From positions 7,550 to 71,549 of the forward strand of contig DASPXJ010000062.1 of assembly GCA_035637355.1 (NCBI GenBank): 64,000 nucleotides of DNA. The letters are read 5' to 3'. Source of the stretch: Gemmatimonadales bacterium (lineage in GTDB: Bacteria; Gemmatimonadota; Gemmatimonadetes; Gemmatimonadales; GWC2-71-9). The translations under genes were made by a program, and so were the position numbers. This document shows, piece by piece, positions 1-64,000 of this stretch; the stretch's first letter is position 1; every line of letters begins with the position of its first letter. The notes under the pieces are model-generated. The model worked only from the letters and a program-made list of their open reading frames with translations, made no database searches and was not told where the DNA came from.

Positions 1-1
1 C

Positions 2-2701
2 CTCGCCCAGGTGGAGGCGGACGCCCGGTTCTATCAGGCGTCGGGTCCATTCGACCTCGGGCCGGGGCAGTCGCAGACGATCGTGGTGGCGTACATCCAG
101 GCCGCCCCGGTCAAGACCGCCGGCGTGACGCAAGGCACCACGTTGCCGCCCGGCATCCCGTTCACGGGTGACTCGATCGCCGCGAACCCGAGCAGGGTGC
201 GACTCATCGACCGGGTCGCGGGCTGGGTGTCGCAGAACGACGCGAACGGCAACGGCGTCATCGAGCAGAACGAAGTCGTGACGACACCCCGCTCGCTGCT
301 CAACAAGGCGCTGGTCGCGCAGGCGGTGTTCGACGCCAAATTCCTGCTGCCCAACGCGCCGTCGGCGCCGCAGTTCTTCCTGGTGCCGGGCGACAACTCG
401 GCGACGGTCGTGTGGCAGCGGAGCGCGACGGAGACCGACGGTGACCTCTACTTCAGCATCGCGAGCCGGCCGTACAACGTCGACTCGGTCGGCGACAGCA
501 CGCGCAACGCCCTCTACGACCCGAACTTCCGTCAGTTCGACGTCGAGGGCTACCGCATTTACCGCGGCCGCACCTCGAGCGAGCTGCAGTTGCTCGCGCA
601 GTTCGACTACTCGGGGACACAGATCATCGACTACACCGGCGGAGTCGCGTACGGCGACCTGACCGGGGACGGCCATGTGCAGTGCGCCCCCGAGCTCGGG
701 TTGCAGGCCGACTGCCCCGTCGTGTTCGACACGTCTTGGGTAAAGACCAAGGGTTACCCGACCGAGCTCGCCGGGCAGGTCATCCAGGTTAAGGCGGGCG
801 AACGGGTTCAGCTGGCCAATGGCGACGTGCTGAACCTCACGGCGGATACCGCTATTGTCGGCGGTGCGCGTGGCTTCCCGCCGCTGACGAACACCGGCGT
901 GGCGTTCGCGTATAACGATAACAACGTCCGCAACGGCTTTACGTATCACTACGCCGTCACGGCATTCGACGTGAACTCGGTGAAGTCCGGTCCCAGCTCG
1001 CTCGAATCGACGCGGATCACCAAGACGGTGACGCCGCGGGCGCCGTCCGGCCAGGAAGTCGCCGGCACGCTGGCGCCGCAGGAGCTGCTCGCGGCGAACG
1101 GCTCGGTGCTCAACGCAGCGGCCCCGCTGCCGACGCTCGATGCGACGACGGGTCAGTTCTCCGGCCCGATGCCCCCGACCGACGGCATTCAGGTGGGCCT
1201 GGCGGCGTTCCTGCCGCAGTTGCTCGGCAACGGCAGCCTCACGGTCAAGATCGACTCCATCACCGTCGGCATGCAGGAGCTGGACGTGCTGCCGGGGTCG
1301 GCGCGCGACGCCGTCTACTATTTGACGGGCCAGGGCGCGGGGGCACCGGTACATTTCGTTCTGCCGATGCAGCCCGCCAGCGGTTTCGACGGATCGACCG
1401 CAGATACATCGGCCAGTGCCGCCTTTGAGGCAACGGCCATCGACTCCGCGAAATCATCCCGCTTCGGCGGCAACCGGACGTTCTCGCTGTTCGGGCAGAC
1501 CACGCTCGCGCTTCCGGGAACGTTCCGGCTGACGAACTGGGGCCGCGCCGATGCGAATGGCATCCCTGAGAACTCGGCGCGCAATGGTCCGCGCTGGTGG
1601 GCGGGAGCGGCCAACGAAAACACGGTCGATCCCGTCGGCGGTAATTGCACGCCCGCGAGTGGCGGGTGCGCCAGTACGGTGAAGGTGCCCGATCTTACCA
1701 AGACGGCCGGGCAGATCGCCGGTGTGACGATTGCGGGCGTGCATTCGTACCTGCAAACACCCAACTCTCCGGGCCGGATCCTCGAAGGGGCAACAGCCAC
1801 CGTGGCTCGCGCCGCCGACTTCCACGTCGTGTGGGGGGCCGCCGGGGCGATCGACACCGTGTGGGACGACACGCACGGTGTGCCGGTGCCGTTCAGCGCC
1901 AAGGTGGGACCGAGCTGGGGCATTCTGGACACAGCGTCGTTTGCCAATACGCCGCAGGCGTCGACTCGTGACGCCAAGAATGGCCTGCTCACCTGGTCGG
2001 ACATCTTCTGCGTGGCTCCGATGCCGCGCTACACGACGCAGTGCGGCGGCATTGCCGACTCGCTCGGTGCCGTGCTGCAGAACACGGCGTCGTTGGACCC
2101 GATCGCGATCCGCGACACGTTGGCCAGCTACGCCGGGACCGCTGCGGCCGGGTACACGACCACCGGCGACGGTTTCATCTTCTATCTGAACGGCCACTTC
2201 TTCCTGATGCAGATGGCCACGCTGCCCACGGCCGGAACCGTGTGGCACGCCCGCTTCTATTCGGGTGTGATCACGGGTACGTCAGGCTCTTACGCCTTCG
2301 CAGGGGAAGTGCGGCCGCCCAACGTGCCGGGCCTGCGCGTGCGGGTGGTGTACACGGGCTCGACGTTCAATCCGGCCACCACGACCGCGGCCAACATGCA
2401 GCGGATCCACACGGTGCCCGATCCGTACTATGTGTCGAACGCGCTGGAGACGAACGCCAACAACAAGGTTCTCAATTTCGTGAACCTGCCGGCGCAGGCG
2501 ATCGTGCGGATTTACTCCGTCAGTGGTGTGCTGGTGAATGTCTTGACGCACAATGATCCCACCGGTGGCGGGTTGCTGACGTGGAACCTGCGGAACCGCA
2601 ACAACCAGTTCGTAGCCTCCGGCGTGTACTTCTATCACGTCGAGGCGCCGGACGGCCAGACAAAAATCGGCCGGTTCACCGTCGTCAACTTCGCGCCATG
2701 A
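2..2701 (+). CDS. Large secreted protein, 5'-truncated at the window edge, with FN3-like modules and a C-terminal T9SS-type (FlgD-Ig-like) sorting domain
   Basis: The frame is open from base 2 (the ORF track starts at GTG 11). GYRIYRG and GFTYHYAVTAFD motifs are typical of FN3-like modules. The last ~75 aa (AIVRIYSVSGVLVNVL...WNLRNRNNQFVASGVYFYHVEA...GRFTVV) fit the T9SS type-A CTD / FlgD-Ig pattern. Third codon positions are G/C-rich. Confidence 0.6.
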   Translation, partial: LAQVEADARFYQASGPFDLGPGQSQTIVVAYIQAAPVKTAGVTQGTTLPPGIPFTGDSIAANPSRVRLIDRVAGWVSQNDANGNGVIEQNEVVTTPRSLLNKALVAQAVFDAKFLLPNAPSAPQFFLVPGDNSATVVWQRSATETDGDLYFSIASRPYNVDSVGDSTRNALYDPNFRQFDVEGYRIYRGRTSSELQLLAQFDYSGTQIIDYTGGVAYGDLTGDGHVQCAPELGLQADCPVVFDTSWVKTKGYPTELAGQVIQVKAGERVQLANGDVLNLTADTAIVGGARGFPPLTNTGVAFAYNDNNVRNGFTYHYAVTAFDVNSVKSGPSSLESTRITKTVTPRAPSGQEVAGTLAPQELLAANGSVLNAAAPLPTLDATTGQFSGPMPPTDGIQVGLAAFLPQLLGNGSLTVKIDSITVGMQELDVLPGSARDAVYYLTGQGAGAPVHFVLPMQPASGFDGSTADTSASAAFEATAIDSAKSSRFGGNRTFSLFGQTTLALPGTFRLTNWGRADANGIPENSARNGPRWWAGAANENTVDPVGGNCTPASGGCASTVKVPDLTKTAGQIAGVTIAGVHSYLQTPNSPGRILEGATATVARAADFHVVWGAAGAIDTVWDDTHGVPVPFSAKVGPSWGILDTASFANTPQASTRDAKNGLLTWSDIFCVAPMPRYTTQCGGIADSLGAVLQNTASLDPIAIRDTLASYAGTAAAGYTTTGDGFIFYLNGHFFLMQMATLPTAGTVWHARFYSGVITGTSGSYAFAGEVRPPNVPGLRVRVVYTGSTFNPATTTAANMQRIHTVPDPYYVSNALETNANNKVLNFVNLPAQAIVRIYSVSGVLVNVLTHNDPTGGGLLTWNLRNRNNQFVASGVYFYHVEAPDGQTKIGRFTVVNFAP

Positions 2702-2712
2702 GGAGATACAAC

Positions 2713-3837
2713 ATGACCAATCATTTGTGGCGTGCCTGCGGCGCGATGATGCTCGCGGCGGTGCTGGTCGCTCCGGCAGCCGCACAGCAGGGCACACAGG
2801 ATAACACGGCCTACGGCGGCGCCTCCGGGGAGTTCCTGCTCCTCGGGGCGGGCGCCCGCGGCACGGCGCTGGGCGGCGCGTACGCGGCGCTCTCCACCGA
2901 CATCACCGCGATGTACTACAATCCCGCCGGGCTGGCGCAGCTCGCCCGTCCCGGCGTGATGCTGTCGACGAGTCAGTACATCGCGGATACCAAGTACGCG
3001 TGGGCCGGCATCGCCTTCCCGCTGGCGGGCGGCGTCCGCTCCGTGGGCCTCAGCCTCGGCTCCTTCGGGTTCAGCGACCAGCCGATTTACACTCTCACCG
3101 ATCCCGATGGGAATGGCCGCACGTACTCGGTGCGCCAGACCTTCATCTCGGGAACGCTCGCGCAGAACTTCTCCGATCGCTTCTCCGCGGGCGTCACGCT
3201 CAAGTTCATCAACGATCGGCTCGGCACCGCCAAGGCCAACGGCGTGGCCGTCGATTTCGGTACGAACTTCCACGCCTCGGTGGGCGCGCGGCCGATTCGC
3301 GCGTCGTTCGTGATCCAGAACCTCGGCACGAACCTGCAGCACAGCGGCGAAGATCTCATCGTCGGTGTCACGCGGCAGCCGCCGCTCGGCACCGTCGATG
3401 TGCCGCAGGAGCCGCAGTCGGCGGCGCTGTCGACGAGCTCCTGGACCCTGCCCGTGCTGTTCCGGGTGGGCGTGGCCCTCGATCTCGTGGCGCAGGGCTC
3501 CAACCACCTGACCGTGTTGTCGGAATTCACGCAGCCCAACAACACGAAGCCCGGCGCCGGCGCCGGCTTCGAGTGGGCGATGCAGAACATCGGGCAGCGC
3601 GGCTTCTCGGTCGCGGCCCGGGGCAGCTATACGATTCAGCCCGATAACCAGGTGAACGACCTGGTCATCGGGATACCGACCAAGGAGAGCAGCGGCACGT
3701 TCACCGCGGACGGGCTGTCGCTGGGCGGCGGGCTCGAATACGCGCGCGGCCAGACACGCCTGGGCTTCGATTACGCGTGGAAGAGCCTCGGCACACTCGG
3801 CTCCGTGAACTTCCTCAGCTTCAGCATCGGCTGGTAG
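2713..3837 (+). CDS. PorV/PorQ-family (FadL-like) outer-membrane beta-barrel
   Basis: ATG 2713 follows AGGAGA. Signal peptide MTNHLWRACGAMMLAAVLVAPAAA|QQ. The N-terminal motif ARGTALGGAYAALSTDITAMYYNPAGLA is characteristic of the PorV/PorQ family. The protein ends in an aromatic residue (SFSIGW). The ORF-track start at 2581 overlaps the upstream gene and was rejected. Confidence 0.6.
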   Translation: MTNHLWRACGAMMLAAVLVAPAAAQQGTQDNTAYGGASGEFLLLGAGARGTALGGAYAALSTDITAMYYNPAGLAQLARPGVMLSTSQYIADTKYAWAGIAFPLAGGVRSVGLSLGSFGFSDQPIYTLTDPDGNGRTYSVRQTFISGTLAQNFSDRFSAGVTLKFINDRLGTAKANGVAVDFGTNFHASVGARPIRASFVIQNLGTNLQHSGEDLIVGVTRQPPLGTVDVPQEPQSAALSTSSWTLPVLFRVGVALDLVAQGSNHLTVLSEFTQPNNTKPGAGAGFEWAMQNIGQRGFSVAARGSYTIQPDNQVNDLVIGIPTKESSGTFTADGLSLGGGLEYARGQTRLGFDYAWKSLGTLGSVNFLSFSIGW

Positions 3838-3880
3838 GAGCGAGGGGGGGGAGGGGAGCCGTATCGGCGTTGAGACGTAG

Positions 3881-5266
3881 ATGAAGCTGGGAAAAATGCT
3901 TCTGGTGGCGACAGCGCTGGCGGTGCATTGGGCCGCCGGCGCTGCGGCCCAGAGTCTCGAGATCGGGCTGACGCGCTTTTACCGGAGCGCGGGAGGCCAG
4001 ACGGTCGTGGACGGGTTTGCCCGGATTCCGTTTACGGCGCTGGATACCCTCACGCGCGGCCCGAACGGCGTGGCGGCGTATCGCGTCGCGATCTCGGTGC
4101 GCGACAGCGCGAATCTGCAGCTGGTCGAGCAGTCGTGGACCCGGAGTCTTCCGGCCCGGATGCTCGCCACCGCACGGGGATCGGCGCTGGAGCACTTCAT
4201 GTTCGCGGCGAGTCCCGGGACGTATACGGTCGAAGTCACCGTGCACGATTCGGCCTCGGGGCGGGTGACGCGGGAGCAAGTCCCGCTCACCGCGTTCGCG
4301 GTTAGACCGGCGGCGTCCGATCTGCTGCTCGCCACGGCAATGCGGGCGGCGGTGAGTGGCGACACGACGCTGGCCGCGGGAGAGCTGCGCAAAGGGAGCG
4401 CCATCGTGCAAGCGGCGGTGCGACCTCTGCTCACGCCGCAGCAGGCGCAGCTCGGCTACTACCTCGAATGGTACGGGGGGGGCCGAGTAGGACAGGCGGC
4501 GGAGACGGCAGCCGTGAGTGTGCGCATTCTGCGGGCGGACGGAACGCCCGTCGTGGCGACGCCCGCGCAGCAGGTGCCGTTCGGTCTGGGTGGCGGCGTC
4601 ACCCGCGCGATGATCGATCTGGCGGGACTGCCGGCGGGCGAGTACGGGTTCGAGGTGGTGGTGCAGGGCAGGGATACGACGGCCGCGCGGCGCGCGCCGT
4701 TCCGCATGGGCGGGCTCGAGTCGGTCGCGCTGGCGGAGCCTCCCCCGCCGCCCGACGTGTTCGAAGGCAAGAGCGAGGCGACGCTCGATACGCTGTACGC
4801 GCCGCTGATTTATTTGATGACGTCGGACGAGACGGGGATCTACAGCTCGCTGACGCTCGAAGGGAAGCGCGCGTTTCTGCGGCGCTTCTGGACGAAGCGG
4901 GACCCCTCCCCGGGGACGCCGGCCAACGAGCTGCTGGCCGCGTTCTACGGCCGGATCGGCGAAGCGAACCGCCGCTACCGCGAGGGGGGCTCCGCCGAGA
5001 TCCCGGGGTGGCGGACGGATCGGGGACGGATTTTCATCAAGTATGGGCCGCCGCAGGAAGTCATGCAGCGGCCGCAGGCGGGCAACACGTTGCCGTACGA
5101 AGTCTGGAAGTATTCGCAGGGACGGTTGCTCAAGTACGTGTTCATGGACTTGACGCAGTTCGGAAACTATGCGCTGATATGGACGGATGACCGTCGCGAG
5201 CCCAGCCGACCGAATTGGCAATCGCTGCTGGGCCCGGAAGGCGTGCAGGACGTCGCGCGCTTCTAA
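3881..5266 (+). CDS. GWxTD domain-containing secreted protein
   Basis: Signal peptide MKLGKMLLVATALAVHWAAGAAA|QS. The C-terminal motif PGWRTDRGRIFIKYGPPQEV...YEVWKY is the GWxTD signature. Confidence 0.75.
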   Translation: MKLGKMLLVATALAVHWAAGAAAQSLEIGLTRFYRSAGGQTVVDGFARIPFTALDTLTRGPNGVAAYRVAISVRDSANLQLVEQSWTRSLPARMLATARGSALEHFMFAASPGTYTVEVTVHDSASGRVTREQVPLTAFAVRPAASDLLLATAMRAAVSGDTTLAAGELRKGSAIVQAAVRPLLTPQQAQLGYYLEWYGGGRVGQAAETAAVSVRILRADGTPVVATPAQQVPFGLGGGVTRAMIDLAGLPAGEYGFEVVVQGRDTTAARRAPFRMGGLESVALAEPPPPPDVFEGKSEATLDTLYAPLIYLMTSDETGIYSSLTLEGKRAFLRRFWTKRDPSPGTPANELLAAFYGRIGEANRRYREGGSAEIPGWRTDRGRIFIKYGPPQEVMQRPQAGNTLPYEVWKYSQGRLLKYVFMDLTQFGNYALIWTDDRREPSRPNWQSLLGPEGVQDVARF

Positions 5267-5297
5267 TTCACATGAGTAATCACTCAGAGAGGTTCGC

Positions 5298-6410
5298 ATG
5301 AATCGTCGTCTCTTCGGAGCCCTCGGCGTCCTGGCCGTCGCGGCACTTTCCGTCGGAAGTTGCAAGAACGATCCGCTCTCCGACTCGGACGGCAAACCGT
5401 CGATGGTGGTCACTGATTTCTCGTATCTACAGATGTCGATCGGTGGTACCGCGACCGTCACGGCATCGGTGCTCGATGCGCGCACGACGCCGCTCGAGAT
5501 CCCGGTGACGTTCATCGCGTGCACCGCCGACGTCACGGTGGCGCCAGACACGAGCTACCATCCCATCCCCGCGACCTCGTCGCGCGCGATCGTCCACGCG
5601 GTCACGGCGAATCCGTCCTGCGTGGTAGCCTCGGCAAGCGGTGTCTCGGACACGATTGCCGTGGCGGTGCTACCGCAGGGCTTCAGCGGGGCCTTCTCGA
5701 GCGCGACGCCCAAAGGCGGCGACACGCTCACGATCAATTCGACGACGCTTCTGAATTTCGACACGTCTGCGATCGCGATCACGTTTGCGGGCGCTGGGAG
5801 CGCAAGCGCCGGCATAATCGTCTCGAAGACGCCGACGGTAGTTAAGGTGCTGGTGCCCTTCGGCGCGGCCGGTCCGCTGACGATTGCCGGCATCAACGTC
5901 ACCTATGTGCCCGGCCTGGTCGTGACGTTACCCGCGACCAACACCGTCACGCAGACGGGTGACTTTTGGGCCCCCGGCGATACGGGGTATGCGTCAGCAC
6001 CGGAGATTCCTCTTCCGACCGCGACCGGCAAAAGCACGAGTCTTGTGACCCTGCTGCCGGCGATTTCGAATGACGCAAACTGCGGTGAGGGTACGGGCGG
6101 CGGCGCCACCGGGAAATGCACGATCTTCAAGTACACGGCCAACGGGACGGACTCGCTGACATTCTCCGTGAACTGGAGCCCCGCGACGAACACGACGACG
6201 GGCGCGTCGGATATCGACATTTACAGCTGCGGGAGTGCCGGGGTCTCCGCGTGCTTCGAGGGCGGCCCCGCCGGCGCGGCCGGTGCAACAGGGAAAACGC
6301 CTGAAGCGTTCACCATCAAGCCGACCGCCGGCGTGCACTATTTCGTCATCGAGCAGTACAGCACGGGCGAGGACCCGAACGTCATTGTGACGATCACCAA
6401 GCAGAACTGA
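5298..6410 (+). CDS. Lipoprotein with Ig-like region and a pre-peptidase C-terminal (PPC)-like domain
   Basis: Signal peptide with lipobox (LSVGSC). The body is Thr/Ser/Ala-rich and looks beta-rich. The C-terminal SDIDIYSCGSAG...HYFVIEQYS resembles PPC domains. No enzymatic motif was seen. Confidence 0.55.
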   Translation: MNRRLFGALGVLAVAALSVGSCKNDPLSDSDGKPSMVVTDFSYLQMSIGGTATVTASVLDARTTPLEIPVTFIACTADVTVAPDTSYHPIPATSSRAIVHAVTANPSCVVASASGVSDTIAVAVLPQGFSGAFSSATPKGGDTLTINSTTLLNFDTSAIAITFAGAGSASAGIIVSKTPTVVKVLVPFGAAGPLTIAGINVTYVPGLVVTLPATNTVTQTGDFWAPGDTGYASAPEIPLPTATGKSTSLVTLLPAISNDANCGEGTGGGATGKCTIFKYTANGTDSLTFSVNWSPATNTTTGASDIDIYSCGSAGVSACFEGGPAGAAGATGKTPEAFTIKPTAGVHYFVIEQYSTGEDPNVIVTITKQN

Positions 6411-6430
6411 TCGGTCGCTCGCGCGAAACC

Positions 6431-7270
6431 TTACACGAGGCTCCGGGACTTCAGTCCCGGGGCCTCGTCGTTTTGGGGAGTGGAAGCGGACAGTGCGGCG
6501 AGCACCACCGCCGCCCACACCGCCGCCCCCAGCGCCACGTGCGCCGCCTGCAGCCCGTGCGGCAGCCCCAGCAGCACCGTCGCCGCACCGACACCGATCT
6601 GCAGCACGACCAGCCCCAGCACGACCTTTGGCCCGCGCTGCGGCGCACGCACCGCCCAGATCGCGACCAGGGTCGCGAGCGAGTAGGCGAGCAGCCGGTG
6701 GATCCACTGGATCACGGCAAGTGGCCCGGCGGTGATCCATATCTGGCCACTGCAGAGAGGAAACCCGCCACACGCGCCGGCAGCGCCGAGATTCGCCGTG
6801 AGCGCACCGAACAGCACGGTGACAAAGGCAAGCAGAGCCACAACGGCCGTCCCCCCTCGCCACGAAGTGGAGAGGGGGTCAGGGGGTGAGGACAGGACGA
6901 GCAATGTCGCGAGCAGCAGCATCGCCGTGCCGAGATGCAACACGACGCTCCAAGGAGGCAGCTCGAGCTTCACCGTGATGGCGCCGAGCCCTACTTGCAG
7001 CACGAGCAGGCCAACCGCGACCATCGATCGCCGCCAGTCCACCACCGCAAATGCGAGCACCAATATCGACACCAGCGCCGCCACCAACCGATGGCTCCAT
7101 TCGATGACCGTGCCGATGTCGCCCGTCGGGGGAAAGAGATGGCCGTTGCACAGCGGCCAGTGATCGCCGCAGCCCAATCCGGACCCGGTGATGCGCACGA
7201 TGGCGCCGAGAACGATGAGGAGGTAGGTACACAGCGCGGCGGCCCAGGCGAGCGTTCTGAAGCGCGTCAT
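6431..7270 (-). CDS. ctaA: Heme A synthase (COX15/CtaA family)
   Basis: N-terminal GSGLGCGDHWPLC Cys pair. Two HR-motif helices (EWSHRLVA, QWIHRLLA). Polytopic membrane profile. Confidence 0.8.
   Translation of the reverse strand: MTRFRTLAWAAALCTYLLIVLGAIVRITGSGLGCGDHWPLCNGHLFPPTGDIGTVIEWSHRLVAALVSILVLAFAVVDWRRSMVAVGLLVLQVGLGAITVKLELPPWSVVLHLGTAMLLLATLLVLSSPPDPLSTSWRGGTAVVALLAFVTVLFGALTANLGAAGACGGFPLCSGQIWITAGPLAVIQWIHRLLAYSLATLVAIWAVRAPQRGPKVVLGLVVLQIGVGAATVLLGLPHGLQAAHVALGAAVWAAVVLAALSASTPQNDEAPGLKSRSLV
6435..6474 (+). terminator. Hairpin plus short T-run after the lipoprotein gene; it overlaps the 3' end of convergent ctaA
   Basis: ACGAGGCTCCGGGAC-TTCA-GTCCCGGGGCCTCGT forms a 15-bp stem with one G-U pair, followed by CGTTTT. 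Confidence 0.45.
6851..6893. repeat. 43-bp hairpin element, copy A (inside ctaA)
   Basis: CCCCCCTCGCCACGAAGTGGAGAGGGGGTCAGGGGGTGAGGAC is about 90 percent identical by eye to 38336..38378 and in the same orientation. It contains a stem CCCTC(G/T)CCAC / GTGGAGAGGG. Confidence 0.7.
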
Positions 7271-7341
7271 AGGGCGCGAAATCTAATCGCTGACGGATTA
7301 GGGTTGGGGAGGGATGTAGCCCGTCTCGATAATGATTAAGA

Positions 7342-7491
7342 CCCGAGCTGAGAGCCCGGGCTCGGCGTGTGTGCGCAAACCCGGGCTAAGAGCCCGGGCT
7401 CGGCATTGTGTGCGCAAACCCGGGCTGAGAGCCCGGGCTCGGCGTGTGTGCGCAAACCCGGGCTGAGAGCCCGGGCTCGGCGTGTGTGCGC
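7342..7491. repeat. Tandem array of about 4 copies of a 38-39-bp unit, each with an internal hairpin
   Basis: The unit CCCGGGCTGAGAGCCCGGGCTCGGCGTGTGTGCGCAAA starts at 7342, 7380, 7419 and 7457. CCCGGGCT-GAG-AGCCCGGG forms an 8-bp stem. The last unit merges into the first REP hairpin. Confidence 0.85.
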
Positions 7492-7537
7492 CCTATAAGG
7501 GCGCACTTTGAAGCCGAGCGCGCCCTCTCAGGGCGCG
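7486..7537. repeat. REP-like hairpin pair upstream of the RAYT gene
   Basis: GTGCGCCCT-ATAA-GGGCGCAC (7486..7506) and CGCGCCC-TCTCA-GGGCGCG (7519..7537). Confidence 0.8.
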
Positions 7538-7589
7538 TCCACAATCGATACGCCGTGCGGCGAATTGGTTGGCGTGATCCTCGAGCGCC

Positions 7590-8045
7590 ATGCACTGTCC
7601 CGAGATGCCGGTGCGGCTCTATGGCTTGCTGACGTGGACGACATTGCGAAGACTGCCGCTCATCCACCCGCAGTTGGCGGCCTTTCTCCGTCGCGCGCTT
7701 CCGATAATTGCTGGACGCCGTGCGACTCGAGTTGTGGAGATCGGGATTGTGAGCAACCACGTTCATCTGATCATTGAGCTTTCCCCGCGTCCGGATCTCC
7801 CCCGCCTCGTCCAAGGATTGAAGGGCGCGAGCGCCCGCATCGCCAACCGGGACGGCTACATGCCACGGGCGCGGCTCCAGTGGGCAACGGGTTATGACTT
7901 TCGATCCCTCGGGGTTCGCGACCTGCAGCGCGCGATTACGTATGTCCGGAATCAGTCGCGTCGCCATCCGGAACTCGCAATCGAAGATTGTGTGCGCCCT
8001 GTAAGGGCGCACTCAGAGCCCAGCGCGCCCTCTCAGGGCGCGTAA
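7590..8045 (+). mobile_element. REP-associated tyrosine transposase (RAYT; IS200/IS605 TnpA-like Y1 HUH enzyme)
   Basis: HUH motif in IVSNHVHLII. Catalytic-Tyr motif in RAITYVRNQ. N-terminal YGLLTWTTLRRLP resembles the family's first strand. The gene is flanked on both sides by the same GC-rich hairpins. The last ~17 codons read through REP copies, so the true C-terminus is uncertain. Confidence 0.75.
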
Positions 8046-8086
8046 ACAACGGAGCTGTGGGGCCGAGCGCGCCCTCTCAGGGCGCG
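7992..8086. repeat. REP-like hairpins downstream of, and overlapping, the RAYT 3' end (three copies)
   Basis: GTGCGCCCT-GTAA-GGGCGCAC (7992..8012), CGCGCCC-TCTCA-GGGCGCG (8024..8042), and the same again at 8068..8086, preceded by GCCGAG as on the left side. Confidence 0.8.
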
Positions 8087-8104
8087 GCATATATTGCGTG
8101 ACCC

Positions 8105-9511
8105 ATGTCCGCACCCTTGATGCCGGCCGACCGTTGGGGCGAGCGCCTCACCCGCCGGCTCGGCCTGTGGAGCGCGGTCGCGGTCCTCGTCGGCTCGACG
8201 ATCGGCAGCGGCATCTTCCGCACGCCCGCGGGCGTGGCGCGGCTCGTCGACGACGTGCCGCTGTTCCTGCTCGCCTGGGTGGTGGGTGCCGCGGTCGTGT
8301 TGTGCGGCGCGCTCACCTACTCGGAGCTGGCCGCCGCCTTTCCCCGCTCCGGTGGCGTCTACGTCTTCGTGCGCGAATCGTTCGGCCCGCTGCCGGCGTT
8401 TCTCTTCACCTGGGCGGAGCTGCTCGTGATTCGCCCCGGCGCCTATGGCGCGATCGGCATCACGGCGTCCGCCTATACGCTGCGCACGCTGGGTTACGAT
8501 CCCGCGGCGGTGCTGGCGCACGCCGGCCCGCTGACCATCAGCGCCGAGCAGGTGCTCGGCGCCGTCTACATCGTGCTCGTGGGGATCGTCAACTACTTCG
8601 GCATTCATCGCGGCGCGGTGCTGCAAAACCTGAGCACGCTGCTCAAGGCCGGCGCGCTGGCCGTGTTGATTCTTGCCGGCCTGCTGCTGGGCGGTGCGAC
8701 CGCGGCGACGGTGCCGGACATGCTGGCGCAACGCGCGCACGTGGGACTGTCGCCGTTCCTGCTGGCCATGGTGGCGATCCTGTGGGCCTACGACGGCTGG
8801 GCCGACCTCGCGTTTGTCGGCGGGGAAGTGCAGCGGCCGCAGCAGACGCTGCCGCGCGCGCTGCTGATCGGCACCGCGAGCGTCGTGGTGCTGTACCTCG
8901 GCGCCAATCTCGTGTACCTGCATCTCATTCCGATGCAGGGCATGAAGCAGGCCGAGCTCGTGGCGGCGGATGTCGCGCGCCTCCTGGTCGGCCCGGCGGG
9001 AGTCGTCGCGATTTCCGCGGTGATCGCCGTCAGCACGTTCGGGACGTTGAACGGGTCGATGATGACGGCGCCGCGGATCTTCTTTGCGGCCGCCGAGGAT
9101 CGGGTGCTGCCGCAGGCCATCGCCCGCATCGATCCCCGCACGTCGTCCCCCACCGCGGCCGTGCTACTGATGATCGGGATGGGCGTCATCTTCATTTTGG
9201 TCCGGACGTTCAACGACTTGGCGGAGCAATTCATCATCGGGATCTGGCCGTTCTATGCGCTGGCGGTGGCGGGCGTCTTCGTGTTGCGCCGCACACGGCC
9301 GCAGCTCGAGCGGCCGTACCTGACGTGGGGCTATCCGTTCGTGCCGCTCGTGTTTCTGGTGGCGGCGCTGTTCGTGTTGGGGAACTACCTGGTCTCGGAA
9401 ACGCTGAAGTTCGCGGTCGACATCGGCATCATCGCGACCGGTGTGCCGGTGTACCTCGCCATCCGCCGCTACCAGCGTCGCGCGCCGCCATCCGCGATTT
9501 CAGTCCGCTAA
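8105..9511 (+). CDS. APC-family amino acid permease
   Basis: N-terminal LGLWSAVAVLVGSTIGSGIFRTPAGVA motif and about 12 hydrophobic segments. The overlapping 532-aa and 296-aa ORFs are off-frame shadows. Confidence 0.85.
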   Translation: MSAPLMPADRWGERLTRRLGLWSAVAVLVGSTIGSGIFRTPAGVARLVDDVPLFLLAWVVGAAVVLCGALTYSELAAAFPRSGGVYVFVRESFGPLPAFLFTWAELLVIRPGAYGAIGITASAYTLRTLGYDPAAVLAHAGPLTISAEQVLGAVYIVLVGIVNYFGIHRGAVLQNLSTLLKAGALAVLILAGLLLGGATAATVPDMLAQRAHVGLSPFLLAMVAILWAYDGWADLAFVGGEVQRPQQTLPRALLIGTASVVVLYLGANLVYLHLIPMQGMKQAELVAADVARLLVGPAGVVAISAVIAVSTFGTLNGSMMTAPRIFFAAAEDRVLPQAIARIDPRTSSPTAAVLLMIGMGVIFILVRTFNDLAEQFIIGIWPFYALAVAGVFVLRRTRPQLERPYLTWGYPFVPLVFLVAALFVLGNYLVSETLKFAVDIGIIATGVPVYLAIRRYQRRAPPSAISVR

Positions 9512-9516
9512 AACCA

Positions 9517-9544
9517 GTAGGGGTGCAGCGTGCTGCGCCCCTAC
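9517..9544. terminator. Hairpin between convergent genes (possible bidirectional terminator)
   Basis: GTAGGGGTGCAG-CGTG-CTGCGCCCCTAC forms a 12-bp stem with one G-U pair. There is no clear T-run. Confidence 0.3.
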
Positions 9545-9585
9545 GATCCTTTCCAGCGCATCGGCCGTCAGGCCGTCCCACCGTG

Positions 9586-12500
9586 CTACCAGTTAAACAT
9601 GTACCGCAAACTCAGCTGCACCCGCCAAACGTCCGTGGCAGTGGCGAGTTTCTGGTAGGTCCTAGAGATCAGAACTGCGTTGGGTGCCGTACCTAGCGTG
9701 GCCAACGTATATCGGGACGCGCCTGTAGCATCGACCCCGGCAGCCGTCAACGGACGGCTCGTGACGATGGTTTGCGCGACACCCCAATCCTTGTTCAGTA
9801 GGTTCGTCACGTTCAAGACATCGAGCCGGGCCTGGAGGCTATTGGGACGGCCTGCGAGCGTCCGCCCGACATCCTGCGAGATCGACAGGTCCGCGCGGTA
9901 TACCCACGGCCGGCGCGCGGCATTGCGGCCCGCGTATTCGCCGCGATGCGTGCTGAGGTAGGGATCTTGATTGATGTAGGCTTCCCAGGCCGCCGTTTGC
10001 TGTGCGGGCGAGAAAACCTGTGTGTCGGCCTTCGAAGGTGATATCACGGTCAGCGTCGCGAAATTCATTTCGCCCTGGTTGCGCGGGACATAAATCAGAT
10101 CGTTGCCCGACGCGCCGTCGCCATTCATGTCATTGGAGAAGACATAACTGTCGGTGCCGGCGCTATGACCATCAAAGTACACGCTGATACTCGTTGGTCC
10201 CGCAGCCTTGAGAAATGTGTGCGTGTACGACACGGCCGCGAAGAACCGCCCGCCGGGAAAGAACTGCGAGGCTGCAGCAATGGGATTGTTCGGATCGATC
10301 GCGATTTGGTTCCCGGTCCACGATCCGGAAGCGATGGACCCGGCGTCTACGGTGTTTCTGCTCGCCCCATAGCTGTACCCGACCTTTGTGAACAGGCCGC
10401 TCTGGAACGCTCGCTCGAGCGTCGCTGACGCGTTCCAGGAGTAGCCGCGTCCCTCATTGGTCAACACCGTTGCATCGCTCACGTTCTTTTGGATGCGTGC
10501 CGGTAGGCAATTCGCCGGCAAGGGCGGAACGCAGACCCAGCGTGGCCGTCCGTCCGGCCCCGTGAACGCCGATTGCGGTGCCGGAAGATTGGCGTTGAGG
10601 TACGCGATGCCATTCACATCTTTGGAATAGAGATACTCGGCCGTGCCGGTCAGCCCCCACGGCAGGCGCTGGTCGATCGCGATGTTGCTGCGCCACAGCT
10701 GAGGGAATTTGAAATTGGGATCGGTGAGCGCCAGCTGGAAACTCGTAGCCGGCGCGCCCGTGATCAGGGAGTCGGCCGGCCGATAATGATTGGGGTCAGG
10801 ATTGAAAGGAAACGCCGTGGTGCTGTCCGCCTGGAGGAAACCCGTCAGCACGCCGGTGTTGCCGACCTGATTCGAGATCCAAACGTAGGCAGGACGGCCC
10901 GTAAAGATTCCCGTACCGCCGCGGATCTGCGTCTTCTGCTCCCCGCCGACGTCGTAGTTGAAGCCGAAGCGCGGCGAGAACAGCATGTTCGTACCCGGAA
11001 GTGCGCCGCTGTTGTAATAGATTGGACTGCCGCTCTGATCGCGGAACGTCATCGTGTCGGCGATGCTGTTGTCGTACGCCGTGTTCTTGAATTTGGGCGC
11101 GTCGACGCGGAGTCCTGCCGTCAACGTGAGGTTGGCGGTCGGCCGCCACTCATCCTGCGCATAGATCCCCGAAAACAGCACATCCAGCGGCTGCACCGGC
11201 TCGGAAAGGCCGGGAATGTTCCCATAGCGGTATTGGAAGCGCCGCAGCGTCACCGGCGACACCGTGCGAGTGGGATTGGCGATATAGTCGTTGGCGTCGG
11301 TGTAGAAGTCGGCCAGCGAGTTGTAGACGTACACGCTCTGAGCGCCCGGGAAGAACACGTTGGTCGAGTGGTACTTCTCGACGCTCATGCCGAGCGTGAC
11401 CGAGTGCTTCGGAAGGTAGACGGTGAAGTTGTCCTGCAGCTGGTAGCTGTGGTAGAACAGCTTGTTGTCCGGCGTGAACGGCTCGAAGCCGAACGTCGTG
11501 TAATTGTCAGCGCCCTGACGGATCTCGACCAGCGGGAACCAGGGTCCCTCGACGTTCTTTCGGCTTTCGTCGCTCGTGTTGTAGCCCACGATGAGGTTGT
11601 TGGACTTGTTGCCGCCGAGCGACGAATTCCACTCTCCGACGATGGAGCGAATATTCTCCAGAATTGCGTAGTTCGAGTTGGCGAAATTCAGAGACTGCTT
11701 CGTGCTGCGCCGAAAGCCGAGCCCGAGCGACGCCGAGTTGGAGATCAGAACGTCGGTACTCGAGTTCAGCAGGTTGTAGCGCAGGCTGAACTTGTTGCGC
11801 TCATTCAGGTTGTAGTCGAGGCGCGCGATGAATCTCGTCGAGGGGACCTTGAAGTCGTACCCTTCGTAGGGACCCGGATTGTAGTTGAAATTGTTCCGCA
11901 GATAACTGCTCAGCGAATCGAGATCGGAGCGCAGCACGCGCGTGATGTTCGCTCCCGTATCGCTGGCAACTCCCGACCAGCCCGTGAATGTCGTGCCCGG
12001 CTGCGTCTGGCGATCGTCTTCGAAGCTGCTGAAGAAGAAGAGCCTGTTCCGAATGATCGGCCCACCCAACGAGACTCCGACGTCCCGGTACTCGAACGTG
12101 CCGGGGTTGAACCGGTTGTTCCCCGCGTGCCGCCCGACGAAGAAGCCGCTGTTGTTGCGGGTGTTGTAGAAAACCGAGCCGGTATAATCGTTGCTGCCAC
12201 TCTTGGTGACCATGTTGATTCCGGCGCCCACGAAATTGCCCTGCCGCACGTCGTAGGGGGCGATGTTCACCTGGACCTGCTCGAGCGCATCCAGCGAAAT
12301 CGGAGCCACACCGGTACGGTCGCCGGGCTGACCAGCCAGCCCGAAGGAATTGTTGAAGTACGATCCGTCGATCGTCATGTTGTTCAGCCGGTTGTCCTGC
12401 CCGGCGAAGGAGAATCCGAACGACATCGGGCTGTATTGCGGGCTGAGCCGGAGCAGATCCTCCACTCGGCGGCTGATCGTCGGCAGGTGGGCGAGCGCTT

Positions 12501-12948
12501 CGGTTGGTACCGTCGTCGCCGCACCGGTCCGCTGGGAGCTGAACACCGTTCCGGTCGTCGCTGTGACGGTGATGGCCTCGAGCTCTACGCTCACCTGTCT
12601 GAGCGCGAATCGGAGGTCGCTCGTGACGCCTAATGTCACACCGACGCCGTTCTGCACTTCCGGCCGGTAGCCCACCAGCGACACGGTCACCCGATACGGG
12701 CCGCCGACGCGCATCCCCGGGATCGTGAAGCGGCCATCGGCGCGGGTCGCCGCCGCGTACGTCGTCCCGGACGGCACGTGCACCGCGACGACGCGTGCGC
12801 CGTCCAGCGGAGCCCGGCTTGCCGAGTCGATGGCGATCCCCGCGACGGCGCCGGTGGTGACGCCTTGGGCATGCGCCGCCCCGGTAACGAACACTGAAAA
12901 GACCAACGCGGCCACGATGACGCGGCCTGAGCGGACGATCCAACGCAT
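9586..12948 (-). CDS. Oar-like TonB-dependent outer-membrane transporter with N-terminal carboxypeptidase-regulatory-like domain
   Basis: Start set at ATG 12948 (MRWIVRSGRVIVAALVFSVFVTGAAHA|QG signal peptide). The CarbopepD_reg-like stretch is GARVVAVHVPSGTTYAAATRADGRFTIPGMRVGGPYRVTVSLVGY. A long beta-barrel body follows. The protein ends in aromatic residues (RYMFNW). Confidence 0.85.
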   Translation of the reverse strand: MRWIVRSGRVIVAALVFSVFVTGAAHAQGVTTGAVAGIAIDSASRAPLDGARVVAVHVPSGTTYAAATRADGRFTIPGMRVGGPYRVTVSLVGYRPEVQNGVGVTLGVTSDLRFALRQVSVELEAITVTATTGTVFSSQRTGAATTVPTEALAHLPTISRRVEDLLRLSPQYSPMSFGFSFAGQDNRLNNMTIDGSYFNNSFGLAGQPGDRTGVAPISLDALEQVQVNIAPYDVRQGNFVGAGINMVTKSGSNDYTGSVFYNTRNNSGFFVGRHAGNNRFNPGTFEYRDVGVSLGGPIIRNRLFFFSSFEDDRQTQPGTTFTGWSGVASDTGANITRVLRSDLDSLSSYLRNNFNYNPGPYEGYDFKVPSTRFIARLDYNLNERNKFSLRYNLLNSSTDVLISNSASLGLGFRRSTKQSLNFANSNYAILENIRSIVGEWNSSLGGNKSNNLIVGYNTSDESRKNVEGPWFPLVEIRQGADNYTTFGFEPFTPDNKLFYHSYQLQDNFTVYLPKHSVTLGMSVEKYHSTNVFFPGAQSVYVYNSLADFYTDANDYIANPTRTVSPVTLRRFQYRYGNIPGLSEPVQPLDVLFSGIYAQDEWRPTANLTLTAGLRVDAPKFKNTAYDNSIADTMTFRDQSGSPIYYNSGALPGTNMLFSPRFGFNYDVGGEQKTQIRGGTGIFTGRPAYVWISNQVGNTGVLTGFLQADSTTAFPFNPDPNHYRPADSLITGAPATSFQLALTDPNFKFPQLWRSNIAIDQRLPWGLTGTAEYLYSKDVNGIAYLNANLPAPQSAFTGPDGRPRWVCVPPLPANCLPARIQKNVSDATVLTNEGRGYSWNASATLERAFQSGLFTKVGYSYGASRNTVDAGSIASGSWTGNQIAIDPNNPIAAASQFFPGGRFFAAVSYTHTFLKAAGPTSISVYFDGHSAGTDSYVFSNDMNGDGASGNDLIYVPRNQGEMNFATLTVISPSKADTQVFSPAQQTAAWEAYINQDPYLSTHRGEYAGRNAARRPWVYRADLSISQDVGRTLAGRPNSLQARLDVLNVTNLLNKDWGVAQTIVTSRPLTAAGVDATGASRYTLATLGTAPNAVLISRTYQKLATATDVWRVQLSLRYMFNW

Positions 12949-13042
12949 GAATGGACCTCTCTTCAGAAGGACCGGAAGCAACGTACCGGGAAACATTCGA
13001 CGGGGGAGAAAGTGGTCCGCGCTGGGGACCCCGTCAAGGACG

Positions 13043-14200
13043 CTAGGTAGGGGCTTTACGCAGTAGATACACAGCGCCGACGGCAACGAGAATGTTCGGT
13101 GCCCAAGCCGCGAGCAGCGGCGGCAGCACGCCGCCCGCGCCGATCGCCTTCGCCAGCTGAAACATCAGCAGCACGATGAAGGTCGTCGCGAGACTCGCCG
13201 CGACTCCCCACGCCGCGCCGCTCTTGGGCGTCGAGATGGCGAGCGGCGCGCCGAACAGCGCGATCAACAGACAAATGAAAGGGATTGCGATCTTGAGCGC
13301 GAGATCCACCTGCAGCTTCTTTGCGTTCGAGCCGCTGCGCGCCAGCGCGTCGATGTAGCGCCGCAGCTCCGCGTACCGCATCTCCTCCGGCGTCTTCGGC
13401 TCGGCGAGCAGATCCACCGGCCGCTCCTGCAGCGTGCGCGACTCGAGCGAATCGAACTCGAACGCGACCTCCCCGGTCGGCTCGCTGCCCGCGAGATAGC
13501 GCAGCGCGCCGCGATGCAGCCGCCAGCGCGGCGACTTGGTCAGCCCCCCCCCCGCCGCCGGGCCGGTGTCGCTGTAGACCGCGCGCTGCGCCGCCAGCAC
13601 GATCGTCGGATAGGCGGCGCTGGTCCCTTCGCGCTCCAGCACGAGGTCGGTCATCTCTTTGGTCCGCAGCTCCAGCGACCGGATCGCATACACCCACCCG
13701 CGATCGGCGCGATAGACGAAGTTGTAGCGCGAGCTCGTGGCACGCTGCGCCTTCTCGCCGAGCATTTCCATCCGGTGCGCCGTCGCCGCCGGTGCGATCT
13801 CGCCCAGCAGTAGCCCCGCGACGAACGCCGCCCCGGCGGCGATGAACAGCGGCCGCACGAGGCGGTGAAACGAAATCCCCGACGCCTTCGCCGCCGTCAG
13901 CTCCGAATGCCTCCCCAGCGCACCGACGGTGAAGACGGTCGCGAACAGCACCGCGACCGGCAGGACGAGAAACATTTTTTCCGGCAGGTCGAACACGTAC
14001 GAGTACGCGACCACCTGCGGCGCGATGCCGCGGCCCATGTAGCGGTCGAGCTTGTCCGTCAGGTCGATCACGATGACGAGAATGGGAAAGCCGAGCAGCG
14101 TGATCAGAAACACGCGCAGCCAGTCGCGCACCAGGTAGCGGTCGAGCGTCTTCCCGAACGCGAAACGCGGAAGTCGGAACGCGGAACGGACGTCGATCAT
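13043..14200 (-). CDS. lptG: LPS export ABC permease, LptF/LptG (YjgP/YjgQ) family
   Basis: LDRYLVRDWLRVFLITLLGF N-terminal motif and 6-TM layout with a large periplasmic insert. ATG 14200 overlaps the upstream stop (ATGA). Confidence 0.75.
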   Translation of the reverse strand: MIDVRSAFRLPRFAFGKTLDRYLVRDWLRVFLITLLGFPILVIVIDLTDKLDRYMGRGIAPQVVAYSYVFDLPEKMFLVLPVAVLFATVFTVGALGRHSELTAAKASGISFHRLVRPLFIAAGAAFVAGLLLGEIAPAATAHRMEMLGEKAQRATSSRYNFVYRADRGWVYAIRSLELRTKEMTDLVLEREGTSAAYPTIVLAAQRAVYSDTGPAAGGGLTKSPRWRLHRGALRYLAGSEPTGEVAFEFDSLESRTLQERPVDLLAEPKTPEEMRYAELRRYIDALARSGSNAKKLQVDLALKIAIPFICLLIALFGAPLAISTPKSGAAWGVAASLATTFIVLLMFQLAKAIGAGGVLPPLLAAWAPNILVAVGAVYLLRKAPT

Positions 14201-15726
14201 GCGTTCCGCGTTCCCCGTTCCCACTTCCGAATTCGCCCCACCCAGCCAAACAGCTGCTCCTTCAGCTCATCCCAATCCCCCCCGTGCGCGGTGCTGCCGG
14301 CGCGCCGCACGGTCCACAGCAGCGGGATCGAGAGCGTCAGGAAGATGAGATTCGGCGTCCACATCGCCAGGAACGGCGGCACGATGAGCCGGTCGCCCAG
14401 CTCTTCGCCGCCGATCAATCCGACATAATAGACGGAAAAAACCGCGAGGCTCGTTCCGATCACCAGGCCGACGCCACCGCGCGGGAAGCGAATGGCGAGC
14501 GGCATGCCGAGCAGCGCGAAGATCAGGCACGCGGCCGCGATCGCCAACTTCTTCTGAATCTCGACTTCGTAGATCGCGGCGCGCTGGCGGGCCGCGCGCA
14601 CCCGCTGCGCGTACACGCTGGGGGGGGGGCTGGCGGATTGCTGCCCAACGTACGAGAGGTTGGGCGGCGGCAGCCGGGGGGAGACAGGAGGGCGTTTCAG
14701 CCGCGCGGGGGTCTGTGCGGCTTGGGCCGCGCGGGGAGCGACCAGCCGCTTGATCGAGCCGACGAACCGGCAGTACGCGCTCGGCGGCGGTGCTGCGGTG
14801 TCGGCGGGAGCCGGCGTCAGCGGGTGCAACTTGCCGATCCGCCGCAGCTCGGCCGACACGGACGCGAGCGTCTCGCGCCGCACCCGGTCCATGTCCTGGC
14901 GCGCGCGCCCCACGACCTCCTGCATCGCGCAGATCGTCATCTCGCGGTCGCCGCGGTACTCGTCGTTCTGCGTCTGCTCGAACGTGTTGCTGACGCCCGC
15001 CACCTTGATGCGGTTGACGGCGTAGAAGGTCCGGTTGAAGTGCTCCGCATCGGCCCGCTTCACTTCGTGCACCTCGCCGTCGCGCAACGTGAGGTACAAA
15101 TCGGTGCCGCCGGGGGTATAAGCCATGCGACCGGAGTCGGCCAGGATGATACGGCGCCGCTCGGGGTCCCCCAGATCGTAAATCGTCACATCATTCAGTG
15201 TGTTCGCGGCGGGGTCGATGCGGGCGGCGCGCAGGAAGAATTGCCCGGCCACGACTTCATTGATCACCTGTTCCTTCAACTGAAACGTCGGCTTCTTGCG
15301 TTGGATGTCGACGAGGAGCGTCCGCAGCTGGTGATTGGAGCGCGGCAGGATCTGGTCATTCCACAACAGCGAGATCAGGGCGACGACCGTCGCGCCGCCG
15401 ATCACCGGTGCGAGCAGGCGCCGCACGCTGATGCCGCTCGCCTTCATCGCCGTGACCTCGTTGTCGGCGGCGAGGTGGCTGAACGTGTACAGCACCGCGA
15501 CGAGCACCGCCATCGGCAGCGTCATGGCGACGATGAACGGGATCGAGAGCGCGAACACTTCGAAGATGGCGGTCCACGGCAGGCCTTTGCCCACGAAATT
15601 GCCGAACTGCTTCGCGATCTGATTGACCAGCATCGCGAACGTGAGCGCCGCCAACGCGTATCCGAGTGGAGGGAGGTGTTGCCGCAGGATGTAACGGCTC
15701 AGGATGCGCACGGTCGGTCGCGCCAT
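14197..15726 (-). CDS. lptF: LPS export ABC permease, LptF/LptG family, with a long Pro/Ala-rich insertion
   Basis: ILSRYILRQHLPPLGYALAALTF motif. The start is either ATG 15726 or GTG 15738. An extra stretch of roughly 100 aa (TPAPADTAAPPPSAY...PPVSPRLPPPNLSYVGQQSASPPPS) precedes the last TM bundle. Confidence 0.75.
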   Translation of the reverse strand: MARPTVRILSRYILRQHLPPLGYALAALTFAMLVNQIAKQFGNFVGKGLPWTAIFEVFALSIPFIVAMTLPMAVLVAVLYTFSHLAADNEVTAMKASGISVRRLLAPVIGGATVVALISLLWNDQILPRSNHQLRTLLVDIQRKKPTFQLKEQVINEVVAGQFFLRAARIDPAANTLNDVTIYDLGDPERRRIILADSGRMAYTPGGTDLYLTLRDGEVHEVKRADAEHFNRTFYAVNRIKVAGVSNTFEQTQNDEYRGDREMTICAMQEVVGRARQDMDRVRRETLASVSAELRRIGKLHPLTPAPADTAAPPPSAYCRFVGSIKRLVAPRAAQAAQTPARLKRPPVSPRLPPPNLSYVGQQSASPPPSVYAQRVRAARQRAAIYEVEIQKKLAIAAACLIFALLGMPLAIRFPRGGVGLVIGTSLAVFSVYYVGLIGGEELGDRLIVPPFLAMWTPNLIFLTLSIPLLWTVRRAGSTAHGGDWDELKEQLFGWVGRIRKWERGTRNA

Positions 15727-15756
15727 TATATTCGCCACCCCAAATCTCTACAAGGG

Positions 15757-18700
15757 ATGCGGCGTCTCGCCCAGCTAGTTTTGCTCGCCTTCACGCTCGT
15801 CGTACCCCGGGTTCATGCGCAGGCTCCTGCGTACACGTTCGGCGTGCCGCCGCTCGTCGCGCCGCGCCATCCGGCACTGGCGCCGGGCGGCCGCCTCGGC
15901 GCGCGCGTCCCGCCCGTGCTCGTCGCGCGCGCCTGGGCTGACGCGGTTCTCGCTGGCCGGTTTTCGGTGTTCGGAGCCGGACCGATGGCACTCGCCCCGT
16001 CCCCCGTCTCCCCTCCCGCGTCCCCCGAAGCTCCTCCGACCTTCCAGGGCATCGGTCCCGGCGAGCATCGCGGCGTCCTTGGCCAGTATGCGGATCTCGG
16101 CATGCAGCTCAACCTGCGCTTCGAGCTGAAAGTGGATCAGTTCCGCAATCTGCGCTGCACGTCGCAGGAGCGGCAGTTTTCGCTGTCGGGATGCAGCGGC
16201 GGCTTTCCCACGATCAGTCCTAATCCGCAGTACGCGATCCGCACCGCCGGTGTCGTGGGGCAGCGGCTGCACGTCGACGTCGACTTCGACAGCCAGCGCG
16301 AGTTCGACGCCAACAACAACCTCCACGTCTGGTACGAGGGCCTGGAGGACGAAGTCCTGCGGCGGGTCGAGGCCGGCAACGTGACGTTCCAGGCGCCCCC
16401 GTCGCGGTTCATCACCGCCGCGGTCCCCGCCAACAATTTCGGCGTGCAGGCGATCGCCCAGCTGGGGGCGCTGGAGTTCCGCGGCATCCTGGCGCAGCAG
16501 AAGGGCAACGTGGTGAAAGACCGGTTCTACAGCGTCGGCGACGTCACCAGCCAGCCGATCGATCGCGAGTCCCGCGACCTCGATTACGAGGCCGGCCGGT
16601 TTTTCTTCGCCATCGATCCGGGCGCGCTGCCGGGCTATCCCGCGATCGACATTCTCCAGCTCGATCAGCTGGCGCGCCCCGATTCGCTGACCGTCGGCGC
16701 GCTGCGCGTGTACCGCCGGCGCGCGATCGCGCCGAGCTCGAGCGGCAACCAGAACGTGGGCGGCGTGCGCGCCGTGGCGTGCGCTCCCGGGAGCCGCGCG
16801 GTGGATTGCGCGATTCAGCGCGAGGGCCCCTTCGAGTGGGAGATCCTGCAGGAAGGGAAGGACTACTACGTCGATCCCACCGGCACGTGGTTCGCCCTGG
16901 CGAACCGGCTCGATCAAAGCGATTACCTCGCCGTCTCGTACATCACCGCGACCAAGGCCGATTCGATCGGCACCTTCCCGGTCGATGCGAACCCCGACAC
17001 CGCGGTCGTGGACACGCTGCGGCTCGTGTACGATCCCAAACCGGCGGTCACTGCGGCGTCGCCGTCATTCCGGTTCGAGATCCGCAGCGCCTACCGCGTC
17101 GGCGGGCGCGAGATCGACCGCACCAGCGTCGATCTCGCCCTGACCGTGAACCAGCGCGAGCGGGGCGCCACCGGCGATACCTACCTGCAACGTCTCGGCC
17201 TCGCCCTGGAGAACGACCCCACGCAATTCGATCAGTACAACCGCCTCTTCCCGCGGGCCCGCGATCCGAATCAGGGGGATCCGGTGCGGGATCTGTTCAT
17301 CGTGTTTCCGCATCTGGCGCCGTTTGCCGACACGACGACGCTCGTCGCCACCGAGCGCAACGATTCGCTGTACCGCACGCCGCGCGCCTATCTCGCGACA
17401 CAGGGGCCGCCGTCGGTATTCGCGCTGCGACTGCACGTCGAGGCCACCGCGTCCGCCGACCGCTCCGTGCTGTCCTTGAACAGCTTCCAGATCCGGGAAG
17501 GCAGCGAGCGCATCTACGTGCGCAACACGCTGCTGACGCGCGAAACGGATTACACGATCGATTACACGACCGGCCAGGTGCAGTTCAAGAACGCCGATTC
17601 CCTGTTCAGCGGGGGAGCGGCGCAGGTGCGGGCGCAATTCGAGGAGCGGGCCGCCTTCAGTCTGGCGCCCACCACGACGTATGGCCTCGCGGCGCGCTAC
17701 GATCTGGGCGCGGTGGGGCAGGTCAACCTGATGGGCATCTTCCAGAACGAGCAAAGCACGTTCACCCGCCCGCCGCTCGGCTTCGAGCCGTCGTCGGGCT
17801 TCATCGGCGGCATATCCACGCAGCTCCGCTTCCAGCCGGACTGGATCACGCGCGCCATGGATGCGCTGCCGGGCGTCCACACTACGGTGCCGTCGGCCGT
17901 GAGCATCAACGGGGAGCTCGCGATCTCGAAGCCTTCCCCCAACCGCTTCGGCCAGGCCTACATCGAGGAATTCGAGGGCGGCGTCGCCCGGTCGATCCCG
18001 CTCACGGACAACCTGTGGCACTGGGGCAGCATTCCGACGTCGATCCGCGGCGCCGAGCCGCTCGGCGTCACGGGCGGCTTCGACCCGAATGACGCCGCGT
18101 TCCTCACCTGGCAGAGCCTGCCCTACAACGTGAGCAACAACCAGTTCGTCCCCGTGCAGTTTCTGCCCCAGCAGATCGATCCCACCTTGCGCTTCAGCGG
18201 CCAGGCGCAGGCGGCGGAACCGGTGCTGTGGCTCATGATGAAGCCCGACACCGTGCTCGGCCTCGCGAACAACCGTCCCGCATCGCCGTCGTTCGGGCTC
18301 CCGAACTGGACGCGCGCAACGCACGACGCGCCGCGCTGGCGGTCGATCGTGCAGACGCTGTCGGCAACCGGCGTCGATCTCTCGCGCGTCGAATTCCTGG
18401 AGTTCTGGGTGTGGGAAGACGCGGCGCGCGTGGCGCGCGCCCATCGCACGACCGTGTTGTTCGATTTCGGCAGCGTCTTCGAGGACGCGCTCGCCTTCGT
18501 GCCCGCATCGTTCACCGTGAGTCCCGAAGGCGACACGACGTACTTCGGCGTGCAGCGCGCCGGCGCGAGGCGGCTCGACTCCGAGCGCGATCCCCGCACC
18601 CAGACCTGGAGCGCGACGCTGAACGACGAAGGCATCCTGTCCGATCGTGTGGTGGACGGCATCCTGGATGGCACCACCAGCACCGTCATCGACACCCTGC

Positions 18701-21700
18701 CGCTGTGCTCCGCGACCGAGAACGGCCAGCTGATTCCCTACGCTTTCGGCGACATCCGCTCGCGCTGCGGCCGGCACAACGGCGCGGTCGATACGGAGGA
18801 TCAGGACGGCGATTTCGTGCTCGACTCACTCACCGGCGTGCGCACGGCGGAGAGTTTTGTGCGCTACGTGTTTCCGATCGGCGACGAGCGCTATTTCGTG
18901 CGCGATGGCGGCATGGTCTCCAGTCCGTCCGGCGGCGCCTCGGGCTGGCGGTTGTACCGGATTCCGTTCCGCACCGACACGCTGCAGATCGGCGCGCCCC
19001 CCCCCAGCCTGCGGCAGGTGCAGTCGCTGCGGATCACGATCGTGGCGCCGCCGCCGGCCACGCCCGGCACGCCCGACCCGCAGGTGTATTTCGCGCTCTC
19101 GCGCGTGCGGCTCATCGGCAGCTCGTGGGTCAAGCGCAGCGACACGCCGCTGCCCGGGATCGGTGGCGAGCGCGGCACTGGGATCGGGGAGGTCGTCGCG
19201 TCGGTCGTCAGCACGGAGAACCGCGATCTCGGATACACGCCGCCGCCCGGCGTGGCGGACCAGGCGGGACGACGCGATGCCAATTTCCAGATCGGCTCCA
19301 CCGAAATCAACGAGCGCTCGTTGCGGCTGCTCGGCCGGGGCCTGGGCCGCGGCGAGCGCGCCGAAGCTTATCTCCGGTTCACGACCGAAGGCGACAAGAA
19401 TTTCCTCAAGTACCGCACCCTGCGGGTCTGGGCGCGGGGTCGTGGGGCAGGGTGGGAGGACGGCGACCTCGAGTTCTTCATCAAGGCGGGCAAGGACCAG
19501 GACAACTTCTACATGTACCACACCCCCGCGCGCACCATCTCGTGGGAGCCGGAGGTCGTCGTGCAGTTCGAGCGCTGGCTGGCGCTGCGCGCGCGCATCG
19601 AGCAGGCGTGGCTCTCCGGTGACAGCGCGCACGTGTACCCGGGATGCCCCGATTCGACGCTCGTGCCGAACGACGGCGCGTTCGTCATGTGCGAAGGCCC
19701 CTACATCGTGCACGTGCACGATCCGGGGAGCGCTCCCCCGAACCTGGCGCGGGTGCAGGAGATCGCGGCGGGGATGTGGCGCATCAACACCGGCGTCTTC
19801 GTCGATCAGGCGGAGCTGTGGGTGGACGACATCCGGTTGGGTGACGTGGTGCGCGAGACCGGCGCGGCCGGCGCCCTCGATCTCGCGATCGCGGCCGCAG
19901 ACGTCGCCGATGTGTCACTGGCGCTGTCGCGTCGAGACGGCCAGTTCCGCCAGCTGACCGAAGATCCGTCCTACACGACGGATAACGTCGCGAACCTCAG
20001 CGGGACGGTGCGGGTCGACCGCTTTCTGCCGGATCGCTGGGGACTCTCCGTCCCGGTGACATTCCAGCGCACGCTGGCCGCGAGCGAGCCCTTCTACCTG
20101 AGTCAGACGGACCTGCGCGCCGATGCGCTCCAGGGGCTGCGCACGCCCCGCTCGACGGCGGCCAGCTACGCGTTTTCCGCGCGCCGCATCCGCACCGCCG
20201 CCGGCGGTCTCGCCCGCTGGCTGCTCGATCCGGTGTCGGTCGCGGGCTTGTGGGCCAGCGGTGACGTGCGCACCGAGCTGTCGCGCGCGAGCGCGTCGAA
20301 CTACGCCTTGAGCCTCGATTACTCCATGGCGCCGAACGCCGCGGTCGTCCGGCTCGGCGGCGTGTCGCTGCGGCTCAATCCTTCACGCGTCCATTTCCGC
20401 TCCGGCATCGTGGGGTCGGACGGCGAGCGCGCGACGTTCGTCGTGCCGATCCAGCTGCCGGGGGATACGGCACCGCCGGCGATTTCGCAGACGCGACTGT
20501 GGCAAAACTCCGGTGGCGTGTCGCTCGCGCCGCTCACCGGCGTCCAGCTGGGTGTCGATGCCACCTCCACCCGGGATCTGCGTGACTACGGCGACTCGAC
20601 GACGATCGGCCGCCTCATCCGCCAGCAGCGCTCCTCGTTGTTCGGGAGCAACGTCGGCATCGAGACCCAGCGTCTCATTACATCGTCGCTCGCGCTCACG
20701 CCGCGCGTGGGAAGCTGGATACGCCCCCGCGCGTCCGTCGCTTCCACGTTCGCCTTCACGCGCGACCCCAATGCCCGCCAGCCGGCGCGCACCGAAGGCG
20801 ACACCGCGGGCGAGTTCCGGGTTCCGGCGGCGTTCAGTAACGCGCGCCGGTTCGAGACCGGGGCGCAGCTCGACACGCGCCGCCTGGCGCAGTCGATCTT
20901 CGGCGACTCCTCGGTCGTCACGCAGTGGCTCGGCCGCATCACCGGCGTCGACGTGTCGTATGGCGCCCAGCAGGCGTCCAGCTTCAGCCGCGCGACGGAC
21001 GCCCCGCCGACGGGATATCAATTCGCGCTGGGAGGATTCGATGCCTTCCGCGCGGTGAATGGCGTGCCTGCGACGTCGGCGACGCAGAGCACCACCTTGT
21101 CGACGGGCGGCGCGGCCGTGCTGCCGCTCGGGCTGCGCCTGAACGCCACCTTCCGGCGCACGCGGGGCATCGCATGGACGTTGCGCACCGATCAGCAGGT
21201 CGCGATCCGCAACCGGACCCGGGAATGGCCCAGCGGAGCGATCACCTGGTCGCTCTCACCCTCGCGCGCGTTTGTGGGCCGGATCCTGTCGAACATCAGT
21301 GCCCGCGTCGGCTACCGCCGCGCCGAGTCGGTGAACGAACAGCCGACCTTCGGAACGCCGGGGAGCGTCTCGTTGGCCAGCACGGTCGACAAGTCCTTCA
21401 CGCCGTCCGTTTCCCTCACGTGGCTGGGTGTCGTGTTCACCACGGTGGACCTCTCCCGGACCTCCTCGGATCGGGTCGCGGCGGGGAATCTGTTCCGCAA
21501 CGTGCGCAACGGGCAGAACAGCACCGTGACCTTCTCGTTCAAGCCACCGCGCCTGGGCCGCTGGCGCTCCAACATCCGCACGACGGCGGGGTATTCCGTA
21601 GCCGACAACACGATCTGTCTGCGCCGCGCCGGGCAGCCGGACTGCGTGCCGTACGTGGACAGCCGGCAGTCGCAGGCCCAGCTTACCATGGACACCGATC

Positions 21701-21834
21701 TTCCCAACAACATGGGCGCGGGCCTGCAGATGGCGTATGTCCTCAATGAGGAGCGGCAAACGAACCGCAAGATCTCCCAGTTCGTGATTACGGCCTTCGT
21801 CCAGCTGTCGACCAGCGTGGGGCAGATCCGATGA
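15757..21834 (+). CDS. sprA: SprA/Sov-like T9SS translocon (giant outer-membrane beta-barrel)
   Basis: True start at ATG 15757 (signal peptide MRRLAQLVLLAFTLVVPRVHA|QA). The product is about 2025 aa. The N-terminal region (VEAGNVTFQAPPSRFITAAVPANNFGVQAIAQLGALEFRGILAQQKGNV) resembles the repeated SprA N-terminal motif. The 5' 1.47 kb of the 2516-aa track ORF is antisense to lptF and was rejected. Confidence 0.7.
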   Translation: MRRLAQLVLLAFTLVVPRVHAQAPAYTFGVPPLVAPRHPALAPGGRLGARVPPVLVARAWADAVLAGRFSVFGAGPMALAPSPVSPPASPEAPPTFQGIGPGEHRGVLGQYADLGMQLNLRFELKVDQFRNLRCTSQERQFSLSGCSGGFPTISPNPQYAIRTAGVVGQRLHVDVDFDSQREFDANNNLHVWYEGLEDEVLRRVEAGNVTFQAPPSRFITAAVPANNFGVQAIAQLGALEFRGILAQQKGNVVKDRFYSVGDVTSQPIDRESRDLDYEAGRFFFAIDPGALPGYPAIDILQLDQLARPDSLTVGALRVYRRRAIAPSSSGNQNVGGVRAVACAPGSRAVDCAIQREGPFEWEILQEGKDYYVDPTGTWFALANRLDQSDYLAVSYITATKADSIGTFPVDANPDTAVVDTLRLVYDPKPAVTAASPSFRFEIRSAYRVGGREIDRTSVDLALTVNQRERGATGDTYLQRLGLALENDPTQFDQYNRLFPRARDPNQGDPVRDLFIVFPHLAPFADTTTLVATERNDSLYRTPRAYLATQGPPSVFALRLHVEATASADRSVLSLNSFQIREGSERIYVRNTLLTRETDYTIDYTTGQVQFKNADSLFSGGAAQVRAQFEERAAFSLAPTTTYGLAARYDLGAVGQVNLMGIFQNEQSTFTRPPLGFEPSSGFIGGISTQLRFQPDWITRAMDALPGVHTTVPSAVSINGELAISKPSPNRFGQAYIEEFEGGVARSIPLTDNLWHWGSIPTSIRGAEPLGVTGGFDPNDAAFLTWQSLPYNVSNNQFVPVQFLPQQIDPTLRFSGQAQAAEPVLWLMMKPDTVLGLANNRPASPSFGLPNWTRATHDAPRWRSIVQTLSATGVDLSRVEFLEFWVWEDAARVARAHRTTVLFDFGSVFEDALAFVPASFTVSPEGDTTYFGVQRAGARRLDSERDPRTQTWSATLNDEGILSDRVVDGILDGTTSTVIDTLPLCSATENGQLIPYAFGDIRSRCGRHNGAVDTEDQDGDFVLDSLTGVRTAESFVRYVFPIGDERYFVRDGGMVSSPSGGASGWRLYRIPFRTDTLQIGAPPPSLRQVQSLRITIVAPPPATPGTPDPQVYFALSRVRLIGSSWVKRSDTPLPGIGGERGTGIGEVVASVVSTENRDLGYTPPPGVADQAGRRDANFQIGSTEINERSLRLLGRGLGRGERAEAYLRFTTEGDKNFLKYRTLRVWARGRGAGWEDGDLEFFIKAGKDQDNFYMYHTPARTISWEPEVVVQFERWLALRARIEQAWLSGDSAHVYPGCPDSTLVPNDGAFVMCEGPYIVHVHDPGSAPPNLARVQEIAAGMWRINTGVFVDQAELWVDDIRLGDVVRETGAAGALDLAIAAADVADVSLALSRRDGQFRQLTEDPSYTTDNVANLSGTVRVDRFLPDRWGLSVPVTFQRTLAASEPFYLSQTDLRADALQGLRTPRSTAASYAFSARRIRTAAGGLARWLLDPVSVAGLWASGDVRTELSRASASNYALSLDYSMAPNAAVVRLGGVSLRLNPSRVHFRSGIVGSDGERATFVVPIQLPGDTAPPAISQTRLWQNSGGVSLAPLTGVQLGVDATSTRDLRDYGDSTTIGRLIRQQRSSLFGSNVGIETQRLITSSLALTPRVGSWIRPRASVASTFAFTRDPNARQPARTEGDTAGEFRVPAAFSNARRFETGAQLDTRRLAQSIFGDSSVVTQWLGRITGVDVSYGAQQASSFSRATDAPPTGYQFALGGFDAFRAVNGVPATSATQSTTLSTGGAAVLPLGLRLNATFRRTRGIAWTLRTDQQVAIRNRTREWPSGAITWSLSPSRAFVGRILSNISARVGYRRAESVNEQPTFGTPGSVSLASTVDKSFTPSVSLTWLGVVFTTVDLSRTSSDRVAAGNLFRNVRNGQNSTVTFSFKPPRLGRWRSNIRTTAGYSVADNTICLRRAGQPDCVPYVDSRQSQAQLTMDTDLPNNMGAGLQMAYVLNEERQTNRKISQFVITAFVQLSTSVGQIR

Positions 21835-22751
21835 AATCGTGCGTGGTGCGTGGTACGTGGTGCGTGGGAATGGTCTTCACATTGGCGTGCCAGGCGCGCG
21901 CGGGCGATGGCAAGGGCGGCGCGAGTGAATTCAGTGGGCCCACGGCGTTCACCTACATCGAGAAGCAGATGTCGTTCGGCCCGCGCATTCCGAACAAGCC
22001 GGGCCATGAGCAGACGGGCGACTGGCTGCTCGCCGAGCTCCGCGCGCGCGCCGACACCGTGATCGTTCAGGAGATTCGCCACTTCACGCGGAAGGGCGAG
22101 ACGCTCCGGCTGCGGAATTTCTTCGCGCGCTTCCGCCCGCAGGCCAGCGAGCGCGTGCTGTTCCTGGCACACTGGGACACGCGGCCGATGGCCGACCGCA
22201 GCCAGAACCTTGGCCAGCAGCGGCTGCCCGTGCCCGGCGCCAATGATGGGGCGTCGGGAGTCGCGGTGCTGCTGGGCGTCGCGGACGCGCTCAAGGCTCA
22301 CCCGCCGGCCAACGGAGTCGATCTGCTCTTCGTGGACGGCGAGGACTACGGCGATTTTGCCGATTCGAACGACGTGTTGATCGGATCGCGCTGGTTTGCC
22401 GCCCATCAGCCCGCCGGCTATCAACCATTGTTCGCGGTGCTGTTCGACATGGTCGGCGACAAGGATCTGCAGATCTTCCAGGAAGGCCAGTCTATGGCCT
22501 TCGCGCCCGAGGTCGTGCAGCGAGTGTGGCGGGTCGCGGCGCAGCGGGGCCACGAGCGCCAGTTCGTCCCGAGCGTGGGGCAGACCCTCATTGACGATCA
22601 CGTCTCGCTCCAGAAGGCGGGCATCCACGCGATCGACATCGTGGACTTCGATTATCCGTACTGGCACACGACCGAGGATACGATCGATAAAGTCAGCCCG
22701 GAATCACTGCAGATTGTCGGTGATGTGGCGGTGGCACTGGTGAGGCAATAA
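21831..22751 (+). CDS. M28-family glutaminyl-peptide cyclotransferase-like protein
   Basis: The ATG overlaps the sprA stop (ATGA). LFLAHWDTRPMADRS...VPGANDGASGVAVLLGVADAL matches the bacterial type-II glutaminyl cyclase / M28 metal-site pattern. The N-terminus has a hydrophobic segment ending in TLAC, a possible lipobox. Confidence 0.65.
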   Translation: MKSCVVRGTWCVGMVFTLACQARAGDGKGGASEFSGPTAFTYIEKQMSFGPRIPNKPGHEQTGDWLLAELRARADTVIVQEIRHFTRKGETLRLRNFFARFRPQASERVLFLAHWDTRPMADRSQNLGQQRLPVPGANDGASGVAVLLGVADALKAHPPANGVDLLFVDGEDYGDFADSNDVLIGSRWFAAHQPAGYQPLFAVLFDMVGDKDLQIFQEGQSMAFAPEVVQRVWRVAAQRGHERQFVPSVGQTLIDDHVSLQKAGIHAIDIVDFDYPYWHTTEDTIDKVSPESLQIVGDVAVALVRQ

Positions 22752-22755
22752 ACGG

Positions 22756-22880
22756 CGGCGGTCAAAGGCAAGTGCGGCGGTCAAGAAACAAAATCGGCGG
22801 TCAACAAACAACTACGACCGTCGACCGCCGCAGTCGTCTCTTGACCGCCGCATTTTTCGTTTGACCGCCGCGTTTTTTTT
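22756..22880. repeat. Three direct plus three inverted copies of CGGCGGTCAA at 20-bp period, ending in a T8 run
   Basis: Direct copies are at 22756, 22775 and 22795. Inverted copies (T[T/C]GACCGCCG) are at 22821, 22841 and 22861. Extended pairings reach 10-14 bp per segment. TTTTTTTT lies at 22873..22880. Confidence 0.8.
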
Positions 22881-22917
22881 GATGTCGAGGATTCGTAAGC
22901 GGTCCATAGGTTGCGGG

Positions 22918-23307
22918 ATGGACGATCGTCGCGCCGCGCTCTTGCTGGCGTGCCTGGCCTTGGCCGGCGCTGGCGTTCGATTCGTGTTGTCACCCTCTCC
23001 AGATCACCCGCCAGGTGATATTCGACTCCAATCGACCGCCGAATCCCGGCCGGGCGCGCTGCGAGAAGTCGCCAATCGCGCGGCGCGCCTTTCCCGCCCA
23101 CTGATGCCAGGGGAGCGCATCGACCTCGATCGTGCAGATGTGAGCGAAATCACTCGCCTGCCACGGATCGGTCCCGCATTGGCGCAGCGCATTGTTGCGT
23201 GGCGCAGCGAACACGGTCCGTTTGGCAGTCTCGCGCGGCTCGACAGCGTGCCTGGCGTGGGTGCCAAATTATTGGACGCCATACGCCCTTTCGTCGTCCA
23301 GCCTTGA
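22918..23307 (+). CDS. comEA: ComEA-like helix-hairpin-helix DNA-binding protein
   Basis: N-terminal anchor MDDRRAALLLACLALAGAGV. C-terminal IDLDRADVSEITRLPRIGPALAQRIVAWRSEHGPFGSLARLDSVPGVGAKLLDAI is the ComEA HhH pair. The start is uncertain; 22882 is an alternative. Confidence 0.65.
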   Translation: MDDRRAALLLACLALAGAGVRFVLSPSPDHPPGDIRLQSTAESRPGALREVANRAARLSRPLMPGERIDLDRADVSEITRLPRIGPALAQRIVAWRSEHGPFGSLARLDSVPGVGAKLLDAIRPFVVQP

Positions 23308-23353
23308 CCCGCCCTACCTCGCCTCCCATTTTAGTCCCTTCAAATTCAACGAG

Positions 23354-25063
23354 TTGCATACGGCGAGTGTTGCGATTACCCAGGACAAGCTCGGTGAGAT
23401 CCTTGTCCGTGAAGGGCTGATCACCCAGGAGCAGCTCCGCAAGGCCCTCCTGGAGCAGAAAAACTCCGGCATGCGGCTGGGCTATACCCTGGTCAAGCTC
23501 GGCTTCATAGAGGAAACCGAGGTCAGCAAGATGCTGGCCCGGCAGTACCGCATGCCGGCGGTGGACTTGTCGCGCTTTGAGGTCGATGCCAAGATCCTGA
23601 AGCTCATCCCCCCCGACATCGCCAACAAGCACAGCGTCCTGCCGCTCAAGCGCGAGGGGCGAACCCTGACGGTGGCGATCGCCGACCCGAACAACGTGAC
23701 GGCGATCGAAGACATCAAGTTCATCACCCGCTGCGACGTCTTCCCGGTCATCGCCGGCGAATACACCCTCCGCAACGCGATCGAGCGCTACTACCAGCAG
23801 TCGGATGCGCAGCTCCAGAGCCTGCTTAAGAGCGTGGAGCAGGAAGAAGACCTGGAGGTCGTGGAGGACCAGGAAGACGAAGACGTCAAGGCCCAGGACC
23901 TGGCCGATGACGCGCCCGTCGTGAAGCTCATCAATGGCTTGCTGACCGATGCCGTGAAGCGTGGGGCATCGGACATTCACATCGAGCCGTTCGAGCACGA
24001 GATGCGGGTGCGCTATCGCGTCGACGGCGCGCTGCACGAAGTGATGAAGCCGCCGGTGAAGATGCGGGCCGCCCTCACGTCGCGCGTGAAGATCATGGCG
24101 CAGCTGAACATCGCCGAGCGGCGCGTCCCACAGGACGGGCGCATCAAGCTCAAGATGGGGTCGCGCGTGATCGATTTCCGCGTCTCGACGCTGCCGGTGC
24201 TGTTCGGCGAGAAGATCGTGCTGCGTATTCTCGACAAGGGCAACCTGACGCTCGACCTCAAGACCTTCGGCTTCGAGCCCAAGGCGGAAGAGAACCTGCT
24301 GCGGGCGATCGAGAATCCCTACGGCATGGTGCTGGTGACGGGGCCCACAGGCTCCGGCAAGACGACGACGCTCTACTCCGCGCTGTCGCGGATCAATCAG
24401 ATCGACGTGAACATCATGACCGCCGAGGACCCGGTCGAGTACAACCTGCTCGGCATCAATCAGGTGCTCGTGCGGAACGAAGTCGGCATGACGTTTGCGG
24501 CGGCCCTGAAGGCGTTCCTGCGGCAGGATCCGAACATCATCATGGTCGGCGAGATCCGCGATCTCGAGACGGGCTCGATCGCGATCAAGGCCGCGCTCAC
24601 GGGCCACCTCGTGCTGTCGACGCTGCACACCAATGACGCGCCCTCGACCATCACGCGCATGGTGGACATGGGCATCGAGCCGTTCAACGTCGCCAGCGCC
24701 GTGAATCTGATCGCGGCGCAGCGGCTGGTGCGGCGGATCTGCAAGGACTGCAAGACGCAGCATGAGTACACGGCCGAGGAGATGCATGCCTTCGCCATCG
24801 ACAAGAAAGAAGGGCCGTTCTTCAAGGGCGCAGGGTGCGATACCTGCGCCGGCACCGGATACCGCGGCCGACAGGGGCTGTACGAGGTGATGGCGCTGAC
24901 GAGCCCGCTGCGCCGCGAGATCCTCAAGGGCGCCTCGACCGAGGAGCTGCGCGACCTGGCCGTGAAGGAAGGCATGTTGACGCTCCGTATGGACGGGATG
25001 CTGAAGGTCAAGAAGGGCGTGACTACGCTCGAAGAAGTCGTCAAAGAAACCGCAGCCGGATAA
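23354..25063 (+). CDS. pilB: Type IV pilus assembly ATPase PilB (GspE family)
   Basis: GspE N-terminal domain (LGEILVREGLITQEQLRKALLEQK), Walker A GPTGSGKTTT, and the tetracysteine CKDC...CDTCAGTGYRGR. No in-frame ATG lies downstream of comEA, so TTG 23354 is proposed. The track start at 23192 overlaps comEA. Confidence 0.9.
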   Translation: MHTASVAITQDKLGEILVREGLITQEQLRKALLEQKNSGMRLGYTLVKLGFIEETEVSKMLARQYRMPAVDLSRFEVDAKILKLIPPDIANKHSVLPLKREGRTLTVAIADPNNVTAIEDIKFITRCDVFPVIAGEYTLRNAIERYYQQSDAQLQSLLKSVEQEEDLEVVEDQEDEDVKAQDLADDAPVVKLINGLLTDAVKRGASDIHIEPFEHEMRVRYRVDGALHEVMKPPVKMRAALTSRVKIMAQLNIAERRVPQDGRIKLKMGSRVIDFRVSTLPVLFGEKIVLRILDKGNLTLDLKTFGFEPKAEENLLRAIENPYGMVLVTGPTGSGKTTTLYSALSRINQIDVNIMTAEDPVEYNLLGINQVLVRNEVGMTFAAALKAFLRQDPNIIMVGEIRDLETGSIAIKAALTGHLVLSTLHTNDAPSTITRMVDMGIEPFNVASAVNLIAAQRLVRRICKDCKTQHEYTAEEMHAFAIDKKEGPFFKGAGCDTCAGTGYRGRQGLYEVMALTSPLRREILKGASTEELRDLAVKEGMLTLRMDGMLKVKKGVTTLEEVVKETAAG

Positions 25064-25074
25064 GGAGAGGAAGC

Positions 25075-26217
25075 ATGCCAATCAACCTCCGGGCGTTGCT
25101 CGAGGAGATGATCGAGAAGGACGCTTCCGACCTCCACCTCGTGGCAGGCGAGCGGCCCAAGATCCGCGTGGATGGCGATATCGTGAACGCCTCCAGTGAA
25201 GAGGTCATGACGCCCAAGGACACGCTGTCGCTTGCGTACTCGGTGCTCACCGAGAACCAGAAGAAACGCTTCGAGACGGAAAACGAGCTCGACTTCTCGT
25301 TCGGCATTCAGAACCTGGCTCGCTTCCGCGGTAACGTCTTCAAGCAGCGGGGCTGTGTGTCGGTCGTCATCCGGCAGATTCCCTTCACCGTGAAGACGTT
25401 CGGTGAGCTGGGACTGCCCAATGTCGTGGCGCAGCTCGCCGACCGCCCGCGCGGGCTCGTGCTCGTCACCGGGCCCACCGGCTCGGGCAAGAGCACGACG
25501 CTGGCCGCGATGATCGACAAGATCAATAAAGAGCTGAAAGGGCACATCATCACGGTGGAAGATCCGATCGAGTTCATCCACCGCCATCAGGCCTGCATCG
25601 TCAATCAGCGCGAAGTCGGCACCGACACCAACAGCTTCCAGGCCGCGCTGAAGTACGCGCTGCGCCAGGACCCCGACGTCGTGCTGATCGGCGAAATGCG
25701 CGATCTCGAGACGATTCAGGCGGCGCTGACGATCGCGGAGACCGGCCACCTGGCCTTCGCGACGCTGCACACCAACTCCGCCGCCGAGTCGATCAACCGT
25801 ATCATCGACGTCTTCCCGTCGCACCAGCAGTCGCAGGTACGGGCGCAGCTCGCGTTCGTGCTCGAAGGGGTGCTGACGCAGACGCTGCTGCAGCGCGCCA
25901 AGGGGCGGGGCCGCGTCATGGCCGCCGAGATCATGATCTGCACGCCCGCGATTCGCGCGCTGATCCGCGACGACAAGGTCCACCAGATCGAGTCGTCGAT
26001 GCAGGCAGGAAAGAAGTACGGCATGCAGACGCTCAATGATGCGCTATATCAGTTGTACATGGGCCGTGAAGTCACGAAGGACGAATGCTTACGGGTGACG
26101 TCGAAGCCGAACGACTTTTTGCGCTCGATCGGCGAGACGCCGCCCGATGACGACAGAGCTCCGGCTGCGGGAGCGCCCGCGCAGGCCGGTCCACCTAAAG
26201 TGGCCGTGCGGAGGTAA
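25075..26217 (+). CDS. pilT: Twitching-motility retraction ATPase PilT, with a C-terminal tail of roughly 35 aa
   Basis: ATG 25075 follows GGAGAGGAAG. MPINLRALLEEMIEKDASDLHL, Walker A GPTGSGKSTT, and PilT signature AIRALIRDDKVHQI. Confidence 0.9.
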   Translation: MPINLRALLEEMIEKDASDLHLVAGERPKIRVDGDIVNASSEEVMTPKDTLSLAYSVLTENQKKRFETENELDFSFGIQNLARFRGNVFKQRGCVSVVIRQIPFTVKTFGELGLPNVVAQLADRPRGLVLVTGPTGSGKSTTLAAMIDKINKELKGHIITVEDPIEFIHRHQACIVNQREVGTDTNSFQAALKYALRQDPDVVLIGEMRDLETIQAALTIAETGHLAFATLHTNSAAESINRIIDVFPSHQQSQVRAQLAFVLEGVLTQTLLQRAKGRGRVMAAEIMICTPAIRALIRDDKVHQIESSMQAGKKYGMQTLNDALYQLYMGREVTKDECLRVTSKPNDFLRSIGETPPDDDRAPAAGAPAQAGPPKVAVRR

Positions 26218-26219
26218 TC

Positions 26220-27428
26220 ATGCCGAGCTTTGAATACACAGCGCGCAACCTGAAGGGCGATCTCGTCCGCGACAAGATCGACCTCGCGTCGCGCGATGAC
26301 GTCATTGCCCACCTGCGCAAGAACCGCATGGTGGTCGTGCAGGTCCGCGAGGCGAAGGGGAAGGGCGGCGGCCTCGCCGATTTCTTCAAGGCCGGCGTGA
26401 AGACGCGCGACGTCGTGATCTTCACGCGGCAGTTCGCCACCATGATCAACTCCGGCCTGCCGCTGGTGCAGGCGCTCGACATCCTGTCGCAGCAGACCGA
26501 GAACAAGGTGCTGGCCGACGTCACGCGCCAGGTCGTCTACGACGTCGAGAGCGGCCACACCCTGGCGGACGCGCTGCGCAAGCATCCCAAGGCGTTCACC
26601 GATCTGTACGTCAACATGGTGGCCGCCGGTGAGGCGGGCGGTATTCTCGACACGATCCTGCTGCGCCTGGCGCAGTTCCTGGAAAAGAACGACGCCATCG
26701 TCCGCAAGGTGAAGGGCGCGATGATCTACCCGGCCGTGATTTTCTCGGTCGCCGGCATCGCGATCGCCGTGCTGCTGATCTTCGTGATTCCGACGTTCCA
26801 AAGCATGTTTGCGTCCGTCAACCTGGCGCTGCCCCTCCCGACCCGCATCGTCATCGGGGCGAGCAACGTCCTCAAGAACTTCTGGTGGGCGATCATCGCG
26901 GTCGGAATCTTCGGCTTCGTGGCCGTGAACCGGTACTATAAGACGACGCCTGGGAAGCTCCAGATCGACAAGCTGATGCTCAGCCTCCCCGTGCTCGGCG
27001 ACCTGCTGCGGAAGTCGGCGGTGTCGCGCTTCACGCGCACCCTCGGCACGCTCATCTCGTCGGGCGTGTCGATTCTCGACGGCCTCGAGATCACGGCGCG
27101 CACCGCCGGCAACATGGTCATCCACAACGCGGTGATGGAGTCGCGCGCCTCGATCGCCGGCGGCGAGACGATTGCGGCGCCGCTCCAGAAATCGAAGGTC
27201 TTCCCGCCCATGGTCATCTCGATGATTGCGGTGGGCGAGCAGACCGGCGGCCTGGACGAGATGCTCACCAAAATCGCCGACTTCTACGACGACGAGGTCG
27301 ACGCCGCGGTCAGCGCGCTGCTCTCGCTGCTCGAGCCGATCATGATCGTCGTGCTGGGCGTCATCGTGGGAGGTATGGTGGTCGCGATGTATCTGCCCAT
27401 TTTCGACATGGTCAACGCGGTGCAATAA
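26220..27428 (+). CDS. pilC: Type IV pilus platform protein PilC (GspF family)
   Basis: Two GspF repeats (FTRQFATMINSGLPLVQAL; FTRTLGTLISSGVSILDGL), three TM segments, and the typical C-terminus PIFDMVNAVQ. Confidence 0.9.
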   Translation: MPSFEYTARNLKGDLVRDKIDLASRDDVIAHLRKNRMVVVQVREAKGKGGGLADFFKAGVKTRDVVIFTRQFATMINSGLPLVQALDILSQQTENKVLADVTRQVVYDVESGHTLADALRKHPKAFTDLYVNMVAAGEAGGILDTILLRLAQFLEKNDAIVRKVKGAMIYPAVIFSVAGIAIAVLLIFVIPTFQSMFASVNLALPLPTRIVIGASNVLKNFWWAIIAVGIFGFVAVNRYYKTTPGKLQIDKLMLSLPVLGDLLRKSAVSRFTRTLGTLISSGVSILDGLEITARTAGNMVIHNAVMESRASIAGGETIAAPLQKSKVFPPMVISMIAVGEQTGGLDEMLTKIADFYDDEVDAAVSALLSLLEPIMIVVLGVIVGGMVVAMYLPIFDMVNAVQ

Positions 27429-27431
27429 AGA

Positions 27432-27520
27432 GACGGTAAGGGATGGTAAGGGACGGTAAAGGACGGTAGGGGCCTCACACCCTTACCGTCCTTTACCGTC
27501 TTCTACCGTCCCTTACCGTC
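27432..27520. repeat. Long hairpin built from 4 tandem decamers (GACGGTAAGG-like) and 4 inverted decamers
   Basis: GACGGTAAGG GATGGTAAGG GACGGTAAAG GACGGTAGGG G - CCTCACA - C CCTTACCGTC CTTTACCGTC TTCTACCGTC CCTTACCGTC. The arms are about 41 nt and mostly complementary. The element lies between pilC and pilS and may act as a terminator, although there is no T-run. Confidence 0.85.
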
Positions 27521-27575
27521 GATGTGTGACCGAAACTATTGCATTTTGCCAGATGCCAGCCAATAATGGCCCCCC

Positions 27576-29234
27576 ATGCGGTGGCTAAATGCCAAATCGT
27601 CTGCCGTACCGACCCAGCTCCAGCTCCTTCGCCTGGTCTATGTCGGGCGGATGTGCCTGGCCACGGCCATTTACGTCACCGCCGCCCTGAAAATCCGGGT
27701 CGCCGCGCCGCTGGACATCCTCGCCACGTCCCTGATGCTCGTGACGGCCACGGGGGTCGCCCTGGCGTCGTACTGGCACACCCATTTCCGGCGCAGGCTG
27801 CCGGGGCCGACGTTCCTCTATCTCCAGGCGCTGTTCGACGTGCTCCTGATCACCGCCGTCGTCCACATCACGGGAGGGGCGGAGAGCGATCTCGCCAGTC
27901 TCTACGTCATCCTCATCGCGGTGACGGCGCTTCTCATGCCGCCGGCCAACGCCGGCCTCGTGACCTTGTTCGCCGGGCTCGTCTACTTCGCCGATGTCTT
28001 CTGGGGCCACTCCGCGGGCGTTACCGCCGGGATCTGGATCCAGCTGGGGGTGTTCGTGCTCGTCGCCGTCGTGACGGCCTATGTGGCGAGTCGCGTCAAT
28101 GTGATGGGCGCCGAGCGCGAGGCGCTCGCCGCGGAGGTGCGTCAGGTCCAGCTCGAGGCGGACGACGTGCTCCGCAACCTCCGCACCGGCGTGCTTACCG
28201 TCGATGCCGACGGTCGGCTGCTCTACGCCAATCCCGCTTCGGAAGAGATCCTCGGGTTTCGGGCTCGCGAGTGGCTGGGCAAATCCGTGATGCCGGAGTT
28301 CGCGCGGCTGGCGCCCGAGTTCTGGGCGGCGGTGACGTCCACCGCGCGGCGCGGCGTGCGGTTGATGCGCGTCGAGGCGACCGTACACCGTCCCGACCAC
28401 AGCTTCCCGATCGGTGTCACGACGACCACGCTCGATGGTCCTGTCGGCGCCCAGCCCCGCGTTTCGGCGATCTTCACCGACATCTCCGATTCCAAGCGTC
28501 TGGAAGAGCTGCATCTCCGCGCCGAGCGGCTCGAGGCGGTGGCGGAGCTGTCGTCGAGCCTGGCGCACGAGATCAAGAATCCGCTGGCGTCGATCCGCAG
28601 CTCGGTGGAGCAGCTGGGCCGCTCATCCCGTGCCAACCCGGATGAGAAGTTCCTGGCCAACCTGATCGTGCGCGAAAGCGACCGGCTGTCCCGGCTGTTG
28701 TCCGAGTTCCTCGACTTCTCGCGCGTGCGCGTGACCGAATGCCGGCCCATGGATCTGCACCAGGTGGCGGAAGCGGCGATCCGGCTGGTCCGCCAACATC
28801 CTGACTGCGGCGCCCGCGTCAAGATCACCCTCGAAGGCGACCCCACGCCCATGGAGGGCGACGAGGACCTGCTGCACCGCGTCGTCTCGAACCTCGTGCT
28901 CAATGCCGTGCAGGCGGCCGGTGCGAAGGCCGCGGTCGTGGTGCGCACCGGCCGCGCATCGGCGAACGAGCTGCCGGGGGCGGCGGGCATCGAGAACCCG
29001 GTCGCGTTGCGCGTCAGCGACAACGGCCCGGGCATTCCGGACGAGCTTCAGGAGCGCTTGTTCGAGCCGTTCGCCACCGGACGCGTGGGAGGCACGGGAC
29101 TCGGACTCGCCATCGTACAGCGTGCTGTGGAAGCCCACCGCGGCATCGTACTCGTTGACACGAAGGCCGGGGGGGGGGGAACGACGTTCACCATTTACTT
29201 CCCGGCCGCGCGTCGGAAGGAGGAAGCCGCGTAA
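27576..29234 (+). CDS. pilS: PilS-like sensor histidine kinase (polytopic N-terminus, PAS, HisKA, HATPase)
   Basis: About six N-terminal TM helices. PAS-like VLTVDADGRLLYANPASEEILGF. H-box ELSSSLAHEIKNPLASI. G-boxes DNGPGIP and GTGLGLAIV. Confidence 0.75.
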   Translation: MRWLNAKSSAVPTQLQLLRLVYVGRMCLATAIYVTAALKIRVAAPLDILATSLMLVTATGVALASYWHTHFRRRLPGPTFLYLQALFDVLLITAVVHITGGAESDLASLYVILIAVTALLMPPANAGLVTLFAGLVYFADVFWGHSAGVTAGIWIQLGVFVLVAVVTAYVASRVNVMGAEREALAAEVRQVQLEADDVLRNLRTGVLTVDADGRLLYANPASEEILGFRAREWLGKSVMPEFARLAPEFWAAVTSTARRGVRLMRVEATVHRPDHSFPIGVTTTTLDGPVGAQPRVSAIFTDISDSKRLEELHLRAERLEAVAELSSSLAHEIKNPLASIRSSVEQLGRSSRANPDEKFLANLIVRESDRLSRLLSEFLDFSRVRVTECRPMDLHQVAEAAIRLVRQHPDCGARVKITLEGDPTPMEGDEDLLHRVVSNLVLNAVQAAGAKAAVVVRTGRASANELPGAAGIENPVALRVSDNGPGIPDELQERLFEPFATGRVGGTGLGLAIVQRAVEAHRGIVLVDTKAGGGGTTFTIYFPAARRKEEAA

Positions 29235-30622
29235 TGGCCACCACCGCACCGTCTATCCTCGTCATCGACGACGAGCAGGGGATCCTCGAAACCCTGCGCA
29301 TCCTGCTGAAGAACGAGGGCTTCGACGTCACCATCGCGCAGGGGGGCAAGGCGGGTCTGGAGCAGCTCAAAGGCTCGGCGCCCGATATCGTCCTCACCGA
29401 CCTCAAGATGCCCGGCGTCACCGGCATCGAGATCCTTTCGGCGGTGCGCGGGCAGGATCCCGAGACGCCCGTCATCCTGATGACCGCCCAGGCGTCGCTG
29501 CAGACCGCAATCCAGGCCGTGAACGAGGGTGCTTTCTACTATATACAAAAGCCGTTCTCGAACGACGACATGGTGGCGATCTGCCGCCGTGCCGCGGAGC
29601 ACCGGCGCCTGCGGGCGGAGAACAAGCAGCTCAAGCAGGAGATCCGCCGCCGCGAGCGCTCCGGCCAGGTGAAGCCGCTCGGCAAGTCGCGGCTCTTCAG
29701 CGAAGTGCTGCGGCTCGCGGAGCAGGTGGCCCCGACCGAGAGCACGGTGCTCATCCAGGGGGAGTCGGGCACCGGCAAGGAAGTCATCGCCCGCTACCTC
29801 CACGAGCTGTCCGCGCGTGTCGAAGGGCAGTTCCTCTCGCTCAACTGCGGCGCGCTGCCCGAAAGCCTGCTCGAGTCCGAGCTGTTCGGCCACGTGAAAG
29901 GGTCGTTCACCGGAGCGGTGCGTGACAAGCAGGGACTGTTCGCCGCCGCGCGCGGCGGGACGTTCTTCCTCGATGAAATCGGGGAGATGTCCCCCGCCAC
30001 GCAGGTCAAACTGCTGCGCGTGCTGCAGGAGCGCGAAGCGATCCCGGTGGGGGGCACCGAGGCGATACCCGTCGACGTACGGGTCGTCGCCGCGACCAAC
30101 CGCGATCTGGAAGAGGACATCAAGCGCGGGCGGTTCCGCACCGATCTCTACTACCGGCTCAACGTCATCAACATCCACCTGCCGCCGCTGCGCGACCGGC
30201 GCGACGACATCCCGATCTTCGTGAAGGAATTCCTCGGGCACATCGCCGGCGAACGGAGCGAAGCGGCGAAGTCGCTGTCGCCCGAGGCCGAAGAAGTCAT
30301 CATGGCCTACGACTGGCCCGGCAACGTGCGTGAGCTCGAGAACGCGCTGGAGCGGGCCGTCACCCTCACCAAGGGGGACGTGATTCCGCGCTCCGCGATC
30401 CCGGACCGGATCAGCGAGCGCAAGACGGAGCCGCTGGTGGCGGAGCGTCCGCACCAGAATCCATCGCTCGACGTGATCGAGCAGGCGTACATCACGTGGG
30501 TGCTGCAGAGCGAAGGCGGCAACAAGACGCGGGCCGCCGAGGTGCTGGGGATCGATCCCTCCACGCTGTACCGCAAGCTGAGCCGGTACGAAGGCCCAGG
30601 CCCTGGCCCCGGACCCGAGTGA
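29234..30622 (+). CDS. pilR: Sigma-54-dependent response regulator (NtrC family, PilR-like)
   Basis: REC domain ([10 protein letters not shown]...[11 protein letters not shown]), AAA+ domain ([22 protein letters not shown]), and Fis-type HTH ([20 protein letters not shown]). The ATG overlaps the pilS TAA. The protein has a GPGPGPGPE tail. Confidence 0.8.
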
Positions 30623-30680
30623 CCCGATCGGCGCGGAGACGCTGGAGCAGCTCTCCGGCGCCGTCCGCTATAATCGCTGG

Positions 30681-31310
30681 ATGTTCGACCGCCTGCACCG
30701 CTGGATCGGCCGGCGCGTGCTCGAGATCGGCTCCGGCATCGGTAACCTCTCGGCGTTCCTGGCCGATCGCGAGCGGCTGGTGCTCACCGACACGCGGGAG
30801 GAGTACCTGACCCGGCTGCGGCAGCGATTCGCGGGGCATCCCAACGTCGCGGTGGCGCGCCTCTACCTGCCGCATGAGCACGATGCGCTCGGCGGCGAGC
30901 GCTTCGATACCGTCATCTGCCTCAACGTGCTCGAGCACGTGGAGAACGACATCGCGTCGCTCGTCGCGATCCGGGCGTTGCTGGCGCCGCGGGGGCGGCT
31001 CGTCCTGCTGGTGCCCGCACTGCCGGCGCTCTACGGCTCGATCGATCGTGCGTTGGGGCATCACCGCCGCTACACGCGCGCCGGGCTGGCGGCCCGGATG
31101 CGAAGCACCGGCTTCACGGTGGTCCACATCGAGTACTTCAACAGCGCCGGCATCCCCGGATGGTGGTTCGCCGGGCGGGTCTTGCGTCGCCAGACGATTC
31201 CGGCGGGCTCGCTGCGACTGTACGACGCGCTCGTCCCGCTGTTCCGGCTGGAGCGGCTGCTCCCCTGGCGAGTCGGTCAATCGCTCATCGCGATCGGCGC
31301 AGCGGCGTGA
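30681..31310 (+). CDS. Class I SAM-dependent methyltransferase
   Basis: Motif I VLEIGSGIGNLS and post-I acidic LVLTD. The VICLNVLEHVEND pattern is typical of Methyltransf_11/23-like proteins. Confidence 0.7.
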   Translation: MFDRLHRWIGRRVLEIGSGIGNLSAFLADRERLVLTDTREEYLTRLRQRFAGHPNVAVARLYLPHEHDALGGERFDTVICLNVLEHVENDIASLVAIRALLAPRGRLVLLVPALPALYGSIDRALGHHRRYTRAGLAARMRSTGFTVVHIEYFNSAGIPGWWFAGRVLRRQTIPAGSLRLYDALVPLFRLERLLPWRVGQSLIAIGAAA

Positions 31311-32038
31311 AGAACCTGTTGCTGTCGGTGGTCGTGCCCGCCTTCAATGAAGCCGCGACCGTCGAAGCCGCGCTCCGGCGGGTCCGTGAGGTTCCGCTCC
31401 GCGTCGAGATCATCGTGGTGAATGACGCATCGACCGATGGGACTCGGGAGATTCTCGACCAGCTCGCTCGGGATGGCGTGGTCGATCAGGTCATTCACCA
31501 CGACAGGAATCGGGGCAAGGGAGCGGGGATCCGGAGCGGCATCGCGGCGGCGACCGGCGATGCGCTCGTGGTGCAGGACGCGGACCTGGAGTACGATCCC
31601 ACCGACCTTCCGGCGCTGCTGCAACCGATCAGCACCGGCAAGGCCGACGCGGTCTACGGATCACGGTTTCAGGGTGGCCCGCATCGCGTGCTCTACTTCT
31701 GGCACTACGTCGGCAACCGGTTTCTCACGTTGTTGTCGAACATGTTCACCAATCTCAACCTGACCGATCTCGAGACCTGCTACAAGCTGGTGCGGATGGA
31801 TCTCATCAAGCGGCTGCCGCTGACATCGAATCGCTTCGGCTTCGAGGTGGAGATCACGGCGCGCCTGGCGCAGGCCCGCGCCCGCATCTGGGAAATGCCC
31901 ATCTCCTACGGCGGCCGCACCTACGCCGAGGGCAAGAAGATCACGTGGCGCGACGGTTTCGCGGCCTTGTTTCACATTTTGCGGTACAACCTGCTCGTTC
32001 CGCGCAACGCTCACACTTGGCGCTTACCACCGAAGTAA
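31307..32038 (+). CDS. Family 2 glycosyltransferase, GtrB/DPM1/ArnC-like (polyprenyl-phosphate sugar synthase type)
   Basis: GTG 31307 overlaps the upstream TGA. SVVVPAFNEA, VNDASTDGT and the VVQDADLEYDP (DxD) motif are present. Confidence 0.8.
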   Translation: MKNLLLSVVVPAFNEAATVEAALRRVREVPLRVEIIVVNDASTDGTREILDQLARDGVVDQVIHHDRNRGKGAGIRSGIAAATGDALVVQDADLEYDPTDLPALLQPISTGKADAVYGSRFQGGPHRVLYFWHYVGNRFLTLLSNMFTNLNLTDLETCYKLVRMDLIKRLPLTSNRFGFEVEITARLAQARARIWEMPISYGGRTYAEGKKITWRDGFAALFHILRYNLLVPRNAHTWRLPPK

Positions 32039-33513
32039 AGGCCGGGCTCGTCACCGCGGCCGCCACACTGGCCGTCGGTATGCTGGCATTGAATCAGGCG
32101 CTTGTGGGCGTTTTTTACGACGACGGCCTCTACGCCGGCCTGGCGACGGCGCTCGCGAGCGGCCACGGCTATGTCCATCCGAGTCTTCCTGGAATACCGG
32201 CTGCCGTGCACTACCCGCCGCTCTATCCCGTCGTGTTGGCGCCGTTCTTTGGACTCTTGTCTGTCGGCGGCGCGGCGCTGGCCGGTAAGGTCCTCAACGC
32301 GTTCTTCGGCGCAACCGCTGCCGGGCTCATCGTGTGGCATGCGACGCGCACCGAGATCCTCGGTCCAGGGCTGCGCCGCTGGGTTCCGGCAGCTGTGGTG
32401 TTTGGCGCAGCCGTTGCCATTCCTGTCCTGGCGACGCAGTCCGTGCTCTTCGCCGAGCCGCTGTTCAGCGTGCTGTTGGCCGTTGCCATCATGGCAACCG
32501 ATCGCGAATTCTCTCCTTGGATCGCTGGGACGGCAGCCGCACTCGCGTTGCTGACGCGATCCATCGGCGTCACGATCGTTGCGGGTGCTCTCTGTTTCGT
32601 GCTGGCGCGACGGGGGGGGGCGCAGCGCCGCAGGCTCGTCATCGTGCTGCTGCTCCCCCTCCTCGCCGCGGTGGCCTGGGGACTGTGGGTCATCACGCAT
32701 GCGCGCTTCATCGATCCGGCGCTCGCCCTCGGCTACGGCAATTACTCCGCGCACCTCCGGCAGGCCGGTCTCTCGGCGATAGCCGTCAACGTCCCCGACA
32801 TGTCGCGGCCGCTCGAGGCATTGGTATTCGGGTGGATTCCTGTACGCTGGCTCTATGACATCATCGCGACGATCGCGCTCGGAGTCGGCCTGTACGGCCT
32901 GGTGGTGGTATGGCGCCGCTCGGCGATTGGGCTGGCGCTGGTCTTCTACTTTCTCGTTCTCGCGGTTTGGCCGCACCCGCCCGACAGGTTCCTCTGGGCG
33001 GTCCTCCCCTGGCTGGGACTCGTTTGGGTAGCGGGGATGCTCGAGATCTGGCGGCGCTGGCCGCGTGCGCGCATCGCCGTCGGTTTCCTCGCGGCGCTGG
33101 TCGCCGGCGGGTATCTGCATTACGAGGTGCGCGGCTTCGCGGGCCGGTGGTGGGAGGCGCAGGCACGCGCGATTTCGGCCAATTTCGCCGAGCTGCTCCC
33201 CGTAGTCGGGAATCTTCCAGCGGACGCCGTGGTCGCGACGGACGACGAAGCCCTCGTCTGGCTGTACACCCGCCGCCAGGCGGTGCCGCTCTATCTCGAG
33301 AGTTATCGAGGGCGTGACGTGATCCGCCCGACGCCGGCAGAGCATCGCGCTTATCTCGAGCGCATGGGCGTGACGCATGTCCTGCTCGCCAGTGCGACGT
33401 CGCCTTCGGCGATCGAGCTGCGCGCGCTGCTCGGTGCCTACCCCACCTGGTTGACGGGCATTTATCGCTGGTCCGATGGCCGCTGGCTCTTTGCGGTGAA
33501 CCGTGGACCGTAA
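32017..33513 (+). CDS. Polytopic membrane protein, putative GT-C glycosyltransferase
   Basis: More than 10 hydrophobic segments. An FYDDGLYAGLA loop follows directly after TM1, as in ArnT/PMT/DUF2029-type GT-C enzymes. The start is TTG 32017 (keeps TM1) or ATG 32080. Confidence 0.5.
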   Translation: MALTTEVKAGLVTAAATLAVGMLALNQALVGVFYDDGLYAGLATALASGHGYVHPSLPGIPAAVHYPPLYPVVLAPFFGLLSVGGAALAGKVLNAFFGATAAGLIVWHATRTEILGPGLRRWVPAAVVFGAAVAIPVLATQSVLFAEPLFSVLLAVAIMATDREFSPWIAGTAAALALLTRSIGVTIVAGALCFVLARRGGAQRRRLVIVLLLPLLAAVAWGLWVITHARFIDPALALGYGNYSAHLRQAGLSAIAVNVPDMSRPLEALVFGWIPVRWLYDIIATIALGVGLYGLVVVWRRSAIGLALVFYFLVLAVWPHPPDRFLWAVLPWLGLVWVAGMLEIWRRWPRARIAVGFLAALVAGGYLHYEVRGFAGRWWEAQARAISANFAELLPVVGNLPADAVVATDDEALVWLYTRRQAVPLYLESYRGRDVIRPTPAEHRAYLERMGVTHVLLASATSPSAIELRALLGAYPTWLTGIYRWSDGRWLFAVNRGP

Positions 33514-35032
33514 AGACCGCCGGCTGTACCTCGCCGTCCTGCTCTGCGCGCTGGTGCCGTACGTGCCGGCCCTGTGGAACTCGTTCGCGATGGACGATCT
33601 GTACATCATCCTGTGGAACCCGCTCGTCCATTCGCTGCGGGGCGTGGGGGGCGCGTTCGCGGCGCCGTACTGGCCACCCGACCTGGGCGGTCACATGTAC
33701 CGCCCGCTCCCGCTGGCGACGTTTGCTGTGGACTGGTCACTCGTTCACGGTCATCCGGCCTGGTTTCACGCGATGAATCTGCTGTGGCACGCGGGCACGG
33801 CCGTCGCGGTCACGGCGCTGGTGCGTCGCTGGTCAGGCACGGCCGCCGCCGTCGTCGCGGGCGCGATCTTCGCCGTCCATCCCGTCCATGTGGAAGCGGT
33901 CGCGAATGTCATAGGCCGCGCCGAGCTCATGGCGGCGGCAGCCGTGTGTCTCGCGGTCTACGCGGCGGTGGTACGAGACAGCGTCATCTGGAGCGGCGTG
34001 GCCCTGTTGCTCGGCCTGCTGAGCAAGGAGAACGCCGCGGTGGCCCCGGGCCTGATCGTGTGGGCCTGGGCTCTTGGCATTGGGCCCCCCCCCTCCCCAT
34101 CGGCGGAGGCGCCCGTGCGGCCGACGCGCCGGCGTATGGCCGAGTTCGCCGTCAGCTGGGTTGTAATCGCGCTTGTTTACGGTGTCGTGCGATGGAGCGT
34201 GCTCCACCCCTACGAGCGGTATCATGCGATCGCGCCCGTGTTCCTGGGAGAAAGTGCATTCGCGGGGCGGCTGACCGCGGTCGCGGCGCTTACCGATGTG
34301 GCTCGCCTGCTCGTCGCACCGCTGACGCTGCGCGTCGACTACTCGCCAGGCGAGCGCACGATCGTGCGCTCGCTGCTGGACGGACGATTCGCGCTCGGCC
34401 TGGCGTGCCTGGCGCTCTGGGCCGTACTGCTCGTGCTGGCGTGGCGCCGCGGCAGGCGCGTCGAAGCCTTCGGCCTGGGGTGGATCGCCATCGCGTTCCT
34501 GCCTGTGGCGAATCTGCTGTTTTCGACCGGCGTGCTCATGGCTGAGCGCACGTTGTACCTGCCGTCGGTCGGTCTCGCAGTCGCGGCTGGCGCGGCACTG
34601 GCTCGCCTCGATGTCGCGCGACTGCGCGTTGTGACCGTCCTCCTGGTGCTCGCTGGAGGCGTTCGGTCTGCGCTGCGGACGCCGGTGTGGCATGACGACT
34701 TCGCCGTGACGCTGAGCATTCTCACCGATTCTCCCAACTCCTTCCGTGGACCGCAGCGGATGGCGGTGCACTATCTCAGCCATCGGCAGGCCGCGCGCTC
34801 GTTGGCTGCGGTGCGAATTTCGGAGCGCGCCTACGCTCGCGACCCGGCGATATACATCACGGGCGCCGATGCTGCATTTACACTCGGGCAATTCCGTGTC
34901 GCGGATTCGATGCTCGTGAATCTCGAGCAACTGTGCTATCGCTGCGGTGGGTACTATCGCATTCAGTCGCTGGCCGCCCGCCAGCGCGGCGATACGGCGG
35001 CCGCAGATTCTCTGTGGGCACGGATGCCGTGA
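33503..35032 (+). CDS. TMTC/PMT-like polytopic membrane protein with C-terminal TPR-like region (putative protein O-glycosyltransferase, GT-C)
   Basis: N-terminal YLAVLLCALVPYVPALWNSFAMDDLYII...YRPLPLATFAVDW resembles DUF1736/TMTC-type proteins. About 10 TM segments and a soluble tail. Confidence 0.55.
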   Translation: MDRKDRRLYLAVLLCALVPYVPALWNSFAMDDLYIILWNPLVHSLRGVGGAFAAPYWPPDLGGHMYRPLPLATFAVDWSLVHGHPAWFHAMNLLWHAGTAVAVTALVRRWSGTAAAVVAGAIFAVHPVHVEAVANVIGRAELMAAAAVCLAVYAAVVRDSVIWSGVALLLGLLSKENAAVAPGLIVWAWALGIGPPPSPSAEAPVRPTRRRMAEFAVSWVVIALVYGVVRWSVLHPYERYHAIAPVFLGESAFAGRLTAVAALTDVARLLVAPLTLRVDYSPGERTIVRSLLDGRFALGLACLALWAVLLVLAWRRGRRVEAFGLGWIAIAFLPVANLLFSTGVLMAERTLYLPSVGLAVAAGAALARLDVARLRVVTVLLVLAGGVRSALRTPVWHDDFAVTLSILTDSPNSFRGPQRMAVHYLSHRQAARSLAAVRISERAYARDPAIYITGADAAFTLGQFRVADSMLVNLEQLCYRCGGYYRIQSLAARQRGDTAAADSLWARMP

Positions 35033-42999: not shown

Positions 43000-44052
43000 A
43001 TGGCCCTTTTTGGGTTATTCGGTGGCAAAAAAACCTCGGTCGGCCTGGATATCGGCTCCGGTATCATCAAGCTCGTGGTCATCGACCACGGGGGGAGCGA
43101 GCCCGAGCTGACCAAAGTCGCGACGACTGAAGTCGCCGCCGACGCCATCGTCGAGGGCGAAGTGATGGACCCCGGCCTCGTTTCGGAGGCCATTCGGGGT
43201 TTGTTCGAGGCCGCCGGCGTCAAGCGCAAATCGGTCGTCACGGCCGTCGGCGGCCGCGACGTGATCGTCAAGAAAATCCAGATGGATCGCATGAAAGAGG
43301 CGGACGCCCGCGAGGTGATCCGCTGGGAGGCCGAGCAGCACGTGCCCTTCGACATGGCGAACGTGGAGCTCGATTTCCAGATCCTCGATCCCGACGCCGA
43401 AGGCCTCCAGATGAACGTGCTGCTCGTCGCCGCCAAGCGGGAATTGGTGGAGAGCAGGGTGGGGCTGCTGGGCGAGGCGGGCCTCGATCCCTCGGTCATC
43501 GACGTCGATGCCTTCGCCATCCACAACGCCTTCGAGCTGAACCACCCCGATGCGATGCAGGGCGTCGTGGGCCTGGTCAACATCGGGCACGAAGTCACCA
43601 ACGTGAACATCCTCGAAGACGGAATCCCCGTGCTGACCCGCGATCTCTCGGTCGGCACGCGCCGCTTCCGCGAAGACCTGCAGCGGGAAAAAGGGCTCGC
43701 GAGTGAGGAAGCCGAGAAGGTCATCCAGGGCGCGTCGCAGCATGCCGATCTGGCCGGCTACGTCAGTGCCCGGGGGGAGGAAATCGCGGTCGGCGTCGAA
43801 CGCGCCGCGGCCTTCCTCGCCACAGCCTCGCGCTCGGCGGGCGGCTTGTCCCGCGTGTACACGACGGGCGGCGGCGCGCGCATTCCGGGGCTCAACGACG
43901 TGCTGGGTGCGCGTCTCAAGGTGGCGATCGAGCTGGCCAATCCCGTACAGCGCCTGCGCGTGCGGGATGACGTGTTCGAGACGGTGCCGGTGGACGAGGT
44001 CGCGCCGCTGCTGATGCTGGCGGTCGGCCTGGCGCTGAGGCGCGCCGCATGA
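43000..44052 (+). CDS. pilM: Type IV pilus assembly protein PilM (actin-like ATPase fold)
   Basis: VGLDIGSGIIKLVVI, DVDAFAI and GGGARIPGL motifs. It is followed by pilN with an ATGA overlap. Confidence 0.9.
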   Translation: MALFGLFGGKKTSVGLDIGSGIIKLVVIDHGGSEPELTKVATTEVAADAIVEGEVMDPGLVSEAIRGLFEAAGVKRKSVVTAVGGRDVIVKKIQMDRMKEADAREVIRWEAEQHVPFDMANVELDFQILDPDAEGLQMNVLLVAAKRELVESRVGLLGEAGLDPSVIDVDAFAIHNAFELNHPDAMQGVVGLVNIGHEVTNVNILEDGIPVLTRDLSVGTRRFREDLQREKGLASEEAEKVIQGASQHADLAGYVSARGEEIAVGVERAAAFLATASRSAGGLSRVYTTGGGARIPGLNDVLGARLKVAIELANPVQRLRVRDDVFETVPVDEVAPLLMLAVGLALRRAA

Positions 44053-44765
44053 TTGAGATAAACCTACTCCCAGGAAAGAAGAGGGTAGCGAAGGGCGCGG
44101 GAATGAAGCTCTCGCTGCCCGATTTCAGGGGGCTGATCGCGCAGGTCAAGGATCCATGGCTGATCACGGCGATCATCGCCTGGGTCATCGTGGGTGGTGG
44201 CGGTGCGGCGCTGTTCATCACCGAACGCGCCCGCCTGGCGGCCGCGGAAGCGCGGCTGGAGAACATCCGGACCGAGAAGCGCCGCTACGACATCGTGATC
44301 GCGCAGAAGCGCCAGGCCGAGAAGGTGCGCGACTCGCTGCTGTTCCAGATCAACGTCATCCGCGACATCGATGCGGACCGCTACATCTGGCCGCACGTCC
44401 TCGATCAGGCGACCAAGGCGCTGCCGCCGTACACGTGGATCACGCATATGCAGTCCGTGACGGCCATGGTCGCGCCGGGCGCGGGGCAGCAGGCGGCGAA
44501 TGGGCCGGTCACGGTGGAGGAGGACTCCGCCGGCGTCTCCTCGGTGCGCGTGTCGATTGACGGCCGCACGGTGGACATCCAGGCCTATACGACGTTCCTG
44601 CGGCAGCTCGCCGCGTCACCGTGGTTCACCGAGGTGACCCCGGCAAGCTCGCAGACCGTCATCGAGGCCGATCGCCCGGTGACGCAATTCAACGTCACGG
44701 TCCGCTACCGTATCGCGGACTCGGTCTATATCCGTACGGTCCCGCTGGTGCAGGCGGTGAGGTAG
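44049..44765 (+). CDS. pilN: PilN
   Basis: MIEINLLPGKK N-terminus, a single TM segment, a coiled coil, and operon position. Confidence 0.85.
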   Translation: MIEINLLPGKKRVAKGAGMKLSLPDFRGLIAQVKDPWLITAIIAWVIVGGGGAALFITERARLAAAEARLENIRTEKRRYDIVIAQKRQAEKVRDSLLFQINVIRDIDADRYIWPHVLDQATKALPPYTWITHMQSVTAMVAPGAGQQAANGPVTVEEDSAGVSSVRVSIDGRTVDIQAYTTFLRQLAASPWFTEVTPASSQTVIEADRPVTQFNVTVRYRIADSVYIRTVPLVQAVR

Positions 44766-44767
44766 CC

Positions 44768-45394
44768 ATGGCGCTCGGTTTACCGACCGATCAACGCGGC
44801 CAGATCATGGCGCTGCTCGCCCTCGTCGCGCTGGCAGGGGGCTACTTCTTCTGGACGCAGGTCCATAAGCCGACCATCGAGAAGATCGGCGCGGCGCGCA
44901 GCGAGGCCGACAGCCTCGAGCGCATCGTCGCCGCGGCCAAGGCCGATCTCGCGAGCGGCAGCATCGAGGACCTGCGCCGCCGGGTGGAGGAGTATCAGGG
45001 CTCGCTCGAGCTGATGCGCCGCCTCGTGCCGGACCGCAACGAAGTCCCGACGCTGATCGACGACATGTCGACCAAGGCGAAAGTCCGCGGCGTGACGCTC
45101 GGCAAGATCCAGCCGCTCGCCCCGGAGCCGGGCAGTCCGTTCGACACCTATCGCTACCGGCTCGAGGTCTACGGCCACTACGATCAGATCGGCGAGTATC
45201 TCGCCGACATCGCGTCGCTGCCGCGCATCATCGTGCCGCAGGACGTGATCCTGTCGGGCGCGTCGCCCGCCGCTCAGAAGCTGCTGGCGGATACCGCGGG
45301 GGCGCTGCTGCTCGCCGAGTTTTCGATCCGCACGTTCGTGAAGTCGGCCGGGCCGCCCACAGCGAAGGCGGGAGCCGCGCGTGCGCGCAGCTAG
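44768..45394 (+). CDS. pilO: PilO
   Basis: N-terminal TM (IMALLALVALAGGYFFW), a coiled coil, the C-terminal YRYRLEVYGHYDQIGEYLADIASLPRIIV motif, and operon position. Confidence 0.75.
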   Translation: MALGLPTDQRGQIMALLALVALAGGYFFWTQVHKPTIEKIGAARSEADSLERIVAAAKADLASGSIEDLRRRVEEYQGSLELMRRLVPDRNEVPTLIDDMSTKAKVRGVTLGKIQPLAPEPGSPFDTYRYRLEVYGHYDQIGEYLADIASLPRIIVPQDVILSGASPAAQKLLADTAGALLLAEFSIRTFVKSAGPPTAKAGAARARS

Positions 45395-45815
45395 GCCTGG
45401 GCTGGCAGCGATCACGCTGCTGCTCGCCGCGTTCGCGCCGGCGCTCGTCGCGCAACAGCCGGTCGCGGAGCGCGACACGGCGGCGCCGCCGGCGACGCTG
45501 CTGCGCGAAGTCTTCGCCTACGAAGGCGGCGGGCGCGATCCGTTCATGTCGCTGCTCAAGTCGGGCGACGTGCGGCCGCTGATCTCCGACTTGAAGCTGA
45601 CGACGATCGTGTACGACGGACGGTTCGCGGCGCGCAGCGTCGCGATCCTGCGGGACATCACCAACCGGCGCATCTATCGGGTGAAAACGGGCGACATCGT
45701 CGGGCGTTTGAAGGTCACGCAGATCCGGCCCCGCGAAGTCGTATTCACCGTGCAGGAATTCGGGTTCGAGCGGCAGGAGACGTTGTCGCTCGCCAAGCAG
45801 GAGGAGACGCCATGA
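45381..45815 (+). CDS. pilP: PilP-like protein
   Basis: Signal peptide ...APALVA|QQ. Small beta-rich C-terminus (YRVKTGDIVGRLKVTQIRPREVVF). Located between pilO and pilQ with overlaps on both sides. Confidence 0.6.
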   Translation: MRAARPGLAAITLLLAAFAPALVAQQPVAERDTAAPPATLLREVFAYEGGGRDPFMSLLKSGDVRPLISDLKLTTIVYDGRFAARSVAILRDITNRRIYRVKTGDIVGRLKVTQIRPREVVFTVQEFGFERQETLSLAKQEETP

Positions 45816-47719
45816 AGCGCATTCTTCCCTTCGCGGCGCTGCTTGCCGTCGTCGTTCCCCGGGCCCTTGCGGGGACGCCGATGGCGAGTGGCAGCCGGGA
45901 CGGCGAGGTCCGCGGAGTCAGCGTGCTGCCGGCCACCGGCAAGGTCGAGATCGTCATCGACCTGCAGGGGGCGGCGGAGATTCAGGACTTCACCCTCGCG
46001 AACCCCGCACGGCTCGTCATCGATCTGCACGGCGTCCGGCTTACCGCGCCGGCCACGCTGTACGACGGCCAGAACCGCGGCGGCGTCCGCAACGTGCGCT
46101 ACGCGCAGTTCAAACCGGACATCGTGCGCGTGGTGATCGATCTCGACGCACTGAAGGATTACCAGGTCGAGCGCGCTGCCGGGCAGGTGCGGGTGCGCAT
46201 CGGCACCGAGCGTACCGGCTTCGCAGCCTGGTCCAGCAGCACCGTCACTCGCGGGGTTTCGGGGGCCGTGGCTAGTGCGCCTACGCGCGCACCGATCGTT
46301 ACCGGTGGTCCTGAGCAAGCCGCGCGCGTCACCACGCCGACGCTCGGCCGGTCGATGTCGATCGACGAGTACCTCGCGGCGCACCGCGCCGACGCGCTGC
46401 AGTCGCAGGCGCCGCGGATCACGGTACAGTGGGACAACGCCAGCATCGAGGACGTGGTCGCCGGCTTCGCGGCCTTCAGCGGGCGGACGATCATCCTGAG
46501 CAAGGACATCAAGGGGACCGTCACGGCCGAGATCAAGAATCAGCCGTGGGATCTCGCGCTGAATGCGGTGCTCGAGTCGCAGGGCCTCGCGGTCCAGACA
46601 TTGCCCGGCGCCATCCTCAACGTCGTCAGCAAGCTCGAGATGGCGCGCGCCGACTCGACCGTGCCGATCACGACCCGGCTGGTGCGCATCAATTACGCGA
46701 AGGCCACGTCGCTCGTCCCGTCGGTGGCGTCGATACTCACGAAGCGGGGTGCCGCGGTCGCCGATTCGACGAGCAACTCGCTCGTGATCACCGAGGTGAG
46801 CTCGCGGATCGACGAGGTCGTGGAGTTCGTGAAGGGGCTCGACCTGCGCACGCCGCAGGTCTCGATCCAGGCGAAGATCATCTTCGTCGACCGCGCCGAC
46901 ATCGAAGAGCTGGGCGTCAAATACGACCTCGGCTCGACGACGCAGTTCTTCAACAAGCTCATTCAGCGCCCCGATCCGCGCACCGCCCAGCCGGTCGATA
47001 CCGATCTGGACGGCGTGCCCGACGCGCTCGTGCCGACGGAGAACTTCCCGTCGACCGAGAACATCGTGTCGCTGGGCGGGAACTCGCTGTCGGCACTCGG
47101 CAACGCGAGCCAGGCCGTGGTAGACCCGGCGCTCGATCTCATCTTCTCGACGGCGATCGGCAACTTCGATCTCACGGCGTTCGTGCAGGCGCTGCAGCGG
47201 GTCGAGCTCGCGGATATTCAGGCTGAGCCGACGATCACGACGCTCGACAACCGCCAGGCGGAAATCCTCGTCGGCGACCGTGTCCCAATCCGCGTGATCG
47301 ATGTGAGCGCCGTGGGAGGCGCGGCCGGCGGCACGAACGTCCCGCGCGCGACGGTGCAGTTCCAGCAGACCGGTATCAACCTGCGCGTCACACCGCACGT
47401 GACGGCGAATCGCCAGATCCTGATGGAAGTGCACGCCGAACGCTCCAACATCCGGCCCGCCGCCGTGGACATCGGATTCACGTTCCAGACGCAGCAGGCG
47501 GACAACCAAATCCTGGTCAGTGACGGGGAAACGGCCGTAATTGGCGGCCTGACTGTGACGGAAGTCCTAGTCACCAAGTCGGGAATCCCCTTCCTTGTAG
47601 ATCTGCCGATCCTGGGCAAGCTGTTCGGCTTTACGTCACAACAGGAGAATCGGCGCGATCTGCTCATTCTGATCACGCCCCACATCATCGACGATCTGGT
47701 CGCGCCCACCGGGCAGTAA
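45812..47719 (+). CDS. pilQ: PilQ secretin with N-terminal AMIN domain
   Basis: AMIN (VEIVIDLQG...FTLANPARLVIDLHGV). Secretin C-terminus (GGLTVTEVLVTKSGIPFLVDLPILGKLFG...LLILITPHII). Confidence 0.9.
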   Translation: MKRILPFAALLAVVVPRALAGTPMASGSRDGEVRGVSVLPATGKVEIVIDLQGAAEIQDFTLANPARLVIDLHGVRLTAPATLYDGQNRGGVRNVRYAQFKPDIVRVVIDLDALKDYQVERAAGQVRVRIGTERTGFAAWSSSTVTRGVSGAVASAPTRAPIVTGGPEQAARVTTPTLGRSMSIDEYLAAHRADALQSQAPRITVQWDNASIEDVVAGFAAFSGRTIILSKDIKGTVTAEIKNQPWDLALNAVLESQGLAVQTLPGAILNVVSKLEMARADSTVPITTRLVRINYAKATSLVPSVASILTKRGAAVADSTSNSLVITEVSSRIDEVVEFVKGLDLRTPQVSIQAKIIFVDRADIEELGVKYDLGSTTQFFNKLIQRPDPRTAQPVDTDLDGVPDALVPTENFPSTENIVSLGGNSLSALGNASQAVVDPALDLIFSTAIGNFDLTAFVQALQRVELADIQAEPTITTLDNRQAEILVGDRVPIRVIDVSAVGGAAGGTNVPRATVQFQQTGINLRVTPHVTANRQILMEVHAERSNIRPAAVDIGFTFQTQQADNQILVSDGETAVIGGLTVTEVLVTKSGIPFLVDLPILGKLFGFTSQQENRRDLLILITPHIIDDLVAPTGQ

Positions 47720-47758
47720 GCCCGGGCGACGCGGGCCCACAGGCTGGGAGAGGTTGCT

Positions 47759-50347
47759 ATGCGGCTGGTCACGCGCAGTACCGCATTCTGGGGCATCAGC
47801 GCACTCGCGCTCGCCGTGTGGGCGTGCGAGACGTCGCGCAACCTGAACGGCGTTCAGCCCGACCGGACGGCGCCGGTCATCTCGCTCACGAACACCGCCG
47901 GTGACACGCAGGACATCAGCGGCGGGCTGCGCTTCAGCGTCTCGGCCCTCGACAATCTCGGGCTCAAGAACATCGATCTGACGTTCAGCGGCGGCCTCAT
48001 CGCCACGCTCGATACGACATTCACGTCGACCGTGAAGACCTACGCCGTCTCCCATACGCTCACCTTCGGGGCGGGCTCGGGTGCGGGCGGCAACATCATG
48101 ATCATCGGCCGCGCGACCGACGGCGCCGGGAACTTCGCGGAAGACACGATCTTCATCTTTCTGTCGAACGTGCAGGCGCTGCGGGTGCGGCTGGTGCTGC
48201 CGTCGCCCGGAGCGCTCGCGTCCACCGGCAAAGGCATTCCCGTCGACGTCATCGCCGTGCAGACCGGCGGCATCGCGAAGATCGGCTTCCTGGTGTCGCC
48301 CGCCACGAGCGTGACCAATCCCACGACGCCGCCCAACGACTCCATGGTGTTCGCGCCGCCGTTGGCGGACTCGGTCGAGTATCAGGATACGCTGGTCGTC
48401 GTGCCATCGAGCGGAACCTTCAACATCGTGGGATTCGCCGAGGATTCGGCGGGGCGGCGCGGCTTCAGCAGCGTCGTCACCGTGACGATTCAGTCGGTCG
48501 CGACCGACAACACGCCGCCGATCGTCGCCCACCGGGTCGCGTCCCGCGTGGAAGTAGACGATACCGTGCACGTGCGCGCCCAGGACCCCAGCGCGATATG
48601 GTGGATCGGCTTCGAGGTGGACACGAACGGCGTGCTCATGAAGTTCGACACCGTGGACGTCTCTGCGGGTAACCTCAGCGATGTCACGCGTCATTTCTCG
48701 CTGGGCTTGCAAGGGCTCCAGCCGCTGCCGCGCTTCATCTCCGTGAAGGGCTATGCGTGCGATTTGGCGCTGGCACGGAACTGCTCCTTCACCAACAGCA
48801 CGACGCTGATTCCGAGCGCGCCGCTGCGCAGCAAGGGCATTACCTCTTCGTATCAGCCGCAGCTCTCACCGCAGGGGCTGATCGACACCATCGTCGTCGT
48901 GGCGGGCATCACGCGCCCGCTGCCGTTCGGCGGCCGCATCGCCGACGCGATCTTCAACGGCAACGACTCGAGCCTCTATCTCACGAACCCGACGCTCAGC
49001 CGCGTCGAGATCTTCCAGGTGGCGAACACGTCGTTCGTGAACGCGGGTATCCCGACCAGCGGCCCCGTGCCGTGGGGCATCGCGCTGTGGCCGCGCGATA
49101 CGCTCGGCAACTACGGCGATACGATTGTCGTCGCGAACTCGGGCGGCTTGGAGCTGTCGATCATCGACGTGCGCGCCGGCGTCCGCCGGCTCGTGTGGCG
49201 GCAGGATCTGCCGGACTACCTGGTCGAGACCTACAGAGTGCTGGTCGCGCCACTGCGCGAGGAGATCATCCTGTACGACCTGTCGGACCGGCCGCAGTAC
49301 GTGGGCACCGTCTGCCGCGTGACCAGCGGAACACCGAACTGCGCCTCGGACTCGATCTTCGCGATTTACTCGACGACACCGACGATCAGCCAACCGGCGC
49401 CGTTCGCCGGCAAGGCGACGGTGCGGATGGAGAAGTTGATCAACACGAGCGATACGGCGCAGCTCTTCGGTCATTTGTTCTGGGAGCTGGCGGGCGACAG
49501 TACTCTCGTGGATGACGGCCGCGATACGCTGCGCATCGCGATCCGGCGCGGCCGGCCCTACAACCAGCAGAAAGTCATTCTGACCGCATGCGCCGGCGTT
49601 ACCATCGATCTCGCCTCCTTCGGACTCGGCGATTCCACCTACGTACGCAACTCGGGCAACTTCACGCACGGGATCATCGGTGAAGGCGGGAATGTCTCGA
49701 GCCAGTTCGCCCGGGTGATCGGGTATACGACCAAGGCGGACCTGATCCACGATAATCCGATGCCCGCTCCGTGCATCACCGGTGGTTCCATTCTCAGTGG
49801 TGTCTTCACGTCCGACTCCGGTGAAAACCACCTCGACCAGGGCATGACGCCCGCGGTCGACGTGAGCGACTTCATCAGCAACACCGGCGCCACTCTCCAC
49901 TCGATCGCGACGAACTTCAACGGCGGCACCAACCTGGTCCGCGCCGACTCGATCTACTTCCTCGACGAGGGGATGAAGGTCAAAGGCACGGCCCCCGCGC
50001 CGCTCGGGGCGTTCGGGATGGACATGAACTACAACCACAACTTCCTGGCCGGCTCGCCGGGCACGCCGACGTTCGGCGGTACCGGCAACCCCAACGACCG
50101 CATCGCGTTCTCGGCCCGGGCCGACGGCAACATTGACGTGTGGGATACCTTCTTCTTTAATCAGATCGGGACGATCGTCGTGCGCGATCCGGTCACCGGC
50201 CCGCTGCGCGTCGCGCGCAATCTCGCCAACACGCGGCAATGGTTGTTCGGCGTGACGCCCGCCGGCGTCGTGATGATCGAGCTGCCGGTGGTGACGAACC
50301 CGAATCCGTCGAAGCCGATGTGGGGGCCGCCGATTCCGAACAAGTAA
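47759..50347 (+). CDS. Large lipoprotein with three Ig-like modules and a repeat-rich C-terminal half (possibly beta-propeller); function unknown
   Basis: Lipobox LAVWAC. Repeated module starts DRTAPVISL and DNTPPIVAH. Later motifs LYLTNPTLSRVEIFQV and IVVANSGGLELSIIDV are reminiscent of YVTN/NHL-type blades. G/C-rich third positions. Confidence 0.55.
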   Translation: MRLVTRSTAFWGISALALAVWACETSRNLNGVQPDRTAPVISLTNTAGDTQDISGGLRFSVSALDNLGLKNIDLTFSGGLIATLDTTFTSTVKTYAVSHTLTFGAGSGAGGNIMIIGRATDGAGNFAEDTIFIFLSNVQALRVRLVLPSPGALASTGKGIPVDVIAVQTGGIAKIGFLVSPATSVTNPTTPPNDSMVFAPPLADSVEYQDTLVVVPSSGTFNIVGFAEDSAGRRGFSSVVTVTIQSVATDNTPPIVAHRVASRVEVDDTVHVRAQDPSAIWWIGFEVDTNGVLMKFDTVDVSAGNLSDVTRHFSLGLQGLQPLPRFISVKGYACDLALARNCSFTNSTTLIPSAPLRSKGITSSYQPQLSPQGLIDTIVVVAGITRPLPFGGRIADAIFNGNDSSLYLTNPTLSRVEIFQVANTSFVNAGIPTSGPVPWGIALWPRDTLGNYGDTIVVANSGGLELSIIDVRAGVRRLVWRQDLPDYLVETYRVLVAPLREEIILYDLSDRPQYVGTVCRVTSGTPNCASDSIFAIYSTTPTISQPAPFAGKATVRMEKLINTSDTAQLFGHLFWELAGDSTLVDDGRDTLRIAIRRGRPYNQQKVILTACAGVTIDLASFGLGDSTYVRNSGNFTHGIIGEGGNVSSQFARVIGYTTKADLIHDNPMPAPCITGGSILSGVFTSDSGENHLDQGMTPAVDVSDFISNTGATLHSIATNFNGGTNLVRADSIYFLDEGMKVKGTAPAPLGAFGMDMNYNHNFLAGSPGTPTFGGTGNPNDRIAFSARADGNIDVWDTFFFNQIGTIVVRDPVTGPLRVARNLANTRQWLFGVTPAGVVMIELPVVTNPNPSKPMWGPPIPNK

Positions 50348-50394
50348 GCCGGCGCCTCCGGGAGGGGTGGGGGGGACCCGAGTGCTGCATGCGC

Positions 50395-50416
50395 GAGCCC
50401 GACACCCGTCGGGCTC
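50395..50416 (+). terminator. Hairpin after the lipoprotein gene
   Basis: GAGCCCGAC-ACCC-GTCGGGCTC is a perfect 9-bp stem. The downstream GGCTGTTATA is only weakly T-rich. Confidence 0.35.
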
Positions 50417-50433
50417 GGCTGTTATAGGGAGGG

Positions 50434-51624
50434 ATGAACGTGACATTCCGGTTCACGACGGCAGGCGAATCGCACGGCCGCGGCCTGGTGGGGATCCTCG
50501 AAGGCATCCCCGCCGGCCTCCCCGTGTCCGCTGCCGACGTGGACGTGGAGCTGAAGCGCCGCATGGGCGGCTACGGCCGCGGCGCGCGCATGAAGATCGA
50601 ATCGGACCACATCGAGTGGCTGTCCGGCGTCCGCGCCGGCGAGACGCTCGGCTCCCCGATCGCGATGCTGATCTGGAACCGCGATTGGGAGCACTGGCAG
50701 GACGTCATGGCGCCCGAAGCGGACGCCACTCCCGACCCGTTAGGCCGCCGGCGGCAGGTGACGCGGCCGCGGCCCGGCCATGCGGATCTCGCCGGATCGC
50801 TGAAATACGATCGTGCGGATGCGCGCGACATCCTCGAACGGGCGAGCGCACGGGAGACCGTCGCGCGCGTTGCCTGCGGCGCCGTGTGCAAAATCCTGTT
50901 GCGCCAATTCGGGATGGAAATCGGATCGCACGTCGCCGAACTGGGGGGCGTCGTCGCGCATCCCGCATCCCCCATCCCGCATCCCGTCAACGACGTCGCC
51001 GACCAAAGTCCCGTTCGGTGTCTGGACAAGGACGCCGAGGCGGAGATGATCCGTCGCATCGATGCCGCGAAGGCCGCCGGCGACACGCTGGGCGGCATCG
51101 TCGAAGTCGTGGCGCTGGGCATGCCGGTGGGGCTGGGGTCGCACGTCTCGTGGGACCGGAAGCTCGATGGCCGCCTCGCGCAGGCGCTGATGTCCATTCC
51201 GGCGGTGAAAGGCGTGGAGCTCGGCCTGGGATTCGAAGCCGCGCGGCGCAAGGGATCGGAAGTGCACGATGAGATCCTGCCGGGCTTCGCGCGCGCGACG
51301 AACCGCGCGGGCGGGACGGAGGGGGGAATGACGACGGGGGAGCCGCTCGTGCTCCGCGTCGCCATGAAGCCGATCTCGACGTTGATGTCGCCGCTCAAAA
51401 CCGTGGACTTGAAGACCGGCGGGCCGGCCCAGGCGCAATCGGAGCGTTCGGACGTGACGGCCGTCCCCGCGATGGGTGTCATTGCCGAAGCGATGGTGGC
51501 GATCGTCCTGACGGAGGCGCTGCTGGAGAAATTCGGCGGCGACGCACTGAGCGAGCTGAAGCGCAACGTGGATGGCTATCTCGCGCAGGTGCGCGCGCGC
51601 ACGCCCAAAGGAGCGGCGTCGTGA
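50434..51624 (+). CDS. aroC: Chorismate synthase
   Basis: FRFTTAGESHGRGLVGILEGIPAG, RPGHADL and GGMTTGEPL motifs. RBS AGGGAGGG. Confidence 0.9.
   Translation: MNVTFRFTTAGESHGRGLVGILEGIPAGLPVSAADVDVELKRRMGGYGRGARMKIESDHIEWLSGVRAGETLGSPIAMLIWNRDWEHWQDVMAPEADATPDPLGRRRQVTRPRPGHADLAGSLKYDRADARDILERASARETVARVACGAVCKILLRQFGMEIGSHVAELGGVVAHPASPIPHPVNDVADQSPVRCLDKDAEAEMIRRIDAAKAAGDTLGGIVEVVALGMPVGLGSHVSWDRKLDGRLAQALMSIPAVKGVELGLGFEAARRKGSEVHDEILPGFARATNRAGGTEGGMTTGEPLVLRVAMKPISTLMSPLKTVDLKTGGPAQAQSERSDVTAVPAMGVIAEAMVAIVLTEALLEKFGGDALSELKRNVDGYLAQVRARTPKGAAS
50958..50986. repeat. Heptamer x4 array (GCATCCC) inside aroC
   Basis: GCATCCC GCATCCC CCATCCC GCATCCC, translated as AHPASPIPHPV. It sits in the variable segment just before the conserved SPVRC motif. 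Confidence 0.85.
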
Positions 51625-52139
51625 AAAAACACGTCGTGCTCATCGGCCTGCCGGGCGCCGGAAAGACCACCGTGGGCCGCATGGTGGCCGAGCGACTGCA
51701 CGCCGGATTCGTGGACATCGACACGATCCTGATCCGGAAGGAAGGCAAACCGATCGCGATGATCTTCGCCGAAAAGGGCGAGTCCGCGTTTCGCGACATG
51801 GAGCGGAAGGAAGTAGAGACCGCGCTCAGCAATCAGCCCGCGGTGGTTGTTCCCGGCGGCGGCTGGGCCGCGCAGCCGGGCGCGCTCGACGCCGCGAAAC
51901 CGCGCGGGTACTTCGTGTATCTGAAGGCGCGCGCGGAGGTCGCTGCCGGCCGCGCCGTGCCGTCGGGAACCCGGCCGGTGTTAATGGGTGGAGATCCCGC
52001 AGCACAGATGCGCGAGCTCTTCAAGACGCGCGACCCGTTCTACGCCAAGGCGGACGCCACGGTGCAAACTGAGGCTAAGCCTGCGGAAAAAGTGGCCGAT
52101 GAGGTCGTCCGGCTTGCGCAGACGAGTGCCGGATGGTAA
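51621..52139 (+). CDS. aroK: Shikimate kinase
   Basis: VVLIGLPGAGKTTVGR Walker A, FVDIDTIL, and ESAFRDMERKEV. GTGA overlap with aroC. Confidence 0.9.
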   Translation: MKKHVVLIGLPGAGKTTVGRMVAERLHAGFVDIDTILIRKEGKPIAMIFAEKGESAFRDMERKEVETALSNQPAVVVPGGGWAAQPGALDAAKPRGYFVYLKARAEVAAGRAVPSGTRPVLMGGDPAAQMRELFKTRDPFYAKADATVQTEAKPAEKVADEVVRLAQTSAGW

Positions 52140-52177
52140 AGATGCGAACCCCATTACGGTTGAACTGAGGTTGATAG

Positions 52178-54550
52178 GTGCCAGATAATGAAGAAGAAGT
52201 GAAACCCAAAAAGAAGAGAGCGCCGCGCAAGAAGAAGGACGCGGAGGCCACCGACGCCGCTCCTGCAAAGGGCGGCGCACTCGTCATTGTCGAGTCCCCG
52301 ACCAAGGCGAAGACGATCGGCAAGTACCTCGGCCGCGGCTACACGGTCAAGGCGACCATCGGGCACCTGCGCGATCTGCCCAAGCGCGAGCTGGGGGTCG
52401 ACGTCGAGAACAACTTCACGCCGAAGTACGTCACCATTAAGGAAAAGGCGAAGACCCTGGCCGAGATCAAGAAGGCGGCCAAGGTGGCCGACCGGGTGCT
52501 CCTCGCGACCGACCCCGACCGCGAGGGCGAAGCGATCGCCTGGCATGTGGCGTCTCAGCTCAACGGCGACGGTAACGGCAAGATCCGCCGCGTCTTGTTC
52601 CACGAGATCACGAAAGACGCCGTCGCGGAAGCGTTGGCGAATCCGCTCGATATCGACCAGCGCAAGGTGGACGCGCAGCAGGCGCGGCGGGTCCTCGACC
52701 GGTTGGTCGGCTACAAGGCCTCGCCGGTGCTGTGGAAGAGCATCAAGACCGGCCTGTCGGCGGGTCGGGTGCAAACGGTGGCGCTGCGCCTGATCATCGA
52801 GCGCGAAGAGGAAATCCGGAAGTTCGTGCCGCAGGAATACTGGACGGTTGCCGCCGACCTGGAGAAGGACGGGCAGGCATTCCAGGCGCGGCTGCAAAAG
52901 CTCGACGGGCACAAACCCGAGATCAAGACCGAACAGGCGGCGCGCGACATCGTCGCCGAAGTCGAAAAGCTGCCGTTTGTGGTCACGTCAGTCTCGACCG
53001 GCGAGCGCCGCCGCAAAGCACCCGCCCCGTTTACGACGAGCACGATGCAGCAAGAGGCCGCCAAGCAGCTGGGCTTCTCGGCCGGCCGCACGATGCGCGC
53101 GGCCCAGAAGCTGTACGAAGGCGTGGAGCTGGGCGAACAAGGTTCGGTCGGTCTCATCACGTACATCCGCACCGACTCCGTCCGCGTGTCGGATGCCGCG
53201 ATCAAGCAGGCGCGCGAATTCATCCATGCGCAGTTCGACAAGCGCTATCTGCCCGATGAGCCGAACGTTCATAAGGGCGGCCGGGGCTCGAAGGTCCAGG
53301 ATGCGCACGAGGCGATCCGGCCGACCGAAGTGGGCCTGAAACCCGAGGACCTGAAGAAGTACCTGGAGCGCGACCTCTTTAAGCTGTACCAGCTCCTCTG
53401 GCGGCGCTTCCTGGCGTCGCAAATGACGCCAGCGGTGTACGAAGCGACCAAGGTCGACTTCGAGCTGGCGAACGGACGTTTCCTGTTCCGGGCCACCGGC
53501 TCGCGCGTCGTGTTCGACGGCTATCACGCGCTCTACAGCGAAGCCCATGAGGCCGAAGACGCCAAGACGTTGGACAGCCTGGAGCCCATTCCGCCGCTCG
53601 CCGAGGGCGATCGGGTGAAGCTGAAGCAAGTCGTTCCCAGCCAGCACTTTACCGAGCCGCCGCCGCGCTACAGCGAAGCCAGCCTCGTGAAGGAGCTCGA
53701 GCGGTTGGGCATCGGCCGGCCATCGACGTATGCCGCGATCATCTCGACACTCCGCACACGCTGGTACGCGACCGCGAAGGACCGTCGCTTCCAGCCCACG
53801 CCCCAGGGCGAGATCGTCTGGAAGGTGCTGAAGCGCTCGTTCCCGGAGGTGTTTGAGGTCGGGTTTACGGCGCTAATGGAGACCGAGCTCGACAAGGTCG
53901 AGGAAGGCGATCTGGCGTGGCAGCAGGTGCTCGGCGACTTCTGGAAGCCGTTCAACCTGGCGCTGGCAGCCGTGGACGTGAACAAGATCATCCACGAAGT
54001 CCATGATCTCTCCGGCCTCGATACCGAGAAGTGCCCCAAGTGCGGCAGCCGGCTCGAGGTGAAGAGCGGCCGCTTCGGGCCATACATCGCCTGCGTGCGC
54101 TATGCCACGAAGGAGTGCGACTACTCGCGGTCCATCAAGAAGGACAGGGTGCCCGACCGGCCCTCCGACGAGATCTGCAAGGAATGCGGCGCGCCGATGG
54201 TGATCAAAACCGGCCGTTTCGGCGAGTTCCTGGCCTGCACGCGCTATCCCAAGTGCAAGTACACGCAGCCCGTCCCGCTCGGCATCAAGTGCCCCAAATG
54301 CGGCATCGGGGATCTCGCGGAGCGTCGCACCAAGCGGGGACGGACGTTCTACGGTTGCCTGCGGTATCCCGACTGCGATTATTCCACGTGGAACAAGCCG
54401 GTAGCCGTCCCTTGTCCCAGCTGCGGCTTTGTGGGGATGGAAGAGATCAAGTCCAAGACGACGGGAGAAACGACGCGCAAGTGTCTCAAGTGCGGGCACC
54501 AGTTGGTCGTCGAGGAACCAGCCCCCGAAGCCGAAGAGGTGGCATCGTAG
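52178..54550 (+). CDS. topA: DNA topoisomerase I
   Basis: Toprim LVIVESPTKAKTIGKYLG. Active-site region GLITYIRTDS. Four C-terminal Cys4 zinc ribbons (CPKCG...). Lys-rich N-terminal tail. GTG start. Confidence 0.9.
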   Translation: MPDNEEEVKPKKKRAPRKKKDAEATDAAPAKGGALVIVESPTKAKTIGKYLGRGYTVKATIGHLRDLPKRELGVDVENNFTPKYVTIKEKAKTLAEIKKAAKVADRVLLATDPDREGEAIAWHVASQLNGDGNGKIRRVLFHEITKDAVAEALANPLDIDQRKVDAQQARRVLDRLVGYKASPVLWKSIKTGLSAGRVQTVALRLIIEREEEIRKFVPQEYWTVAADLEKDGQAFQARLQKLDGHKPEIKTEQAARDIVAEVEKLPFVVTSVSTGERRRKAPAPFTTSTMQQEAAKQLGFSAGRTMRAAQKLYEGVELGEQGSVGLITYIRTDSVRVSDAAIKQAREFIHAQFDKRYLPDEPNVHKGGRGSKVQDAHEAIRPTEVGLKPEDLKKYLERDLFKLYQLLWRRFLASQMTPAVYEATKVDFELANGRFLFRATGSRVVFDGYHALYSEAHEAEDAKTLDSLEPIPPLAEGDRVKLKQVVPSQHFTEPPPRYSEASLVKELERLGIGRPSTYAAIISTLRTRWYATAKDRRFQPTPQGEIVWKVLKRSFPEVFEVGFTALMETELDKVEEGDLAWQQVLGDFWKPFNLALAAVDVNKIIHEVHDLSGLDTEKCPKCGSRLEVKSGRFGPYIACVRYATKECDYSRSIKKDRVPDRPSDEICKECGAPMVIKTGRFGEFLACTRYPKCKYTQPVPLGIKCPKCGIGDLAERRTKRGRTFYGCLRYPDCDYSTWNKPVAVPCPSCGFVGMEEIKSKTTGETTRKCLKCGHQLVVEEPAPEAEEVAS

Positions 54551-54564
54551 GGGCACGACCTGTT

Positions 54565-55884
54565 GTGCCCGTACACGTTATCGGTGGCGGCCTCGCGGGC
54601 TGCGAGGCTGCCTGGGCGCTCGCCGAGCGCGGCGTCCGCGTGACCCTGCACGAGATGCGCCCCGTCCGGATGACGCCGGCGCATCAGACGGATCGTCTCG
54701 CCGAGCTGGTCTGTAGCAACACCTTCAAATCGGTCGAACCCACGCACGCGCACGGCCTGCTCAAGGCCGAGATGCGCTTGCTCGGGAGTATCGTGCTGCA
54801 GGCGGCTGACAGCGCGCGCATCCCGGGCGGCAGCGCGCTCGCGGTCGATCGCGTCGCTTTTGCGGCCGCCGTCGAGGCGCGCGTGCTGGCCCACCGCAAC
54901 GTCACACTGGTCCGCGAGGAAGTGACGTCCCTGTTCTCGCCGGCGATCGTCGCCACGGGGCCGCTGACGTCCGATGCGCTCGCTGCCACGATCGCCGCCC
55001 GGCTGGGCGTCGCGTCGCTCGCGTTCTATGACGCGATCGCGCCGATCGTCTCAGCCGATTCGCTGGATTACAGCCGCCTGTTCAAGGCATCGCGGTACGG
55101 CAAAGGCGGGGGAGACGACTACTGGAACGCCCCGTTCACGCGGCCCGAATACGAAGCGTTCGTCGCGGCGCTGATTGCGGGGGAGCAGTATCAGCCAGGA
55201 CACGAATTCGATAGGGTGCCGTATTTTGAGGGCTGTCTGCCGGTCGAGGAGATGGCGCAACGGGGGCTCGAGACGCTGCGGTTCGGCCCGATGAAGCCGG
55301 TCGGGCTCATCGATCCGAAAACCGGACGCGAGCCCTACGCGGTTCTGCAGCTGCGGCAGGAAGATCGCGCCGCGCAGATGTGGAACTTCGTGGGCTTCCA
55401 AACGCGGCTCAAAACGGGAGCGCAGCAGAGGATCTTCCGGACGATTCCGGGCCTCGAGCAGGCGGAGTTCCTGCGCTTCGGCAGCATTCACCGCAATAGC
55501 TACCTCAATGCGCCGCTGGCCCTGACGGGGCACCTCTCGACCGGGGACGACGAGCAGCTGCTGTTCGCCGGACAGCTCACCGGGGTGGAGGGCTACACCG
55601 AGTCGGCGGCGACGGGATTGCTCGCTGGGATCAACCTCGCCCGGCTGCTGGCCGGCGACGCACCGGTACTGCCCCCCGCGACGACGATGCTCGGCGCGCT
55701 GTATCGCTACCTGCGGGAGTCGGAGCCGGCACGGTTCCAGCCGATGAATGCGAATTTCGGGCTGCTGGAGCCGCTCGATCCGCCGGTCAGGGACAAGTTC
55801 AAAAGGAACGAAGCGCTGGCGGAGAGAGCGCTGAAGGAGATGGCGGTGTTTGCAGAGGCCTTGGGGGTCGAAGTCACGGCATGA
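54565..55884 (+). CDS. trmFO: Methylenetetrahydrofolate-tRNA-(uracil-5-)-methyltransferase TrmFO
   Basis: VHVIGGGLAGCEAAWALAERG FAD motif, ELVCSNTFKS, and FAGQLTGVEGYTESAATGLLAG. GTG 54565. The track ORF start at 54031 lies inside topA. Confidence 0.85.
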   Translation: MPVHVIGGGLAGCEAAWALAERGVRVTLHEMRPVRMTPAHQTDRLAELVCSNTFKSVEPTHAHGLLKAEMRLLGSIVLQAADSARIPGGSALAVDRVAFAAAVEARVLAHRNVTLVREEVTSLFSPAIVATGPLTSDALAATIAARLGVASLAFYDAIAPIVSADSLDYSRLFKASRYGKGGGDDYWNAPFTRPEYEAFVAALIAGEQYQPGHEFDRVPYFEGCLPVEEMAQRGLETLRFGPMKPVGLIDPKTGREPYAVLQLRQEDRAAQMWNFVGFQTRLKTGAQQRIFRTIPGLEQAEFLRFGSIHRNSYLNAPLALTGHLSTGDDEQLLFAGQLTGVEGYTESAATGLLAGINLARLLAGDAPVLPPATTMLGALYRYLRESEPARFQPMNANFGLLEPLDPPVRDKFKRNEALAERALKEMAVFAEALGVEVTA

Positions 55885-56786
55885 ACGAGATCGCCGAATT
55901 TGTCACTTTCCTCGAGAAAGAGCGTAACGACTCACCTCACACCGTGAAGGCGTACGAGCGCGACCTCGTAGCCTTCGCCGCTTTCTGCGACCGCTATTAC
56001 GGCGGCCCGTGGACGTGGGCGGGGGTGGATCGGCTGGCGGTGCGCGGTTTCCTCGCCGCTGAGCAGCTGCGCGGCCTGGCGAAGCGCTCCGTCGCCCGCG
56101 CGCTGTCGGCGCTACGCACGTTCTACGGCTTCCTGAACGCGACGCGCGGTCTCGAGGTGAACCCCGCGCGGGCGGCGCGAACTCCCAAGCTCGAGCGGAC
56201 GTTACCGACCTATTTGGATCGTGGCGAGATGAACGAGCTGTTCACGCAAGCGGAGGCGCGCGCCGCCGCGGGGGGATTCCGCGAGGCGCGCGATCTCGCG
56301 ATGCTCGAGCTGTTCTATTCGACCGGGATGCGTCTTTCGGAGCTCGCGGGGCTGAATGATCCCGACGTCGACCCGGTGTCCGATCAAGTGAAGCTGCGCG
56401 GCAAGGGAAAAAAGGAGCGACTCGTGCCGCTCGGCCGGCACGCCACGCTGGCGCTGCGAAAGTATCTGCCGCACCGCGACAGTCTCCTGGCCGGATTGCG
56501 AATGGGAACCCGCCCCGTATTCGTGAACGTGCGCGGCAAGCGGATTACGCCGCGCGGCATCCAGCTGGCCATGAAGCGGCTGTTCGATACGCTGGCTCGC
56601 GGCAAGGAGCTGCACGTGCACGCGCTGCGGCACTCCTTTGCCACGCACCTGCTCGACGCGGGCGCCGACCTCCGGGCGGTGCAGGAGCTGTTGGGTCATG
56701 CCTCGCTGGGGACCACGCAGGTGTATACTCATACGTCGGTGGAGCGCTTGAAAAAGGTTTACCATCAGGCGCATCCGAGGGCTTGA
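55881..56786 (+). CDS. xerC: Tyrosine recombinase XerC/XerD
   Basis: N-terminal [12 protein letters not shown]. Catalytic RLSEL...[12 protein letters not shown]...[14 protein letters not shown]. Confidence 0.85.
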
Positions 56787-56790
56787 AGAA

Positions 56791-56818
56791 GAGCAGGGAG
56801 CACGGAGCAAGGAGCAGC
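56791..56818. repeat. Heptamer x4 array (GAGCARS) filling the xerC-hslV spacer
   Basis: GAGCAGG GAGCACG GAGCAAG GAGCAGC lies immediately before ATG 56819. Each junction creates a GGAG Shine-Dalgarno-like core. Confidence 0.85.
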
Positions 56819-57355
56819 ATGCTACAGCGCATCCATAGCACGACGATTCTCTGCGTCCGCCGCGACGGGAAGGTCGCGATCGGCGGCGATGGCCAGGTCA
56901 CGGTCGGCGAGACCGTGATGAAAGCCAACGCCAACAAGGTCCGCACGCTGCGCGGCGGCAAGATTCTCGCCGGCTTCGCCGGTGCGGCCGCCGATGCTTT
57001 TACGTTGTTCGAGAAGTTCGAGGAGAAGCTGGAGCGCTATCCCACGAACCTGCCGCGCGCCGCGGTCGAATTGGCGAAAGATTGGCGCTCGGACCGGGTG
57101 CTGCGGCGTCTCGAAGCGCTGCTCGTTGTGGCGGACAAGGAGCATGGCTTCGTCATCAGCGGCTCCGGCGAGCTGATCGAGCCGGACGACGGCGTGCTCG
57201 CGATCGGCTCGGGGGGCTCGTTCGCCCTGGCCGCGGCGCGCGCGCTGCTCGCGGCGACGAAGCTGAACCCGGCGGAAATCGTGCAACGCGCCCTGGAAAT
57301 TGCGGCCGAAATCTGCGTTTACACGAACACCAACATCACCGTACTCGAGCTATAG
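56819..57355 (+). CDS. hslV: ATP-dependent protease subunit HslV
   Basis: [28 protein letters not shown] (catalytic Thr near the N-terminus) and [14 protein letters not shown]. Confidence 0.9.
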
Positions 57356-57357
57356 CG

Positions 57358-58872
<1,515 letters not shown>

Positions 58873-59025
58873 GCTGCGTCGTTTCGAGATAGCGACACGA
58901 GCATTTTCGACGCGCCGGTCCTCGTGATGCCGGTCACGGGGTGTCGCGCGCGTGTAAAACGATATTGCAACGTGCGTGTCGCTCCGATCCGCGCTGTATA
59001 CCACTCATTTCAAGGACCAGCCCCA

Positions 59026-60195
59026 ATGCCGACGCGCCGTCGCGTCTTAGCCGTGCTGCTCGTGCTTGCTGCGCAGTTCTTTCCCGCAGGGCGTGCGCTC
59101 GCCCAGCAGCCGGGCCCATCCTGGCGTCCCAGAATGCGGCTGCAAGGCGAAGTGCGCTACGACAATAACCCGTTTTTGCTCGACGCCACCCGGAAGCAGC
59201 GCCTGGAAGCGCCTTCGGCGGCGGATTCGGTGAACGGCCGGTTCCGCGACATGCAAAATGCGACTGACATCATTCCGGTTGCGTCGGCGGACGTCGCGCT
59301 GGGATTGCCGGGGGCGTTCGGCCGTCCGTTGGAGATCTCGGCTGACGCGGCTTACGAGGCAAACGTCAACAATGCGCATCGCCGGCACGCCGAGCTAAGC
59401 TTCGCACTGGAGCAGGCACTCCCCAAGGCGGGCCGCACGCGGCTGCGGGCGGAGTGGCGCCCGTCGTACTTCTGGAGGAACTACTTGAGCGACGCGATCG
59501 ATGACAACGGAGACAACAATATCGAACCGAGCGAGCGTATTTACCGTCCGGGAACGTCGGACGAGCTCGACCTCACGCTCAACGTACGCCGGCGATTGTT
59601 GAAACGCATTCGTGGCGAGCTCGAAGCAGGCTACTTCACCCGGACGTACGCCGCGCCCTTCGACGGCCGAGATCGTCGCGGTCCAGGCGCGGCTGCTGGT
59701 ATGTCGCTCGAGATAGGCAAACGCTCGACCGCTGGTGTTGACTACGCCTTTCAATCGCTCCAGTCGGATGTGGCGCGCGAAGTCATGATCCTCGATGAGA
59801 CCGCATTCGGCGTTGACTTCAACGGCATCAACGGTGCCAGCGACACGGCGGCGCGGGCGTTCGAGCTGGTGGATCGCTCACGCGTCGAACACAACGTCGA
59901 GCTGTCGGTTCAGACCGAGCTGTCAGATGCCGTGACGCTGGCGTTGGGCTACGCACGCCGGATGCGCGTCTTCGGCTCGAGCCAGCCGTACGACGTCGCG
60001 GACCGTGACCGGCGGGACACGCGCAACGAGTTCACGGCGGAGCTGACGGTTCGTGTCAGGCACGGCATGCGCTTCACCGTGAGTGGGGCCGCTGCGAGGC
60101 AGAACACAAACCGTGGCGGCGATCCGGGGGCCAGCGGAGAAGTCGCCGATTATTCGCGCTCCGTCGTGACCGCGGGCCTCGCGTACCGCTTCTAA
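59026..60195 (+). CDS. Predicted outer-membrane beta-barrel protein; function unknown
   Basis: Signal peptide MPTRRRVLAVLLVLAAQFFPAGRALA|QQ. Alternating amphipathic strands. Terminal GLAYRF (aromatic C-terminus). Confidence 0.5.
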   Translation: MPTRRRVLAVLLVLAAQFFPAGRALAQQPGPSWRPRMRLQGEVRYDNNPFLLDATRKQRLEAPSAADSVNGRFRDMQNATDIIPVASADVALGLPGAFGRPLEISADAAYEANVNNAHRRHAELSFALEQALPKAGRTRLRAEWRPSYFWRNYLSDAIDDNGDNNIEPSERIYRPGTSDELDLTLNVRRRLLKRIRGELEAGYFTRTYAAPFDGRDRRGPGAAAGMSLEIGKRSTAGVDYAFQSLQSDVAREVMILDETAFGVDFNGINGASDTAARAFELVDRSRVEHNVELSVQTELSDAVTLALGYARRMRVFGSSQPYDVADRDRRDTRNEFTAELTVRVRHGMRFTVSGAAARQNTNRGGDPGASGEVADYSRSVVTAGLAYRF

Positions 60196-60220
60196 CAACG
60201 CCTATAATGAGGACCACACC

Positions 60221-60565
60221 ATGATCGTCCTGTTGCCGTTGATCGGATTGCTCGCCTGGCAGGCGCCCGCGCCGCTGCATTGCCGCATCGAGGTAGCCGC
60301 GGGCGCCGACAGCAAACGCTGCCAGGTGTCGGCGCCCAAGGCCCGGCATGTCCGCCGGTGCACACCAGCCGATGAGCAGGCCGGGCATTGCGGTGACACC
60401 GGCGGCGAACGCTACGTGGCGTGGGTCGTGGCTTCCGGCCCGGGACGTTGCCGCATCACCGACAAGAAGACGACGTGGAAGCGTGGTGTCGTGTCGGCGA
60501 AGCTGAGTCCCGGCCCGGGAGGGGGAGGGCCAAGCACCTGCGATCTCTACGTCGAGGTGGAATGA
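60221..60565 (+). CDS. Small secreted Cys-rich protein (6 Cys), hypothetical
   Basis: Hydrophobic N-terminus MIVLLPLIGLLAW. Six cysteines. G/C-rich third positions. ATGA overlap with the next gene. Confidence 0.4.
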   Translation: MIVLLPLIGLLAWQAPAPLHCRIEVAAGADSKRCQVSAPKARHVRRCTPADEQAGHCGDTGGERYVAWVVASGPGRCRITDKKTTWKRGVVSAKLSPGPGGGGPSTCDLYVEVE

Positions 60566-61629
60566 CGCGCGTTCTGTTCACCGGCTACGCGCCCGTTCAC
60601 TTTGTCTGCTTCCGCCCCATTTACGAGCGGCTGAGCCGGCTGCCGGGTGTGGAGGTGTTTCTTTCCGGCGGGCGTGAGCCGGCGGAGCAGTCCGACGGCG
60701 CCGCCGGACCGATCACCGCCGCCGAGCTGTATCGGCCGTTCCGCGTGCCGGCCAGGCGCGTGCTCCCCCTCGCTGCCATGCGGCGCCAGCGGTTCGACCT
60801 CGTGTTCTGCGCCCACGTGTCGGGCTATTTCCCGCGGGCAGACCACGAGCGTGTTCAGATCTTTCACGGACTCTCGTTCCGCAACATGGCCGTGCGCCGC
60901 GACGTGCTGGTCTACGATCATCTGTTCGTCACCGGCCCATACATGGAGCGGACCTTCCACGAGCAGCAGCTGCTGCGGCCGGGGGATCCGCGCCTCGTCC
61001 GGATCGGATTCCCTAAAGTCGATCGCCTGGTGGATGGCAGCCTCGATCGAGGCGCGATTCTGCGCCGCCTCAGCTTATCGGGACGACGGCCCGTTCTGCT
61101 CTACGCTCCGACCGGCCAACGCGGCAATTCGCTCGAGACGCTGGGGGAGGAAGTCATCAGGCGGCTGCGCGCCGCCGGCCGCTACGATCTGCTCATCAAA
61201 CTGCACGACCACCCGCGCGACCAGGTGGACTGGTCCCCGCGGCTGCGGCCACTGCTCGACAGCCACACGAAACTGGTGCGCGACTTCGACATCGTCCCCT
61301 ATCTGTTCATCGCGGATCTGCTGATCTCCGACGCGTCGTCGGTATCGTCGGAGTATTCGTTGCTCGACCGGCCGATGGTGTTTCTGGACGTGCCGGACAT
61401 GATCGCCGCGATGCGCGCGAAAGGCCGGGCCGTCGATCTCGATACCTGGGGCCGCAAGGCGGGCGTCACGGTGCGCTGGCCGGACGAAGCGGTGGAGGCG
61501 GTACGCGAGTCGCTCGCCCATCCGCGCCGGGGCAGCGACGTCCGCCGCGAGATGGCGCGGGACCTCTTCTACAATCCGGGCCGCGCGGCCGAGGCCGCCC
61601 TCGCCTGGATTCGCGAACGGCTGGCATGA
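60562..61629 (+). CDS. CDP-glycerol glycerophosphotransferase (TagB/TagF) family protein
   Basis: VLLYAPTGQRGNS...YDLLIKLHDHPRD...IADLLISDASSVSSEYSLLDRPMVFLD matches the TagF-family C-terminal catalytic pattern. Confidence 0.65.
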   Translation: MTRVLFTGYAPVHFVCFRPIYERLSRLPGVEVFLSGGREPAEQSDGAAGPITAAELYRPFRVPARRVLPLAAMRRQRFDLVFCAHVSGYFPRADHERVQIFHGLSFRNMAVRRDVLVYDHLFVTGPYMERTFHEQQLLRPGDPRLVRIGFPKVDRLVDGSLDRGAILRRLSLSGRRPVLLYAPTGQRGNSLETLGEEVIRRLRAAGRYDLLIKLHDHPRDQVDWSPRLRPLLDSHTKLVRDFDIVPYLFIADLLISDASSVSSEYSLLDRPMVFLDVPDMIAAMRAKGRAVDLDTWGRKAGVTVRWPDEAVEAVRESLAHPRRGSDVRREMARDLFYNPGRAAEAALAWIRERLA

Positions 61630-63431
61630 GCGCGGTCGGCGAGCTGCGGAAGATGCGGGGCCTTGCGGGGCTGCTGTGGCCTCACACCCGCGGCGATCGC
61701 AAGCTGCTCGTCTTGGGAGGCGCCTTGAGCGTCTCGCTCATCGTGCTGCGGGTGCTGCAGCCCTGGCCCCTCAAGTGGATCATCGATCTGCTGACGAACC
61801 GCCACGAGCACACGGCCCTCGGGGGCCTGTTGGCCGCGCCGAAGCTCGGCCCCGCCGAGCTGAGCCTGCTCTACGTGGGCATCACGCTGGTGGCGGCGAC
61901 GGTGGCGTACGCCGAGCGCCTCGTTCTGGCCGGGCTCGCCAATCGCGTGATCTACCGCGTGCGCACCGCGCTCTTCGGTGACGTGCTGGCCCAGCCGATC
62001 GCCTTCCACGAAAGCCGCACCACCGGCGAGCTGCTCACGCGCATCGTGTACGACACGGTCCGGCTGCGTCAGGGCGTCATCGCGATCCTGATGCGGATCT
62101 TCCAGACGGTAGGCCTGTTTCTCGCGACGCTGGCCGTGTTGCTGTGGCTCAACACGCGGCTGGCGCTCGTCGTCGCGGTGGGAGCGCTCATCGCCCTCGC
62201 CGCGATGGCGTGGAGCGGCGGCGGCGTCGCCCGGGCGTCGCGCAAGCAACGCAAGAAAGAAGGCCGGCTAGCGTCCACCGTGGCGGAGGACCTGCTCGGC
62301 GTGCGCGAGCTGCAGGCCTATCGCGCCGGGCGCTGGCCCGACGATCGGTTCGGGAAAAGGAACGTGAAGAGCCTGCTCCACGAGCAGCGCGTGCGGCAGC
62401 TCGCGGCCTGGCTGATGCTCCGCATCGAGATCCTCGTGGCGCTCACGATTACCGCGATCATCTGGCTCGGCGCGCACGAAGTGCAGGTGGGCGCGCTCAC
62501 GCCCGGCGATCTCGTGCTGTTCGTGTCCTATGCGACCGGGCTGTACCGGCCGCTCGAGCAGTTCGCGCGGCAGACCTACAAGCTCGGCAAGACCTTCGCG
62601 TCGGGCGACCGGCTGCGGAAAATCATGGAGGAGCAGCCGGCGATCGCCGACCGGCCGGGGGCCGCCCCGGCGCCGTCCCTGCGCGGCGACGTGGCCTTCG
62701 AGGGCGTCACCGTCACCACGCCAAAAGCGGTTCGGGGCGCACGCAAGCACGCGCTCTCCGACATCTCCTTTTCTGTGAGCGCGGGAGAGCGCGTGGCGAT
62801 CCTCGGCGCGAACGGGGCGGGAAAGTCCACGCTGCTGCGGCTGATGCTGCGATTCGTCGATCCCGACAAAGGCCGCGTGATGCTCGACGGCCGCGACCTG
62901 CGCGACTACACCGTGGAATCGGTACGGCGGCAGATCAGCGTCGTCTTTCAGGAGAATGTGTTCTTCGGCCTTTCGGTACGGGAGAACATCGCGCTGGGCG
63001 ATCCGGCCGCGGCCTTGGAGGACGTCCAGCGGGCGGCGGAGCGGGCGCGGATCGACCGCTTCATCGAGCGCCTGCCCGAGGGCTACGAAACGTCGATTCG
63101 GCGCGGCGGCGAGTTGTTCTCGGGAGGGGAGCGCCAGCGGATTGCCATCGCCCGCGCCCTGCACCGCGACGGGCGCATCTGGCTGCTCGACGAACCCACC
63201 CGGGGCATCGACCCGGCCACGGCCGCCGACCTGACGACGATCCTGCTCGAGGCGACCGAGGGGCGCACGACGCTGTGGGTGACGCACGATCCCGCCGTGC
63301 TGCCGCTGCTCGATCGCGTGGTCGTCCTCAAGCAGGGTGAGCTCCAGTTCGCGGGGACGCCCGCAGCCTACGGGGAGTGGCTCGCCGAGCGCGTGTCGGC
63401 GCGGTCCTCGCGCCTCACGGGAGAAACCTGA
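61626..63431 (+). CDS. ABC exporter, fused permease/ATPase (MsbA-like type I exporter)
   Basis: Six N-terminal TM segments. Walker A GANGAGKST, signature FSGGERQRIAIARAL, and Walker B IWLLDEP. Confidence 0.85.
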   Translation: MSAVGELRKMRGLAGLLWPHTRGDRKLLVLGGALSVSLIVLRVLQPWPLKWIIDLLTNRHEHTALGGLLAAPKLGPAELSLLYVGITLVAATVAYAERLVLAGLANRVIYRVRTALFGDVLAQPIAFHESRTTGELLTRIVYDTVRLRQGVIAILMRIFQTVGLFLATLAVLLWLNTRLALVVAVGALIALAAMAWSGGGVARASRKQRKKEGRLASTVAEDLLGVRELQAYRAGRWPDDRFGKRNVKSLLHEQRVRQLAAWLMLRIEILVALTITAIIWLGAHEVQVGALTPGDLVLFVSYATGLYRPLEQFARQTYKLGKTFASGDRLRKIMEEQPAIADRPGAAPAPSLRGDVAFEGVTVTTPKAVRGARKHALSDISFSVSAGERVAILGANGAGKSTLLRLMLRFVDPDKGRVMLDGRDLRDYTVESVRRQISVVFQENVFFGLSVRENIALGDPAAALEDVQRAAERARIDRFIERLPEGYETSIRRGGELFSGGERQRIAIARALHRDGRIWLLDEPTRGIDPATAADLTTILLEATEGRTTLWVTHDPAVLPLLDRVVVLKQGELQFAGTPAAYGEWLAERVSARSSRLTGET

Positions 63432-64000
63432 TGCAAGCCGTGATCCTCGCGGGCGGCGTGGGCAGCCGGCTCGAGACGCTGACCGACGGCAAGCCGAAAT
63501 GCCTCGCCGAGATCGGCGGCCGGCCCCTGATCCTCCATCAGCTCGAGGCGCTGTCGGATCACGGCATCGGCCCGGTGTTGATGGTCGTGGGCTACAACCA
63601 CGAAGCCATTCGCGCCGTCGTGGGTCAGCGGGTCGAATACGTCGTCAACGAACGCTTCCGCGACACGAACAGCCTGTATTCCCTGTGGCTCGCGCGCGAG
63701 TGGATCAAGGGACCCTTCCTGTTGCTTAATGCGGACCTGTTCTTCGACCCCGAGATCCTCGCCCGGCTGCTCGAAGATCCGGGCAACGTGCTCGCCTACG
63801 ACTCCACGTCGTCTCGTGGCCGCGAGCAAACCAAGGTCGCGATCCGGGGCCGCAAGGTGATCGACTTGGGCAAGGATCTCCCGCCCGCGTCGGCGCGGGG
63901 AGAGAGCCTCGGCCTCCTGAAGTTCGAGCCCGACGGCGCGACGGCGATGCTCGACACCGCCAAGCAGCTGGTCGAACAGGGCCAGGAGCAGGCGTGGGTC
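63431..64000 (+). CDS. Nucleotidyltransferase (NTP_transferase/LicC-like), 3'-truncated by the window edge
   Basis: The ATG overlaps the upstream TGA. MQAVILAGGVGSRLETLTDGKPKCLAEIGGRPLI is the sugar/alcohol-phosphate nucleotidyltransferase N-terminal motif. The frame stays open to base 64000 (not in the ORF track). Confidence 0.7.
   Translation, partial: MQAVILAGGVGSRLETLTDGKPKCLAEIGGRPLILHQLEALSDHGIGPVLMVVGYNHEAIRAVVGQRVEYVVNERFRDTNSLYSLWLAREWIKGPFLLLNADLFFDPEILARLLEDPGNVLAYDSTSSRGREQTKVAIRGRKVIDLGKDLPPASARGESLGLLKFEPDGATAMLDTAKQLVEQGQEQAWV

What the first reader, a model, noticed from the sequence alone, without database searches (positions are those of the whole stretch)
15757..22751. SprA-like T9SS translocon translationally coupled to a glutaminyl-cyclase-like gene, with Gln at +1 of nearly all signal peptides in the window
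The roughly 2025-aa SprA-like gene ends in ATGA, which is the start of an M28 protein carrying the bacterial type-II glutaminyl cyclase pattern (HWDTRP..., GANDGASGVAVLL).

Six of the seven signal-peptidase-I-type signal peptides I could read in this window place Gln directly after the AXA site:
- PorV-like: AAA|QQ
- GWxTD: AAA|QS
- TonB receptor: AHA|QG
- SprA: VHA|QA
- OM barrel at 59026: ALA|QQ
- PilP: LVA|QQ
- PilQ is the exception: ALA|GT

In Bacteroidetes a Q-rule with N-terminal pyroglutamate formation by glutaminyl cyclase has been described, and the Porphyromonas cyclase acts on secreted proteins, including T9SS cargo. A physical and translational coupling of the cyclase to sprA, in what looks like a non-Bacteroidetes lineage, would tie the two processes together more directly than I know to be documented.
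Basis: partly seen in the sequence, partly recalled or inferred. Interest (0 to 1): 0.65.

Follow-up and report, generated by a model that had tools for sequence, protein, structure and literature searches.

The report
sprA–glutaminyl cyclase operon, Q-rule in Gemmatimonadota
In this Gemmatimonadota genome the gene for the type IX secretion pore SprA overlaps by four bases the gene for an enzyme predicted to cap exported proteins with pyroglutamate; most exported proteins here would start with glutamine, so a trait published as Bacteroidetes-specific very probably works in this phylum too, in a gene pair I did not find described in print.

Summary
sprA (15757-21834, 2025 aa, TIGR04189 at 481 bits) ends in ATGA, which starts a 306-aa M28 lipoprotein (21831-22751).

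That protein is a PgQC-type (type II) glutaminyl cyclase:
- E 1e-54 to 1e-59 against solved bacteroidal QCs.
- All three PgQC zinc ligands are present.
- The AF2 model matches QC structures at TM 0.86-0.92.
- It sits on a 100/99 branch away from the genome's own M28 paralogues.

Gln is at +1 in 40/59 (68%) of the best predicted SPI signal peptides and 98/200 (49%) at a looser cut-off. Background Gln is 3.3%; internal decoy sites give 6-7%.

QC lies directly downstream of sprA in 101 of 110 testable Gemmatimonadota genomes and in 76 of 82 Ignavibacteriota. It also does so in KSB1 and Zhuqueibacter loci, as lptGF<>sprA-QC. It does not in the Bacteroidota MAGs sampled.

The cyclase is not sprA-dependent. 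sprA-less genomes keep QC in the same slot and keep the Q-rule. Genomes lacking the M28 QC mostly carry a type I QC (193/201 have some QC).

Best reading: a general Q-rule cyclase held in an ancient operon with sprA. I found no publication of the linkage. Earlier notes of this scan report the same pair in other genomes.

The parts
13043..15738 (-). lptG (13043-14224) and lptF (14197-15738), transcribed divergently from sprA. The start codons are 18 nt apart.
   Evidence: PF03739 LptF_LptG at 233 and 281 bits. The lptGF<>sprA-QC order recurs in Gemmatimonadota and in KSB1, Zhuqueibacter and other loci.
15757..21834 (+). sprA, the type IX secretion outer-membrane translocon homologue, 2025 aa
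   Evidence: TIGR04189 at 481 bits against a cut-off of 200. PF14349 SprA_N. 6h3i SprA at E 4e-22. Single copy in the genome.
15757..15822 (+). SprA signal peptide MRRLAQLVLLAFTLVVPRVHA, followed by Gln at +1 (15820-15822)
   Evidence: Read from the translation. SprA orthologues in other loci mostly also show A|Q.
21831..21834 (+). ATGA: the QC start codon overlaps the sprA stop codon
   Evidence: Sequence read. The sprA end and QC start coincide in 8 further relatives: 7 of the same genus and G069 of a sister genus.
21831..22751 (+). Type II (M28-fold, PgQC-type) glutaminyl cyclase, 306 aa, predicted lipoprotein
   Evidence: see the membership test.
21831..21893 (+). QC lipoprotein signal MKSCVVRGTWCVGMVFTLA|C, with Cys20 at 21888-21890 and Gln21 next
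   Evidence: Sequence. It fits the lipobox pattern as I recall it: uncharged residues, then [LIVMFWSTAG]2-[LIVMFYSTAGCQ]-[AGS]-C. PgQC is shown with a putative Cys21 lipid anchor on the cytoplasmic membrane (PMC7948796). pLDDT is about 55 for residues 1-30, i.e. outside the fold.
22245..22667 (+). Active-site codons. D139 (22245-22247) is followed by G140. E171 and D172 occupy 22341-22346. H279 occupies 22665-22667.
   Evidence: D139, D172 and H279 are invariant in alignments A1 and A2. They correspond to PgQC zinc ligands Asp149, Asp183 and His299 (PMC7948796). E171 is also invariant; that it is the general base rests on my own knowledge (human QC Glu201).
22752..22880 (+). Long composite hairpin ending in T8: an intrinsic-terminator-like end of the sprA-QC unit
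   Evidence: The RNA folds at -75.4 kcal/mol, z -9.6, 0 of 200 shuffles as good, and is followed by U8.
11..3837 (+). Other T9SS parts in the window: a cargo protein with a type A C-terminal sorting domain (11-2701, start outside the window) and a PorV/PorQ-family barrel (2698-3837)
   Evidence: TIGR04183 at 23.8 bits (cut-off 23). NF033709 PorV_fam at 133 bits (cut-off 90).

Best explanation
sprA and a PgQC-type glutaminyl cyclase form a two-gene transcription unit. It is divergent from lptFG and closed by a strong hairpin plus U-tract.

Inferred mechanism:
- Ribosomes finishing sprA at TGA restart at the overlapping ATG, so the cyclase is made together with the translocon.
- The cyclase is exported as a lipoprotein (Cys20) and faces the periplasm.
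- There it converts the N-terminal Gln left by signal peptidase I into pyroglutamate.
- It acts on most Sec/SPI-exported proteins of this bacterium, including SprA, the PorV/Q-type barrel, TonB-dependent receptors and PilP.
- This protects them against aminopeptidases, as shown for Porphyromonas.

The enzyme therefore serves the whole exported proteome (a Gemmatimonadota 'Q-rule') rather than type IX secretion alone. Its position behind sprA is an old operon arrangement (lptGF<>sprA-QC) shared by several FCB-type phyla and lost in the Bacteroidota sampled here.

Shown: gene identities, the overlap, the terminator-like hairpin, the +1 Gln excess, and the conservation and independence of the two genes. 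Inferred: cyclase activity, pyroglutamate formation, co-translation and lipidation.
For: Identity of QC:
- E 5.9e-59 against 6qro and 1.5e-54 against 6qql; aminopeptidases are at 1e-9 or weaker.
- D139-G140, E171-D172, D206 and H279 are invariant.
- the QC clade has 100/99 support against the genome's own M28 paralogues.
- pLDDT 93, TM 0.86-0.92, rmsd 1.3-1.5 A to BtQC, PgQC and TfQC.

Q-rule:
- Searches give 68%, 58% and 49% Gln at +1 against 3.3% background and 6-7% at decoys. The excess is position-specific.
- The same pipeline gives 29-62% Gln at +1 (score cut-offs 8-10) in four other Gemmatimonadota genomes.

Operon:
- ATGA overlap.
- The consensus scan finds only two weak terminator-like sites inside sprA, fewer than in shuffles.
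- Hairpin plus U8 directly after QC.

Conservation:
- 30/30 loci of the genus and order.
- 101/110 genomes in the phylum.
- KSB1, Zhuqueibacter, Ignavibacteria and other loci.
- 76/82 Ignavibacteriota.

General rather than T9SS-only role:
- 30 genomes have the M28 QC but no sprA. In the 20 such loci I fetched, 19 have QC directly next to lptF; the twentieth (L046, G211) turned out to have a divergent sprA. The same order recurs in about 15 further loci of the collection scan.
- The sprA-less genome G025 keeps 46% Gln at +1.
- Of 38 genomes without the M28 QC, 30 carry a type I QC (PF05096), so 193/201 have some QC.
- Gemmatimonas (type I QC only) keeps the Q-rule.

SprA itself mostly begins A|Q in orthologues.
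Against: - No biochemical or proteomic evidence exists for this lineage; cyclase activity and pyroglutamate are inferred.
- Signal peptides were predicted with a home-made matrix, not SignalP. Absolute Q-values are therefore rough, and probably underestimates: 64% of sites have small-x-small|Q within 3 residues.
- One single-contig genome (G168) shows the Q-rule but no recognisable QC of either type.
- The very high conservation of sprA->QC order across phyla is more than a purely general housekeeping enzyme would need, so some T9SS-specific benefit is not excluded.
- No GldM/PorM was detected in this genome (inconclusive), so what this SprA does is itself not established.
Confidence: 0.8

Rival explanations
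1. [quoted passage not shown] It would be made stoichiometrically with SprA, and it would act on, or be needed for, the translocon, its shuttle proteins and cargo. On this reading the Q-rule on other proteins is secondary.
For: - The sprA->QC order is kept in over 90% of genomes that have both genes, in two phyla, and recurs in others.
- The stop and start codons overlap.
- SprA, the PorV/Q-like protein and SprA orthologues start with Gln.
- Bochtler 2018 noted that T9SS and high Q-values co-occur phylogenetically (PMC5837995).
Against: - 30 of 163 QC-bearing Gemmatimonadota lack sprA yet keep QC in the same slot. One sampled sprA-less genome keeps the Q-rule.
- Armatimonadota genomes have this QC without sprA.
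- sprA persists without the M28 QC in 24 genomes, 18 of them with an unlinked type I QC.
- Gln at +1 also occurs on PilP and a TonB-dependent receptor, which are not T9SS proteins.
- P. gingivalis experiments argued against a role of pGlu in T9SS targeting (PMC5837995).
Confidence: 0.12
2. The adjacency is inherited gene order without present function. The two genes sit together only because an ancestor had them so, and they are expressed and used independently.
For: - Either gene can be deleted cleanly from the locus, leaving the rest intact: lptGF<>QC-comEA-pilB, or sprA-comEA-pilB.
- In one genus (g68) QC has moved elsewhere.
- Bacteroidota MAGs carry both genes unlinked.
Against: - Gene order normally decays fast between phyla. 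Here QC proteins only 41-47% identical to the window's still sit 4-130 nt behind sprA.
- The overlap or very short spacer, and the lack of an intervening strong terminator, argue for one transcript.
Confidence: 0.12
3. The M28 protein is a periplasmic aminopeptidase rather than a cyclase, and the Gln excess has another cause.
For: It belongs to Pfam Peptidase_M28. Several close solved homologues were originally deposited as 'leucine aminopeptidase' or 'Zn-dependent exopeptidase'.
Against: - PMC7948796 proposes to re-annotate those entries (3tc8, 4fuu) as QCs.
- The window protein has the QC-specific Asp ligand, and Gly after the bridging Asp.
- Trp precedes the His ligand in the window protein.
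- It lies inside the QC clade at 100/99 support.
- Its top 50 structural matches are QCs or those same bacteroidal entries.
Confidence: 0.03

Closest known systems
PgQC (PG2157/PGN_0202) of Porphyromonas gingivalis and the other bacteroidal type II glutaminyl cyclases (TfQC 6qro, BtQC 4fuu/7d1e, PdQC 3tc8)
   Same: - Same fold (TM 0.86-0.92).
- 36-38% sequence identity to PgQC/TfQC; 33-34% (structure-based) to BtQC/PdQC.
- Same zinc ligands, including the bacteroidal-specific Asp.
- The same Glu-Asp pair (E171-D172), of which the Glu is, to my knowledge, the general base.
- N-terminal lipoprotein signal.
- Occurs in a genome whose SPI substrates mostly start with Gln.
   Different: - Different phylum (Gemmatimonadota).
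- The gene overlaps sprA instead of heading a PG2157-PG2158-hemG operon (PMC10653852).
- A 7-residue shorter loop precedes the W-H motif.
- No activity data.
The Bacteroidetes Q-rule (Bochtler et al. 2018, PMC5837995; mBio 2023, PMC10653852)
   Same: Gln directly follows the SPI cleavage site in about half to two thirds of predicted substrates. It does so across functional classes, and a QC is present in nearly every genome.
   Different: - The Q-rule is described as Bacteroidetes-specific, with scattered high values such as Ignavibacterium (77%). Gemmatimonadota were not analysed.
- Here it holds in all five Gemmatimonadota genomes sampled.
- It is served by either a type II or a type I QC.
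[quoted passage not shown]
   Same: Member of TIGR04189. It is a giant outer-membrane protein with a signal peptide. A PorV/PorQ-family protein and a CTD-bearing cargo protein are encoded nearby.
   Different: - About 2025 aa against 2403 aa.
- Only the central parts of the model match strongly.
- No GldM/PorM was found in this genome.
- Followed by QC and preceded by divergent lptFG.
Type I (beta-propeller, PF05096) bacterial glutaminyl cyclases
   Same: They catalyse the same reaction. In Gemmatimonadota they occur in 30 of the 38 genomes that lack the M28 QC.
   Different: Unrelated fold. Not next to sprA where I compared coordinates. Absent from this genome.

Membership tests
Type II (M28-fold, PgQC-type) glutaminyl cyclase | Closer in sequence to characterised bacterial QCs than to M28 aminopeptidases | tested here: met
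   bacteroidal QCs at E 1e-52 to 1e-59, aminopeptidases at 1e-9 or weaker; the QC clade is separated at 100/99 from the genome's four M28 paralogues.
Type II (M28-fold, PgQC-type) glutaminyl cyclase | Zinc ligands Asp149, Asp183 (bacteroidal-specific) and His299 of PgQC, and the Glu preceding Asp183 | tested here: met
   D139, D172, H279 and E171 are invariant in A1 and A2. Residue roles of the three ligands are from PMC7948796; the role of the Glu is from my own knowledge.
Type II (M28-fold, PgQC-type) glutaminyl cyclase | Gly after the bridging Asp (trans peptide, single-zinc site) and Trp before the His ligand | tested here: met
   D139-G140 and W278-H279 are present in the window protein. 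Some Gemmatimonadaceae orthologues have His in place of Trp. Metal stoichiometry cannot be tested with these tools.
Type II (M28-fold, PgQC-type) glutaminyl cyclase | Alpha/beta fold superimposable on solved QCs | tested here: met
   AF2 pLDDT 93.3, pTM 0.88. Foldseek top 50 are QCs or bacteroidal entries that PMC7948796 proposes to re-annotate as QCs, with TM 0.86-0.92 to 7d1e, 3tc8, 6qql and 6qro.
Type II (M28-fold, PgQC-type) glutaminyl cyclase | Cyclisation of N-terminal Gln measured in vitro | not testable with these tools
   Needs recombinant enzyme and a Gln-substrate assay.
Q-rule system (Gln at +1 of SPI substrates, converted to pGlu) | Gln is the majority or plurality +1 residue genome-wide, far above other phyla (<10%) | tested here: met
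   68%, 58% and 49% at three score cut-offs, against 3.3% background and 6-7% at decoys. The predictor is home-made, not SignalP.
Q-rule system (Gln at +1 of SPI substrates, converted to pGlu) | Mature N-termini carry pyroglutamate | not testable with these tools
   Needs N-terminal proteomics.
SprA/Sov T9SS translocon | Match to TIGR04189 above the curated cut-off and homology to solved SprA | tested here: met
   481 bits against a cut-off of 200. 6h3i at E 4e-22.
SprA/Sov T9SS translocon | Partner parts in the genome: PorV/PorQ-family barrel and CTD-bearing cargo | tested here: met
   NF033709 at 133 bits. TIGR04183 at 23.8 bits, just over its cut-off of 23.
SprA/Sov T9SS translocon | PorL/PorM (GldL/GldM) motor present | tested here: inconclusive
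   TIGR03517 found nothing in the genome. It found nothing in the controls either, so absence is not shown.
Translationally coupled bicistronic operon | Overlapping stop and start codons, same strand, and a terminator only after the second gene | tested here: met
   ATGA at 21831-21834. Hairpin of -75 kcal/mol plus U8 at 22752-22880. Only weak consensus hits inside sprA.
Translationally coupled bicistronic operon | One mRNA spans both genes | not testable with these tools

The most novel reading that the evidence does not exclude
The type IX translocon, the pyroglutamate-forming cyclase and LPS export (lptGF<>sprA-QC) form one ancestral outer-membrane biogenesis module of the FCB-type phyla. 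On this reading the cyclase still has a working link to SprA; for example, pGlu on SprA, PorV-type shuttles or cargo could be needed for assembly or stability of the T9SS. The Q-rule and T9SS would then have arisen together. The model Bacteroidia, in which pGlu was found irrelevant for T9SS targeting, would be the derived, uncoupled state.
Probability: 0.2. Interest if true: 0.8.

Novelty: new variant of a known kind. Interest (0 to 1): 0.6.

Why it matters
The Q-rule and its cyclase are treated in the literature as a Bacteroidetes peculiarity. PgQC is pursued as a narrow-spectrum drug target on that basis.

This locus shows the same enzyme type and the same +1 Gln bias in Gemmatimonadota. There the cyclase is nearly universal, as either type II or type I.

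It also shows that outside the studied Bacteroidia the cyclase gene is physically tied to the T9SS pore gene across phyla. That gives the previously noted, unexplained co-occurrence of T9SS and the Q-rule a concrete, testable genetic basis.

The natural sprA-less and QC-less variants found here can be used to separate 'general protection of exported proteins' from 'T9SS accessory'.

Tried and rejected
- My first heuristic signal-peptide scan and first matrix were contaminated by lipoproteins and over-called (965 of 3037 genes). I replaced them with a lipobox filter plus a retrained matrix.

To my knowledge type II QCs keep the second-site His and Asp; H114 and D206 are invariant among the QCs aligned here. 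I used the QC-specific Asp183 equivalent, Gly after the bridging Asp, the tree and the fold instead.

- I expected genomes without the M28 QC (Gemmatimonas) to lack the Q-rule, but they keep it. The explanation is a type I QC elsewhere in those genomes.

- I looked for a QC remnant downstream of sprA in QC-less genomes. There is none; only about 430 nt lies before comEA.

- A search for GldM (TIGR03517) found nothing, which is inconclusive.

- The consensus promoter scan around sprA gave no hits.

- Literature searches for 'glutaminyl cyclase' with Gemmatimonadetes, Fimbriiglobus or SprA gave nothing relevant.

Full report
**What is there.**
The window is part of a 3.3-Mb, 66% G+C MAG. Close relatives in public records are named Gemmatimonadales or Gemmatimonadota.

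- An open frame with ATG at 15757 and TGA at 21832-21834 encodes a 2025-aa protein.
- It starts MRRLAQLVLLAFTLVVPRVHA|QA.
- It scores 481 bits against TIGR04189 (T9SS translocon Sov/SprA, cut-off 200). It also hits PF14349 and F. johnsoniae SprA 6h3i at E 4e-22.
- The sequence cgATGA at 21829-21834 makes the next ATG overlap the sprA stop.
- That ORF (21831-22751, 306 aa) is a Peptidase_M28 protein.
- Upstream, lptF and lptG are transcribed divergently, with start codons 18 nt apart.
- Directly after the second gene lies a 129-nt composite hairpin. It folds at -75.4 kcal/mol (z -9.6) and ends in U8. comEA and a type IV pilus cluster follow.
- sprA and the M28 gene therefore look like a bicistronic unit.

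**The M28 protein is a PgQC-type glutaminyl cyclase.**

- Its best solved relatives are the bacteroidal type II QCs: 6qro at 5.9e-59, 6qql at 1.5e-54, and 4fuu, 3tc8 and 3gux at about 1e-52. M28 aminopeptidases come in at 1e-9 or weaker.
- PgQC binds one zinc through Asp149, the bacteroidal-specific Asp183, and His299 (PMC7948796). The equivalents D139 (followed by Gly), D172 (preceded by E171) and H279 are invariant in my alignments.
- In a maximum-likelihood tree the window protein, PgQC, TfQC and homologues from eight or so lineages form one clade. It is separated from the genome's own four M28 paralogues by a long branch with 100/99 support. The Gemmatimonadota QCs are monophyletic at 100/99.
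- An AlphaFold model (pLDDT 93.3) superimposes on BtQC, PdQC, PgQC and TfQC at TM 0.86-0.92 and rmsd 1.3-1.5 A. All 50 best PDB matches are QCs or bacteroidal M28 entries that PMC7948796 proposes to re-annotate as QCs.
- The N-terminus (…VFTLA|C20-Q) fits a lipoprotein signal. PgQC is drawn with a putative Cys21 lipid anchor on the cytoplasmic membrane.
To my knowledge QCs retain the second-site His and Asp; H114 and D206 are invariant here.

**The Q-rule.**

SignalP was not available, so I built my own pipeline:
- I called 3057 genes with a self-trained codon model.
- I removed 213 lipobox proteins.
- I trained a 15-column matrix on positions -15 to -1 only, so +1 cannot influence site choice.

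Results:
- Gln at +1 is 40/59 (68%) at score>=11, 64/111 (58%) at >=10 and 98/200 (49%) at >=9.
- Proteome Gln is 3.3% (binomial P about 4e-88).
- Gln at every neighbouring position is at most 0.11.
- 64% of sites have small-x-small|Q within three residues, so the true value is probably higher.
- The same scoring on internal decoy sites gives 6-7%.
- The same pipeline on 400-kb samples of four other Gemmatimonadota genomes gives 29-62% (score cut-offs 8-10).

These are heuristic figures, not SignalP Q-values. Bochtler et al. report below 9% for most Chlorobi and 71% on average for Bacteroidetes (PMC5837995).

**How conserved is the pair.**

- All 30 QC loci returned from the genus and order have the sprA C-terminus directly upstream on the same strand.
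- In an even sample of 201 Gemmatimonadota genomes, the M28 QC is in 163 and sprA in 157.
- Of 110 genomes with coordinates for both, 101 have QC 0 to about 800 nt (two at 2.5 kb) downstream of sprA.
- Three more are split by contig ends. Six, all of one genus, have QC elsewhere.
- A collection scan also returned QC loci from other phyla. A roughly 2000-2150-aa sprA ORF ends 4-130 nt before QC in two KSB1 MAGs, Candidatus Zhuqueibacter, an Ignavibacteria MAG, a MAG labelled Cytophagia and an unclassified MAG. Mostly lptG-lptF lies divergent upstream.
- In 101 genomes of the Ignavibacteria MAG's phylum (labelled Ignavibacteriota), sprA is in all and QC in 82. QC lies downstream of sprA on the same strand in 76 of the 82.
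- By contrast, five Bacteroidota MAGs, two Kryptoniota and a Chlorobiaceae MAG have both genes unlinked. Two Armatimonadota genomes have QC without sprA.
- P. gingivalis QC heads a different operon (PMC10653852).

**Is the cyclase tied to SprA functionally?**
The natural variants argue that it is not dependent on it.

- Thirty Gemmatimonadota genomes have the M28 QC but no sprA. In the 20 such loci I fetched, 19 have sprA cleanly missing and QC directly beside divergent lptF, followed by comEA-pilB; the twentieth (L046, G211) proved to have a divergent sprA. About 15 further loci of the collection scan show the same lptGF<>QC order.
- One of these genomes (G025) keeps 46% Gln at +1.
- Conversely, in Gemmatimonas and other lineages QC is cleanly missing and the locus reads sprA-comEA-pilB.
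- Thirty of the 38 genomes without the M28 QC carry a type I, beta-propeller QC (PF05096) elsewhere. In total 193 of 201 have some QC. Gemmatimonas keeps the Q-rule.
- Linked and unlinked QCs are interspersed in the tree, which means repeated sprA loss.
- The selected trait therefore seems to be 'a periplasmic cyclase exists'. The position behind sprA is ancient, strongly kept, but dispensable.
- SprA itself usually begins A|Q, so it is one of the enzyme's presumed substrates.

**Comparison with the known, and novelty.**
The enzyme and the rule are those described for Bacteroidetes (PMC5837995, PMC10653852, PMC7948796). What differs is:

- the phylum;
- the use of either QC type within one phylum;
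- the conserved lptGF<>sprA-QC arrangement.

The 2018 paper noted the phylogenetic coincidence of T9SS and high Q-values and argued against a mechanistic link. It did not analyse Gemmatimonadetes or gene order. The 2023 paper states that the rule applies to Bacteroidetes but not other phyla. Full-text searches found no paper linking glutaminyl cyclase with sprA or with Gemmatimonadetes. T9SS genes in Gemmatimonadetes have been suggested before (PMC11285876).

Earlier notes of this scan describe the same pair in 32 other genomes, including Marinimicrobia, Zixibacteria, Eisenbacteria and Gemmatimonadota. They agree with my results but are not independent evidence. I saw them only after my own survey.

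**Limits.**

- The signal-peptide predictor is home-made.
- GldM was not found, which is inconclusive.
- One single-contig genome (G168) has the Q-rule but no recognisable QC.

**Verdict.**
Most likely this is a general Q-rule cyclase co-expressed with sprA from an ancient operon (0.8). The reading that it is a true T9SS accessory remains possible (about 0.1-0.2).

Noticed in passing
G168 (single 3.31-Mb contig, same class); sampled as L171-L190: No M28 QC (best A1 match E 5e-7, another M28 peptidase) and no PF05096 match at E<=1e-10. Even so, Gln is at +1 in 10/21 predicted signal peptides at score>=8. Either a third kind of cyclase exists, or the gene lies in unassembled sequence, or the rule outlives the enzyme.
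   Followed up: partly
201 Gemmatimonadota genomes: Type II (M28) and type I (PF05096) glutaminyl cyclases are nearly complementary: 142 genomes have type II only, 30 type I only, 21 both and 8 neither. All six genomes of the genus that includes the 4,636,964-bp single-contig genome (Gemmatimonas) have only type I.
   Followed up: yes
window 22752-22880: Composite hairpin of three CGGCGGTCAA units and three inverted copies, ending in T8. It folds at -75.4 kcal/mol (z -9.6) and sits right after the QC stop. It acts at least as a terminator-like element, but the periodic arms suggest a repeat family.
   Followed up: partly
window 15738-15757: The lptF and sprA start codons face away from each other only 18 nt apart, so both promoters must lie inside the neighbouring coding sequences. 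The consensus sigma-70 scan found none.
   Followed up: no
Alignment A1, column of W278 (L026, L029, L048): Some Gemmatimonadaceae QCs have His instead of the Trp that precedes the zinc-binding His (PYHHT for PYWHT). All Gemmatimonadota QCs in the alignment lack 7 residues of the loop before this motif relative to PgQC and TfQC.
   Followed up: no
G095, G182, G161, G119: Gemmatimonas sprA scores 919-1251 bits against TIGR04189, whereas about 480 bits is the sum for the window's sprA. Yet it sits in the orthologous slot (sprA-comEA-pilB). Probably these sequences are close to the model's seed; a replaced or less diverged sprA is not excluded.
   Followed up: no
G000 whole genome: No match to GldM/PorM (TIGR03517), although sprA, a PorV/PorQ-family gene and a CTD-bearing cargo gene are present. 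The search found nothing in the controls either, so this is unresolved.
   Followed up: partly
window 22918-23307 and loci L031-L131: comEA followed by pilB lies directly downstream of the sprA-QC unit in most Gemmatimonadota loci. The wider order lptG-lptF<>sprA-QC-comEA-pilB is conserved in the phylum.
   Followed up: partly
G163 contigs C4 and C5: Two sprA copies with the same HMM score (208.8 bits) on two contigs of one genome; only the C5 copy has QC behind it in the listed matches.
   Followed up: no
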